NCBI GenBank assembly: GCA_002269645.1 | Contig: NIVC01000666.1 | Span: 310,001 to 374,000, forward strand | Source: Macrostomum lignano | Lineage: Eukaryota | Reading direction: 5' to 3' | Length of the DNA stretch: 64,000 bases | Part shown: positions 1 through 64,000 of the stretch, piece by piece | How positions within the stretch are numbered: position 1 is the first letter of the stretch | Layout: the number at the start of each line of letters is the position of its first letter | The notes under the pieces: generated by a model | Told to the model about the DNA's origin: nothing | Databases searched by the model: none | Seen by the model: only the letters and a program-made list of their open reading frames with translations | Translations under genes and position numbers: made by a program

Positions 1-2182
1 TTAAGGCAATGGAGGGTTGGCGGCGGTAGCCGCTCGTGTCAATTAGGCCATTGCCTTAAACTCTGACTTCCGATGAGCATCATTGCTAAAAATTTCAAAA
101 CTCTTACGTAATCTACGCACTTTATGTACACTATCGTGAATTCTTATCAGTCGATGCTTCTAAGGGGGTTTGAAATAAGGTTACCTCCACCTCGCCTATG
201 TCTCACCTTTAAGTCGCGCACCTGAAGTCACCCACCCCTTACTCTGCACCCACCCCTAAATTAATTACAAATATAAATATTTGCGTGTCTAGAGATCAAA
301 TCTCAGATAGAGAAAAGCGGACGGCTGCAGAGATGGAGGCACCGCTCATTAATTGGAAGCATTTGCCCTGCAGTGAGCTGGGCAACGTGACTAAGGACGA
401 ATTGAATTTTGTTTCGGAGGCTTCTTACAATGACAGAAGGGACGACGAGTTCGCTAGATTTCTCGAATTCATTCAAAAGGAGCCCGAGCCCGATGAGCAT
501 CTGCCGCTCCTGCAGGAAGGCGGCGTAGATATCAGCGCCATGGACATCGCCGAGATTGACAGCCTACCAGCAGACAGCAGGAAGCAGATGATCAGCCATG
601 GACAGCGGTTCAAGACATTCCTCACAGAGGAAAATCTTCAGCGCAATTTACAAACCATTCCGAATTCGGTGCTCAACCAATACATTCGCTACTTCTACTT
701 TAAACTGAAGAAGATTGACGGCGAACCCTACTCTCCTGCATCGCTGGTGTGCATCAGGGCTGGACTGCAGCGCTATTTGCGGATGATCGAGAAGCTAACC
801 GTTGACATCATCAATGGAGAAGACTTTTCTTCTGCAAATAGCATGCTGCGTGTGAAGGTTCGAGACTTTCACCAGAGTGGTGGGAGGACGCAGCAGTTTG
901 AGCCAATCGAGGAGGGGGACATGAGGAAGCTGATGATCTACTTCCAAGGCAGCACAGCTGAAGTTGAGCAGGACAAATTCTTATTCTACATCATATACAG
1001 CTTTGGCGAGCGAGGCCAGGAGCACCTCAAGTTCTTGAAGGATAGAAGCTCACTTCAATTGCACGTCGACTCTGATGGAAAGCCGTACTACTGTCTGCCT
1101 CCGTTGCCCTCGAAAAATAAGTCAGCAGATCCAGAGAAGGCCAAGAAGCAGCCGGACAACAAGCAGGCCAGAATTTACGACGTGGAAAAGGTGGAGAAAT
1201 ACCTCAAGCTGCTTCCAGTTACAACGAAGGACAACAATCTGTTTCCTCGTCCTTTGGCCAGCCGCAACGATGAAGGCCCTGTTTTCTCCTCGAAGCAGAA
1301 CCGTGGAGAGAATTATCTGAGTGGCTTCATGAGAAACTTGAGTACGAAGGCGGGACTTGCGAAGACCTACACGAATCATTGCATTCGGTAAGACTGATAA
1401 ATTAATAATAGTAACTTTAATTATGTTATGATACATGTTATGTTACCAGTTACTCATGAATCCAACTATATAAATTTGCACTCTAAAACAGGGTCACGCG
1501 AATATGCGATCTCGAGGCGGCAGGGCACAGCATGAGCGATATAATGAGCATTACTGGACAGCTGAGCGAGCGAACGACTAGGAGGTACCTAGCCAAGCGT
1601 CGCGACCGGTCGCTTCAAAAGACGAGTGAGTCTGTTCAGGTGGCGTTGAATCGTCATGATCTAGAGCAAGAAGCTGGGCCACCCGAACATGCTGATGCTG
1701 TTGAGATTGTCGGTGAGACTGCAGTATCGACGGAGGTTAGTGTTAGCACTGAAGCTGCCTATTCTGTTGGTACGAAGTTTGCCTTCAACAATTGCACCTT
1801 TCACGGATGTTCCTTTAATTAGGCATGCAATCTTTACTTCTACAGGAATCAGCAAATTGTACTCGTAGAATTACTGAAAGAATAAGAACGACAGTCTAGT
1901 TTAATATTTTTTATTTAATGACTTTTAGTACTTTGCTCGACCAGTATGATGTTCATCACCGACAAAAATTTACATGATATACTGACACCAGCTGTGCTTT
2001 TTGTACTGTCGATTTTGCAATTCTTGTGCCAGTTTAATTATTTACATCTTAAAATAAACGTTTTGAATTGACTGATGCAAAATATGCTTTGCAAGATGCT
2101 GGATAAAAACTGGCTTGAATTAATTGGTTGCATTGGAATTGGAATTCTAGGCAATGGCCGGCCATTGCCATGGGTCATTGCC
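1..2182 (+). mobile_element. Crypton DNA transposon (boundaries tentative)
   Basis: The YR gene is flanked by related inverted motifs: TTAAGGCAATGG(1-12)...CCATTGCCTTAA(48-59) and the palindrome GGCAATGGCCGGCCATTGCC (2150-2169). Confidence 0.6.
333..1822 (+). CDS. Crypton-type tyrosine recombinase (DUF3504/KCTD1-QRICH1-ZMYM-related), 2 exons, ~461 aa
   Basis: Exon 333-1387 has YSPASLVCIRAGLQRYL, FGERGQEH (catalytic R) and YTNHCIR (HxxR). A GT-AG intron at 1388-1491 (CG|gtaag...aaacag|G) joins in frame to VTRICDLEAAGHSMSDIMSITGQLSERTTRRY (catalytic Y) and a Crypton-like FNNCTF C-terminus. The start may lie further upstream (ORF open from 285). Confidence 0.85.
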
Positions 2183-2201
2183 ATGAGGAGAAATTTTGGG
2201 C

Positions 2202-2527
2202 AATGTATGCAAGCACACTTTAGTGGATAGTAGCACACAATGTATGCAAGCACACTTTAGTGGATAGTAGCACACAATGTATGCAAGCACACTTTAGTGG
2301 ATAGTAGCACACAATGTATGCAAGCACACTTTAGTGGATAGTAGCACACAATGTATGCAAGCACACTTTAGTGGATAGTAGCACACAATGTATGCAAGCA
2401 CACTTTAGTGGATAGTAGCACACAATGTATGCAAGCACACTTTAGTGGATAGTAGCACACAATGTATGCAAGCACACTTCAGTAAATAGTCGCACACAAT
2501 GTATGCAAGCACACTTCAGTGGATAGT
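2202..2527. repeat. 37-bp minisatellite (AATGTATGCAAGCACACTTTAGTGGATAGTAGCACAC), ~8.5 copies
   Basis: Near-identical head-to-tail units with no spacers. Confidence 0.95.
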
Positions 2528-3097
2528 AGATTAAGGATTCTTAAAGTTAAAGAAGTCGAAAATGAGACACACAAGGACCACTAGAAGTAGAACTAGGAGA
2601 CACAACTTGTGACAAATCAAAATAAGGCGCAACTTTTGGAATCACCTAGACATATCTACAGGCATCACGCGCATGAAAATCAATGTCGGCTCAGAGGAAG
2701 AGTCAGGTGACACCGTTTCAGCCGGTAGCGAGTTACACATTTGTGTACCAGTAAAAACAACCAGGTGAACTCAAAGGCTGTGCATCTACATGTACATGTA
2801 TGTGACTTAACCCCATGGAAGCTGTTGACCCGAATTTCGAGCTTGGTATTTAATGTCGAACATTGTCTCTAAGCAAGCCCTACAAATCAGCTCACCAAAT
2901 CGATATTCGCTGCTGTCTTGATCGGCACTCGCGGCTTCATTGGTGTCTCTAGTTGAAGACGTTGGCATATTGGAAATGTCCGCTGAAAGTTTAAGCAGGA
3001 AAAGCATCGGTTAAGGACAACAACCAGTGCACAACAGAGACCAGCGTCTCTGACCGATACCGGAATCAAAACTGTCAAAAGACTGAAGTTGGAGCTA

Positions 3098-3253
3098 CTA
3101 ACCGGAACTTCCGCTTCTGCTGAAGCCCCTTCCACCGCCTCGCCAAGCTTCGCCTCTTCCTGCGCGACCTCTGAAGCCGCCTCTGAAGTCGCCTCTGAAG
3201 CCGCCTCGGCCTCTTGCCGCTCCTCTACCTTCGCTCATGCTGTTCTGCGGAAC
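3098..3253 (-). CDS. Possible terminal exon or short ORF encoding an RGG/RG-rich peptide
   Basis: After a ctattccag acceptor, the minus strand reads VPQNSMSEGRGAARGRGGFRGDFRGGFRGRAGRGEAWRGGGRGFSRSGSSG*. Upstream exons were not resolved. Confidence 0.35.
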   Translation of the reverse strand, partial: VPQNSMSEGRGAARGRGGFRGDFRGGFRGRAGRGEAWRGGGRGFSRSGSSG

Positions 3254-4019
3254 CTGGAATAGTAGCACCTTTATTTGTACTGGCGCAATATTGGTTAACT
3301 TTTGTGTACTTTTAAATCCTGCAATACTAGGATGTCTTTAATCTACTGAAAGAACTCACAAAGGAACTCGATGGCTGCACCTACCTATGCACTGAACCTA
3401 CACGATTCTGAAAGACCGTTTGGCTTATTTTTTTGTAAATATTTAACACTAATTATCCGTCTTTTTCGTAGTCTTCAGAGTCTGTCTGTGCTACAATAAG
3501 CTGCTTAATATCAAACGGAGTGACTGAGCATTTGTATTTTGTAGCCTTGAGAAGGAGCAGGCCCGGTTGAGGCGAGACGTGTCGACTTTCCAGGAAATTT
3601 TCATCCAATTCATTCTCTATGTACATTGTCCAATTTTTACACTGACACAATGCTTTCATTTGGACTGGGAAAACATTGCATGGTGTGTACATGCGTCTAT
3701 TTTTAGAAAATATGTACTTTCTTGTGCAGTAGCAGAGAGAGTAGTACTTACCTAGGTCGTAATAAATGCAGCAGCAGAACAGCCCAGTCTGCTCTCAGTC
3801 ACAGTGTTCTGTGTTCTCTCAATCACTCTATAAGAGTGTTAATTGCTACTGAATCTGCTTTCTGTTCACTTCACTTGTTGAGGTTTGGTCCAGGGCTGGG
3901 ACTCAGAACTCAGGACTGGGAAGCATTTTCTGATGATCTTGTCCTGGGAAGGCAATCATAAGGAATTTGGAATGAAAACTGTATGGGATATTTAGAGGCA
4001 AAATCTGAAGGATTTTTGG

Positions 4020-4385
4020 AGGGAAATGGAATATCTTGGGGAATTCAGGAGGGAATATCTTGGGGAATTCAGGAGGGAATATCTTGGGGAATTCAGGAGG
4101 AAATATCTTGGGGAATTCAGGAGGAAATATCTTGGGGAATTCAGGAGGAAATATCTTGGGGAATTCAGGAGGGAATCTCTTGGGGAATTCGTGAGGGAAT
4201 CTCTTGGAAAATTTGTGGGGGAATCTCTTGTGAGGGACTTTCTTGGGGAATTCGTGAGGGAATCTCATGGGAATTTCAGGAGAGAATCTCTAAGAGAACT
4301 CGGGAGTGAATCTCTTGGGGGATTCGGAACGGAATCTCTTATGGAATTCGGGAGGGAATCTATTGGGGAATTTAGGGAGGAAATC
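4020..4385. repeat. 24-bp minisatellite (GGGAATTCAGGAGGAAATATCTTG), degenerating rightwards
   Basis: 24-nt period, visible as 8-aa periodicity in three overlapping spurious ORFs. Confidence 0.9.
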
Positions 4386-5069
4386 TCTCTCATCGAGAGG
4401 AAACTTGGTGGTACTCTTGAGCGTCTTGAAATAAAACAAAAGTTGAGGTGGAAAACAAACTGACTTGACTCCTAATTAAGCGCATTTATACTAGTTTTCA
4501 ATAGTTCTGAAGGCGTATAAAGATCGCAAAGCTTTTTTACAGAGAAAACAGAGAAAACAGTCCGAGAGAGCAGACTATCATGGAGTACAGAGAAGAAGAC
4601 TATTACATTTACCTTTAGACCTTAGACCTTAGACCTATTACCTCTATTACCTTTAGACCTTGGATTTTTTGTCTTTCAATATACATACCGACTACCGAGC
4701 CAGGGGCCAGGGCCTTCTGAGGTCTGTCAATTTGTGTGCACCCCCAACCCCTCAGCTCGAATGCGTGCATTGATGGCTAGGCTATAAATGTACATACGCT
4801 GTATGTACACTAATTCGGGGAATATGCGATTATTTCCAAGAAATTTTTGGGTTTCCAACTCCAATTTAAATTGCCAGACCGAAGCGTATTTAAATACGAG
4901 CTAAATGTGACTTGATACTTGGTGATAAGCTATGAGTGTAACTTTCGTTTTCCTGATTCAAATTGAATTCTGCATCTGCAATTTTGGTGAATCACTGCAA
5001 CACAAGGTAAGCAAAAGCTTGTGATATACGAGTATAATCTACACGCTGTTAAAGCCCGCAGATTTCGAA

Positions 5070-5510
5070 CTCTCTCCTCTCCTCGCTCCCCTCTTCTCTC
5101 TCTTCTCTCTCCTCTCTCCCCTCTCTCCTCTTCTCTCTAATATCTCCTCTTTTCTCTCTACTCTCTCATTTCTAATCTCTTCTGTCCTCTCTCCTCTCTG
5201 CTCTCTCTTCTCTCCTTTCTTTTCTATCCTCTCTAATCGGTCTTTTCTTCTCATGCTCAAACGAAATTGAATTAAATTCGTGTTAAATTAAGATTTGATG
5301 CCTTTTAAACTTCTCTCCTCACTCTTATCTTTCCTCTCACTTTTTTCCTCTTATCTCTACAATCTTATCTCTCCTCTTTTCTCTTGACTCTTTCCATCCT
5401 CTTTCCATCTTTTTTCTCTATTCTTTATTATTCATTTCTCCTCTCTCCTCACTCTTCTCTTCTGTCTTCTCTCTCCTCTCCCCTCACTTCTCTCTCTCCC
5501 CTCTCTCATT
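5070..5510. repeat. CT-rich polypyrimidine low-complexity tract
   Basis: Almost purely C/T on the + strand; abuts the purine-rich array. Confidence 0.85.
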
Positions 5511-6960
5511 TTAAGGAAGATGAGAGTGGAAAGGCGAGGAACTGGAAAGATTAAAGATGCATGGGAGAACAGAGTAGAGGCGAGAGATGGGATGATGGAA
5601 AAGATAAAAGAGGAGAGACGAGGAGAGAGAGAAGCAAGAAGAGATGGGAGAGAGGAGAGAAGATGATGGATGAGATGAGAAAAGAAAGGAGAGGAAGGGA
5701 GAAAGGAGACAGAAGAGAAGAGTGAGGAGAGAGAAGAGAGTAGGGGAGAAAGGAGACAGATGAGAAAACTGAGGAGAGAGAAGAGAGGAGGGGAGAAAGG
5801 AGACAGATGAGAAAACTGAGGAGAGAGAAGAGAAGAGGGGAGAAAGGAGACAGAAGAGAAAAGTGAGGAGAGAGAAGAGAAGAGGGGAGAAAGGAGACAG
5901 ATGAGAAAACTGAGGAGAGAGAAGAGAGGAGGGGAGAAAGGAGACAGATGAGAAAACTGAGGAGAGAGAAGAGAAGAGGGGAGAAAGGAGACAGAAGAGA
6001 AAAGTGAGGAGAGAGAAGAGAAGAGGGGAGAAAGGAGACAGATGAGAAAACTGAGGAGAGAGAAGAGAGGAGGGGAGAAAGGAGACAGATGAGAAAACTG
6101 AGGAGAGAGAAGAGAGGAGGGGAGAAAGGAGACAGATGAGAAAACTGAGGAGAGAGAAGAGAGGAGGGGAGAAAGGAGACAGATGAGAAAACTGAGGAGA
6201 GAGAAGAGAAGAGGGGAGAAAGGAGACAGATGAGAAAACTGAGGAGAGAGAAGAGAGGAGGGGAGAAAGGAGACAGATGAGAAAACTGAGGAGAGAGAAG
6301 AGAGGAGGGGAGAAAGGAGACAGATGAGAAAACTGAGGAGAGAGAAGAGAAGAGGGGAGAAAGGAGACAGATGAGAAAACTGAGGAGAGAGAAGAGAGGA
6401 GGGGAGAAAGGAGACAGATGAGAAAACTGAGGAGAGAGAAGAGAGGAGGGGAGAAAGGAGACAGATGAGAAAACTGAGGAGAGAGAAGAGAGGAGGGGAG
6501 AAAGGAGACAGATGAGAAAACTGAGGAGAGAGAAGAGAGGAGGGGAGAAAGGAGACAGATGAGAAAACTGAGGAGAGAGAAGAGAGGAGGGGAGAAAGGA
6601 GACAGATGAGAAAACTGAGGAGAGAGAAGAGAGGAGGGGAGAAAGGAGACAGATGAGAAAACTGAGGAGAGAGAAGAGAAGAGGGGAGAAAGGAGACATG
6701 AGAAAACTGAGGAGAGAGAAGAGAAGAGGGGAGAAAGGAGACAGATGAGAAAACTGAGGAGAGAGAAGAGAAGAGGGGAGAAAGGAGACAGAAGAGAAAA
6801 GTGAGGAGAGAGAAGAGAAGAGGGGAGAAAGGAGACATGAGAAAACTGAGGAGAGAGAAGAGAAGAGGGGAGAAAGGAGACAGAAGAGAAAAGTGAGGAG
6901 AGGGAAGAAAGGAGACAAAGTTCAAAGGACCCGAGGGACAGAGAGAGAGAGGCAGAGGCC
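5510..6960. repeat. GA-rich array with a 47-bp unit (GAGAAAACTGAGGAGAGAGAAGAGAGGAGGGGAGAAAGGAGACAGAT), ~26 copies in 5700-6920
   Basis: The unit recurs at 5762, 5809 and onward; it explains the L/S/F/P-rich ORFs 5432-7126 and 5551-6918. Confidence 0.95.
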
Positions 6961-7099
6961 AGAGTTTGCTAACGCATGCTTTAGGTAGAATTTGCCTGTT
7001 ATTCTGTGCGACCTCTAATAAAAATGAATCAAATTTCTCAGGTGAAACAAAACTGCCCGAGTCACTGAGAGGCTGCAGGTACCGAGCTTTTGAGTCACC

Positions 7100-10000
7100 A
7101 TGGCTCACAGTGACCAGTCTCGGCAACAGGTATTCGATGAAGGCTTTGACTATGTCTGCGCGTCTGCTCAGGACAATGGTGAGCAGTTGTTGCTTGGTTG
7201 AATTATAATCAATTTATTGCCTAGAATCTATTTGAACTTTTTCAACAATCACGATAAATACGAGCGTTGAGCGTATAAAAGTACAAATATAAACCTACAT
7301 GTATATAGAAAAGCTCCTTTGAGCCAGCCTCCTTAACGCTCCTTAACAGTTTTGCCTCTGTTGCACCTTTCTAAGAAACTCACCCGAAAGTGAACACGTT
7401 TAACTTTATCAGAATGCAATTTTTATGCACGCAGTCAAACATTAGATTCATTTTCTCGCTACTGTTAGTAGTATTAGCAGCGTGATAATGCCTTGCACAA
7501 CCGGCGAGAGGCATTGCTGCCCATTCCGCCGACTCCCCTGAGCAGGCACACAAGCGCGCGGATACGTAAGCAGTCATACGCACAGGCACTCACTCACACA
7601 GGAGTGTACAGCGGCCCTAACTTTATTTATCATTAGGCATGTACACTTCATTCTAAGGGGGGGGCCGTAGCCCAGCGGTAGCGCAGCTGCTCTGGTGTGC
7701 CAGCGACCCAGGCTCGATTCCAAGTGCAGTCACATTCATTTGGGGCTGAATTGGAATCTCGGCTTGGCTCTGCTCGTGCAATTAACGGCCTTGAGAGCCA
7801 ACCCCCCCAAGGCGCAGTGAAGTGTACATGCCTAACGATAATATAAAGTTAGGGCCGCTGTACACTCCTGTGTGAGTGTGTGCCTGCGTACGTATCCGCG
7901 AGCTTGTATGCCTGCTCAGGGGAGTCGGCGGAATGGGCAGTAATGCCTCTCGCCGGTTGTGTGCCTATGTCGCTTAAAGTGCGCCAGGGTGCACACAACC
8001 CCCCTGCCTCAAATAAAAAAACAAAACACTTCATTCTGTCTTTGGTGGGTTGGCCTTCAAGGACGTTAATAGCACGAGCAGAGCCAAGTCGAGATTCCAA
8101 TTCAGCTCCAAATAAACGTGACTGCACTTGAAATCAAGCCTGGGCCTCTGGCAAATCAGAGCGCAGTGCCCCTTATTATAATCAATATCAGCCACAACTA
8201 ATGCTTTTCTAACCCTTCTGAAATTCTGCTTACCTTTCCAGGCGCGCAAAAGCAATTTAAAATTCACAGAGGAAGCAAAATAAGAGCTAGAAGAGGCCGC
8301 GGCGGAGGCGGCGGAGGGCGAAGCGACGGATTGAACCTGGGTGGTGGCGAAGTTCCAGGTAAGCTGACTCAATCACGTGGCTCAAACAGCCAGTATAAAG
8401 TTTAGTAATAGCGAGAATAGCAAATATGGTCTCGTATAGTTTGAATCCACTGGTAGATTAAGTAGATTCCGCAGTAATACTTCGTACTATTGAGGTACTA
8501 AGTACGTATTAGGAGATGCCTTAAGCTCATTGAGGACACCTTAAAGCAATTTTACTGTTTAAGAGTTAACTTAGACTTCTTTTTATTTTTTTACAAGGGT
8601 TTGTAGCCTATAGTGGTTAGACTGAAACGTCGGGGGTTCGATTCCTGATCCTACTGGAACAGTTTGTATCCTTGACCTTGAGTAAGACACTTAACTCCGT
8701 ATTTCTGCAGTTCACCCAGCTGTAAAATGGGTGCCAGCATTAGCTGGTGTAATTGAGGGTGTGTGGCCACCCTCCAGTCCTTGGACTGAACAGCCGTACG
8801 CAGCCTTCAGATGCGCCGCGCAATAGCTGCGGCTGAGCTGTCGGTTGCACATCTGGCCCAATTGGGGCGGGCGCAATCAATTTTTTTCTCTTTTTTATGT
8901 AAGCTCATTTTTTATCAAGAAATGATTTCATCACAAGCAGTTCTCAGATGCAGCGTTGACAGGTTAGCTTTAAGTGTATACCATGATCTCTCGTCCGATC
9001 TCAGAGTTTCGTTCCTTCTAAACAGTTCTCTGATACACGTTGAGTCGTTAGCTTGATCAAAGCAGTACTCAGCACTGCCTGACGTCCTGTTTCTAACTGC
9101 ACGCATTCAGCAGATTTTCCTCGCCCTGCTGTCGATGCGCCGCCGACTGCAGCGCCAGCTACGAGTAGTCAAGACGGCAGTGAGTTCTGATTTGGTGAGT
9201 TTGTGTCTCGAAATCACAACTCTGTAAGCTCATTCAACGGTTTGAATGCGATTCTGTACGTGGCCACATTTAATTGAGGCTTATACACAAAAATTAGTCT
9301 AGAGCTTCTCAGACGATTCATACCCATCCCAAACTTTATGCCCATCCCAGACGTTCCAACCATAGGGAGCATGTAAAAATATTCGATACCAATTAGACAA
9401 ATCCAGGCTTGATCAGCCGTTGAAAGCGTTCTCCTTTACTTACTTTACGTTCCCCACCGCACTCCATCCAGGCTATTTGGTTCATATCAGCCCCGGCAGG
9501 TGCGGCTACGTTACCTACGAGGACAGTCCGTCAGCCAAACACGGAGCCATTTTTGGTCACCACTGGGTCCAGCAGCTCGACTTGAAGCTCGGCGACAGGC
9601 TGCAGTACAGAATCGAAAAAAATGGCACAAAAGATGTAGCGAGAGACATCAGCAAACCGCCACATGTACTCGTAAAACAGGACTTGAAAGTAGCAGCTCT
9701 GCCAGCTGCAAGCCCCACTATCAAGGGCACAATAACTGGGACGCACACACTTAAGACTTGCCAATCGAAAATATACCACGTGACGACCGACACCGGTAAG
9801 CAAACAGTTCTGCCTCGGAAGCTGTACTTCAGCGGCTGGGACCCGAGCATGGAGATCAGGTCACCTGCACACCGCGCGAGGCGAAGCCTGGCCAGAAGCC
9901 GACAATGGACATGCGGCTGGAGAAGCCCGTCCAACGAAGCGATCAACAAGTCAGCAGCTTCATTGAGTCGCTGAGTAGCAAGACGAGCAACAGAGACATT

Positions 10001-13000
10001 CAGCAGTTGCTGGAGGTTCCTCCTGGCTGGTCGATCGTCGGTCAGTGGCCCCGACTGAGTGCTGACTTGCTGTACACTGTGTTGGAGTTCTTCGTGCGAG
10101 TCAACAGTAGAGCGAGTGCATACCAGAAGCGCGACATCGGCCTGAGCATCCAGCATCTCATGCACGAGAAGAACTTCCAGCTCGATCGAGGCGCCTGTCG
10201 CCAGCTGTTCACAGAGGCAGCGAGCAAAAGTTACTCAGCAGACAAAGTGAGTACACTCAAGACGTTCTGCGAGATGGTTGGTCAGCTGGTTCCAGACAGA
10301 TGCTACCTCACCATGCAGCTGTGCCAGCAGTTCTACGACACTCACTTTTCTGGCAAAGATGCTTTCGAGCTGGCCAAGCTGATGTGCCGGAGGTTCCTGC
10401 CAGTGAGAAACTCCGACCTGAGCTGGCACGAGCTGTCAGCCACCTTGAGTAAGGAGGAGGTGTTGAGCTCGACCGACATGGGCGAGACAATCCGGCTGCT
10501 TCCGCCAATGCGAACTCATGCTCCGTACGACTCGGTGGCCGATTATCTCGAGACGAACCTGAAGCTGCTGCGTGCGGACTGCTTCGAGAAGCTGAGATCC
10601 GGCATCCGGCAGTTCATTGGCGGCAAGTTGAATCGCCGAGACATGACAGTCTACCATCAAGTCGAGCTCAGAGGCATCGATATTACTCAAAAAGAGTTGT
10701 CCTTAGTGCTCAAGATCGAGCCGTTCAATAGGGTGGTGAAGGACTGGGAGAAGTCTCCGTTGCTGATGTTCGGAAATTTGCTCTGCTTGTCGTTTGACGA
10801 AACTTTCACAGAGTTTGTTTGCGTGACGGTGAGTAACAGGGACTCCGGTCTGCTGAACCAGTTTGGTCTGATCTTTGTCGAGCCGATATTCGAATCGGGC
10901 AGCATCGAGCTGTGTGATCTGCTACGACGGCTTCGACTTCAGAAGTCGAGTCTGTGGTTGGCCGAGTCTCCGACCTACTTCCAAGCTTACCGGCACGTGC
11001 TGGCAAACGTGCAGGCTCTGAACGGCAAGACGTTGCCACTGGAGAAGGAGCTGGTGTCGTGCACTTTCGATTCAATACAACTGGAAGAATCAGACAGTGA
11101 AGATGAGTCTGCAGAGTCAGATATGATGGCTTATTCGGGAGAATCTTTAACCTCTAGATGGCCTCACTCAGGTATTCTACGATCGAGGCTTTCATACGTT
11201 CAATGTGAGAAAAGTGCGATTAAATTATTTCAAGACGAGATCTGCAAAGGGTTGGATGGGTCGCAAACGCAAGCGTTTAGAAACTGTACTCAGCGAAAAA
11301 TCTCCGTCATCCAGGGACCGCCAGGCTGTGGAAAGACCTACGTTGGTACACACCTCGTGAGGTACCTAACAGCGCAGGAGACCAAGAGACACAGGAATGG
11401 TCCCGTTCTGTTGGTCACCTACAAGAACAACGCTTTAGACGAGTTCATTCGTAAGATTCTCACGCAGCAAAGTTCGAAAATCGATTTGATTCGCTTTGGT
11501 GGTCGTTCAAAGAAGACTGAGCTAACCAAAGATTTAGACATCCGCTCCAGGAGAGACACCGTGCAGGACAGGGACTCCAGGGAGCAGTGGCGTCTGGTTG
11601 AAGAAGCCAAAGAAGCTCTGTTGAAACACCTTAACTCATTATTTGGCAATGAAAACACGGTATTCAATGAGAATCTCCTGCTTGTATACTGGACTGAAGA
11701 CTTGCAAAGTAGATTCTGGAAGCAATTTCTTCAGCAATCAGCTGCTGCCAGGCATCGACATTCGCAGGTAGGGCGCACAAATCAGTTGGATAAACTGCGA
11801 GTTGCTGTGCGGCAGTGGATTCCACAGCAACCTGTGATTGATAAATTTATGCCGACTTTGCTTCAGGCGCTACAGACGAAAGATGCTACCCCAAAGAGTA
11901 ACACAACAAACAAGACTGAGGAAGAGGCAGAATAGGATGAACTCAACGACGAACAGGAACAGATAAAGACAGAGCGGCTTCTGGCTTCAGGAGGAGACAG
12001 TCGAACCACCTTCAGCCTGAACTTGAGTCAGCAAGAACCCAGCCCCGTGAGACTGGACCAACGACTGATTCGAATCGTCTCAGAGAAATGGCATACGTTG
12101 CGCTACACCCAGAATCTGTGGGAACTCAGGCCCGAAGACCGATTCCTGTTCATGCAGGGTTGCTTGTTGGACCACTTTGACAAAGCTTGGACGAGACACA
12201 GCTCCAAACTGAACTTTTTGTTCAGACAGTATGAACGACATCGAGACGAGTACAAGGAAGCTAACCTGAACAGAGATGTCAAGATCTGTCAAGACGTCGA
12301 CGTGATTGCGATGACCATCACGGGTGCTTCAATCAATAACGAGTTGCTGAAGAAGCTCAGACCGAACACAGTTATTGTGGAGGAAGCGGCGGAGATCATG
12401 GAGCCAATGCTTCTTGGCTGTCTTGGCGACTGGACGGAGCGACTCTTCCTGATCGGTGATCACAAGCAGCTTCGGCCGACCGTCGAGAACTATGAGCTAG
12501 TGAAGCACTGCCACCTGGATGTCTCGATGATGGAGAGACTGATCAACTGCGGTTTTCCGTTTGACTGTCTTCAGTTTCAGAACCGAATGCGACCTGACAT
12601 TTCCAAGTACCTGAAACTCGACGTCTATCCGGACCTGCAGGACAACATAGACAGCGTGAAGGGTCACGACATTCCATCGTTCATGCCGAAGGCCGTTGCA
12701 TTCTGGGACGTAGAGAACATGTCGGAGTCAGGCGAGCGAAGCTACGTTAACAACGGCGAGGCAGAGCTGATCGTTGAAGTAGCGATGACGTTCCTGAGGT
12801 TCGGGTACAAGCCAAGCCAGCTCACCATCCTCACTCCGTATCAGGGCCAGGTGCGGCTCATCCGACAGAAACTGCGACCACGTTTGGAGGATTGGGAGAG
12901 AGACGTTTCAAATCGTTCAGCTGCACTTGCGGATGAGGCTAACGAAGGCTTCATCAAAGTGCACAGCATCGATGTGTACCAAGGCGACGAGAACGACATT

Positions 13001-14845
13001 GTCCTTGTGTCGCTGGTTCGCAGCGAGAAGCCCGGATTCCTTGCATCGCTCAACCGCCGATGTGTTGCACAATCGCGGTCGCGCTGCGGTCTGATCTTCA
13101 TCGGCAAAGCTTCATTGCTGAGAAAGTGCGCCGAGTGGAGCCAGCTGCTGACCGCTTTCGATGAGGACGGCGTTCTGCGATCCGACTTTCAGGTGGTGTG
13201 CCGGAAGCACGGAACAGAGCACAGCTGGAGAAGTGCAGCCGAATTGTCTAGAATGAAGGGAGTCTTCTGCAGAAGTAAGTGCGTGGAAACCATGACATGT
13301 GGTGAACACGTCTGTCCGAAGCTGTGCCAGCCTTGGCATGAGCATGATCGGTGCGACAAAATGGTCATTGTGAAGCTGCCGTGCTCACACACCACAAAAA
13401 TCCAGTGCTTCTTGTCATCAGACCCTAGGCACTTGAAATGCGAAGAAAAGTGCATTCGCATGCTGAGTTGTGGTCATCCTTGTCCGCTCAAGTGCTCAGA
13501 AATATGTGATTCGAAGCACTGCACCCAGAATATCGAAGCTCAGCTGAGCTGCGGCCACGTCCAATCCAAGCTGTGCAACCAGCCGTTTGGAACATGCCAA
13601 GAATCTGTTGCAAAGACTCTGCCGTGTGGACACGTGAAGCAAATGCTGTGCTTTGAGTGGAAGAAAGTAATACGAAATACGAAAATAATACAAAGTAATA
13701 CGAAAAATACGAAATACAAAATCGTAAAGTGCACAGAAACGTGCTCCAAGAAGCTGCCGTGTGGCCACCAATGCACACAGAAGTGTTTCGAGACTTGCTC
13801 TCCTCAGCTGTGCATCGTGAACGTTTCCAAACGGTGCCTCGCATGCAAAGAGCAATTTGGGAGTCCGTGTGGGAAGAATCAAACTCATTGTGACCGAATT
13901 AGGACTGTGAAGCTCTCGTGCGGTCACGCGCTCAGAACTCCGTGCAGCCAATCTTCCACAGCGTCGCTGGCTGCGTGTAAGAGACCATGCGAGAAGACGC
14001 TGCCGTGTGGACACAAATGCCAGTCTGTGTGCTCAACCTCGCCCTGTCCTCCATGTCCGGAGAAGGCATTTAGGAAACTCTGTCGCCATGAGTGTCAGTG
14101 CTGGGAGCTTTCTGAAGAATGTCTCACCGATGTGACCAAGAAGTTTCAGTGCGGTCACGAAGAGACAGTTGCTTGCTGCGCTCTTGCCAGACTGCTTGAG
14201 GGTCAGTCGTGCTCTGCCTGTTGGGGTTTGGAGAAGCAGATGAGGCTGCGCCAGCTGCAGTCAGCTCATGGAAGCGAAATCAAGCGAAAAATGCTGACGG
14301 AGACCGACGAGAACACGGCAGTCGAATACTTCAAAGTGCACGATCGGGTGATGCGGTACATCAAGAGTGAGCACTCAGTCACGGTGAGAGCAATTCTGAG
14401 CATCGAGAAGATTGAGAACCCAGCTCTAGACCGACGTCTTCTGGATGTGAGCAGCCAGCTGGTCAAGAAGGACGCCGTTCCAGAGCTGTTCTTCCATGGA
14501 ACCAGAAACGCAATCGCCGAGCTCATCATCAAAGAAGGATTCAAGGTGGGCTCAAGTGGAATGTACGGTGCAGGGATCTACTTTGCCACGGACACCACGA
14601 AGAGTATTCAGTACTGTCGCGAGTCCGGAACAATGTCGCTTCTGCTCTGCGACGTCCTACTTGGGAGAACGATGGTGTGCGACAAGCCGCAGAACCACCT
14701 GAACCTGAGTGCCGTCAATGGTGCCGACTACGACTCGGTGTTCGCCAGACGGAACACGAAGGGCACAGGAGGAGTGCTGAACGATGAGTACATTGTGTAC
14801 CGTCCGGAGCAGGCGGCGCCGAGGTACCTCATCCGGTTTCAGTAG
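7100..14845 (+). CDS. znfx1: ZNFX1-family SF1 (UPF1-like) helicase with N-terminal cold-shock-like folds and a C-terminal PARP-type ART domain (~1880 aa); this copy has 1 frameshift and 1 internal stop
   Basis: Proposed exons 7100-7178 (CACCATGG), 8242-8358, 9111-9179 and 9472-14845, all joined by phase-1 GT-AG introns. ZNFX1 signatures: YLETNLKLLRADCFEKLRSGI, LMFGNLLCLS, Walker A IQGPPGCGKT (~11310-11340), IVEEAAE, LIGDHKQLRP, QFQNRMRPDI, YQGDEND, and many CGHxC..C NF-X1 fingers (13270-14230). Frameshift at ~9849-9851; in-frame TAG at 11933-11935. Confidence 0.9.
7495..8172 (-). mobile_element. Older copy of the same SINE family, split by the younger copy (pieces ~7495-7654 and 8026-8172)
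   Basis: The reverse complements of both pieces match the 3' and 5' parts of the 7655-8025 element and join at the duplicated 12-mer. Confidence 0.8.
7655..8025 (+). mobile_element. Full-length tRNA-derived SINE (~370 bp) with A-rich tail and 12-bp TSD
   Basis: A box TAGCCCAGCGG (7668-7678), B box GGCTCGATTCC (7711-7721), tail AAATAAAAAAACAAA, TSD ACACTTCATTCT at 7643-7654 and 8026-8037. Confidence 0.85.
8597..8810 (+). mobile_element. tRNA-derived SINE of a second family with a conserved V/Deu-type central core
   Basis: A box TAGCCTATAGTGG, B box GGTTCGATTCC, core CCTTGAGTAAGACACTT...CACCCAGCTGTAAAATGGG. 3' end uncertain. Confidence 0.65.
9472..9925 (+). other. Two tandem cold-shock/OB-fold-like domains at the ZNFX1 N-terminus
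   Basis: YLVHISPGRCGYVTYE..AIFGHHW..LKLGDRLQYRIEKNGTKDVARDI, then KGTIT...KLYFSGWDPS/GDQVTCTPREAKPGQKPTMDMRL across the frameshift. Both fit the CSD pattern G.I....IF.H...L..GD.V.F.......A.NV. Confidence 0.6.
14280..14845 (+). other. PARP-type ADP-ribosyltransferase catalytic domain (H-Y-E)
   Basis: LFFHGT (His 14495-14497), GMYGAGIYFA (Tyr 14579-14581), LLLCDVLLG, DSV, NDEYIVY (Glu 14786-14788), PRYLIRF. Confidence 0.9.
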
Positions 14846-15739
14846 GGACTGCGTTTGGGAAGGCTGGAATCTCTCTGGTGAACCTGCTGCCTAATCACCT
14901 GGTCACCTAATTCAATCGCCTGCCTAATCAGCTAATTGCCTGGCGTGTCTAATAATTGAATTTTTTCATCATCCGACTAGCCCTAGTTCTTCTTCCTAGC
15001 TAATTGTAACTTTTTGACTTTTTTCCTGTTAAAATCTTTTTCAAGTTTGTAAAGTCGTTAAATAATGTCAATAAATGCTATTAATTAAAATAGGTAATTT
15101 TTAAGTCTGTTTCAATCTAAAAATCTACCACTTTCCAGTGGGAAGTTCTGCTATTGATAATGTAATAATATCTCGCATTCTCGCAAGCATCCGTATGTCT
15201 TTTTCAGAGTTTGTTGCATGTGGCTCGTACTTGCATTATTTTATGCAATAAATTCGGAATTCAGGTCAGACCACAGATACTGGAATAGCTACTCAGCACA
15301 TTTGCGTTCAAGCTACTGTCAGTTCAGTAGTAAGTTAAACAAGGGCATTGGTTGTTGAAGACAAGGCTAATCTAAATGAAATCTATTTTACTTAGTATTG
15401 TAGGCCTGAATGGCCGCATCTAGTTATTTTAGTATCTGTGGCTGACTTCCACCCTTTAGCCCTATTCGAGTGGCTCTAACCATTTGTAGTAGTCTTTATA
15501 TAGTATTGAGTAGTTGAATAATTACTTACAAGTAATCATCCTACGACCTTTTTGCGAATTGTATCATGATTCATATCCTTAAGCAAGCCAAGCTGTTTCC
15601 ATCAATAATAAACTGACCTGTTAATCGTCCAGTTTTTGAAAACTCTAAATTACAGGTTTTAGAAACTCGCTTAAAATGTTTATATCTTTTTACGCGGTCG
15701 GAAATGCAAAATAGATTTCTACAATAGTTAAATGTGCTG

Positions 15740-17370
15740 TCTGAAATGACATGATGCTGTAGCTGAAATGAAATGATGCTGTAGCTGAAATGACATGATG
15801 CTTTAGCTGAAATGCATGATGCTGTAGCAGAAATGACATGATGCTATAGCTGAAATGCATGATGCTGTAGCAGAAATGACATGATGCTATAGCTGAAATG
15901 ACATGATGCTGTAGCTGAAATGACATGATGCTGCATCTGAAATACATGATGCTATAGCTGAAAAGATGAGATACTGCAGCTGAAATGCATGATGCTTTAA
16001 CTAAAATGACATGATGCTGTTGCTGAAATACATGCTGTAGCTGAAGTGACATGATGCTGTAGCTGAAATGACATGATGCTTTAGCTGAAATGCATGATGC
16101 TGTAGCAGAAATGACATGATGCTATAGCTGAAATGAATGATGCTGTAGCAGAAATGACATGATGCTATAGCTGAAATGACATGATGCTGTAGCTGAAATG
16201 ACATGATGCTGCAGCTGAAATACATGATGCTATAGCTGAAAAGATGAGATACTGCAGCTGAAATGCATGATGCTTTAACTAAAATGACATGATGCTGTTG
16301 CTGAAATACATGCTGTAGCTGAAGTGACATGATGCTGTAGCGAAAAAGACATGATGCTGTAGCTGAAATGCACGATGCTGTAGCTGAAATGACATGATGC
16401 TGCTGCTGAAATACATGATGCTGTAGCTGAAATACATGATGCTGTAGCTGAAATGACATGATGCTGCTGCTGAAATACATGATGCTGTAGCTGAAATGAC
16501 ATGAAGCTGCAGCTGAAATACATGATGCTGTAGCTGAAATGACATGAAGCTGCAGCTGAAATACATGATGCTGTAGCTGAAATACATGATGCTGTAGCTG
16601 AAATACATGATGCTGTAGCTGAAATGACATGATGCTGCTGCTGAAATACATGATGCTGTAGCTGAAATGACATGAAGCTGCAGCTGAAATACATGATGCT
16701 GTAGCTGAAATGACATGATGCTGCAGCTGAAATACATGATGCTGTAGCTGAAATACATGATGCTGTAGCTGAAATGACATGATGCTGCAGCTGAAATACA
16801 TGATGCTGCAGCTAAAATACATGATGCTGCAGCTGAAATGACATGATGCTGTAGCTGAAGTGACATGATGCTGTAGCTGAAGTGGCATGATGCTGTAGCT
16901 GAAGTGACATGATTCTGTAGCTGAAATACATGATGCTGTAGCTGAAGTGACATGATGCTGTAGCTGAAATACATGATGCTGTAGCTGAAGTGACATGATG
17001 CTGCAGCTGAAATACATGATGCTGTTGCTGAAATACATGATGCTGCAGCTGAAATACATGATGCTGCAGCTAAAATACATGATGCTGTAGCTGAAATGAC
17101 ATGATGCTGTAGCTGAAGTGACATGATGCTGTAGCTGAAGTGACATGATGCTGTAGCTGAAATACATGATGCTGTAGCTGAAATACATGATGCTGTAGGC
17201 TGTAGCTGAAAAACATGATGCTGTTGCTGAAATACATGATTCTGTTGCTGAAATACATGATGCTGTTGCTGAAATGACATGATGCTATAGCTGAAATACA
17301 TGAGGCTGTAGCTGAAGTGACATGATGCTGTAGCTGAAGTGACATTATGCTGTAGCTGAAAGGCATGATG
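15740..17370. repeat. 21/22-bp satellite (GCTGTAGCTGAAAT[G]ACATGAT)n
   Basis: Dozens of tandem units; source of the spurious MYFSYSIM/QLQHHV ORFs. Confidence 0.95.
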
Positions 17371-17929
17371 CTGTTGCTGAGAAGAATGAAATACAAGTAG
17401 AAAGTCAATCAGTTTTTACTCACAGAGACAATTTTTGTTAAAACGTTTAAAAGCAAGCGCAAAGCATGTGCGCTCACAGCAAACTGTTTATTGAGACACA
17501 ACACTCAGGACAGGATCAAGTGATAATTTGAATTAATTATTTGCAGCGGATCAGGTGGTACTCGTAGCAATTAACTTGGATTACGAGGCCATAAGGATGT
17601 TAAAACGACAAGGATAAAATTGCATTATTATTACTATTAGTAGAACATCGCAGAGATACATTCAGTAAGCGGGGGCAAACGCAGGAAACACGCAGATGAA
17701 GCGAAACAGAAGACAAATGCAAAATTCATTCACACATTTTGTATTGTTTATAGCCAAGTTCATTGGGCGAAGTGTTTGAAAACGATTCTAACTCAGACAA
17801 CGGACGCTGTTTCTATTATTTAAAAAAGCAGAATGTCACATAAACATTAAGCCGACACCAAGTTACTGCCAGTCACAGGGCGAATGGCGAAACACGACCG
17901 CGCTATACTAGTAATCATAATTAGTGAGT

Positions 17930-18190
17930 TGAGCTGGGGCGATTCTCAAGGCCATTTCGGGGGGTCTCAAGGTCATCGAGGCGATTCTCAAGGCCATTGC
18001 GGGGGGATTCTCGATGTCATTGGAGCGATTCTCAAGGCCATTGGGGGGCGATTCTCAAGGTCATTGGGGGCGATGTGATTTTAAGGCCGTTAGGGGCGAC
18101 TCTCAATACCATTAGGGTGATTCTCAAGGCCATTGGGGGCGATTCTCAAGGCCATTAAGGGCGATTCTCAAGGCCATTGGGGGCGATGGG
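17930..18190. repeat. ~22-bp degenerate minisatellite (GGGGGCGATTCTCAAGGCCATT)
   Basis: Repeated GCGATTCTCAAGGCCATT core. Confidence 0.85.
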
Positions 18191-18409
18191 GACCGTTCAG
18201 TTTTGCCCAGGATTTTATCAGATTGCGGATATTTTTAGCGATTTTTTCGATAAGATTAAGCAACGGAAAATTAAAACAAGCACAAATCACACCTGGCAAA
18301 ATTGAAATTGTCAATTGCTACACTGCAGGTGTTAAACAAGCACAGCTGCAGTCATATCATAGTTACACTCGAGCTACTCGCATCTCGCAGAGCCTCAATC
18401 ATAGCCGCC

Positions 18410-21400
18410 TCAGGCAGACTTCACAGCGATGCCGTTGCTGTTAGCGTGGGCGGCTCGCGCTACGGGTGGCTCCTCGCCGATGACCGGCTGCGGCGGCTTC
18501 TTGGCGCCCGGCAGCAGTTTGAACGGCCGGCGGCCGGCCCGCTTCAGCTGGGCGCCAGTCAGGTGCGCCCGGAATCGCTTCGTATCGAACAGCAGAATCT
18601 CCTCGGCGGCGGCGGCTGCAGCTCCGGCCGAGTCGAGCTTCGTCGGCCTGGCCTCGCCGTTTCCGTTGCCGTTGGCATCCAGGCGCTGTACCTTGGCGGC
18701 GGATGAGAAGCCGCAGTTCTGCTGCGGCTCCGGCTGGCTGCGCTTGCGGGCGGTTGCCGCTGAAGGCATCAGCGAATTGCCGTTGGCGGCCGGAGCAGCC
18801 GGTGACGGAGCTGCGGCGGCGGCGGCGGCCCTGCGCTCGTCCAGCTGCAGAAAGAACTCGGCCAGCTGAGCCGAGCTGACCGGAGCAAACGCGCGGCGCT
18901 TCGTTGCCGCGTCCTCCCCGGCGGCTCTCGACCTGGGCTCGAGCAGGATGTCCGGCTTCGCGTCCGTGTCCAACGATGGACAGGCGATGCGCAGTCGGGC
19001 ATCGAGCTGTCCAGGAGGCAGCCGGTTGCATCGGCGCCGTCTCAGCTCGGCCCGCCTGGCGGCCGCCGCGTCGAGCAGCTGTTGAACACCCCGACCGTCG
19101 GCCTGGCAGCGCTTCGGCAGCTCCAGCAGCGCCGGCTTGGCGTCGAAGGCCGCGTTGAACGGGCGGCGGGCGAGTCGGCGCACGCGCAGCAGGTCGGAGC
19201 AGAGCAGACTGGCCAGCTGGGCGGTGGCATTGGCCCGCATCAGCATGCTCTTCACCGCCTTCACCTTGCCCGCCTGCATGCTCTGCAGGCTGGCCTCGTC
19301 AAGGCCGTGCGCCGAGGCCGCGTGCCGCACCAGCTGCGGCCGCAGGCGGAACTCTTTGTCGCAGTCCACCACCGGGCAGCGGAACACCCGGCCGGAGCTG
19401 CCGGCGCCGCTAGCAGCTGACGGGGCCGGGCTGGGCGACTTCTCCGCTCGTGTTGGATTCTTCAATCCGCCGTATCGTTTCCAATAGTTCCAGCAGGATG
19501 AGCACAGGCGGCAGGACAGGTGCGGCGGGCCCCAGGCGAACCACTGACCGTTGGAGGTGGCAGTGCCGGAGCAGCTCTCGCAGCAGCGGCTGGAGCCCGG
19601 CAGCTCCGGCCGATTGTACAGCACGCCGGGATTGGGCTTCGTATAGTTGGGAATGTACACCTGGGGATGTAAGTTGGATTTCTTGCAGTTGGGAATGTAC
19701 ACCTGGGGATGGAAGTTGGGCTTCGTATAGTTGGGAATGTACATATGGGGATGGGGGTTTGGGCTTCGTGTAGTTGGGAATGTACATATGGGGATAGGGA
19801 TGGGCTTCGTGTAGTTGGGAATGTACATATGGGGATAGGGATGGGCTTCGTGTAGTTGGGAATGTACATATGGGGATAGGGATGGGCTTCGTGTAGTTGG
19901 GAATGTACATATGGGGATGGAAGTTGGGCTTCGTATAGTTGGGAATGTACATATGGGGATGGGGGTTTGGGCTTCGTGTAGTTGGGAATGTACATATGGG
20001 GATAGGGATGGGCTTCGTGTAGTTGGGAATGTACATATGGGGATAGGGATGGGCTTCGTGTAGTTGGGAATGTACCAGGTACATATGGGGATGGGGGTTT
20101 GGCTTCGTGTAGTTGGAAATGTACATATGGGGATAGGGCTTGGGCTTCGTGTAGTTGGGAATGTACACATACATGCGCAACCTCCAAAATTCGGTCGGCC
20201 ATGCGACTTAGTTTTAACAAAAATGCGACATAGTTTTTGGCCAAAAGTGCGACTTACATGTAAAAAAACCTAAAGCAAAATTAACGCAACTTTGGGTAAA
20301 CGGCAAGAGTAACTATGACTGTCTTATAAGGCCAAAATGCCTCGTCAGCTACTTAGTACTACTACTTGGGTTTTTGGGTGGGCATTTTTGCGACTTCCTT
20401 GGTTCACCACCAAATAGGTCGGCCGGATCGGCCGACTCGGCCGACTGTTGCGCATGTATGAATGTACATATGGGGATAGGGCTTGGGCTTCGTGCAGTTG
20501 GGAATGTACATATGGGGATAGGGATGGGCTTCGTGTAGTTGGGAATGTACATATGGGGATAGGGCTTGGGCTTCGTGTAGTTGGGAATGTACATATGGGG
20601 ATAGGGCTTGGGCTTCGTGTAGTTGGGAATGTACATATGGGGATAGGGCTTGGGCTTCGTGTAGTTGGGAATGTACATATGGGGATAGGGCTTGGGCTTC
20701 GTGCAGTTGGGAATGTACACCTGGGGATGGGCTTGGGCTTCGTGCAGTTGGGAATGTACACCTGGGGATGGGCATTGGGGTTCTTGCTGGGTAGAATTCA
20801 CGCCAAAAGATGAATAGAATTGGCGCCGACTGAATAGTTGAAGCATTTTAATGCCAAAAAACAAAAGTAAACAAACAAACCTGCTTCAGTTTCTTCTCAG
20901 CTTCCGAGGCCTTCAAGCGCTTCTGCTGCACGTATCTATCCGTGGTCTTCCACATGTAGAAGTACTCCACTATCGAGCGCATAGATTTCCAAGAAAGATA
21001 GTCGCGCCGAATTTCGTTAAAGTCCTTGCCGAACTTGTTCATGGCCTCCTCGAACAGGTTGCACTCGCTAGCTGACCAGTCCTCCAGCTGGTCGCGGCAC
21101 AGCACGGGCCCAGAGTCGGTCACCAGCCGGCAGAAGGCCCGGCCCAGATCGTACTTGGACGAGTGCAGCATTCGGTAGGCGTGGGCCTGGAAATGCCGAG
21201 TTTGAGGCGGTTTGATGCTGTTGTGCTGTAGAAGTCCTAAGGTCACTAACAAATACAGGGATGCTAATCTAAAACTACGAACTTACCAAGCCTCTTCTTC
21301 AAGTCTCGGATTCCGAATCCTAATTCCCTAATCCCAGATCCCGAATCAAAATCCCGAACCCCAGATCCCGAATCCCAATCCCTTAATCCCAGATCCCGAA

Positions 21401-24400
21401 TCCTAATCCCAAATCCCAGAATCCGAATCCTAATCCCAAATCCCGAATCCTAATCCTAATCCCAAATCCCGAATCCTAATCCCAAATCCCGAATCCTAAT
21501 TCCAAATCTCAGATCCCGAATCCTAATCCCAAATCCCAGGTTCCGAATCCTAATCCCAAATCCCAGGTTCCGAATTCTAATCCCAAATCCCGAATCCTAA
21601 TCCCAAATCTCAGATCCGGGATCCCAGGTTCCGAATCCTAATCGCAAATCTCAGATCCGGGATCCCAGGTTCCGAATCCTAATCCCAAATCCCGAATTTT
21701 AATCCCTAATCCCGAATCATAATCCCAAATCTCAGATCCCGAATCCCAGGTTCCAAATCCTAATCCCAAATCTCAAATCCCCTAATCCCAGGTTCCGAAT
21801 CCTAATCCCAAATCTCAGATCCCGAATCCCAGGTTCCGAATCCTAATCCCAAATCTCAGATCCCGAATCCTAATCCCAAATCTCAGATCCCGAATCCCAG
21901 GTTCCGAATCCTAATCCCAAATCCCAGGTTCCGAATCCTAATCCCCGAACCCCAGATCTCGAATTCTAATCCCGGAATCCCCTATTGAATCTTAATTTCC
22001 GAATCCCAGTGATTCCTCGCATCCTATATCCCGAATTATTAATGTCCCGAGGACCCAAATCCCTATTTATTGAATTTCATATCTCTAGAGCGCCGGAAGC
22101 CCAAGTAAGCCTGCCACAAACCTGGGTGTAGTCGCGACTAGCCGCGGCCGCAGCAGCCGCCAGTCCGGGCTGACGCACCGAGCTGCAGGCGTCCACAGCT
22201 CGGGCCAGGCAGCCTACCGACCGAGCCACCAGCAGGTACTTGTCAATGTCGGCATCGGACAGGCCGTGATCTGGCCGCCAGACCAGCTCCTCCAGCTGGG
22301 CCAGGTCGCGGCCGTCGGATTCTCCGTCGCCTAGCAACGGTTGAACCTCGGCCTGGTAGCGGCCGCCGACCCGGATTTCGCCGCGATCGGCCAGTAAACT
22401 CTTCTGCGCGGTGTCGTAGGTCAGGGTGTAATAAAAGGCGTCGTCCCTGGCCAGATAGGAGGTCAGGGCCTCGGTCTCGTTCAGCAGGGTCACGGCGCAC
22501 TTTCCCCGGATGGTTGTGGCCGGTAGGGTCTCCACCTGGCGGGATAGGAACAGCTCTCGATGGCGCAGCTGGTGCCGCTGAACTTCCGTGAGGCTTCCGC
22601 CGCTGGGCTCGGAGCTGGCCGCCTCGGCTTCGCCAGCTGCCGATGGCTCATCGTCCAGGCCTAGGGGAGGAGGGAAGACTCTATTAGGCACGGCTCGTCT
22701 GTAGGAAGCTTTTCTGGCGGAGAGATGCTCCCCGAGAGGTGCTTTCGTCTGCTGTCAGTCGGTCGGTCGAGGTTTAATGTGATGCCTGCCAGTCTCACAC
22801 TGTCTATTTGCCAGTCTCACACTGCCTATTTGCCAGTCTCACTGTGTGTTTGCCAGTCTCACACTGTCTATTTGCCAGTCTCACTGTCTATTTTCCAGTC
22901 TCACTGTGTGTTTGCCAGTGTCACAGTTTGCCAGTCTCACTGTGTGTTTGCCAGTCTCACCTTGTCTATTTGCCAGTCTCACTGTCTGTTTGCCAGTCTC
23001 ACTGACAGGGTCCAGCGAGATTAACCAGCCTTAAGCTTGATTTTGAACCGTGCGAAATTACGATAAATAAACAAGTCGGCTGTGGATCGTCTGTCTCTTC
23101 TCACAGTTTGTCTATGACAGGCTGTCTGTATCTCTTGACAAGCCAGTTCTTTCTTTGGAGCAGTCTGTCTCATCTTTTGACAAGCCAGTTCTTTTTTTGG
23201 AGCAGGAATAATTGCTTTCGCTAGCTGCTGAAACTTTCCCATTCAATCGGAGTTTCCCATCAGCGCTGGACGAAAATCGAAATCTCGTCTAATGCGAATT
23301 TTTCTCTAACACACGCACTCGGGCGCTACGATGAGGCTCTCTACGTTTACTACCTTTATTCCGGAGTACACAGCATTCAGATAGACCCAAGAGGGTTAAA
23401 ATAGGCAAAATGAGGCTCTCTACTATTCCTGTTGCAGTTTCTCTACATTTTCTGATCTAAATGAAATGATAGGATAGTCGAAAAAAAATGAAAAGCAACG
23501 CTGCTTACTCAGATGCTTGTCAGCTTGGCTAATGAGATTATTAGAAATGTCGCGCCGCCTAAAGAAGCACATAACCTTAGCTTCCACATTGCCAGTTGGG
23601 GTCTTTGTAAGCTCCTCGATACGCCGAATCTGATATGGTCCGGAGGCTGAGGTCTCGAAGTACACATAGTCTGCAATTGAATGGTGTTGCTTCTGCATAT
23701 CAATTGGTGACTGTGCATTGCAGGCATTGCTTGTATTTAAAAACGCTATATTTAAAATTCAGGAAGCAGTGACAACTTGGATATTTTATTCAAGAATCAG
23801 AGTTGCAGTGCCATTTGGCATCCTAGGTCCAAATTCTAAAGTTGGCTAACAAGCCAAATCAAAAATCGGGATGCTAGCTAGCATTAGTCAAAAGTTTATA
23901 ACCAAATAAAATACTAACCATACCCTTTACATTGTTGGGCCTTTGACTTCTCAAGAGTTCTTAATCTTAGTCAAATCTAAGCCTTTGCAGACTCCATATT
24001 TACAGATAACTCAAAATTTACCATGGATTAAGTCTTAAAATCCCAAGAATCCCAATATAAAAGAATTACTTTAAATCCATTTGAATTATATAAAATATAA
24101 CTTAGCTAAAAAGATTTATTTTAAGGAAGTTTTGTACACTGTGATAGGCTTATCATGAGCTAGGTTATAAGAAACAATGTTTTTTGTTAGGTATATATAG
24201 AAAGCAGATTTTGGCCTTTGGGATTTGGTATTATGAAGAGGATGAAGAGTTGAAGGTAAAGAGTTATGTACAATTTTAGCAAAATTTGCACTGGTTTATA
24301 ACTTCTAAAAAATACAGAAAGCCTTCATTGATTATTCTTACATCAAAGAGCAATTTAAAAAAAGTGATAAATAACTATAGAAAGCAACCAATAGAATTTG

Positions 24401-25769
24401 AAATTTTTATAAAAAAAGATTCTTTTAGCCTAACTTATACTATAGTATATAAATTATAGTATATAAATCTTTGATTATAGCTTTTGTTTAGGATATTCTT
24501 TATTTATACATATAGCCATAGGGGGGACACTAAAGACATGCCTCCCTGGGCCCTTGAAAGGGGGGACTTTTTTTGCTTTTGTATTTTGCTTTTATTGCTA
24601 ACATAGGAAATATATTAATATCTTCCCCCTACAACATGAATCCCAACTATGCACCTATATTCCTAAAGGGTTGAAAGGTATAAGCCATCTTTAGGAAAGG
24701 ATTATATTATAAAAACAGACTTTAATTAAGATTTCTACTTATCAAAAAGGATAAAATTACTTTAAAATTACCTAATTGCCTCTAATTATTTATATAAATT
24801 ACCTATTTGCCTTTTAGTCTTACTTTTAGACCTAATTTATAATTCACTAAAATATTATATCAATATATTTTTTTCAAATTTAGCCTTAGCTTGAGGCCTA
24901 ATAGCCATAATAGGTTAGGTTAGGCCTACAAAATTGTATATAACTTTATAAGGTCTAATAGGCATATTATATTTTAATACTATTTTAATTTTAATTTTAG
25001 TTTGCATTCGTAGCTATACAAAAAATAAACCTAGACTTTTACCATTATATGCATAGGCCTAATTTTTATTAGGCCTAAATATCTAGGCCTTTAAATACCA
25101 ACATCTTAACTTAATATCTATAGTTTTAGGCTCTCTAATTTTTATAAAAATGTGTAGGTCTAATATAAATAGTATTTTTAACACTTTAGAATTTAGCTAT
25201 CATATACAGCAGGTTCTATTTATCTAAGGCATGGCCATAGCCCATACCCATAGACATAGGCCATAGGTTCTAGAGATATGTAGATAGGCCTTTGATTCCT
25301 AAATCATTTTGTGAGTGAGACTATTTTAAAAATATTTAGCCTAGGGTGAATAAATAAATCCTATTATCTGCCAAGAGTTCTTAAGGTTAGTCTAGGGCTA
25401 ACATATTCTTCTCATTCTCAACTAACACATTTGCACAGCATTAAGCCTATTCTATCTAGCCTGGCACTCGTTTTGCTCCGTCGTAGCGCTGAAGCAGGGC
25501 AAAAAAAGCTGAAAGGGTAGACTTTGAGGCTCTCTACGTGCGCTCATCAGATAAGAAAAATCCAATGATTTGAAGTGTATTTTTTAAATAAAAGGTAGAT
25601 TATAGAATATCTATCAGAAACAAGAGCAGGAAACTCCTAAACTTGTGCTTGAAACTTTACTAATATGAAATTGTGCTAACAGATTCAATAGAACGCAAAA
25701 ACCTGGGTTAGTAAGCGTGTATAAAGAAATGAGGCTCTTACCTCCGACGCGGTACATGTTAGCAGCCAT
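18410..25769 (-). CDS. mta: Metastasis-associated protein (MTA1/2/3 family, NuRD subunit), 5 exons, ~761 aa
   Basis: Exons 25769-25742 (MAANMYRVG), 23670-23509 (BAH: [16 protein letters not shown]), 22660-22122 (BAH/ELM2: [21 protein letters not shown]), 21186-20881 (SANT: [34 protein letters not shown]) and 19660-18410 ([15 protein letters not shown]-like [20 protein letters not shown]2H2 finger). Phases are consistent (2286 nt). Confidence 0.95.
19640..20780 (-). repeat. 41/42-bp minisatellite derived from the MTA exon-5 acceptor and first codons (two blocks)
   Basis: Minus-strand unit CCCCA(G/T)(G/A)TGTACATTCCCAACTACACGAAGCCC.. matches the start of the last exon. Confidence 0.92.
20168..20460. 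mobile_element. hAT-type MITE (293 bp) inserted in the MTA minisatellite
   Basis: 14-bp TIRs CATACATGCGCAAC / GTTGCGCATGTATG; 8-bp TSD AATGTACA at 20160-20167 and 20461-20468. Confidence 0.85.
21310..22000. repeat. ~20-bp modular minisatellite (CCCGAATCCTAATCCCAAAT and variants) in an MTA intron
   Basis: Shuffled modules GAATCCTAATCCC, AAATCTCAGATCCC and AGGTTCC. Confidence 0.9.
22785..23005. repeat. ~20-24-bp minisatellite (TTTGCCAGTCTCACACTGTC..)
   Basis: About 10 copies of the TTTGCCAGTCTCAC core. Confidence 0.9.
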
Positions 25770-27709
25770 CCTGATGATGAATAAACTGCTGATATTTACT
25801 AACATGCAAGAAAAATGTGAAATATAATAGTCAAATATCCAATTGATGACCAGAAGTTCTCATATATCGTCTTTTTGAGAAAATTCAGACTCCTTTGGCC
25901 GTTCTTCCTCGAAGTCACGTGACCAGACTGTTCCTCGGATATAGCAATAGTTTTCAATTCTGTCGCTCTAGTAATGAGGCTGTTTTATACTAGAGTCTGA
26001 CTTAAAGTAACGCCAACCTACACAAGAGGGGTGGGCCAAACCAGTCCCACAACAAAGATTTAGTTGATACCAATATTGACAAATTAGTTTAAAAAATCAG
26101 TACAATTTAAGAATTTGCTTCTTAAAATTTATATTGTCTATTAAAAAGGCTTTATCAAGCTAAAGTTCACTACTACTCGCTGAATTCTTGGTGGTGGACA
26201 AGATTAGCGAGCATTATTTTTTGAACCACCCCGTTTTCGGCTACCTACATATATGCTACTTGTAAGCACTCTATTAAGTCAAGAATCGAATCATTATCGT
26301 CTCTATTGAAAGAAATGTATTGAATCTCAAAAGGTAACGTTATTTGCTAGATCGGATTGGAAAGCAAACCATTTTGACTTTAGAATTTGGGATAGTAATA
26401 GTTCCACAAATTCTACATGGAAGTTGCGAGAACTCATCGATATCGCGTATGATTTCGCTTAAATGCAATGATTAAAATGATTTCAAATTGACCTAGAAGC
26501 TAAAAGTCGATGTACGAGTATTTTAGCTATTCAATAAGGAAATCAAGAAGCAGGGGCGGACCCGAGGGGCATGGCCCCCCTCATGCCATGCAAAAATTTT
26601 CTTGATCCGTCCATGTCAAGAAGGCCAGCGAAAAATTCCAGCCCCCGTATTTTTGTCCTGCAAGACCTGATAATATAAGATCTCTTTAGAGATTTTTCCC
26701 TTACGGAGTGGGACCTCCATGGTGCAAATATTTTACAGTTAAGCTAGGAGGAGGCAAGAATCTCTCAGCTTTGGCCTTTGGTGCCCCACCTGACTTGACG
26801 TCGGTCACCACTGTAAGAAATCTTTGTTCGGTTCTCCAGCCAATAATGCAGTTGAATCCCCAATTTCTGGTGCTCATCAAGGGCACAAGAAAAGTTACGA
26901 GTAGTTCAGAGACCACACAACTCATTGATGCATTGTCTAGTGGCGCAACCAGGAGGGGGGGTGGTCGCCCCCATCTTAGGCGGAGACCAAGCGAATTTTC
27001 GCCAAAATACAGAGCCACCCCCTTCCGTCCCCCTTGGGTCTTTACCCTCCAGAATCCGCCCCCATCCTCAACAAATTTCTGGGTGCGCATTGTCGCAACA
27101 ACAATGAAAACGTATCACCCACCCATCGAGTTACACTTTAAGGCTCAGTTTTAAAAGGTCTGTCAACTTAAGCTCATAAAGTCGAGTCCATAATTATTCC
27201 CATGCTTCTCCTCCCCTATCCGGCTATCCAAGTCCAATATGCTCGATTTGTCGTTTTTTTGCCAAACCCAGCTTCCTAGTGTCACCGTGAGCAGAATGAC
27301 GTAGCATTTGTGTACATAGGTTACTCAGGCTCCACTTTATGAGCTTAAGTTGACAGGCCCTTTGAACTCAATCGTGCATGTACATTTTGTGGTATTGCGC
27401 GAGCCTAATTTGCCACCCCCCAATATTGCAATGTACTTTATACACGCGTACTGAATAATACAGTGGCCGCGGAAATTGGGTGGGCAATCGTAGCAATTAT
27501 ATTTTCTACCCCCCAACCGCTCCCCTGATTGGCTGATGGCCTGATGCAACGATAGCGAGGTCGATAGCGATCGACAATAGTTTTGTACAGTAATATAAAA
27601 TGAACTGACTGCATTGGAGGCTAGGCAGAAATGGACTCCTTGGACTGAGTTGGCTGCAACAAATACAAATATCAAATCAGAAAAGACTCTATTTCCGATA
27701 AAATCAGTG

Positions 27710-29132
27710 ATGGAAGGCACTCCAAGTTTTGTGCAATTCAACCGTCCATTCCACTATGCTGATGCTGCACCAGCTTCTAGTTCGGTTGCATCGACATCTG
27801 CCACTGCGTCTGCGCCTGTACTGGCACTGCAAGAGACGCCAAAGGCAACGCTACCGAGACGAAGGGCCAATCTCACGGCTGTACAGAGGCGTGAACTTGA
27901 GCGCATGTTTGAGTTGCAAAAGTACCCCGATTATCGAGAGCTGGAGTTGCTTAGCAGAACGATTGGCATTCCCTACAGGAAGGTGTTGGTACGTGACTAT
28001 TCGTGCACCTTGATAAAAATAGTTTTAAGCAATAAAAGTATAGGATGGAGCATTGGAATCGGGGGCAAGACAGATTCGGGTTAAATGGTGGTTTTGCGAC
28101 AAAGTGGAAGTTATCAGACAAGGAGAGGCCGGAAAAGTGGGAATGTTCAGAGAGGGTAAGCCGATCGAAGCAATCAGTTTAAGTGTTTAAAGCTCAGGAT
28201 TGACAGTAAATTTAAATTCTGCGAGATGGGAGTTTGAGTCTGATATTTTATTTGATTAGAAGGAAAAGTGAAAAAGAGTAGCTTGCAAAAGAGGTGGAGG
28301 GTTCAATCAAACAAGGGTTATCAGTAGTTGGAAAGCTAAGGTCAGATATGAGAGGTCAGAGAGAGGGAGTAATGAAACGGAGATCAGAGGAGATTAGAGA
28401 GTTGAGCTCAGCAAGTGATCCGGATCAATGTCTACCTTGTGAATCCAGTGCTTGCCATGGAGTCTGATTGGGATGTCAGATTCAAGACCTTCAATAAAGA
28501 CGTTTTGAGTGATCAGGAATCAGAAGGATTTCCATGAAAGCAATGTTCAATCATCAAACCAATCACCATGCAATCTCCAGATCTGGTTTAAAAACCGACG
28601 GGCCAAGGACCGCCGCGTGCGCAAGGTGGACTACGGGCCCCACGATTTCATTGCCAGCTCCGCTGCTTCCGCCGCTGCCGCAGCCGCTGCCGCAGCAGCT
28701 TCAGGGCCATCGTACTTCCAGAGTCCTAAAAGTCCAATGCAACTGCAGCAGCACTACCAGCAACACCATCAGCATCTGCAGCAGCAGCAGCAGCAGCCGC
28801 AGTCGTATTTTTCCTACTACGGTTCGACATCGTTCCAGAATCCTCAGCCTCCCGGCAGCAGCTATCTGCACCAGCAACCAGGAATGTTTGCCAGTCCGCC
28901 AACGCCGGAATTTTCCACAGCGAGTCCTTCCAATTTGGCGCCAGCTGCATCGTTTTTAGCGCCTTTCAGCCATCAGAATTCCGCGTGTCTGGCTTCCGGC
29001 GAATGGCCGCTGCCGCACCAGTCTTCGCAGTCTCAGCAGCCGCAGCAGCATCAGCCAAGAGTTCGCTACATCGCCGACTTCATCGCCGAGAACAACAGCA
29101 GCACGCCGATGATGCAGTCGCGCATGCCGTAA
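27710..29132 (+). CDS. Divergent PRD-class K50 homeodomain protein (Otx/Gsc/Pitx-type specificity), 2 exons, ~276 aa
   Basis: Exons 27710-27988 and 28581-29132 splice to RRRANLTAVQRRELERMFELQKYPDYRELELLSRTIGIPYRKVL|IWFKNRRAKDRR. The intron lies between homeodomain codons 46 and 47 (PRD hallmark), and residue 50 is Lys. Poly-Ala and poly-Gln C-terminus. Confidence 0.9.
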
Positions 29133-30074
29133 TACGAATCGTTTTGTTTAAATTTACATAGAATTCCCGGTACTGCTAGAAAAGCAAATTAGTGTGATTT
29201 TAGAATTTGTTAACAGTGAAATTCAGTTAACTGGTGCGATATTTGGCTGTCTGTGAGCCTCGACTGAGTGCAGCACAAATCCATTGTTATAGCCAAGCAC
29301 AAATTTTAATAGACTGCACAAAATTGTGGACTTGTTTTTGTTTAAAATAATAATAAATAACGAGAACAGGGGATCCAACGTACAGTGCTAAACCAACACC
29401 CAAAAATGTAATCAGAGATTTCCCTGTTCTCATTACAAGTCCAAGCAGGTATTTTTAGCCTTGTGTCGCATCTTTGTGACCATCACTGTATAGAGCAAAA
29501 AATTATTTTGTTTTAATAATTCAATGGTGATCAATGTCCGCTATTGTCTTGTTTTGAGTTTTATTTCCAAGAAAGTTTTACTGCGCTACCGCCTCCCGTG
29601 GCTTCTGCGGGAGGTGAGCAGCCACACTTTTATCCCCTCGCATTGAGTTCGACAAGTTTTTTAGCGCGAGTGTTTGCATATGGTTTTATAGTGTCTGTAC
29701 TGGCAAGAGTTGCTCTTTCAAGGCCTGTTTTGCCGTGACGTGTTTTCAGTTTCCAAAGGCAAGCATCGCATTCTTTCGAGCCGCAGGGAACTTATTTTAT
29801 ACGCAATTGTTGTTGGAGACCGTAATTTTCAGTCTGGGCTTTACAACGCAGACAAAAGCTGACTTATGCTTTAGGTTCAAGTACTAATTTTGTCACTGCG
29901 ACATGTATGCTGCAGCGCTATATACCAGCATTTATTGAGTTCTAATTAAAAATATAAGAATCATGGCTTCGCAGCAAAAATTATTCCATTCTTGTCTTGG
30001 TTTTGGCGAAGATTTTAGGGATGCAGACTCTTTGATGTCTACGAGTATGAGAGGAAGCTGTAGTAATAAAGACG

Positions 30075-30462
30075 GTCTCTTTGATCTCTAAGAGGAAGCG
30101 GTAGGAATGACGGCGGTCCCTTTGATCTGGATAAAGCAGTAGGAATGACTGCGGTCCCTTTGATCTGGATAAGAGGAAGTGGTAGAAATGACTGCGGTCG
30201 CTTTGATCTCGATGAGAGGAAACGGTAGGAATGACGGCGGTCCCTTTCATCTCGATGAGAGGAAGCGGTAGAAATGACGGCGGTCCCTTTGATCTCGATG
30301 AGAGGAAGCGGTAGGAATGACGGCGGTCGCTTTGATCTCGATGAGAGGAAGCGGTAGGAATGACGGCGGTCCCTTTGATCTCGATGAGAGGAAGCGGTAG
30401 GAATGACGGCGGTCCCTTTGATCTCGATGAGAAGTTGTAGGAATGACGGCGGTCCCTTTCAT
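30075..30462. repeat. 43-bp minisatellite (GATCTCGATGAGAGGAAGCGGTAGGAATGACGGCGGTCCCTTT), ~9 copies
   Basis: Units start at 30291, 30334 and onward. Confidence 0.93.
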
Positions 30463-31204
30463 GTCTTACAAGCCGTGGAAGCGTTAAAAAACAATGAACA
30501 AGAAAGCATCACCTGCGGTTAGTGGAGTGTGATTAAATCTCAAACATCAGCCAGCAGTGTTTTGGCGATTTGAATACAATCGTATTTTATTTCCACAAAG
30601 TTCACTCGCTTATTTACTGATTGAACTACCTGTTTAGTGTAAATTTGCAGACGGTTCGTTCGTTGATCTGCCAAATAAATGGGATCGATTACAGTTCGGG
30701 AATCGGAGAGGGGCTCGGGAATTCGAGTGCGCGACGCAGCAGCAGCACAGGTGTTAATAAACAGGTGATCACAGCAGCAAACAGAGCTTAGCCAGTAGCA
30801 TTAGGAAGGTTTATTTATTGATGAAGGGAGAAAATTTAAATGAAAAAAAGTTGAGAAGCAGAAGGAACAGCAATCAAAAGTGCAAAAATATGAAATATGG
30901 AAATTTGGTTCCATCAGCGGGCAGAGGTCCAGCTCGATTCAGCTGGTGGCCAAACTGTCAAACAAAATGAAAGGGGAATGCAGGGACATCACAGCAGATA
31001 GCTGGCTAGTGTACTGAAATCAAAGGTAAAAATATAAATAAATATGTATATAAGCCTATGTCAGTTATCACACGTTTGGTAAAAGTACATCACACCTAGA
31101 TATGGGCGCGTTATTAGCGAGAGGTTTTATAGAAACTGTGAAAACACATTCGAGTATATGTGGGCGATGCTGGTTAAGTCTGTAAATGATTGATTCTGTA
31201 GCAT

Positions 31205-32015
31205 CCCTTCTCACTCTCCCTCACTCACTCTTCCTCACCCACTCTCCCTCAGTCACTCTCCCTCAGTCACTCTCCCTCAGTCACTCTTCCTCAGTCACTC
31301 TTCCTCAGTCACTCTCCCTCACTCACTCTTCCTCACCCACTCTCCCTCAGTCACTCTCCCTCAGTCACTCTCTCTCACTCACTCTCCCTCAGTCACTCTC
31401 TCTCACTCACTCTCCCTCAGTCACTCTCCCTCAGTCACTCTCTCTCACTCACTCTCCCTCAGTCACTCTCTCTCACTCACTCTCCCTCAGTCACTCTCAC
31501 TCAGTCACTCTCTCTCACTCACTCTCCCTCAGTCACTCTCCCTCAGTCACTCTCTCTCACTCACTCTCTCTCACTCACTCTCCCTCAGTCACTCTCCCTC
31601 AGTCACTCTCACTCAGTCACTCTCTCTCACTCACTCTCCCTCAGTCACTCTCCCTCAGTCACTCTCACTCAGTCACTCTCTCTCACTCACTCTCCCTCAG
31701 TCACTCTCCCTCAGTCACTCTCCCTCAGTCACTCTCTCTCACCCACTCTCCCTCAGTCACTCTCCCTCAGTCACTCTCTCTCACTCACTCTCCCTCAGTC
31801 ACTCTCTCTCACTCACTCTCCCTCAGTCACTCTCCCTCAGTCACTCTCCCTCAGTCACTCTCTCTCACTCACTCTCCCTCAGTCACTCTCTCTCACTCAC
31901 TCTCCCTCAGTCACTCTCTCTCAGTCACTCTCCCTCAGTCACTCTCTCTCAGTCACTCTCCCTCAGTCACTCTCCCTCAGTCACTCTCTCTCACTCACTC
32001 TCCCTCACCCACTCA
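31205..32015. repeat. (CAGTCACTCTCCCT)n / (CACT,CT)-rich 14-bp-type array
   Basis: Explains the spurious SLSHS ORF 31186-32034. Confidence 0.95.
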
Positions 32016-32371
32016 CACACAAATTGTGATTTGATGCCAAAGAGCAAACTTTACCGACACAGCATCTGAAGTAAACAGAACTACATGTAGCTCGTAACAG
32101 TAAAAAATGAGGCTATTCCGGAATGTTTGGTGGAAGACAAAGGTTATTATAAGACACTTTTCAAATGGTATCTTTGGACAAAAAACACGTTGAGACGGGC
32201 TCGTAGTAAAACAAAACTATTCAATGACAGAAACCTCTGAACAGCCAGCTGGGTTGAGAGGAAAAAGTGGGACGCAACAAAACGATTGAGCAGATCAAAC
32301 AGGCTAAAAAATTTTGGGCGTAGCAACCATTTTAAGGCAACAACGATGTCGAAATGAGAATCTAGCCGCCG

Positions 32372-32752
32372 ATGAAATTTTCCACTGCAACGTATCAATG
32401 GAATTTTCCACTGCAACTTATCAATGGAATTTTCCACTGCAACTTATCAATGGAATTTTCCACTGCAACTTATCAATGGAATTTTCCACTGCAACTTATC
32501 AATGGAATTTTCCACTGCAACTTATCAATGGAATTTTCCACTGCAACTTATCAATGGAATTTTCCACTGCAACTTATCAATGGAATTTTCCACTGCAACT
32601 TATCAATGGAATTTTCCACTGCAACTTATCAATGGAATTTTCCACTGCAACTTATCAATGGAATTCCACTGCAACTTATCAATGGAATTTTCCACAGCAA
32701 TATTTCAATGAATTTTCCACTGCAACTTATCAATGGAATTTTCCACTGCAAC
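32372..32752. repeat. 26-bp minisatellite (TGGAATTTTCCACTGCAACTTATCAA), ~14 copies
   Basis: Period 26 (ATG at 32424, 32450 and onward). Confidence 0.95.
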
Positions 32753-33061
32753 ATTATAAGTGAAGCCAGCTAGATCATCAATCGATTCAGCCAAAGGTTG
32801 TGATATACTTTGTATTGACAATGGGGCTAAAACTATTATTTGCATAGTATTAATAACTGTTTGGCAAACGAGCAAGCAAAAAAGGGCACCTGGGAACAAA
32901 TGTGTAAAAATGATTGGCGATTGGCTCACAAGTTCAATGAATCGTTAGTTTGTTCGAAATTTGCTCAGATTTACACAGTGAACGGGGCTGAATCGTAGCA
33001 GGCCTCCCAGTTCCAGCGTACCTACTCAAAGAAAACTATAGGAAACAATGAACTTCAGCGC

Positions 33062-36000
33062 TCACAGAATGTCGTCATTGGCCGTAGATGAAGAGCGAGT
33101 CTGCAAGGTCAGGTAAGAATGATTTGTTAATTAGTAATCAATTAAAATCTTTTAAAAGTGCATTTTTCTGTAGCTATACTTCGATGGCTGGCAACCTAAT
33201 GTATGTATAAGTTAATGTATACATTAATGGATAAGTTGCATTAAGGGATGAATCCCAATAGGGATAAATCCCAACAGGGTGAATCCCTACTGGGTGAATC
33301 CCAACCGGGTGAATCCCAACAGGATAAATCCCAGTAGGGATAAATCCCAGTAGGGATAAATCCCAGTAGGGATAAATCCCAGTAGGGATAAATCCCAGTA
33401 GGGATAAATCCCAGTAGGGATAAATCCCAGTAGGGATAAATCCCAGTAGGGATAAATCCCAGTAGGGATAAATCCCAGTAGGGATAAATCCCAGTAGGGA
33501 TAAATCCCAATAGGGATAAATCCCAGTAGGGATAAATCCCAGTAGGGATAAATCCCAGTAGGGATAAATCCCAGTAGGGATAAAAATCGCAAGGGCATAA
33601 TAAAATCTCTATTTATATGAAAGCCTAAGCTATGGAATAAAAACCCTCAGGGAGTCGATAATTCCCCAATAGGTGAATCAGCAGCTCTCAAGCAACTCAC
33701 AGATGGCCTGTCGCGACTAAATGCGGCCGTTGGAAGCACGCTGACGCTGGCGGTCCGGCCGGCTGTTCTCGGCGGTCCCTGCATGCTGGCGCGGCCACCG
33801 CCGCCGCCGCCGCCGCTAGCCTGCGGTCGCATGTCTCTTGGGTGCAGCCGGTTGAGGCTGTGAAAGGAGCCGTACTGCGAGCCCTTCAGGCTGGGCAGGC
33901 TGGCCGACATTCGCTTGCTAAGCGACCGATCGAAGGTGCCCGACTGGCGCATGGTGCCGCCCTCGGTGCGGTACTGGTGCATTGTGCGACCCGAGAAGCG
34001 GTGGCTGCTGCTACCGCGGATAAAGTTCAGCGACAGCTTGCTGCTGGACTTCTCCATCTGCACCTCTTTTAGGCGGAAGAACGAGTGGTTCTCGATGGCG
34101 ATCTTCCATAGGCGCTTGGCCCAGCTGCGGGGTGGGAGACACGAATTGACAAGCTTATCGATTGATAGTGACTGGAGCTTGGCATTGTGGCTCTCTGCGA
34201 GCTAAATCTGTGATTCAGCTTGTGGCTTTCAAGGACTTTTTATGGATATTTAGGGATTCGATATTCGGAATGCGAGGATCTGTGGGAGCTAAAACTCGAG
34301 GGCTGCTATTGATGCTCATTTGAACCATAGAGAATCTGAATTTGGAAGCTGTAAGGAAAACCCACCGGTGGTTCATCATCTTGAAGCCGACCACAGCCTC
34401 GACATTCTCATACAGGTCGGATCGGATCTTCAAGTAGAAGAGGTTCTTCCTGTAGGAGATGCGCAAAATTTTTGGCCAAGCGAAGCGCGAAATTCGCATG
34501 CGATCTTTGTACACCAGCACGCCGCCGAAGCACACCCCGATGGTGATGTCAACATCGTCCAGATCCCGGGCCGGGTGTAGGTCGACTCCGTAGAACTCCA
34601 GCCGGCGGGCAGTCTCCAAGTAGCGCAGGTCGGCGACCTCGGGCGTGATGCCCTTGTGCCCGCGGTGCAGCTCGGCAATCTTATTCACAAGCTCCGGAGT
34701 CTGGTTGTGCACGAATTCGAAGTTCTGCAGATAGTCAAGCGTGCCGATGTCACCGTGTTCAGCTTGGTCAAAGTCACCGAGCTCTGATTGAACTTGGAAC
34801 GAGCCGAGCAGAGCTTGAGTTACCCAGGTGCAGGGCAGCTTGCCTGTGTAGATGTCCTGTCTAACCTGCAGACACAGCTGATAGCGTGTCACGTCAGTCA
34901 TTAGCATGTTGGGCTCCGGCGGGTAGAACTTCACCTAGTGGGTGTTGAGTACAAGCGAAGATGTAGGAATATGACTAGGAGAGACAGTCTAACTAAAGGT
35001 TTCAGTTTAAAGAGCCTCGAAGGCTCACGACCACAACATTCTTCAGCTTTTACAGCAGCAACGTGCCACTCTCGCACTCTTAACACTTTTAGCAGCAAGT
35101 ATCTTTTATCAAGCTGGAAAAACCGAACAAATCAAAACAGGAACAATCAAGTTGGCAATCGCATGGAAAAATTTGAAGTATAATAACAATTTTAAAGCCA
35201 AGTTAAACTTCATTTTTACTGGAAAATTTCGAGTGATTACCACCAATACACGCATGTCAAGTGGATTCAAGAGACATGAGCAAAAAACTAAAGCAAGACT
35301 GTGTAAAAATTGAAGACGCAAAAGAAAAATTGCTACAATTTCATTAATTTTTTGTAAAAAGATGTATTCTGAATAAGTGAAAGTGAATCATATATTAAAG
35401 TTGAAAGAAGCAAATGTTGTCTTTTAATAAAAAATGTGCTTTTCCGGACAAAACCCAGAGCCGAATTTAAAGGAATTTTTACTAGAGAGCACGTAGAGAG
35501 CCTCACTACCACAACTCTACGTGGTAGATTTTTAAACTCATGTTCGCGGTAGCCTACTTACATAAGTAGAAACAGAAACATAGTTAAATTAAAAATCAGC
35601 AGTTATGACTTACCTGGAAATTGAGCATTCGATTCTCGCAGTGCTTCAGTTGTTTCAGAACTCGCTTCTCGCAGTCCAACCAGAACCACATGCGTTCTTT
35701 TCCGTCGACGTAGGTTAGACCAAAGTAATCAATCTCCTGTAGGTCGATATGCTCACAGACGCGAGCCATCAGCTCGCTGCCAGTAGCTTTGCGCGGTATT
35801 GGCACGCCAATTTCTTCGCCGTCCAGCAGAATGACACGAACCTCAGTGTCAGCCAGGGGTCTCACACCTGGCACTGGCTGTCTGAGCGCCACGGGCTGCT
35901 GAGGCGGCTGCTGCAGTCTCTGGTCAAACGTATTGCCCGGCGTGTCGTTGGCGTTGAATAGTCCCGGGTTCGAATTCCACCTGTCGTGCTCGCCTAGACC

Positions 36001-37371
36001 GGCCGATTCCGCCGACGTAGAAGGAGCTCCGCCAGTCCCCGGTGATGCCATCGCCATGCCCGGAGCCTTCTTAGCTGAGGCGGTGGAGCCTTTGCGCTTC
36101 GTGGAGCCGCCCCGACGAAACGAGGCAAACAGTCGGCCCAGGAGGCCGCCAACCGGCTTTTTGCCCTCCGGAATCGGCGGCTGCTCCATGTTCGGATCCT
36201 CGCCGCGCGATAACGACAGCGCAGCCGATTGGCGGTCGCCGGGCACGCCGCCGCCGCCGCCAAACGCCGATATCGGCCGGTCGGGCCGATCGAACTCAGC
36301 ATCGGGAGATACTGGAGGCTGCTGCTGGTACGGCGGCTGCTGCGGCTGCTGCTGGTATGGTTGCTGCTGGTATGGTGGCTGCTGCTGGTGCTGCGGCTGG
36401 CGTGCTGGCGGTTCCGGCTCCATCCCGCCGACGTCGCTGCCCTCGTCATCCAGGGTAGCGGCAAGATAGCGATGCAGGTCGGTCGGGTTGGCCGGATTCG
36501 GCAGCGCCGGTTTCGTCGTTGTCGGCGGTGGCGGAGGCGTGGTCGGGGGCGTCGGAGTGCTCGGCCGGTTCCACTGCGGCGGTCGGAACTGGTCGTCATC
36601 CTGGTCGTCCTCATCCGCCTCGCTGTCGGCTTGCTGCGCTCGCGGGTCCGACGTAGGCGGGGGCGGCGGGGGCGTCGGCGGCGGCGGAGTTGCCACCCTG
36701 GCATCGTGAGCTTCAACATCGTCCTCGTCGCTCTCAGCCGGGTAGAACTGCTGCTGGGGTTGCGGCGGCGGCGGCGGAGGGGGCGGCGGCGGCGAGGGGG
36801 ACGCCGGCGGTGGAACTTGCGGCCTGGCTGCCGGCTTCGGCTTTGGTTTCGGCTTCGGTGCAGGCGGCGGCGGCGGATGCTGACGCCTCGGTGGCTCCTC
36901 GCCGAATCCTCTGGCATCCTCGTCCGATGCAGTGTCGGAGGCAGCCGCCGGAGCCCGCTGCTGCGGCACAGGCGGGGGCGGTGGGCGAGCGGCAGGTTGA
37001 AAATTGGCTTCCCCATCTTCATCGCTTTCGTCCGCAGTCGGCGCCACGCCCGCCGCGGCGGCAGCAGCAGCGGCGGCAGCAGCCGCCTCCGCCTCCGCCT
37101 CCGCCTTCGCCTGCTTCTTCTCCCTTCGTCGACGCCTTCGCTCTTCTTTTTCCTCGGGCGTCTCGTCCTCTCTGTTTTTCTTCTTCTTCTTGCGCCGCTC
37201 ACCATCGCCATCGCCGCCTCCATCGGCGTCGCCGGGCTGCTGGGTGGACTTCTTCCGCCGGTGCCGCCTCTCGCCGGCCTCATCGCCAGCCTCGGCCCGT
37301 TTTGATGAGCACTTCTTCTTGCGAGCCTCGCCACCGGAGGAAATGTCAATGCCGACCGCGACTTCGGCCAT
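33062..37371 (-). CDS. epb41: Band 4.1 / Coracle-like FERM + FA domain protein with a long Pro/acidic N-terminus, ~929 aa
   Basis: Exons 37371-35614 (..VRVILLDGEE..DYFGL..FWLD..NFQ), 34934-34366 (VKFYPPEP..TRYQLCLQVRQDI..GKLPC..QSELGD..YGVDLH..FAWPKILRISY..NHR), 34124-33701 (WAKRLWKIAIENHSFFRL, FA region) and a probable last exon 33100-33062 (TRSSSTANDDIL*). The last exon is less certain. Confidence 0.92.
33245..33585. repeat. 16-bp minisatellite (GGGATAAATCCCAGTA), ~20 copies
   Basis: Near-perfect tandem units in the last intron of the FERM gene. Confidence 0.95.
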
Positions 37372-39934
37372 TAGACATGCAAAGGTTGTGGCGGCCTGGC
37401 AGTCTATGGGTACTGGACTACACAGAGGATAAAGAATAAAGCTTTTCTATACCCACTAAACTAGGACCTTGCTAAGATCCAAGACAATCGACTTATATTT
37501 ATCTTACAACAATGCAGAACTTTTTGCACTAGCTATAAAATATTTGGTTTTTGCATTATTTTTATTTCTCATATTAGGAATAGGTCACTATAAATATACG
37601 ATATATATACATAGATTTTTTATAGTCACTTTGAGCTTAGGAGCAATTGACTTAATCTAGAATAACAGAACACTATAATCAATACAACTGCTATTCATAG
37701 TTTAAAAGTTTGAACTTCAAGTGTTTAAACTTCTTAATAGTTTGCAATATGCTCAAAGCTAAATATTTTAAACTATTGACTTCTAATATAGACTTTTTCT
37801 TTTTTCTTTTTTATTTGTTGCTTATAACTACGATTGGCTATACAATTTTGTATTTTTTCTTATATTCTGCAACCCATTAAATTTTGTGCTATTTTTGGCT
37901 TATGTTGCTTTTTATATTCAATATACATATAATAATAATTTATACTTATAATTACAATTTTATTAATTCATATTTTTATTTGATGCAAACATCCAAATTT
38001 CATAAGGCATTGATATATTAATATAAAATTAGCATTATTTCCATGTATTATTAATTTGTGCTACTATTAAAAAGTTATATATATATATATATATATATAT
38101 GATTTTATAAAAATTTATATTGTATAAGTTGTCTTTTTAATACTATCTTGATAGTCTCAAAATATTAATTTACCTTTTTTATTTTTAACTATAAATGAAA
38201 AGCAAATTGATATTGATAGATTTTATTATACTAAATTTCATTTTTTACTGCTAATCATACTTATTTGTCTCAAAATCTAAATTTTTATATAAATGCTATT
38301 ATAAAACAATTGCAAATCCAATAATAAATTATAGAAAATATCCATTTGTATTACTAACTTTTATTACTTCTAAAAATACTTAAATATAATTTTTATATTG
38401 GCTAACCAGGCTGTTTTGTGTTTTTACTAAGCCAATCCTAGGCCTAACTACTGCTACTACTACTGTACTGCTAGTACTACTACCACTAGAGACTAAAGTT
38501 AAAAAAATATTATAATGTTTTAACTAGTTAAAAATACAATGAAAATATTTTAATTAAATGTAAAAGAAACAAAACTACTAACATTTTGATCTTAATCTAA
38601 AAGGGTCAAAGTTCAAAACAAAAATTCAGTAATTCGACATCCCGCATCCGATCCATCCATCATTTCAATTTTAACTATCAGTCTATCATAAATAAAATAA
38701 CTAATAAACTGACGAATTTAAAGCGATACTGTGAGTAGGGCCTAATACTTAAAATTATATTGCCAAAAAAAGAACTTGTAATTTCATCTCAGTTTTTTTA
38801 TCACTGGCCAGTGACAGTGAGATTAAGATAGTTGATTTATATATTATCCTCGACCTCTACTTTGAGACTCGAACTCGGGAAAAAATGCTACGCATTTCCT
38901 TGTATTTAAAAAAAGTTGCCCAAGCCACAATTTTTTTGTCATGTTTTACACCTGTCTAACTGCAATTATATTTTTTATGCTCAAAATATTTTCAACAATG
39001 TTAATAGTACTAAAAAATACGATTGAAATTCTTAGTGTGTGTTTAAGTGCGTACCTTGAAACGTTTTTGACCAGAGTATTTTCAATTCACAATTTTTTAG
39101 AAAATGAAATATATTTTGAAAAAGAAAAATTATCGATTATTTTGATTTTTGACGACTTTGTCTAGTTTGTCTTCGACGGGCCAAAAACTAATCGAACTAT
39201 TTTTTACACGCAACATTTTGCAGCTGTGTGACACATCATCAAGGGTGTTTTCATCAAAATGATTTAGTTCTATTTTTTACGTGGTAAAAATACTTCACAG
39301 CACAGGCCCAGAAATACAAATAACGAAATGTTAGGCCTTGGTTAGGTTTTTACTTAGATTGATATTGTTAATAAGCCTAGTAAAATAGCTTTTGTTAAGT
39401 ATGTTATTTTATTTTTTCTCATACTGTATTGTCATAAATATTAGCTTAGGCCTACAACAAAGGGCCCTTGCAAAAATGAATGATGTATTAATAATATGTA
39501 CTATAGCTAGGTGCATAGTATAAGCTATTTATTTAAATGTTTTTTAGTTAGGCCTACTTAGATCATACTAAAATAGGTAGGCCTAATAATAATATTGCAA
39601 TTTTCCAATTAATTATTTATTTAGATTTTTTATAATCTAAACGACTAAAGCAATCAAATGCTAGTCTAAATAGATCATAGTAAGCATATGCTAGAATGAT
39701 AATTAATTTTTTTAATTTTGCATTTTTAGTTTTGTGCTAGGGGTGAGCTTCTCTATTAATATCTCACTAAGTAGCCACCAAAGTTGTAACAAGGCTTTAA
39801 TTTCCCTTTATTAAACTTTTACTGCTAACAATAAATCTTGCTTTAATGTTTCTAACCATTTTTTAGAATTAGAATCTCATATATTTCTAGGTAGGCCTAG
39901 CATTCTTGGTAGCATTCTGGTAGCATTCTTAGTA

Positions 39935-40656
39935 GGCAGTGCTTATTTAGCCGGCACCGGTCGAATAAGTTTGCTACTATTTAGCCGGCACCGGCCAAAT
40001 AAGTTCGCCATTATTTAGCCGGCAGTCCTGCCCCACTGCCGGTCAAATAAGCTTGTCACTATTTAGCCGGCAGTCCTGCCCTACTGCCGGTCAAATAAGC
40101 TCGTCACTATTTAGCCGGCAGTCTTGCCCCACTGCCAGTCAAATAATCGCGTCACTATTTAGCCGGCAGTCCTGGCCCCAATGGCCACGCTGGTCAAAAT
40201 ACATTTATACATTTTATAACTGCACACTGCTTGTCGTGACCTTAAATTAATAATTTAACATACTACAAGCTAAATATTTATCCTACAATTTTGGAGTTTT
40301 TTTAATTCAGAGATTAAAGTGAAAGTAAAACATGCATAATTAATTTTTTAATTGTTAATGTGTCTTCTGCTGCTACAAATAATTTCCGGAATATGCAAGA
40401 CTTCCAGAAACAATTAAACAAACTTGAAGGCAAGTAATAAATTGTACTGAAGCTGCATTGATTTATATTTGCTTTACCTATACTTTGTATTGCCCAAAGT
40501 TTAAATATCTCAAATAAATATATATATTGGCGTGGCCATTGGGGGCCAAGATTTCCGGCTAAATAGTGATGCAATTATTTGACCGGCAGTGGGGCAGGAC
40601 TGCCGGCTAAATAGTAGCAAACTTATTCGGCTGGTGCCGGCTAAATAAGCATTGCC
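39935..40656. mobile_element. Non-autonomous Mutator-like element (722 bp) with long TIRs and subterminal repeats
   Basis: TIR GGCA(G/A)TGCTTATTTAGCCGGCACC.. at both ends; 9-bp TSD TTCTTAGTA at 39926-39934 and 40657-40665; internal repeats of TATTTAGCCGGCA. Confidence 0.88.
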
Positions 40657-41301
40657 TTCTTAGTATTATATGTTCTTAGTATGTGGCCTGAGCGGTCTTA
40701 CTGGTATATGTACTTTCTTTCTCTAGTCTGGGCATTACTAAGATTATAGAGTCACAGCAATTATTCTTAGTATTCTCTTTACATGAATCCCTGATTTCTA
40801 ACTCTCAATACTTCTTAGAATAAAATAAGCTATGATCTAAGAATAAGTATTTAAACAAGGTTTGAGCTTATACTATAAGTTATAAGTTATTAGCTTTCAA
40901 ACAAATAAACTTACAAGTTATACAAGTGCACAAGTTGTCTCTTCTCTCTCAGCCTGCTCCTATTTATATTGTCCAAATGTGTGTATTTTTAACAAATATT
41001 AAATATTGAGAATATATAGAATATATAGAATATTTTGTAGAGTAAAACAAATTAATAGCGCAGATTCAGACTGTTACATTCCTAGAAACTATTAACCACT
41101 TCTAAAGCCTTCTCTGCACCCTGAGAGTAGAGAGGCTACATTTAGCCATGAATAACAGTTTAGTGAGAAATTCTAACCACTGTCCTCTGTATAGGCAAAC
41201 TCTGCAGCAGTTTAATGGTGGATGGCAATTGGCAAACAAGACAATCTAGCATCCTTTGTAAAAGCAAAAGGTTTATGAGAAAGTGATGCAAAGCAATACA
41301 A

Positions 41302-42086
41302 GGCTCATTCCATATAAGATGGACATATTTGGAAAATAGAAAAAAGTCAATATTTTTGCTTGCCATTGCCTAATTAGCCTATTTTTTACCAAATGTTTAT
41401 ATTGTGCAATATATACAATCTAAGAATAAAGGAATGGTAAAATGTTGGATTAGTATGTTATCAATTGGCAAAAAGTCATTTTTGTAAAAAATTGGACATT
41501 TTTTGAAGCAAAAGACATCATTAAGATTTTGTACCTTTTAAAAACAAATAGAAAGCTTTTGAAGGTTGAAACAAACTATAGATAAAAGTATAGTACTTGC
41601 ATCATCAGATAAAAGCATTGGTGACCAAATAATCTATTATATTTTTAATGTATTAGTACCTCAAAGTTACTGAATTGACAGAAAAAAATATGTTACGACC
41701 ATAATGTTACGACCATAAGGCTGCCTTTTCTTTTGTATCTTTGTTGCCTTTTGAGTTTATATATTCTAATAAAAGAGTATGATTTCTAAAGATGTTCTTA
41801 GTCAAATTTTAAAAATGTATTGCAAAATATCAAAAATGAAAAATGTTATAAGACTTTTACCTTTTAGTTTCTATATGTCAAAAATCCTGTCGTTACAACC
41901 ATAAGTGTCATTTAAGGTTTAATAGCATCTATACTAATGATGATATCTATATGAAACTCTATAAATATATTCTAGACAAAATAATATTTCATTTAAAATA
42001 TTGGTTTAGTATATTCTATTATTAGATTTCATTTTATAAGTAAAAATAACCTGTCATGTTACGACCATGCTTATATGGAATGAGCC
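41302..42086. mobile_element. Non-autonomous DNA transposon with 17-bp TIRs and 4-bp TSD (Sola-like by TSD length only)
   Basis: GGCTCATTCCATATAAG / CTTATATGGAATGAGCC flanked by ACAA on both sides; internal GTTACGACCAT repeats. Confidence 0.65.
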
Positions 42087-42379
42087 ACAATATACAACCC
42101 TACTAAATTAGTCACCATGGAAATTCAAAATTTCTCTTAAAGGTACTTTAAAATTTAAATGGCCTCCTAAGAAATGCATATTTCCTTGGTTGTTAGACTA
42201 ATGCAGACTGCAGTTGAGTTGAAGATACATAAATTCTTTTCAGGGCTTGCAAATTGGCAAGAAAGATAACATTATCAAATCATGAGAATAGCCATGAGAG
42301 TACTACATCCCACAAACTGGCTTTCCAAGCAGGAAAAGACAGACTTTTACCTCAAAGGCCAGATAAAGAATCCAACTCA

Positions 42380-42621
42380 TAGAGTAGAGGAGCAAGTAGA
42401 GAGTAGAGAGGAGCAAGTAGAGAGGAGAGAGTAGAGGAGCAAGTATAGAGTAGAGGAGCAAGTAGAGAGGAGAGGGTAGAGTAGCAAGTGGGGAAGAGAG
42501 AGTAGAGGAGCTAGTAGAGAAGAAAGAGCAGAGAGCTGCAGATGAGAGGAGAGCAGAGAGGAATTAGTAAAGAGGAGAAAAGAGAGATGAAAGAGTAAAT
42601 GGAAGAGAGGGTAAAGAGAGT

Positions 42622-42660
<39 letters not shown>

Positions 42661-43560
42661 AAGAGAGAAGAGAGAAGAGAGAAGAGAGAAGAGAGAGAGA
42701 GAGAGTAAATGAAAGAGAGGAAAAGAGATAAGGTTGTACATATGAGAGAGGTGTAAGGAGAGATGAGAAATGAGAGATGAGAGATAAAGGAGAGTGGAGA
42801 GAGAAGAGACAAGACAAAAAAGGGAAAGAGTATATAGATAAGGGAAGAAAGCAGAAGAGAAGAAAGGAGAAAGGAAAGTGAGAAGACAGAAGAGGTGAAA
42901 GAAAAGAGTACAGATGACAGAATGAGAGAACATATAAGACAGTTAAGATGACGGATAAAAGAAGGGGATGAGCTGAGAGCAGAGACAAAAATGAACAGAC
43001 AAGAGATAGGAGAGTAGAGAGAACAGAGGAGAGAAAAGAGATTACAAAGACAAGAGGAGAGACAAGGGGAGAGAGAAGTGAGTGAGGCGAGAGGAGAGAA
43101 AAGAGGAGAATGGAGGGGAGAGAGTAGAGAGGAGAAGAAAGATGGGAGAGGAGAGATAAGAGAGAGGGTGAAGCAGAGAGAAAGGGGGGGAAGCAGAGAG
43201 AGAGGGGGAAGCAGAGAGAGAGGGGGAAGCAGAGAGAGAGGGGGAAGCAGAGAGAGAGGGGGGGAAGCAGGGAGAAATGAAAAGAGATAAAAGAGAAGAG
43301 AAAGGAGAGATCAGAGAGCAAATAAAGACAAAAGAAGAGAGGTGAAGGAAAAGATGAGAGAAGAGTAGGAGGAGAGGAAAGAGAAAAGAAGAGAAAAGAG
43401 ATGAGATAAGAGAGATGAAAAAGAAGAGAAATGAGGGAAGATACAAGAGAAAGGAGAGAGAGGAGAGAGAGAAGAGAGGAGAGGAGAGAGAGCAGAGAGG
43501 AGAGACAAGGGACAAGAGAGAAGAGGAAATAGAAGAGAAGATAGAAGTTTCAAAGGATCC
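42380..43560. repeat. GA-rich low-complexity tract including (GA)n
   Basis: Purine-rich strand; source of spurious L/S/F-rich ORFs. Confidence 0.9.
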
Positions 43561-46500
43561 AAGGGACATAGGGAGATCGAGTCAGAGGCAGAGGCCAGAG
43601 TTTGCGAATACATGTTTTAGAGTCAGACAGACAATTGCCTATTTAAAGTAAAAAGCACCCCAGCCAACAATATCAATGTTTGCCTCAAATCCTAATTTTA
43701 CACAAATGTACTCCATTTTGTTTACCTCTATCCTACTATTAAAAAGTTTTTGTTTGAGTATGGCCTCAGATCTTAGAGCACATGCACAAATATTTCTGGG
43801 AATCGGAATTCCTTGGGTTCAAAATCCACGGGTTTCAATAGCTTGTAGTATATAATTAAGCAGCTCCAAAAACAGTACAAATAGCAGTTTATAAAGGATA
43901 TTTTTTAATTTTATAGACATTTCATAGTTTGTTTATACAAACTTCAAAAACAATTTTATATAAAGCCATCCATGTCCATCACTAGAATTTTTGTCCCTAT
44001 GGAATTGATTTCCTGCTGCTGTGATAGAGATGATATTCTTCCTAATCTCATTAGAAGTTTATTTCTGATTGTTAATACTTTCTAAGAGCACTGGTCAAGC
44101 ATTGATAGACTTTTTAACTAATGTATATTTAGCCTCTAAAATAATCCATACAATTAAATTTAATTATCTAATTAAGAAAGCATGCTATTAAATGGCAGGT
44201 TCCATATAGAACAACTAGTAAAGTGTTGTCTTGTCTATTGTTGCTATGAAATTGATGCTAGATATATGGTGCCTGTAACCCATAGTGTCAGGTTAGCAAG
44301 ATATTATGGTATTGCAATCAAAATATGCGCAATGCAGCTAATGATAGGCAGTTGCAGCCAGGTTTGGCACCCTTTGCTCAAAAGAAGCACCTAGAAATGG
44401 TTACATTTGTGTTGTTTTTTAAATGTTATAACAAACAATGGGGCTAAGAGAGAGTCACATAATTGGCACAACAAATAAATAGCTTTTATATCTCCAAAAA
44501 AGTGTCTAATATACCTTTATATTTATATGGAAAGAAACTGCTTTTACAATCCCAAAATATAATAGATATAAAGTTTTTAGACTTTGAAGTTTCTAAGATA
44601 TTTAGTTTTGTATGTGAAAGTAGTCAGCACCTTAGCTTATTTAGTAAATTGACTTTTAACAAAAAGACTATAAAGAATTTATCCCTCTCCTTCCCAAAGA
44701 AATTCTATTCACTTGGTGTTTAAACTTTGAGTCTTGACAAAGCCCTAGACAAGCTTACTTGACATAATTAGATCAAGTTTATAGATGCTTTTGCTTAGCA
44801 GCTGTTTATATCAGATTTAAGGCATCTTGCACAAACTATGCCACATCCAACCCACGTGTGCCTAATAAGGCTAACAGAAGACCCACATCATGCTTAGCAT
44901 CCAGACAGTAGTCAACAAGGCATGGGTATATTCACCACCTGATCTGGATAACAAAAGAGCAATGTAGGGAAGCTGCTAGCTCCTTGATCTTGGCCTCAAT
45001 GTCTTATTAAAAATGAAGGTTTATTTTTTTCTAGAAAGTTATTGAGAAGAGAAGACTTTTTCTTTAAAAGTTTTCTTTGAAATGGTACTTGCTTCATTAA
45101 TTGCTTGTGACTCAACAATGTTATTATTGTCAAGATCAACATCTCAGTGCTTGTCTCTTGCTGGTCTGATTCTGAATGGCATTGCTAATACCATGGCATT
45201 ATCAGTGTATTAGAGTTAGAGTACAAAATATGAGATATGAAGTTTACTAGTGTTTTTCCTTTTTTCTAACTTACTACCTTATTTGTGAACTAACTTATTA
45301 ACTACCTTACTAATAGTATACTACATTGCCTTAGACTGAGGGTAAAAAATAGTAGTACCCTATGGAAACATAAGCTATATATGCAAAAGCTATATATGCA
45401 TCCTTATACCTATAACACTGTATTGCAAAGCAAAGTAAAAATGCATAGGTCTCCTTTCCTACTAGGTTATAAACCTAGGGTAATAACTAATAATAAAATG
45501 AAGTAGTAAATTGCAACCTCATTGATAGTGGCAACAAATTGGTCTCCAGGGTTGGTCATAACATATATATAGCATGAGATTAGCTAGCTTGGACAATAAA
45601 ACCAACTTCAGGCTAGTAATCTTTCTGGCAACCTCTAGCTTAAGCTAGCTAGTCTAGCTATTGCCTATTAGCATGACCTTTGATAGGTAAAATGTTATGT
45701 TCCTATATAAATACAGATTTGTTAAACTCAAATACAAGCAGCTACCTTATAGATTTTCATAAAGTAATCCTACCACTACCATCAATCTTGATGCAATATA
45801 GACCTGCAGCAAAGCTAGGTCCAGGTCCCGCAGATGGTCAAAGCTGCTAGCCAATTATAAGCTCCTTGCTAGATTCTGCCATTGTGTTTTTATCCCAAAC
45901 CTGGTAAATGACATTGCCAAAGGCCAACATGATAATCACATTTGTGGCATTGAGAGTGGCATAGGTAACAACATCTTTGGGCAATCCCCACTGCATATGG
46001 TCAACAAGGCTATGGCAGAAAGCCTTTGCAATTTCCCTAAATATTCTCTTTAAAGTTCTATATGGAAAAATTATAATAAAAACTTTCATATAACAGTGAT
46101 GATAAATATTTCTTTTTGTAAAAATAGCATTTTTTTCTCTAAGATTATAATTTAACCCAACAAGGTAATCAATCTAATGAGCCTTTATCTCTTGGTCACA
46201 TTTTCCAGTTCACGCATTCCTTTTGTACACTCAAGAAGTTGGCCATAGCCAACCATTGTGTTGCCACTTTCCATTGTATCAGTCAAAACTTTTTAGGAAA
46301 AAAGTGCCTTTTGAATTTTAAGTATTTCTTTTATTTACTAAAACATTACTAATTTGCATATGTTATTATGTTTAGCTCATAATAGATTTTTCTGCTAGTG
46401 TTTGCCATGACTCATAACTTTAATTTTGACACCCTGAAGTTGGATCCCAGACTGCTCATTCATTATTAATTGCGCTGAATATAGGGGTGTGCTTGGAATA

Positions 46501-46640
46501 CTGTGACCATGGTTCTAGCAAAAAAAGCTAGCTCAGGAACTTGATTTTTTCTTTCATTTTTTACTTTTTTCATCACTAATGGCAGCTCTGAAACGCCTTT
46601 AAAAATGATCCACTTCATGCTTCATTGAGTCGGCGCCGCC

Positions 46641-49131
46641 ATGTTCTACGCGCATTTCGTGCTGACCAAGAAGGGCCCGCTGGCCAAAATCTGGCTGGCC
46701 GCCCACTGGGACAAGAAGCTCACCAAGGCTCACGTGTTTGAGACTAACATCTCGTCTAGCGTTGAGGCCATCCTCGAGCCCAAGGTGAAAATGGCTCTGC
46801 GCACATCCGGCCATCTGCTGCTTGGCGTTGTGAAAATCTACAATCGCAAGGCCAAGTACCTCCTGGCCGACTGTAACGAGGCCTACGTGAAGATCAAGAT
46901 GGCCTTCCGGCCGGGCGCCGTCGACCTGCCAGAAAAGAGTCGAGAGGCTGCCGCCGCCGCCATCACCCTGCCAGACAATCTGCAGGACTTCGAGTCCGAG
47001 GATCTGACCCACATTGCCGACCAGCTCAGCGTGCCGGTGGTGCATACCAGCCGGCCCGAGGACATCACCATGAAGGAGCTGGACGCCGGCGAGGCCGAGA
47101 TCAATCTGGGCCGGCCTGACGACGATTTCGGCGAGGCCGCCCTGGAAACTATGCGAGACGCCGGCGCAGAGAGCCTGTACTCTCAGGTACTTTATTTGAA
47201 GCTTTGGTGGGGCAAACGGTTTTGGCACTCAATTTGACAGTTCTGCCTCTTTATTCCCGATTGGCTTTTTCATTGCTCCTATCTTCTCCTAAGCATGAAC
47301 CGCCGCCCTCTGACCCCATTAGGAACCGCCCCTGAACCCATTAGGAACCGCCTGAACCCATTAGGAACCGCCATTTGACCCCATTAGGAACCGCCCCCTG
47401 ACCCCATTAGGAACCGCCATTTGACCCCATTAGGAACCGCCCCCTGACCCCATTATAAACCGCCCCTGAACCCATTAGGAACCGCCCCTGACCCCATTAG
47501 GAACCGCCCCTGACCCCATTAGGAACCGCCCTCTGACCCTATTAGAAACCGCCATTTGACCCCATTAGGAACCGCCATTTGACCCCATTAGGAACCGCCC
47601 CCTAACCCCATTAGGAACCGCCCTCTGACCCCTGGAAAGAAGACGTGGCCTCTGCTATAAGCCCCAGCAATCAGTATCCAGGAGCTCCCCAAATTCCCCA
47701 TCCGTAGTCCTGACTGATCCATTGCTCTATTCGCTAATCCGCACCGCCTTTGACAACTGGCAGGGCGCCAACAGCACCGGCCAGGCTGACGACATCGGCA
47801 GCATCGGCCGCGGCCGGCACTCCAACCAGCAGCACCAGGACAGCACCCTGGTGGACATGGAGAACGCCGCCGACGAAATCGGCCTGCTGGCCGGCCCCGC
47901 CGGCGACGACGACGACGACGAGGACGGCTTCGGTGGCGACTTCGAGCCAACCGACCTATTCGACGATCTGACCACTAAGCGGCACTTCGAGAACGTGCTG
48001 TCCGAAATCGACCTGCAGCCTCAGCCTCAGCCAACGGCTCCTAGCAGCGTCCTTGGCGAGCAGGAGTCCCGGTACGCCCTGCCGCCGCTGCCGGACATTT
48101 CATCTGCGTCGGCTGTCGGCAGCCATCAGCACCAGCAGCACCAGCAGGCCGGTCAGCATCACCAGCAAGGAGCCAGCGGCCCATCCGAGCCCAGCGTGCG
48201 CAGCCACGTGACCGCTCGTCGGGCACGCCGGCGTCGCCTCATTATTGACGACCAGAAATCGATCCCGTCCGAGCTGATGAAGGCTCACATGCAGGACACG
48301 TCCGAGATCGTCACTGTGCTGGACTTGGCCCCGCCAACTAAGAAGCTCATGCAGTGGAAGGAGACCGGCAGCGTTGACCGGCTTCTGTCGCACACGGCCC
48401 GCCTCCACCTCAGCGACCGCCTGCTGCGCCTCTTTGCTCAGAACGCGCGCACCCGCCCGGCCGCCAGCGGTGCCGACGCTGCGGCTGCTGCTGCCGCCGC
48501 CGCCGCCGAAGACGAGGACGCTGACATGCGCGACCTTCAAGAGCTCATCACTAGCGAGACGCCGCATCATCACCATCATCAGCATCACGAGAGCGTCGCC
48601 ATGACACCGATCCGTGAGGAGCTTAGCCACGGCCTCATCAGCACCAACACGGACCCGCTTATCGCCTCCTCCGCTCCGGCTGACCAGCCGCTCATCCCGG
48701 CCTCCGTGCCGCTGCACGGCAGCGTCCACACGCCGTTCCCCTTCCACCACGGCGACACTGACATTGTTGACCAAGTTGGCGGCCCGCCTAGCGTCTTCAA
48801 CCCCACCGGCCTGTCTGCCGAAGAGGATCTCGACCGCCAGATCACTTGCGAGGATGTTGAAGAGGCCACTGAGGAGGCGCGCACCGAACGACGCGGCGCA
48901 GCCATGCTGAAGGTTCTACAACTGCGCCTGGAAGGCCGGTCAGCCGCTGAGCCGTGCACCGTGTCTGAGCTCACTATCGGCAACGGGCGAAAAGCGGCAG
49001 CCGCCAAATTCTACACTCTGCTAACTCTGTGCAAGGTGCGCGGCGTTGAGATGCAGCAGAATGACGGCCCCTATTCGAATATCTACGTGCAAAAGGGTGC
49101 GCGCTTCGCGTCTCTGCTCAGTTCCGCGTGA
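46641..49131 (+). CDS. rad21: Cohesin kleisin RAD21/Scc1, 2 exons, ~637 aa
   Basis: Exon 46641-47186 has the N-terminal [51 protein letters not shown]. Exon 47764-49131 has [29 protein letters not shown] and the winged-helix [20 protein letters not shown]. Phase-0 intron with a CTAAT branch site. Confidence 0.95.
47297..47632. repeat. ~22-bp minisatellite (TGACCCCATTAGGAACCGCCCC) in the RAD21 intron
   Basis: About 15 variable units. Confidence 0.92.
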
Positions 49132-49304
49132 ATCACCGGTTGCTAGGATTCAGTGGCTCGAAATTATCTACACTATTATGGTCTATGAGCATACTAAACT
49201 GCACTATTGCTTTTAAATAGTTGAATTAACTTCTATAACCACAATGCATTCGTACGTACCTACCCACTGAGGAGTCCTATATCTTTGTGGCTCTGATCCT
49301 AAAT

Positions 49305-49757
49305 TGTTACCCACCCCACCTCCGCAGCATCGGGCTCGGGCCCTAAATGACACCCACCCCACCTCCGCAGCATCGGGCTCGGGCCCCTAATGACACCCAC
49401 CCCACCTCCGCAGCATCGGGCTCGGGTCCCTAATGACACCCACCCCACCTCCGCAGCATCGGGCTCGGGCCCTAAATGACACCCACCCCACCTCCGCAGC
49501 ATCGGGCTCGGGCTTCTAATGACACCCACCCCACCTCCGCAGCATCGGGCTCGGGCCCTAAATGACACCTACCCCACCTCCGCAGCATCGGGCTCGGGCC
49601 CTAAATGACACCCACCCCGCCTCCGCGGCATCGGGCTCGGGCCCTAAATGACACCCACCCCGCCTCCGCAGCATCGGGCTCGGGCCCTAAATGACACCCA
49701 CCCCGCCTCTGCAGCATCGGGCTCGGGCCCCTAATGACACCCACCCCACCTCCGCAA
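49305..49757. repeat. 43-bp minisatellite (GACACCCACCCCACCTCCGCAGCATCGGGCTCGGGCCCTAAAT), ~10 copies
   Basis: Near-identical tandem units just 3' of RAD21. Confidence 0.95.
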
Positions 49758-51558
49758 AATCAGCTTCGGCAATAACTAATCACAATATACTAAATTATGT
49801 CCTATTATCGATGTGACTTGTGTGGCATATTCCGGCGTGTTGCGGCAAACTTATAGCATTTGTCTAGCGTACATTTTCTCTTGCACATAATTTTGTTCTG
49901 TACTTCTTGTTAGCCTCTACAGTACCTATCATTATGATGATTGCTATACTATCGATTTTCGGAATCAGTCTGACACTGTCTTTTTTAACTCGTAATTGAT
50001 CATTTTTGGCGCAGCCTTTAGCGCCCTTTTTTCGCCTGGAGGCAGCCTGTGTAAATTATAGCTAAATTTCGCGTGCACCCGCACTCATCATTGATGTATT
50101 TTTATACACATTTATTATAGCTCGTACTGTCAATGTCGATTCTATATTTACAATGCATGCACCGCTTCCCCCCCTTGTGTACAGAGCTGCAGGTTTTTAA
50201 TTGCCTAACTTTATTCAAATCGGAATTGTTAATTTTGCGGCTTTTTAATCAATTGAATTGCTTCACTTTTATTTATAATTTTCTTTTTTTGTTTTTGCGC
50301 ATGTGATTGAACTTTCCGCTTTGGGATTCAGATTTTTCGCATGCCGCACGATCGCTTCTATTTATCCCTTGGATGTTGTAAATTTGTTTATTTCATTGTA
50401 TATTGTAGCTTCGTTTTAATCTCTTTGCTGCACGTTGCGAAAGCTTTTATTAACTTTACGCACTCCCCCTCCTGTACATATAGTGCATCGTTTTATCTGT
50501 CGTATGCTCGCTTCGCTGTTTATTATTATAATGCCAATGGGGGCACATTATTATACAAAATATATATTTTTCTTTAATTCACTGCTTGTTCTTCGTGACA
50601 CTTTTTAACCGAGCCATTATCTTACATAATTCCGTATCGTAAGCTTATCATTTAAATAAACGTCTTTTAGCTGATAGTTATTTGAAAACTTTCAGGCCTT
50701 CGATTTTTTGGGATATTTGACTAAAATTGATAGAATTAAACCGGTCTACGACATTAGCCCGCGGGAAGTTTGTCCGCAGACATTTGACTGTCAAATTACA
50801 TTATAACTCGTATAACTGGTTTACCACTCTATGATAAAATCGAAAACGAATTTTAATGGTCCATTCTTGTTTAGATCAAAGTTTGTTGGTCTGCTAAAAA
50901 TGAATTATAGCAGTAGCAAGTTAAACACTCTTAACTGATCCATTCCAGGCAATTAAACAGTCAATTTAGTCAATCAACGGAACTTCTCGTTAGTAAAAGC
51001 ATTTGCTTTTAACAATGACACAGAAGCTTAGTGTAACAAGTGTTAGACAAAATATGTGAGCAAGGATCCTTCTATGCTCTCAAAAATTTCTGTCGGCTAA
51101 TACACTTTTTACGCTGCTACTATCGCTGGTACTATCAGTTGAAAAACTGCAGCTGATTGGCTACGAACGCACTATGTGCTTTAAGGATTGTTTTACACTT
51201 TCATTGACTTATTATCTAGTACCAAGTCCTTAAATACTAGTAATTCTGTCTTGGACTAATGCTTTTACTTTAATTAGACAGCCGAATATCTGAGGGCGTC
51301 CCAAGATTTGTAGCGTCCCAAATCCAACAATAAACCAAAGATGCTAAAGGCGTCAAAAGATAAAAAGCTGACTACCATTGCTGAACAATGGGATTAGGAT
51401 CTCGAACTTACAGTCTGACGCTTCTAACTTTGACCCAACCAAACCGTATGTTATATGCAAACCAACCAACCATTTTGTAACGATGATTAGTTGGATTTAA
51501 AACTGAAACTAATCATAATACTTTATATACTGGCAAAGATGCCCTACTTGACTTTGGA

Positions 51559-52570
51559 GGTTCCTGGACACTTCGCCATCTTACCACTTCGTCATCCACT
51601 CTTATTATTGGACACTTCGTCATCTTACCACTTCGTCATCCACTTACTAATGTGGACACTTCGTCATCTACTCCCTGGACACTTCGTCATCCACATTTTG
51701 TATGAAAAACTTTGCTATATGTAACATGTATACTCGTACATGCAACTACATAACTATATAAAGATAGCCGAACCGAGGGATGTGACCCAGGCGAGAGCAG
51801 CTAAGCAGGAAGCTGCGGATGGAGAGTTCGCCAGCTCGATATTTAGCCCAGTTGCGCTCTGCAGACTCCTGCAGACTGCAGACTGCAGGCCCATGTGTTG
51901 TACACGGCGAAAAATTGCTTGGGAGTAGTGGAATAGGCAGCCCTGCAATTTAGCACGAGGAAAAACGGAGCGCAGTGACTTCCAGACAGCAGCTTCAAAA
52001 TCAAGCACGCATGACTCAGGACCTGCCTGGCCTCCAATTACATTCTTAAGTAAATTAAAGATAGAATTGTAATCATGCACAGACTTCCCTGACAGCAAGG
52101 AGAGCAAGGTGGAGCAAGGAGAAATCCATGGCCACATACTTTGTTGCCTCCCCTGGGTTGTAGAAGTGATAATGCCAATTTTAGGCTTTAGCAAGGAAGC
52201 AAAAATAATTATTAGAGCTTGGCAAGTTTGAACATTAGAACAAAATTACAATGAGCACTAGTATCTACGTATGTACTCGTACATTAAAGCGTGCATATGC
52301 AAACTGCGTATACATTGTGTACATTGGATGCCAATTATAGCGACAACAGACAAAATTGACTAATATAATTGAGTAACAATTTATAGCAATAACAATCGAA
52401 TAACAATTTACAGCGTTGCTAAATCTTGGGATGACGAAGTGTCCTCAAAATTTGGTCACTTTGTCATCTAGATTTACTAACATTTTTTTGATATGACGAA
52501 GCATCCAAAAACCATGGTCACTTCGTCATCGAGATGACGAAGTGGTAAGATGACGAAGTGTCCAGGAACC
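51559..52570 (-). mobile_element. Internally deleted Mutator (MULE) transposon with a transposase remnant
   Basis: 38-bp TIRs GGTTCCTGGACACTTCG(C/T)CATCTTACCACTTCGTCATC; 8-bp TSD ACTTTGGA (51551-51558, 52571-52578); transposase motif PESCVLDFEAAVWKSLRSVFPRAKLQGCLFHYSQAIFRRVQHMGL (in ORF 51754-52194). Confidence 0.92.
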
Positions 52571-52932
52571 ACTTTGGATGTCAGGTCTGGAGCTGCAATG
52601 AGTTGAAAAGATAAATAATTGTTATAAACGTTACAAAATCTTGGCCCAAAAGACACAATTTCAATCTTTCTTCTTTCTAGGAAAGCAAGTGAATCGTTCG
52701 TTCGGCATTTTCAGAGCAGAGTCACTCACTCTAACTTGTCTAAGGACTTGTCGTAAACGAATTATCTTATTGTGAAAGTACATATGGTTTATCCTTTAGT
52801 TTATAATGCAGTTTATAGATTTGGTGCGTCCTCGGACGTGCTATTGCCTGCAGAATCTCGGTTCGGACGTTCTGGATCACCGGAGTGAAAGAATAGATAC
52901 TTGCGAAGTTGCGATACACATCGTCATATGTA

Positions 52933-53367
52933 CATACGCGTAGGAACGTGGGGGCCAGTGGTACCATCCCCCCACTTTTTTAATTTTAATTTTAATTTTT
53001 GGTTTTTGCTGCTTTGCATGAATGCATTTTGCTGCAGGGCGACAAAACATAGCGCCTGCAGCGCCAAAATGAGTGCCTGCGGCGCTAAATGAGTGCTTGT
53101 GGTGCTGAAATGAGTGCCTGCAGTGCTAAAATGAGAACCTGTGGCGCTTAAATGAGTGCCTGCGGCACTAAAATCAGTGCCTATGGCTATGCCACTTCAT
53201 AAAATAACATTCTGACAATATGCATTCTGAAAATAATTGGTACATGATAATGTGCATTTTCCATGTAAAAAAATCTAACTTAATGGGGGCATGCACCCTG
53301 TGAAACCCCCCCCCCTAAAAGACCTGCCCCTCCCCCCCCCTACTTTTTGAAATGTACTACACCTAGG
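52933..53367. mobile_element. Degenerate hAT-type MITE
   Basis: Imperfect TIRs CATACGCGTAG / CTACACCTAGG, subterminal G and C runs, 7/8 TSD CATATGTA / CCTATGTA, internal AAATGAGTGCCTG repeats. Confidence 0.5.
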
Positions 53368-56185
53368 CCTATGTATATGTAAAATTGTGGTTATCTTTTA
53401 TTTTTTCATGTGTAATTATTTTCTTTGAAAATTTGTAGTTTCTATTCAGTTCAACAATTAATACTATAACAGATTCAATAGAAAGATTGATGTTTTAAAC
53501 TATATATATATATATTTTCAAATATATATATATTTGAAATATATATATTTTTTTTTCAAATATATTTTCAATTGTCAACTAGGACCTTGTAAAACTGGTA
53601 AACACCAAATGGGTAGTCCTATAAATAAAAAAGCAACAATACAATGGTTGTAGATATAGATAAGAGGCTAGCCATGGTTCAGTGGTACACTAAGCTAAAA
53701 TGATTAGTTGCATGATAGCTTAAGTTATGACTATGAGTCTACTGCATCTGCCTCACACTGACTGACCACTGACAAAGTCTATCCACCCAACTATTAGTCA
53801 GACTTTGTGCCAGAGACAAATCTTTCAAGCTACATCAATCCCCTTTGAATTGAAAATTTATAAGAATATAATTAAACATTCAAAAGTTAAAGATTGCCAA
53901 TATTGTTAGAGTATATAAAGTACAACAGTGCATGCTAATTGACCTACATTAACCATTATTATAGATATCTAAAATGACTGTTAAAAAATAATCAAATTTA
54001 AGACCTCTTAGGAAATACCTTTTTTACTTTCAATGAATTTTATTGTCTGTATCATATATAAGAGTGATGCTATCTTGTTTTTCAGAAATGTATATATTGA
54101 TAGCTTTTTAATAGTACTTGCACTAAGCTAAAGCCACATATTGGCTGAAGCTTAGTTATACAATTGCTATAGCAAAAGCTATCCACATGTGTATTGTTCC
54201 TTTTTGCCTATGGTTGGCTAGTTGGGATAATTTAATCTATGTTATATCATGTTATATCATCTTATAATAAAGAAAAAATATACATAAGGCTATAATTTTA
54301 GCCTTGCAATTATGGAATAGAGTAGAAACACTTTGTTTACCATTAACTAAATAAGTTTGCTATTTAATATTTAAGAGCTACAAATCAAAATATATTTATT
54401 AAAATATAATTATAATAGGCCTAATCTTGTATATTCCAAAATAGTCTAACCTAATGATATATTGATTAAAATAAATTTTGTTTTACTATATATATAATAT
54501 TTTTATTGATTATATTAAATAATAATTTATATATGCCATAGGCCTAACATAATCTATATAAAATTATATCCAATTTAATTATTATGTATAATAAGCCAAC
54601 ATATAATATATAAATAATTATTTTCTTTGCAAAGTTTGTAATATATAATAAGACTTGTTTAGCAATGCCTTACAGTCTATAAAAACCTTTAAACACTTGT
54701 TCTTTAAAATTTAAATCTTTATATAATTTAAACTTATCCATTATTATATAGGCTAATACTGCTAATTAACCAGACTATTTCCTTTATATTAATGCATATA
54801 AATAGTATAGCCTAGTAGTAAATTTCTAACACAATTTTGAAGTTTGCACTTTTTGATGCAAAAAAAAGGTATATCCTCATATTGGTATCAAAAAGCATCC
54901 TGGGTACTTGTATATCTTGATGAATGGTATTTATAAGCTAATCAGCTAATAATTGAATCAATTGTTGAATCAATATTTATTGCAATTCTACTGCTTTTCA
55001 ATAGAATATTGAATGCATGCATTTGTACTATGGACAAAAATCCTAGACAAAAGTCATAAACAAAAGCCATAGACCCCTCTGCAAACTTCAAAATCATGTT
55101 AGTAATTTCTCCTATTGGAATAAATGTTGAAAAATTGTGGACGCGCACTTTAGAAAAGAGTCAAATTATTTTACTGCACTTTAAGATTATTAGAAATCAT
55201 TTTCTGTCAAAATCAAAATTTGCTAACTTTCTGAAATTGTAATTAAAATTTTCTGAAATCAAAATTCAGAAAAACAAAGTTAACTATGACAAAAACTCAC
55301 TTTTTTACTCTTGATTTACTGCTTATGCAAAACAAAATACATGTATATGTAGCACAAATTAGTTTATTTTTAGCCACTCTTTTACACACTTCCAAAATTT
55401 CAATTTCCAAATTTTTTCTAAATCAAAATTCACTCTTAAAAATTCCAAATTTTGGAAAATCACAATCAAAATTTTGAAAAATCACAATCAAAATTTTGGA
55501 ACATCTCTAAGCATTATACGAGGTATTACAAGTGTATAGGCCCTTTCAACAAAGGTATTAGACCTTTTCCATACATTTTTATTTGGTAGAGCAGCAGCCA
55601 GCAGGAAAGGGCAGCACTGCTGCGCGCCTGTGTGTGCACTGCAATTTAGAAAAATTTTGAAAGTGCGCCAGATGCCATCCGCAGTTTTACAACTTTTTCC
55701 TATAGGGGTAATTTCTTTGATACAGTTTTGCAATGCTAATTTTTGCCAGGCACATGGTGAACACAGTCCAGAAACTTTTGCAATACCCTTCATACTAGTA
55801 AAATCATTATAGTAAAGCATTGTAATTTTAATAAATAACAAAAAATTAATTAACAAATTTTATAATAAATTTTACTGTATACAAATTACATTTGAAATCA
55901 GAGTTTAGATTAAAAAAACTGAAGCAATTGTTCACACTTCATTTAGACTTTTTCACAGTGATTTCCTGCATACATATATTGTAATGCTGAAGTCTAGGCC
56001 CCCAAAACTGATACATATAATGTATATCTTCTCTGTTTACATTCTCCAAACCTGTTACATAGGTATGGCGTCACTTTAGACTCAGTTCTGGATTCGTTGG
56101 CTAAGTACTATATAAGCAGTGGATTATCAATGAACTGCATGGCATGGTTATATATTAGTCTGCCTAAATACGAGTAGATTCTAGC

Positions 56186-58489
56186 ATGCGTATGCCAGCT
56201 GTGCTAAACCTGTTTGGTCGCTCGCCTCCCGCAGCGGTATCAGCTGTGACAGCAAAGTCTGCTAGTCCGATGAAGCAGGGAATTCACAGTCGGCTGCTGC
56301 CGCCGGAATCCGGCGCTTCAGCATTTGAAGCTCTCTACCGTCTGCGCCGACGTCTATGCGGCGGTCAAACCTCCGTTGTGGCGGCCTCATCCACTGCGGA
56401 CGACTGGCGCCTTCGAGTTGTTGAATACGCGCTGCCAGACTGCTGCGACAGCCGCGGCTCCGACTGGCAGCCTGAGGATGGTGACACCCTCTGCACTGCC
56501 TTCACCGACATCAACTCTCGGTTCACCTTCTTGTTTGCTGTGTTCACCCGACTGCATGTAGGGGAGGACTACATCGTCGAGTGCTTGGCGTTGGTCACTA
56601 GACGGCCAGGGTTCGACATCTTTCCGGCCTTGCTGCGACAGCTCAGCGGCCAGTGGCCGGTCGACCCGGTGCTGGCCATTTCTCAGCAGCTGGCCACCTC
56701 GGTCACCATGGGACAGCCGACCGGACACCGGGACAGCCAGTTGCCGGACACTGGCCAGTGGGGTCCGGCGCGTGAACTGTCCGACCGGCTTGGCCGCTGT
56801 TCAGACACCTTGTTGTACCTGCTGACCGCTATGCTTACTGAGCGAAAACTGCTTCTGGTTGCCAGGTAAATATGCTAGTTTTATTATCCTCCCACAGGGA
56901 TCTTAGTCCTCGAGCTTCCTACTGAGCTAGATGGTGCAGCTGCATACTCGTATCGTACTCTTGTCTCGTATCGTTTCCATAAATTATTTCCATCGCGTTT
57001 TTTAAAGACGCTTGGATCGCTTGACTCTGTGCGCCTTCGGCTGCGTTTCTATGCTGTACCCGTTCAGCTGGGAGCACGTGTTCGCGCCCAGCCTCTCCGC
57101 TGCCAACATTGACCACATCGGCTGCCTTGTGCCCTGCGTTTTCGGCTTAGTTGAGGCTCTCTACGTTACTAACCGGGCCAAAGTTGACGCCAATTTTGCC
57201 GACCGAGATTTTGCTCTGGTCAATCTGGATAGCGGAGATCTGTTTGTGGCTGATGGCGCTGAGGCCTCTGCTGAGCAGCTCGGGCTACCCAAGAGTGAGT
57301 CCTTTAGCTTTTCCTGTCTGAAACGGTCATTCTTTGTGACCGCATCTCGCCACCCTCCCAGATCCTCAGTTGCTGAACCACTTCCATCCTTCCCCCCCCC
57401 CCCAATCCTTAATTGCTGCGCCTCCGCCGCCATCCCCGATTCTAAGACTAGCCTCCCAGATTCCACGTAAGCCTCTTTCTTAACAGCCAGTATCTACACA
57501 CATTCATTTCCTAAGGACTCGTGCGCGCCGCCAAGCGTTCTCTAAGCCGCTCTCGGTCCTCCAGCGCCCCAGGCGACGCCTTTTCCCAGGCCCTGCTCCG
57601 AGTCACCGTGGAACTGCTGGCGCCGATTCGACAGCAGCCGGCCGGCTCGGATTTCAACCTGGACGCCTTCCTAGCCGCCAGTCCTGAGTCGCACCGGGCG
57701 TTCCTGCGCCGCCTGTCCGGCTCGCAGCTGTTCCGCGAGTTCGTCGACCGCTACCTAGCCGCCGGCACATCCGAGTCTCATTACGAAGCGTTCAATCGGG
57801 CCGCCGATCGGCTGCTGGCGAGCCGCCAGCGCAAGCGAGCCATCGTCAACCTGCCGCGCAACATTGGTCGCAGGGTGCGCTCTAACCTGCTCTCCAGACG
57901 GTTGGCTTCGGCCCATTCGGCTGCTCAGCAGCTTCCACAGAAACCGGAGCTAATCGGAGAGAAATTAGAAAGCGATGATGATGCTGAAGAAGACGAAGCT
58001 GAAGAAGGCTTTGACGAAGCCGATGGAGTAGTTAAGTCTCTGAACGATAGTTTGGCTCCAACCGTCATGCTGAACAGCGGAGTCGGCGATGACGTTGGCG
58101 AGGGCAGCGGTGAAGGTGTACTGATAAACATCGACGACTCGGACAGCGGCAGCAACAATAATGATGCCGCTTCGCTGCACTCGGCTGCCTCGTCTTTGCA
58201 CAGCATTGGCGGCCCCGCCCACGTCCATTTCGTGTCGCCTCCATCGACTTTGCCTTTGCGGCCCCAGCAGGCGCAGACTGACAGCATCGAGGATTGGTCA
58301 GCTCTAATCGGCGACTCGAGACCAGCACCGGCACCAGAGAGCAGTTCCGAGACGGACCTGTTGCAGTTTAGCTCGCCTCTCAAAGCTCAGATTTTGAGTC
58401 GCTACGGGACCGGAGCTTCACGGCCGGCCTCGTTTCCGATTGGCTCTGCGGCTACGGGTATGGGAAATAACTGGGTCAGCTTCGCCTGA
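56186..58489 (+). CDS. DENN-domain protein (DENND1/DENND2-like Rab GEF), 3 coding exons, ~646 aa
   Basis: Exons 56186-56865, 57008-57294 and 57516-58489 are phase-consistent (1941 nt). Motifs: LLTAMLTERKLLLVAR|RLDRLTLC..MLYPFSWEHVFAPSL and dDENN AFLRRLSGSQLFREFVD. The start may be incomplete. Confidence 0.85.
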
Positions 58490-60409
58490 AATATGCAAAA
58501 TACAGTATCAATATGAATACAAGGTGTGGAAATGGGAATTCTTTATCTTCTCGCCGGTTAATCTCCCATATCAATCTTTTGATTATCTGACTGATCATCT
58601 CGCAGCTTAATCTATTGATTGTTTCGTGGATCAAATCATGTTTTGGTAGCAACATTTTTGTGTTCATATTGGGTTTGTCAAGCTATTGAAATTTGTGTCT
58701 GTAAATATAAATATTATCTATCTCGTGTCTTTGCTAAAAATGTGAGTTCATATATTTTCAGACGAATAGCTGTGCTTTATCTGATACTTGTAGAGCCTTG
58801 CGCTATTGATTTTTATAGACTACGGACTGACCGATCAGTCCCAGCTAGCCATGGATCGATTCGGCGCTTTGCTTGTTTATTTACTATTTATTTTTTATTC
58901 GCTTTTTTCTGACCCAATCCATTCCATAATAGCACAGTTTGGATGCAGCCAGTTCACATATTTCTTTGATGAAGCGCGCCTCAGTTGCGGATTTTTATGG
59001 TATTTATTCATTCAAACTCAGAATTTTTCTACTTCTAATTAATGAATTACTAGCCGACGGCGACTTATCGAATTTTTTATTAACTGTAGCTCATTGCAGT
59101 CACGTGCATAGTTGAGAGTAGCCTTGGATTTTAATGCATGTTGATTCAATTATCTTGTAACAAAAAGCTACAGTGCCTTTCTATACTAATTTTTGCTACG
59201 CTTAAGCACTCTGCAGTCATCGGCGCAACTTCCTACTGTTATTCTATCGACTACCTTATATTCCATTCGAATTCGGGTAAGATTGTAAGCAACTTATCAA
59301 TCAATGTTCGAACCGAGCTTTTTAGCTTTACTTAGCTACTGATGAATAAAAGAAACGCAAACAAGGAAATGAACTTTGACGGCTTGCTACATCTAAAGTA
59401 GGTTTTTAGTTCTACTTATACAAGTATAGGAAACCTGTGTCAAGATTTTTTATATAATTTCTTGTCTTGTTGACTAACTAATTTAATTTCTAAAGTTGTA
59501 GCTCGTAAACGTTTGTTATCTACTGCAGTACTGCTTTATACTCGTACGAGCTATTTTTTTACATCGGTATATAGTGTTTTGCCTGTCCTACACTTATTAT
59601 ACGTAAGGTCTAAAGTAAGAAGTATATTCGGACTTCGGATCAAGTGATTCGAAATTTTAGCCACTAGGAAAAGACGTTATCTTATCTTTTGTCTGTATGT
59701 GAAGGAAACTTGGGCAATCCCAAATCAGTTTGCATTTCAATCCGATCCGTTTTGATGACTCATCAGTCTTAACTAAATTCTTAGCGGGAGGAATTTACTG
59801 GGGGTGGTACGGATGGGGTTAGGTTGGGTTGGCGCTTTTATTCAGTTAAATCGATAAAACGGTTTTAGACTTTGGTGGTATGGTATTGGCGTTTTTGTGC
59901 CCTGCCTAAGCTTTAGCGGTACTTGTTCTAACTTTAGTTGTTTTTTTAGTCTGTTTACTATAAGTTATAGTTAGGATTTAGCTGTTTAGCATATAATATA
60001 AAATAAAAGTAAACCTTTCACCTCGTCGATGACAGTGCTTATGTGTTTGCTTGCTAGTGCTTAGTGCGCTTTAAATTGTGATGCTTGGTTTTTTTATATT
60101 AAGCATGAACTTTGCTTAAAAAATATAGGTATTAATTAACAGTAACTCCGTGCTGCTTATCTTTTTTGTAATCTTTTTCAGGTGCTGCGATTTAATTTAA
60201 CTTTGTGGTTCTCTACTTCTCAATTTATTGTCCATTCATGCTTTGATATTTTGTAGTGTGAATTGGAATGAGTATACTTTTATTGCCATACCTCATCTCT
60301 TCCTGTCAACCAAATATTAACACTGTCAACACTACAATACTCAACGCTACGTCGTCTGTTATAGAATTTAAATGAATTTCGCAAATTTAGTATAAACGCC
60401 ACATTTTAT

Positions 60410-61182
60410 GGGGGCGCTTCATAAGACCTAAATTTCACAACGCCTAAATTTCACAACGCCTAAAAATCTGCATGCTCTTTCATATCGCCTAAATTTCACA
60501 ACACCTAAAACTGAATGTGAAGGAGAGAAGCAAATATTTTAGGCGTTGTGAAATTTAGGCGATATGAAGTTTAGGCGATGTGAAGGATGCTGCATTTTCG
60601 GTTTTAGGCGTTGTGAAATTTAGGCGTTGTGAAGGAGGCTGCATATATTTTAGGCGTTGTGAAATTTAGGCGATATGAAATTTAGGCGATGTGAAAGAGG
60701 CTGCACTTTTGATTTTAGGCGTTGTGAAATTTAGGCGATATGAAATTTAGGCGATGTGAAAGAGCGTACAAATATTTTAGGCGTTGTGAAATTTAGGCGA
60801 TATGAAATTTAGGCGTTGTGAAGTGTGGTGGTTTTAGGCGTTGTGAAATTTAGGCGATATGAAGTTTAGGCGATGTGAAGGATGCTGCATTTTCGGTTTT
60901 AGGCGTTGTGAAATTTAGGCGATATGAAATTTAGGCGTTGTGAAGGAGGCTGCATATATTTTAGGCGTTGTGAAGTTTAGGCGATCTGAAATTTAGGCGA
61001 TGTGAAAGAGGCTGCACTTTTGATTTTAGGCGTTGTGAAATTTAGGCGATATGAAATTTAGGCGATGTGAAAGAGCGTGCAAATATTTTAGGCGTTGTGA
61101 AATTTAGGCGATATGAAATTTAGGCGTTGTGAAGTGTGGTGGTTTTAGGCGTTGTGAAATTTAGGTCTTATGAAAGCGTCCC
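60410..61182. mobile_element. Non-autonomous TIR element (~770 bp) made largely of AAATTTAGGCG(T/A)TGTG repeats
   Basis: TIRs GGG(G/A)CGCTT(T)CATAAGACCTAAATTTCACAACGCCTAAA at both ends; 8-bp TSD CATTTTAT; the internal repeats switch orientation near 60510-60535. Confidence 0.85.
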
Positions 61183-63290
61183 CATTTTATCACTTGTATT
61201 TTTCTGATTGTGGACCAATGCGAAAAAAGCTTTTTATCGGATTTCACTCTTGCTATACGACTACGAGTATATATATATTTTCACTGCTTGTTTGAAATAA
61301 GTTTTTATTCCTTTTATAAGAGCCTATTTATTGCTCTGAGATTCCTGATCTATTATTTAAATGCTTGATCATTCGGACTCTGATGAAATCTATGAGTATC
61401 GTGCAATTTTCGCAATAATATACAAATTTAGTTTTTGTCAAGTTTTTGCTGCAATACTAGCTTAGCTATGAAAATTGCCAATTTCTCGACTTATCGATTT
61501 AAGCAGAAAATTTCATGAAGTCGATATCACAAAAGCGTTCTTTATTTTTATGGTATAACTGTATCATTAACAGAGTTCAATTAAGGATTTAGCTCTCACT
61601 TCCAATCTAAAATTTAAGCTCTGCAGGGTTATGGTTTATGGCATATAACGATAGCCTTGTGCATAGGTAAGAAATTAAAGTTAATTGGTTTACAACTGAT
61701 TTTTAATTGACTGTTGGCATTTAACAGGGAGGGATGTAATTAATCGAACACAACTTGACGTCTTATCTTGCGAATGCGCAACTGCCGAGGCAATTACTCT
61801 GTAAAAATGTTTGTTGTTTTCCGCACTTCACTCGCAGAAATCGCAGCATCACCTTTTTCTCAGGCAGATAATTGGTTGAATTTTAAAAATAATTTAATTG
61901 ATACCGATGAAAGCTGTTAAAACCCTTGCTACAATTTTATAACCAATTTTATAACCGATATATCGACTGTCCCTAATTAGCTTCTTAGTTTTTCTTATCA
62001 ATTCTCCGTACAGTGTTGCAATACAAGCTAATTATTAGCTACTTTCAACTACACGGCATGGACTCTGAAGACTAGTTAAATTATTCTGGCACCTGTATTT
62101 TTAGTATAATTATGAAGCAGATACAAGAAATTTTAACCATACAATCCCAGGCTGATTACAAATGTTTTGGCGAAAACGCGATCAAAATCGGTGAAGAATT
62201 GCAGTCTCTAGAGCGTTATGGACATTCAAGCATACAAACAAATATTAGAGATTTAGTATATTTAGAAATAGCATTTTTACTTCGTCTGTCAAGAAAAACT
62301 TCATTTTTGATTCCCTTATTTGCCGAGATTTAGATCTGGCGCTCGCCACCATGCACTTCAGTAATCAGTATTGTATCAAAATCCAAAAAATTAGCTGTGT
62401 GCCAGCATCAGTCGGCAGCTTTCGTTGGTATTTATTTAGATTATTCTGAGGTGCTTTGCGGGGATCTGAAATTATATTTTATAGACCCAGAATACGAACG
62501 CAGAATTTTAAGGCCAAATGTTGAAGGCTTATCAATTGGGTATAGTTAGTTGGCAACTTAATGTTCCTACCTCTGGTGCAATACTTGGACATGGTAACTG
62601 TCGCAACCCCGAAGGCATTATTTTATACATCCGAATTCCAATCTCTGTAATGCTTCTCATCACTTTCTTTTAAACGCCAATGATTGCAGCGTCTTTCAAT
62701 TCCACAAATACAACCCCACTTTATGATCAAAGATTATCGTTCATAAGGTAGATACTGATCGCGTTCTTTTTGGCAGAGTCAATGGTTTTCTGAATCTCGT
62801 TCTGAACTGTAGAAAAAATTGCAGGAGGGCACTGAAAGGGAATCGTGAAGATAAGTAGATAATTGCGCTGTTTTTACTCGTACAAACCCTAATTACACAT
62901 CACACTGTCCTAACTTTAGCTTTTATAATATAATTTTTCATTTAATTTTATGGTATTTGTAAAGGGGGTGCACACTCGTGTGCATTAACAGTCACAGATT
63001 GTATTTAGTAGTTGAAAATTAGGGAATGAAAAAGCACCAAATTTTAAAGAATGTGAAGTTTAGGAATGCTTAGACGAAGGCGACCCCCATGGCCCCAGAC
63101 GCTCGCTGGTTGGTTAAACTTCTCTCAGCCAATCAGGGAGAGCTATGGCTAAGAGGTTGAATTGGAGAGGATTGAGAGGGGATCGGTCGATAAACCGTTA
63201 AATGAACTTGTCTAGACTAGAGCTTCTTTATTTGTTTAGCATTCGCTTTCTCGGCTGTTCTCTTAATCGGCCTAAGCTTTCTTTTTAACA

Positions 63291-64000
63291 ATGTATCATT
63301 TGTTAAAAGGGCCTATTCTGCGTTTGAGCGTATCGTTCGACGACCACAGCCACCTAATCGGAAGGAAGGGTGCTAGCCATAAGAATCTGCAGGCCTTTTC
63401 AAAAACGCTGATTCACTTTCCTGAAAGAAGTTCTCACTCGAATCCAAATGAGTCTTTTGTATCATCGCCCTTTCAAGGAGAGGATGAGGTGCTTGTAACA
63501 CCCACTGAGCTCGAACTGAAGAAGGAACCGTGTGTACCAGAGATGGAAGATCGACTTCTTGAAGTCTTCTCGTCCTCACTGCAATGTATTCGTATGAATC
63601 AGCTAGTTATCTTCACGATTCCTTTTCAGTGCCCTCCTGCACTTTTTTCTACAGTTCAGAACGAGATTCAGAAAACCATTGACTCTGCCAAAAAGAACGC
63701 GATCAGTATCTACCTATCGAGTCCGTATCCAGGACTCCCAGAAGAGCACCATCGAAATGTTGTGGTTCGAGGAACGGTGAGCAACTCAAAGTTGGTCATT
63801 TCTGTGACAAACCAGATCACAGAATGCCTATCTGATCGACTCAAGCTTCCTGTGCTAAAGCTGACTTCGACGACTCGGATTCCCAGCACGAAGTGGAACG
63901 ATGTAATTGCTAAGTTATCAGACAACATTCTAAAGAGTCAAAAACTCAACAAAGAGGGACAGCTTTCTTTAAGCTGCGCTCTGGACATGTACCTGCAGTC
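63291..64000 (+). CDS. 5' part of a Bicaudal-C/GLD-3-like KH-domain RNA-binding protein (runs off the window)
   Basis: Open frame from ATG 63291 to the window end, absent from the ORF track: ILRLSVSFDDHSHLIGRKGASHKNLQAFSKTLIHFPE..CIRMNQLVIFTIP. This resembles BicC KH1 (HSHVIGKGG..IHFPD..IRELLPLVLMFELP). Confidence 0.65.
   Translation, partial: MYHLLKGPILRLSVSFDDHSHLIGRKGASHKNLQAFSKTLIHFPERSSHSNPNESFVSSPFQGEDEVLVTPTELELKKEPCVPEMEDRLLEVFSSSLQCIRMNQLVIFTIPFQCPPALFSTVQNEIQKTIDSAKKNAISIYLSSPYPGLPEEHHRNVVVRGTVSNSKLVISVTNQITECLSDRLKLPVLKLTSTTRIPSTKWNDVIAKLSDNILKSQKLNKEGQLSLSCALDMYLQ

Follow-up and report, generated by a model that had tools for sequence, protein, structure and literature searches.

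The locus at positions 7100–14845 (forward strand) of the 64,000-nucleotide stretch of Macrostomum lignano DNA analyzed here, hereafter the window, raised the question of whether one gene joins a ZNFX1-type RNA helicase to a C-terminal ADP-ribosyltransferase (ART) in an intact single-protein RNA sensor-effector, as a preliminary description had proposed. The locus is probably a recently disabled copy in the 'Mlig017729' subfamily of an old, widespread helicase-PARP family, which would act by RNA-triggered ADP-ribosylation, a mechanism deduced from domain content.

A splice-site check gave a canonical GT-AG model with five exons for the gene, and the previously assigned limits were exact, with the ATG at 7100 and the stop codon at 14843–14845. 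Exon A (7100–7178; MAHSDQSRQQVFDEGFDYVCASAQDN) contains the start codon, ends in atg before the donor GTGAGC, and is conserved in the homeologous locus L004. Exon B (8242–8358; RARRGRGGGGGGRSDG), of phase 1-1 and with canonical AG/GT boundaries, encodes a short RGG/Gly-Arg-rich segment corresponding to the expected RGG-rich linker. Exon C (9111–9194), with its donor at 9195, contains an in-frame TGA at 9188–9190. The main exon was read in frame 2 from 9951 to 14845 with one TAG inside. It is continuous from 9472 if the 155-nt interval 9796–9950 stays unspliced, and counted from there the terminal exon has the length of ~5.4 kb noted earlier. The encoded parts are ordered as the RGG stretch, two cold-shock-like folds, the ZNFX1 domain, an SF1 helicase, Cys/His-rich fingers, and a C-terminal PARP domain, all on the forward strand.

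The two cold-shock/OB-like folds predicted in the N-terminal region were supported by a family profile and a modeled barrel, but sequence profiles were silent on the window itself. Fold 1 (9474–9665) is diverged and shows CGYVTY in place of the GFGFI usual in cold-shock domains (CSDs). Its AlphaFold (AF2) model, computed from an input alignment that included CSD-bearing homologues, had a pLDDT of 87.9 and formed a five-stranded OB-type beta-barrel. The top Foldseek matches of this model in the PDB were nearly all cold-shock domains (CspA/YB-1/UNR), with TM values of 0.67–0.73 and E values of 0.03–0.5. Furthermore, the family profile of the N-terminal region matched the cold-shock domains of Unr/CSDE1 in the PDB at 9.5e-15, and the homologues P0006 (2.2e-7) and P0099 (2e-6) matched Pfam CSD. 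Neither Pfam CSD (PF00313; even at E ≤ 1) nor an HMM built from the CSDs of 13 distant homologues matched the window sequence. Fold 2 (9723–9925) changes from frame 0 to frame 2 at a deletion in a C-run, and it is intact within one ORF in the left paralogue at L004 and in P0150.

The ZNFX1 region and the UPF1-like helicase were both confirmed by Pfam. The ZNFX1 domain (PF25396; 10637–10894) scored 51.4 bits against a cut-off of 27 (1.2e-13) and lies N-terminal to the helicase. The N-terminal part of the helicase (AAA_11; 11252–11737) carries the Walker A motif GPPGCGKT at 11315–11338. Motifs II to VI, in the C-part of AAA_11 and AAA_12 (12215–13111), include VIVEEAAE at 12371–12394 and NRRCVAQSRSR at 13052–13084. 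Pfam scores were 3.4e-15 and 8.9e-12 for AAA_11 and 6.7e-33 for AAA_12. Walker A, motif II, and motif VI of the SF1 core are all present, and the TAG divides motif I from motif II. The region at 13193–14227 is Cys/His-rich and NFX1-like by pattern, with 50 Cys, 17 His, and four CxHxCx3C cores in 345 aa, and it was alignable with the equivalent region of the PARP-bearing homologues P0002–P0007. For the NF-X1 finger array claimed here, Pfam zf-NF-X1 gave no match in the window at E ≤ 1. The precomputed Pfam lists of bona fide ZNFX1 orthologues likewise lack zf-NF-X1.

The PARP catalytic domain (14324–14839) is intact in the window copy. Pfam PARP (PF00644) matched it at 2e-20, with 73.6 bits against a cut-off of 26.7 over profile positions 3–197 of 199. 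The H-Y-E triad consists of His 14495–14497, Tyr 14579–14581, and Glu 14786–14788, and a second Tyr is located at 14612–14614. In the alignment, FHGT, GIYFA, and DEYIVY of the window corresponded to FHGS, GIYFA, and AEYVIY of tankyrase-2 and also aligned with PARP4, and the triad columns were invariant in the family alignment. Against the PDB, the single sequence matched PARP4 (4e-10) and tankyrase-2 (8e-9), and the family profile matched tankyrase-1 (5e-18). The C-terminal ART with H-Y-E was therefore correctly recognized from the beginning. The triad is no guarantee of poly-ADP-ribosylation; PARP3 and PARP4 possess H-Y-E and are mono-transferases.

Despite these domains, the canonical splice model gave no uninterrupted frame from start to stop. 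Compared to the syntenic locus L004, where the respective sites read CGA, CCCC, and GAG, the window copy contains three derived ORF-breaking lesions, called in one long-read-based assembly; they are also derived relative to the proteins P0001 and P0150. The first is the change of CGA to TGA at 9188–9190 in exon C, where P0150 reads SEFRFG. An upstream donor, GTGAGT at 9180, is in the same phase as that at 9195 and would skip this TGA. The second is a 1-nt deletion in the C-run at 9842–9844 within the second cold-shock fold, a homopolymer and hence a typical site of assembly error. Removal of the GT..AG interval 9796–9950 would restore the frame at the cost of the second half of fold 2. The third is the change of GAG to an in-frame TAG at 11933–11935, between helicase motifs I and II, where P0001 has Glu. 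No GTRAG donor able to splice out this codon was found within 430 nt upstream. The TGA and the frameshift are each bypassable by canonical GT-AG splicing, and only the TAG, a single base, is unavoidable. In the best splice model the TAG remains as codon 858, and alternative models add the TGA and the frameshift.

With these three lesions, the window copy as assembled cannot make the full-length protein, and neither the single transcription unit for the whole protein nor its intactness was upheld. At best, it yields an N-terminal fragment ending before helicase motif II or an 897-aa C-terminal ORF (12152–14845) that begins downstream of the TAG and has no Walker A motif. The database protein P0032 matches the window locus exactly, and public databases carry only this post-TAG ORF for the locus.

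L004 is a syntenic second locus in the M. lignano genome, homeologous to the window locus. The copy there is damaged independently: it has lost 532 bp in one deletion and single nucleotides at two places, and a further deletion of 84 nt takes away the catalytic Glu. Between the two copies, dN/dS was 0.25 (35 synonymous and 32 non-synonymous changes; p = 6.6e-8 against neutrality), compared to 1.3–1.8 when wrong frames were used as a control. Constraint on the gene therefore persisted until recently, and its decay is recent. The window copy is probably a young pseudogene or a duplicate in decay, in which a frameshift and two nonsense codons have arisen.

Two other readings of the locus were considered. 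It is unlikely that the locus encodes an intact full-length RNA sensor-effector whose lesions are assembly errors or are bypassed through the donor at 9180, splicing of 9796–9950, and a wrong base at 11933. All catalytic motifs of the helicase and PARP domains are conserved, dN/dS is 0.25, two of the three lesions are avoidable with canonical splice sites of the right phase, and the frameshift lies in a homopolymer, all of which is in keeping with an intact gene. However, the TAG arose by substitution rather than by an indel, and no plausible intron would remove it. Consensus errors are an improbable source of a frameshift and two independent nonsense substitutions within a single gene. The exactly matching database protein begins downstream of the TAG. 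Moreover, the syntenic sister copy is decaying too, with large deletions that cannot be sequencing noise.

Expression of the locus as a shortened, neo-functionalized 897-aa protein, with half a helicase, the fingers, and an active PARP domain working as a helicase-independent ADP-ribosyltransferase, is very improbable. This ORF is present in public protein sets, its PARP domain is intact, and a near-identical database ORF begins at the same Met at the sister locus. However, in a eukaryotic mRNA the first AUG would lie ~2.5 kb upstream of it, with a long ORF in front, and therefore its translation is unlikely and nonsense-mediated decay is likely. The catalytic Glu is lost in the equivalent ORF of the sister; this speaks against selection to keep a short form active as a PARP. 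A recently disabled copy is the preferred reading of the locus.

The helicase-PARP architecture is not unique to the window but widespread in public databases. Helicase (AAA_12) and PARP domains occurred together in ~106 of the 120 best-scoring database clusters, including M. lignano paralogues of 1970–2000 aa, the octocorals Xenia and Paramuricea, the haptophyte Prymnesium, and many other assemblies. In a neighbor-joining tree of 480 helicase columns, an animal and fungal ZNFX1 clade (95 of 100 bootstraps) excluded the window and the PARP-bearing proteins, and the PARP-bearing sequences clustered weakly (bootstrap 56). The family is probably an ancient sister of ZNFX1. The effector swap had been presented as an invertebrate module; since helicase-PARP proteins are also found in octocorals and a haptophyte and fall outside the canonical ZNFX1 clade, it is neither recent nor flatworm-specific. 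The preliminary description had also left open whether the architecture was already described. At the database level it is common and annotated, as 'NFX1-type zinc finger-containing protein 1-like' in RefSeq and 'Poly [ADP-ribose] polymerase' in UniProt, and a literature search returned no paper describing it.

Within M. lignano, the proposed expanded, near-intronless family was recovered as an intron-poor family with at least three subfamilies. The first two exons of a divergently transcribed paralogue (3238..3103 and 2982..2896; reverse strand, 2896–3238) matched the N-terminus of UniProt A0A1I8GUL3 (P0001) exactly, and beyond them this paralogue is absent from the window. The head-to-head arrangement recurs at L004. 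In the head-to-head paralogue, the first exon encodes a longer RGG box. Neighboring paralogues are 44% identical in the N-terminal recognition region and ~97% identical in their cores. Long paralogues include P0151 (1970 aa) and P0156 (2000 aa), whose annotations mark them as partial.

Compared to known systems, the window gene resembles ZNFX1 in having PF25396 and an AAA_11/AAA_12 SF1 helicase in which every core motif is present, with Cys/His-rich fingers behind it. Cnidarian members of the group are named 'NFX1-type zinc finger-containing protein 1-like' in RefSeq. It differs from ZNFX1 in its N-terminal cold-shock folds and its terminal PARP domain; the RZ-type finger (PF20173), present in the ZNFX1 orthologues P0009, P0010, and P0015, is absent from the window protein and P0002–P0007. 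Its helicase also falls outside the canonical ZNFX1 clade. A 2025 preprint describes the RZ finger of the vertebrate ZNFX1 RNA helicase as an E3 catalytic module, with sequestration of viral RNA, and ZNFX1 as antiviral (bioRxiv 10.1101/2025.09.05.674436).

Tankyrase-1/2 and PARP4 were the best PDB matches of the window ART, with His, Tyr, and Glu aligned, but their ankyrin, SAM, BRCT, and vWA modules are lacking, and only the catalytic domain matched in Pfam. ZAP/PARP13, PARP12, and PARP7 likewise join an RNA-binding N-terminus to a C-terminal PARP-type domain, and the PARP-like domain of ZAP was a weak PDB match (3e-5). However, the RNA-binding modules of the window are cold-shock folds and a helicase instead of CCCH fingers, no WWE domain is present, and the triad of ZAP is inactive compared to H-Y-E in the window. 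HELZ2, recovered as distant helicase matches (P0022, P0023, and P0025), also joins an SF1 UPF1-like helicase to an RNA-directed effector, but this effector is a nuclease (RNB exonuclease), its helicase is 23–26% identical, and the ZNFX1 domain is missing. The cold-shock domains of Unr/CSDE1 were the best PDB matches of the family N-terminal profile, whereas the folds of the window itself have diverged beyond detection by Pfam or the homologue HMM and are supported only by fold prediction.

An intact family protein comprises, from the N-terminus, one or two cold-shock domains, a ZNFX1-type beta-barrel domain, an SF1 (UPF1-like) helicase, Cys/His-rich fingers, and a tankyrase-like PARP domain in the place of the RZ-type E3 finger of canonical ZNFX1. 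Single-stranded RNA would be bound by the cold-shock folds and then engaged by the ATP-driven helicase. This engagement may bring or activate the C-terminal H-Y-E ADP-ribosyltransferase, which would use NAD+ on itself, bound proteins, or possibly RNA ends. Judged by its domains, an RNA-sensor/ADP-ribosylation role of the family is plausible, and the family may have an immune function.

The family may instead act in endogenous RNA control, such as germline small-RNA/transposon surveillance or RNA-granule biology, and not in antiviral sensing, a reading with somewhat less than an even chance. The cold-shock profile is closest to Unr/CSDE1 and the PARP domain to tankyrase, neither of which is an immune protein, and the family is of ancient origin and includes a protein from a unicellular haptophyte. 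C. elegans ZNFX-1, which acts in small-RNA inheritance, offers a model for a small-RNA role, and Unr/CSDE1 and tankyrase offer models for RNA granules. However, copy-number expansion, rapid copy decay, and an N-terminus of 44% identity against a core of ~97% are frequent features of conflict-driven genes, and vertebrate ZNFX1 is antiviral (bioRxiv 10.1101/2025.09.05.674436). We tentatively suggest that the family is an ancient effector-swapped sister of ZNFX1, from haptophytes to cnidarians and flatworms, in which RNA recognition through the cold-shock folds and the SF1 helicase would trigger ADP-ribosylation and not RZ-type ubiquitylation. The recognition ends of adjacent paralogues in M. lignano would diversify and the copies turn over fast, as for an innate-immune or genome-defence sensor.

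The family keeps the RNA-engaging chassis of ZNFX1 but with a tankyrase-like ADP-ribosyltransferase, from protists to animals. It would make the rule of one RNA-sensing helicase with interchangeable modification effectors directly testable, and, with few links known so far between the sensing of RNA and ADP-ribosylation, an RNA-guided PARP would be a further one. As a duplicate in decay within a polyploid genome, the window copy is the wrong one to clone; the long paralogues P0151 and P0156, or the copies of other species, are better material.

The splice-site check resolved the window gene into five exons on the plus strand, all with canonical GT-AG boundaries. Exon A (7100-7178) carries the ATG, exon B (8242-8358) is Gly/Arg-rich (RARRGRGGGGGGRSDG), exon C has two alternative donors (9111-9179 or 9111-9194), and exons D and E extend over 9472-9795 and 9951-14845. 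The start and stop of this model coincide exactly with the coordinates 7100-14845 proposed in the preliminary description. The closest entries in the protein database search were M. lignano proteins with 93-100% identity. Intron A contains nested inverted repeats at 7496-8162 (137 nt at 85%, 89 nt at 91% and 44 nt at 98% complementarity), which resemble an insertion of the MITE/SINE type and also occur at the homeologous locus. A tRNA-like stretch within these repeats was rejected as a tRNA gene because an ARAGORN scan called none in the whole window.

The Pfam domains matched in the window gene were ZNFX1 (PF25396), AAA_11 in two parts, AAA_12 and PARP, all well above the cut-offs. The helicase motifs GPPGCGKT, VIVEEAAE, QNRMRP, YQGDEND and NRRCVAQSR were unchanged compared to homologues of 30-40% identity. 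The PARP domain aligned to PARP4 (4e-10) and tankyrase-2 (8e-9), with the His (14495-14497), Tyr (14579-14581) and Glu (14786-14788) codons of the H-Y-E triad in register on the plus strand. The PARP-domain profile of the family matched tankyrase-1 best (5e-18), followed by PARP1, PARP4 and PARP15. A Cys/His-rich stretch at 13193-14227 (50 Cys, 17 His and four CxHxCx3C cores) looks like NFX1-type fingers in its composition; the Pfam zf-NF-X1 profile gave no match on the window sequence, this stretch included, and the RZ finger was absent from the window protein.

Both cold-shock folds of the window gene are strongly diverged in sequence. Pfam CSD did not match the window sequence, and an HMM from 13 homologue CSDs, run against the window's ORFs in all six frames, found nothing significant. 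In the relatives, the homologous N-terminal segments do match Pfam CSD, and a profile including these segments matched the Unr/CSDE1 cold-shock domains in the PDB (9.5e-15). The AlphaFold model of 9474-9665 was a five-strand barrel (pLDDT 87.9) with CspA, YB-1 and UNR domains as its nearest PDB neighbours, with the caveat that its input alignment included the CSD-bearing homologues. Together, the Pfam matches of the relatives, the PDB profile match and the predicted structure support two N-terminal cold-shock folds.

The reading frame of the window copy is broken at three sites. A TGA (9188-9190) lies inside exon C when the donor at 9195 is used; the alternative donor GTGAGT at 9180 keeps the phase and would bypass it. 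At the CCC run 9842-9844 the second cold-shock fold leaves frame 0 and continues in frame 2, and the 155-nt GT..AG interval at 9796-9950 repairs the frame only by removing the second half of this fold. Mini-introns of 37 nt or 53 nt restoring the fold were rejected, as they had the wrong phase or cut the fold off, and set against the homeologous locus the difference is simply one deleted nucleotide. A TAG (11933-11935) lies between helicase motifs I and II. The GTRAG donor type was found in all five inferred introns of the gene and nowhere within 430 nt upstream of this TAG, so splicing it out is implausible; among 195 in-frame GT..AG intervals considered as an intron spanning it, 0 had a GTRAG donor. 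The public database protein for the locus (P0032) is an 897-aa ORF from 12152, downstream of the TAG and without Walker A. The homopolymer indel at 9842-9844 may be an assembly artefact, and the two nonsense substitutions are unlikely to be. Most likely, the window copy is a non-functional young pseudogene that is possibly still transcribed.

The syntenic copy of the locus was located on contig NIVC01000708.1 of assembly GCA_002269645.1 (L004), collinear with window 2217-24062. At the three lesion sites L004 reads CGA, CCCC and GAG, and the UniProt proteins P0001 and P0150 agree with it in having Arg, Glu or a continuous second fold. By this comparison, the window copy therefore has the derived state at all three sites. 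L004 carries a different set of lesions: 532 bp are deleted (window 10280-10811), single nucleotides are missing at two sites, and 42 nt and 84 nt are lost in frame, the 84-nt deletion taking out the catalytic Glu. In exon E, 35 synonymous and 32 non-synonymous changes separated the window copy from L004, with dS of 0.039 and dN/dS of 0.25 (p=6.6e-8 against neutrality); read in either wrong frame, exon E gave 1.26 and 1.76. Polarised amino-acid changes between the two copies were 6 vs 6, without a signal. These comparisons are most simply read as purifying selection on the gene up to the recent past, followed by ongoing and independent decay of redundant copies. Such decay fits the recent genome duplication of M. 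lignano.

On the opposite strand, 3.9 kb upstream, begins a divergently transcribed helicase-PARP paralogue. Exons 1 and 2 of this paralogue (3238..3103 and 2982..2896, minus strand) encode a sequence identical to the UniProt A0A1I8GUL3 N-terminus; the remaining exons are not in the window and lie within about 1 kb at the homeologous locus. L004 has the same head-to-head pair, and its left paralogue (L004 1-1379, minus strand) retains both cold-shock folds in one 459-aa ORF. The neighbouring paralogues share about 97% DNA identity from window ~9760 onwards to 14845 and just 44% protein identity in the first cold-shock fold (within 9472-9760). This sharp boundary at ~9760 means either that the core has undergone gene conversion or that the RNA-recognition end has diversified. 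On the plus strand, a 368-aa ORF at 285-1391, possibly of mobile-element origin, matched the QRICH1 domain weakly (8.2e-5, below the gathering score). Since the homeologous locus has the coding exon of the left paralogue in its place, this ORF may be an insertion disrupting that paralogue. P0150 (UniProt A0A1I8JMK6) is a chimeric gene model of 3641 aa that belongs to a different M. lignano proteome set; it joins apparent retrotransposon gag-pol-type sequence, judged by eye, to a further helicase-PARP copy with an intact second cold-shock fold and other frame problems. On this gene model, P0150 suggests that M. lignano has at least three copies of the right-hand type.

Searching with a profile built on the helicase C-half, the fingers and the PARP domain yielded 1621 proteins at E<=1e-20, and about 106 of the 120 best clusters contained AAA_12 and PARP together. 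The M. lignano paralogues with this architecture included Mlig016543g1-4, Mlig020465g1 and Mlig026662g1-4; P0151 (1970 aa) and P0156 (2000 aa) contain ZNFX1, the helicase and two PARP stretches. Other members came from Xenia sp. (RefSeq name 'NFX1-type zinc finger-containing protein 1-like'), Paramuricea clavata and the haptophyte Prymnesium polylepis. The closest full-length relatives (P0002-P0007) are about 2000 aa long with 30% identity, are single uninterrupted ORFs, and have two cold-shock and two PARP domains each, the second PARP often missing its Glu; the window subfamily has the first PARP domain only. A homologue search with the N-terminal half for an intact annotated copy gave only relatives of 29-35% and missed even P0001.

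In a neighbour-joining tree of the helicase core (numpy-based), canonical animal and fungal ZNFX1 formed one clade with 95% support and the window gene outside, and the PARP-bearing proteins clustered weakly (56%). Judging from the named members and this tree, the helicase-PARP fusion is old and broadly distributed. It is no invertebrate or flatworm innovation, contrary to the invertebrate module proposed in the preliminary description. Literature searches covering ZNFX1 with PARP/ADP-ribosyltransferase, AAA_11/AAA_12 with PARP, and the Mlig gene identifiers returned no account of this architecture, and a 2025 preprint on ZNFX1 E3 activity (bioRxiv 10.1101/2025.09.05.674436) does not mention the architecture. 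The family is catalogued solely through automatic annotation.

The gene combines this domain set with conserved catalytic residues and a constraint that lasted until recently. The cold-shock folds and helicase would bind RNA, and this binding would be coupled to the C-terminal domain's NAD+-dependent ADP-ribosylation. Analogy with vertebrate ZNFX1, together with the copy turnover and divergent N-termini, suggests a putative immune role of the family; nematode ZNFX-1 and the Unr-like and tankyrase-like affinities suggest a putative germline or RNA-granule role.

The neighbouring genes are multi-exon: an MTA-like BAH/ELM2/MTA_R1 protein (18410-22691, minus), a FERM-domain protein (34215-37371, minus), a Rad21/Rec8-like cohesin subunit (47722-49131, plus) and a DENN-domain protein (57521-58489, plus), in agreement with the multi-exon housekeeping neighbours anticipated from the sequence. 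An intergenic 24/48-bp repeat at 4028-4388 is shared with the homeologous locus, as is a 22-bp satellite of 76 copies immediately 3' of the gene (15741-17380). Between the two divergent paralogues lies a purine-rich 47-bp tandem repeat (5689-6914, 26 copies, 96% matches), which accounts for the strong GC/AT skew at 6-8 kb and for the long pseudo-ORFs rich in Ser, Leu and Phe on the minus strand. The purine skew is also strong in a second block at 42001-44000 (GC skew 0.51, AT skew 0.43), probably another tandem repeat.
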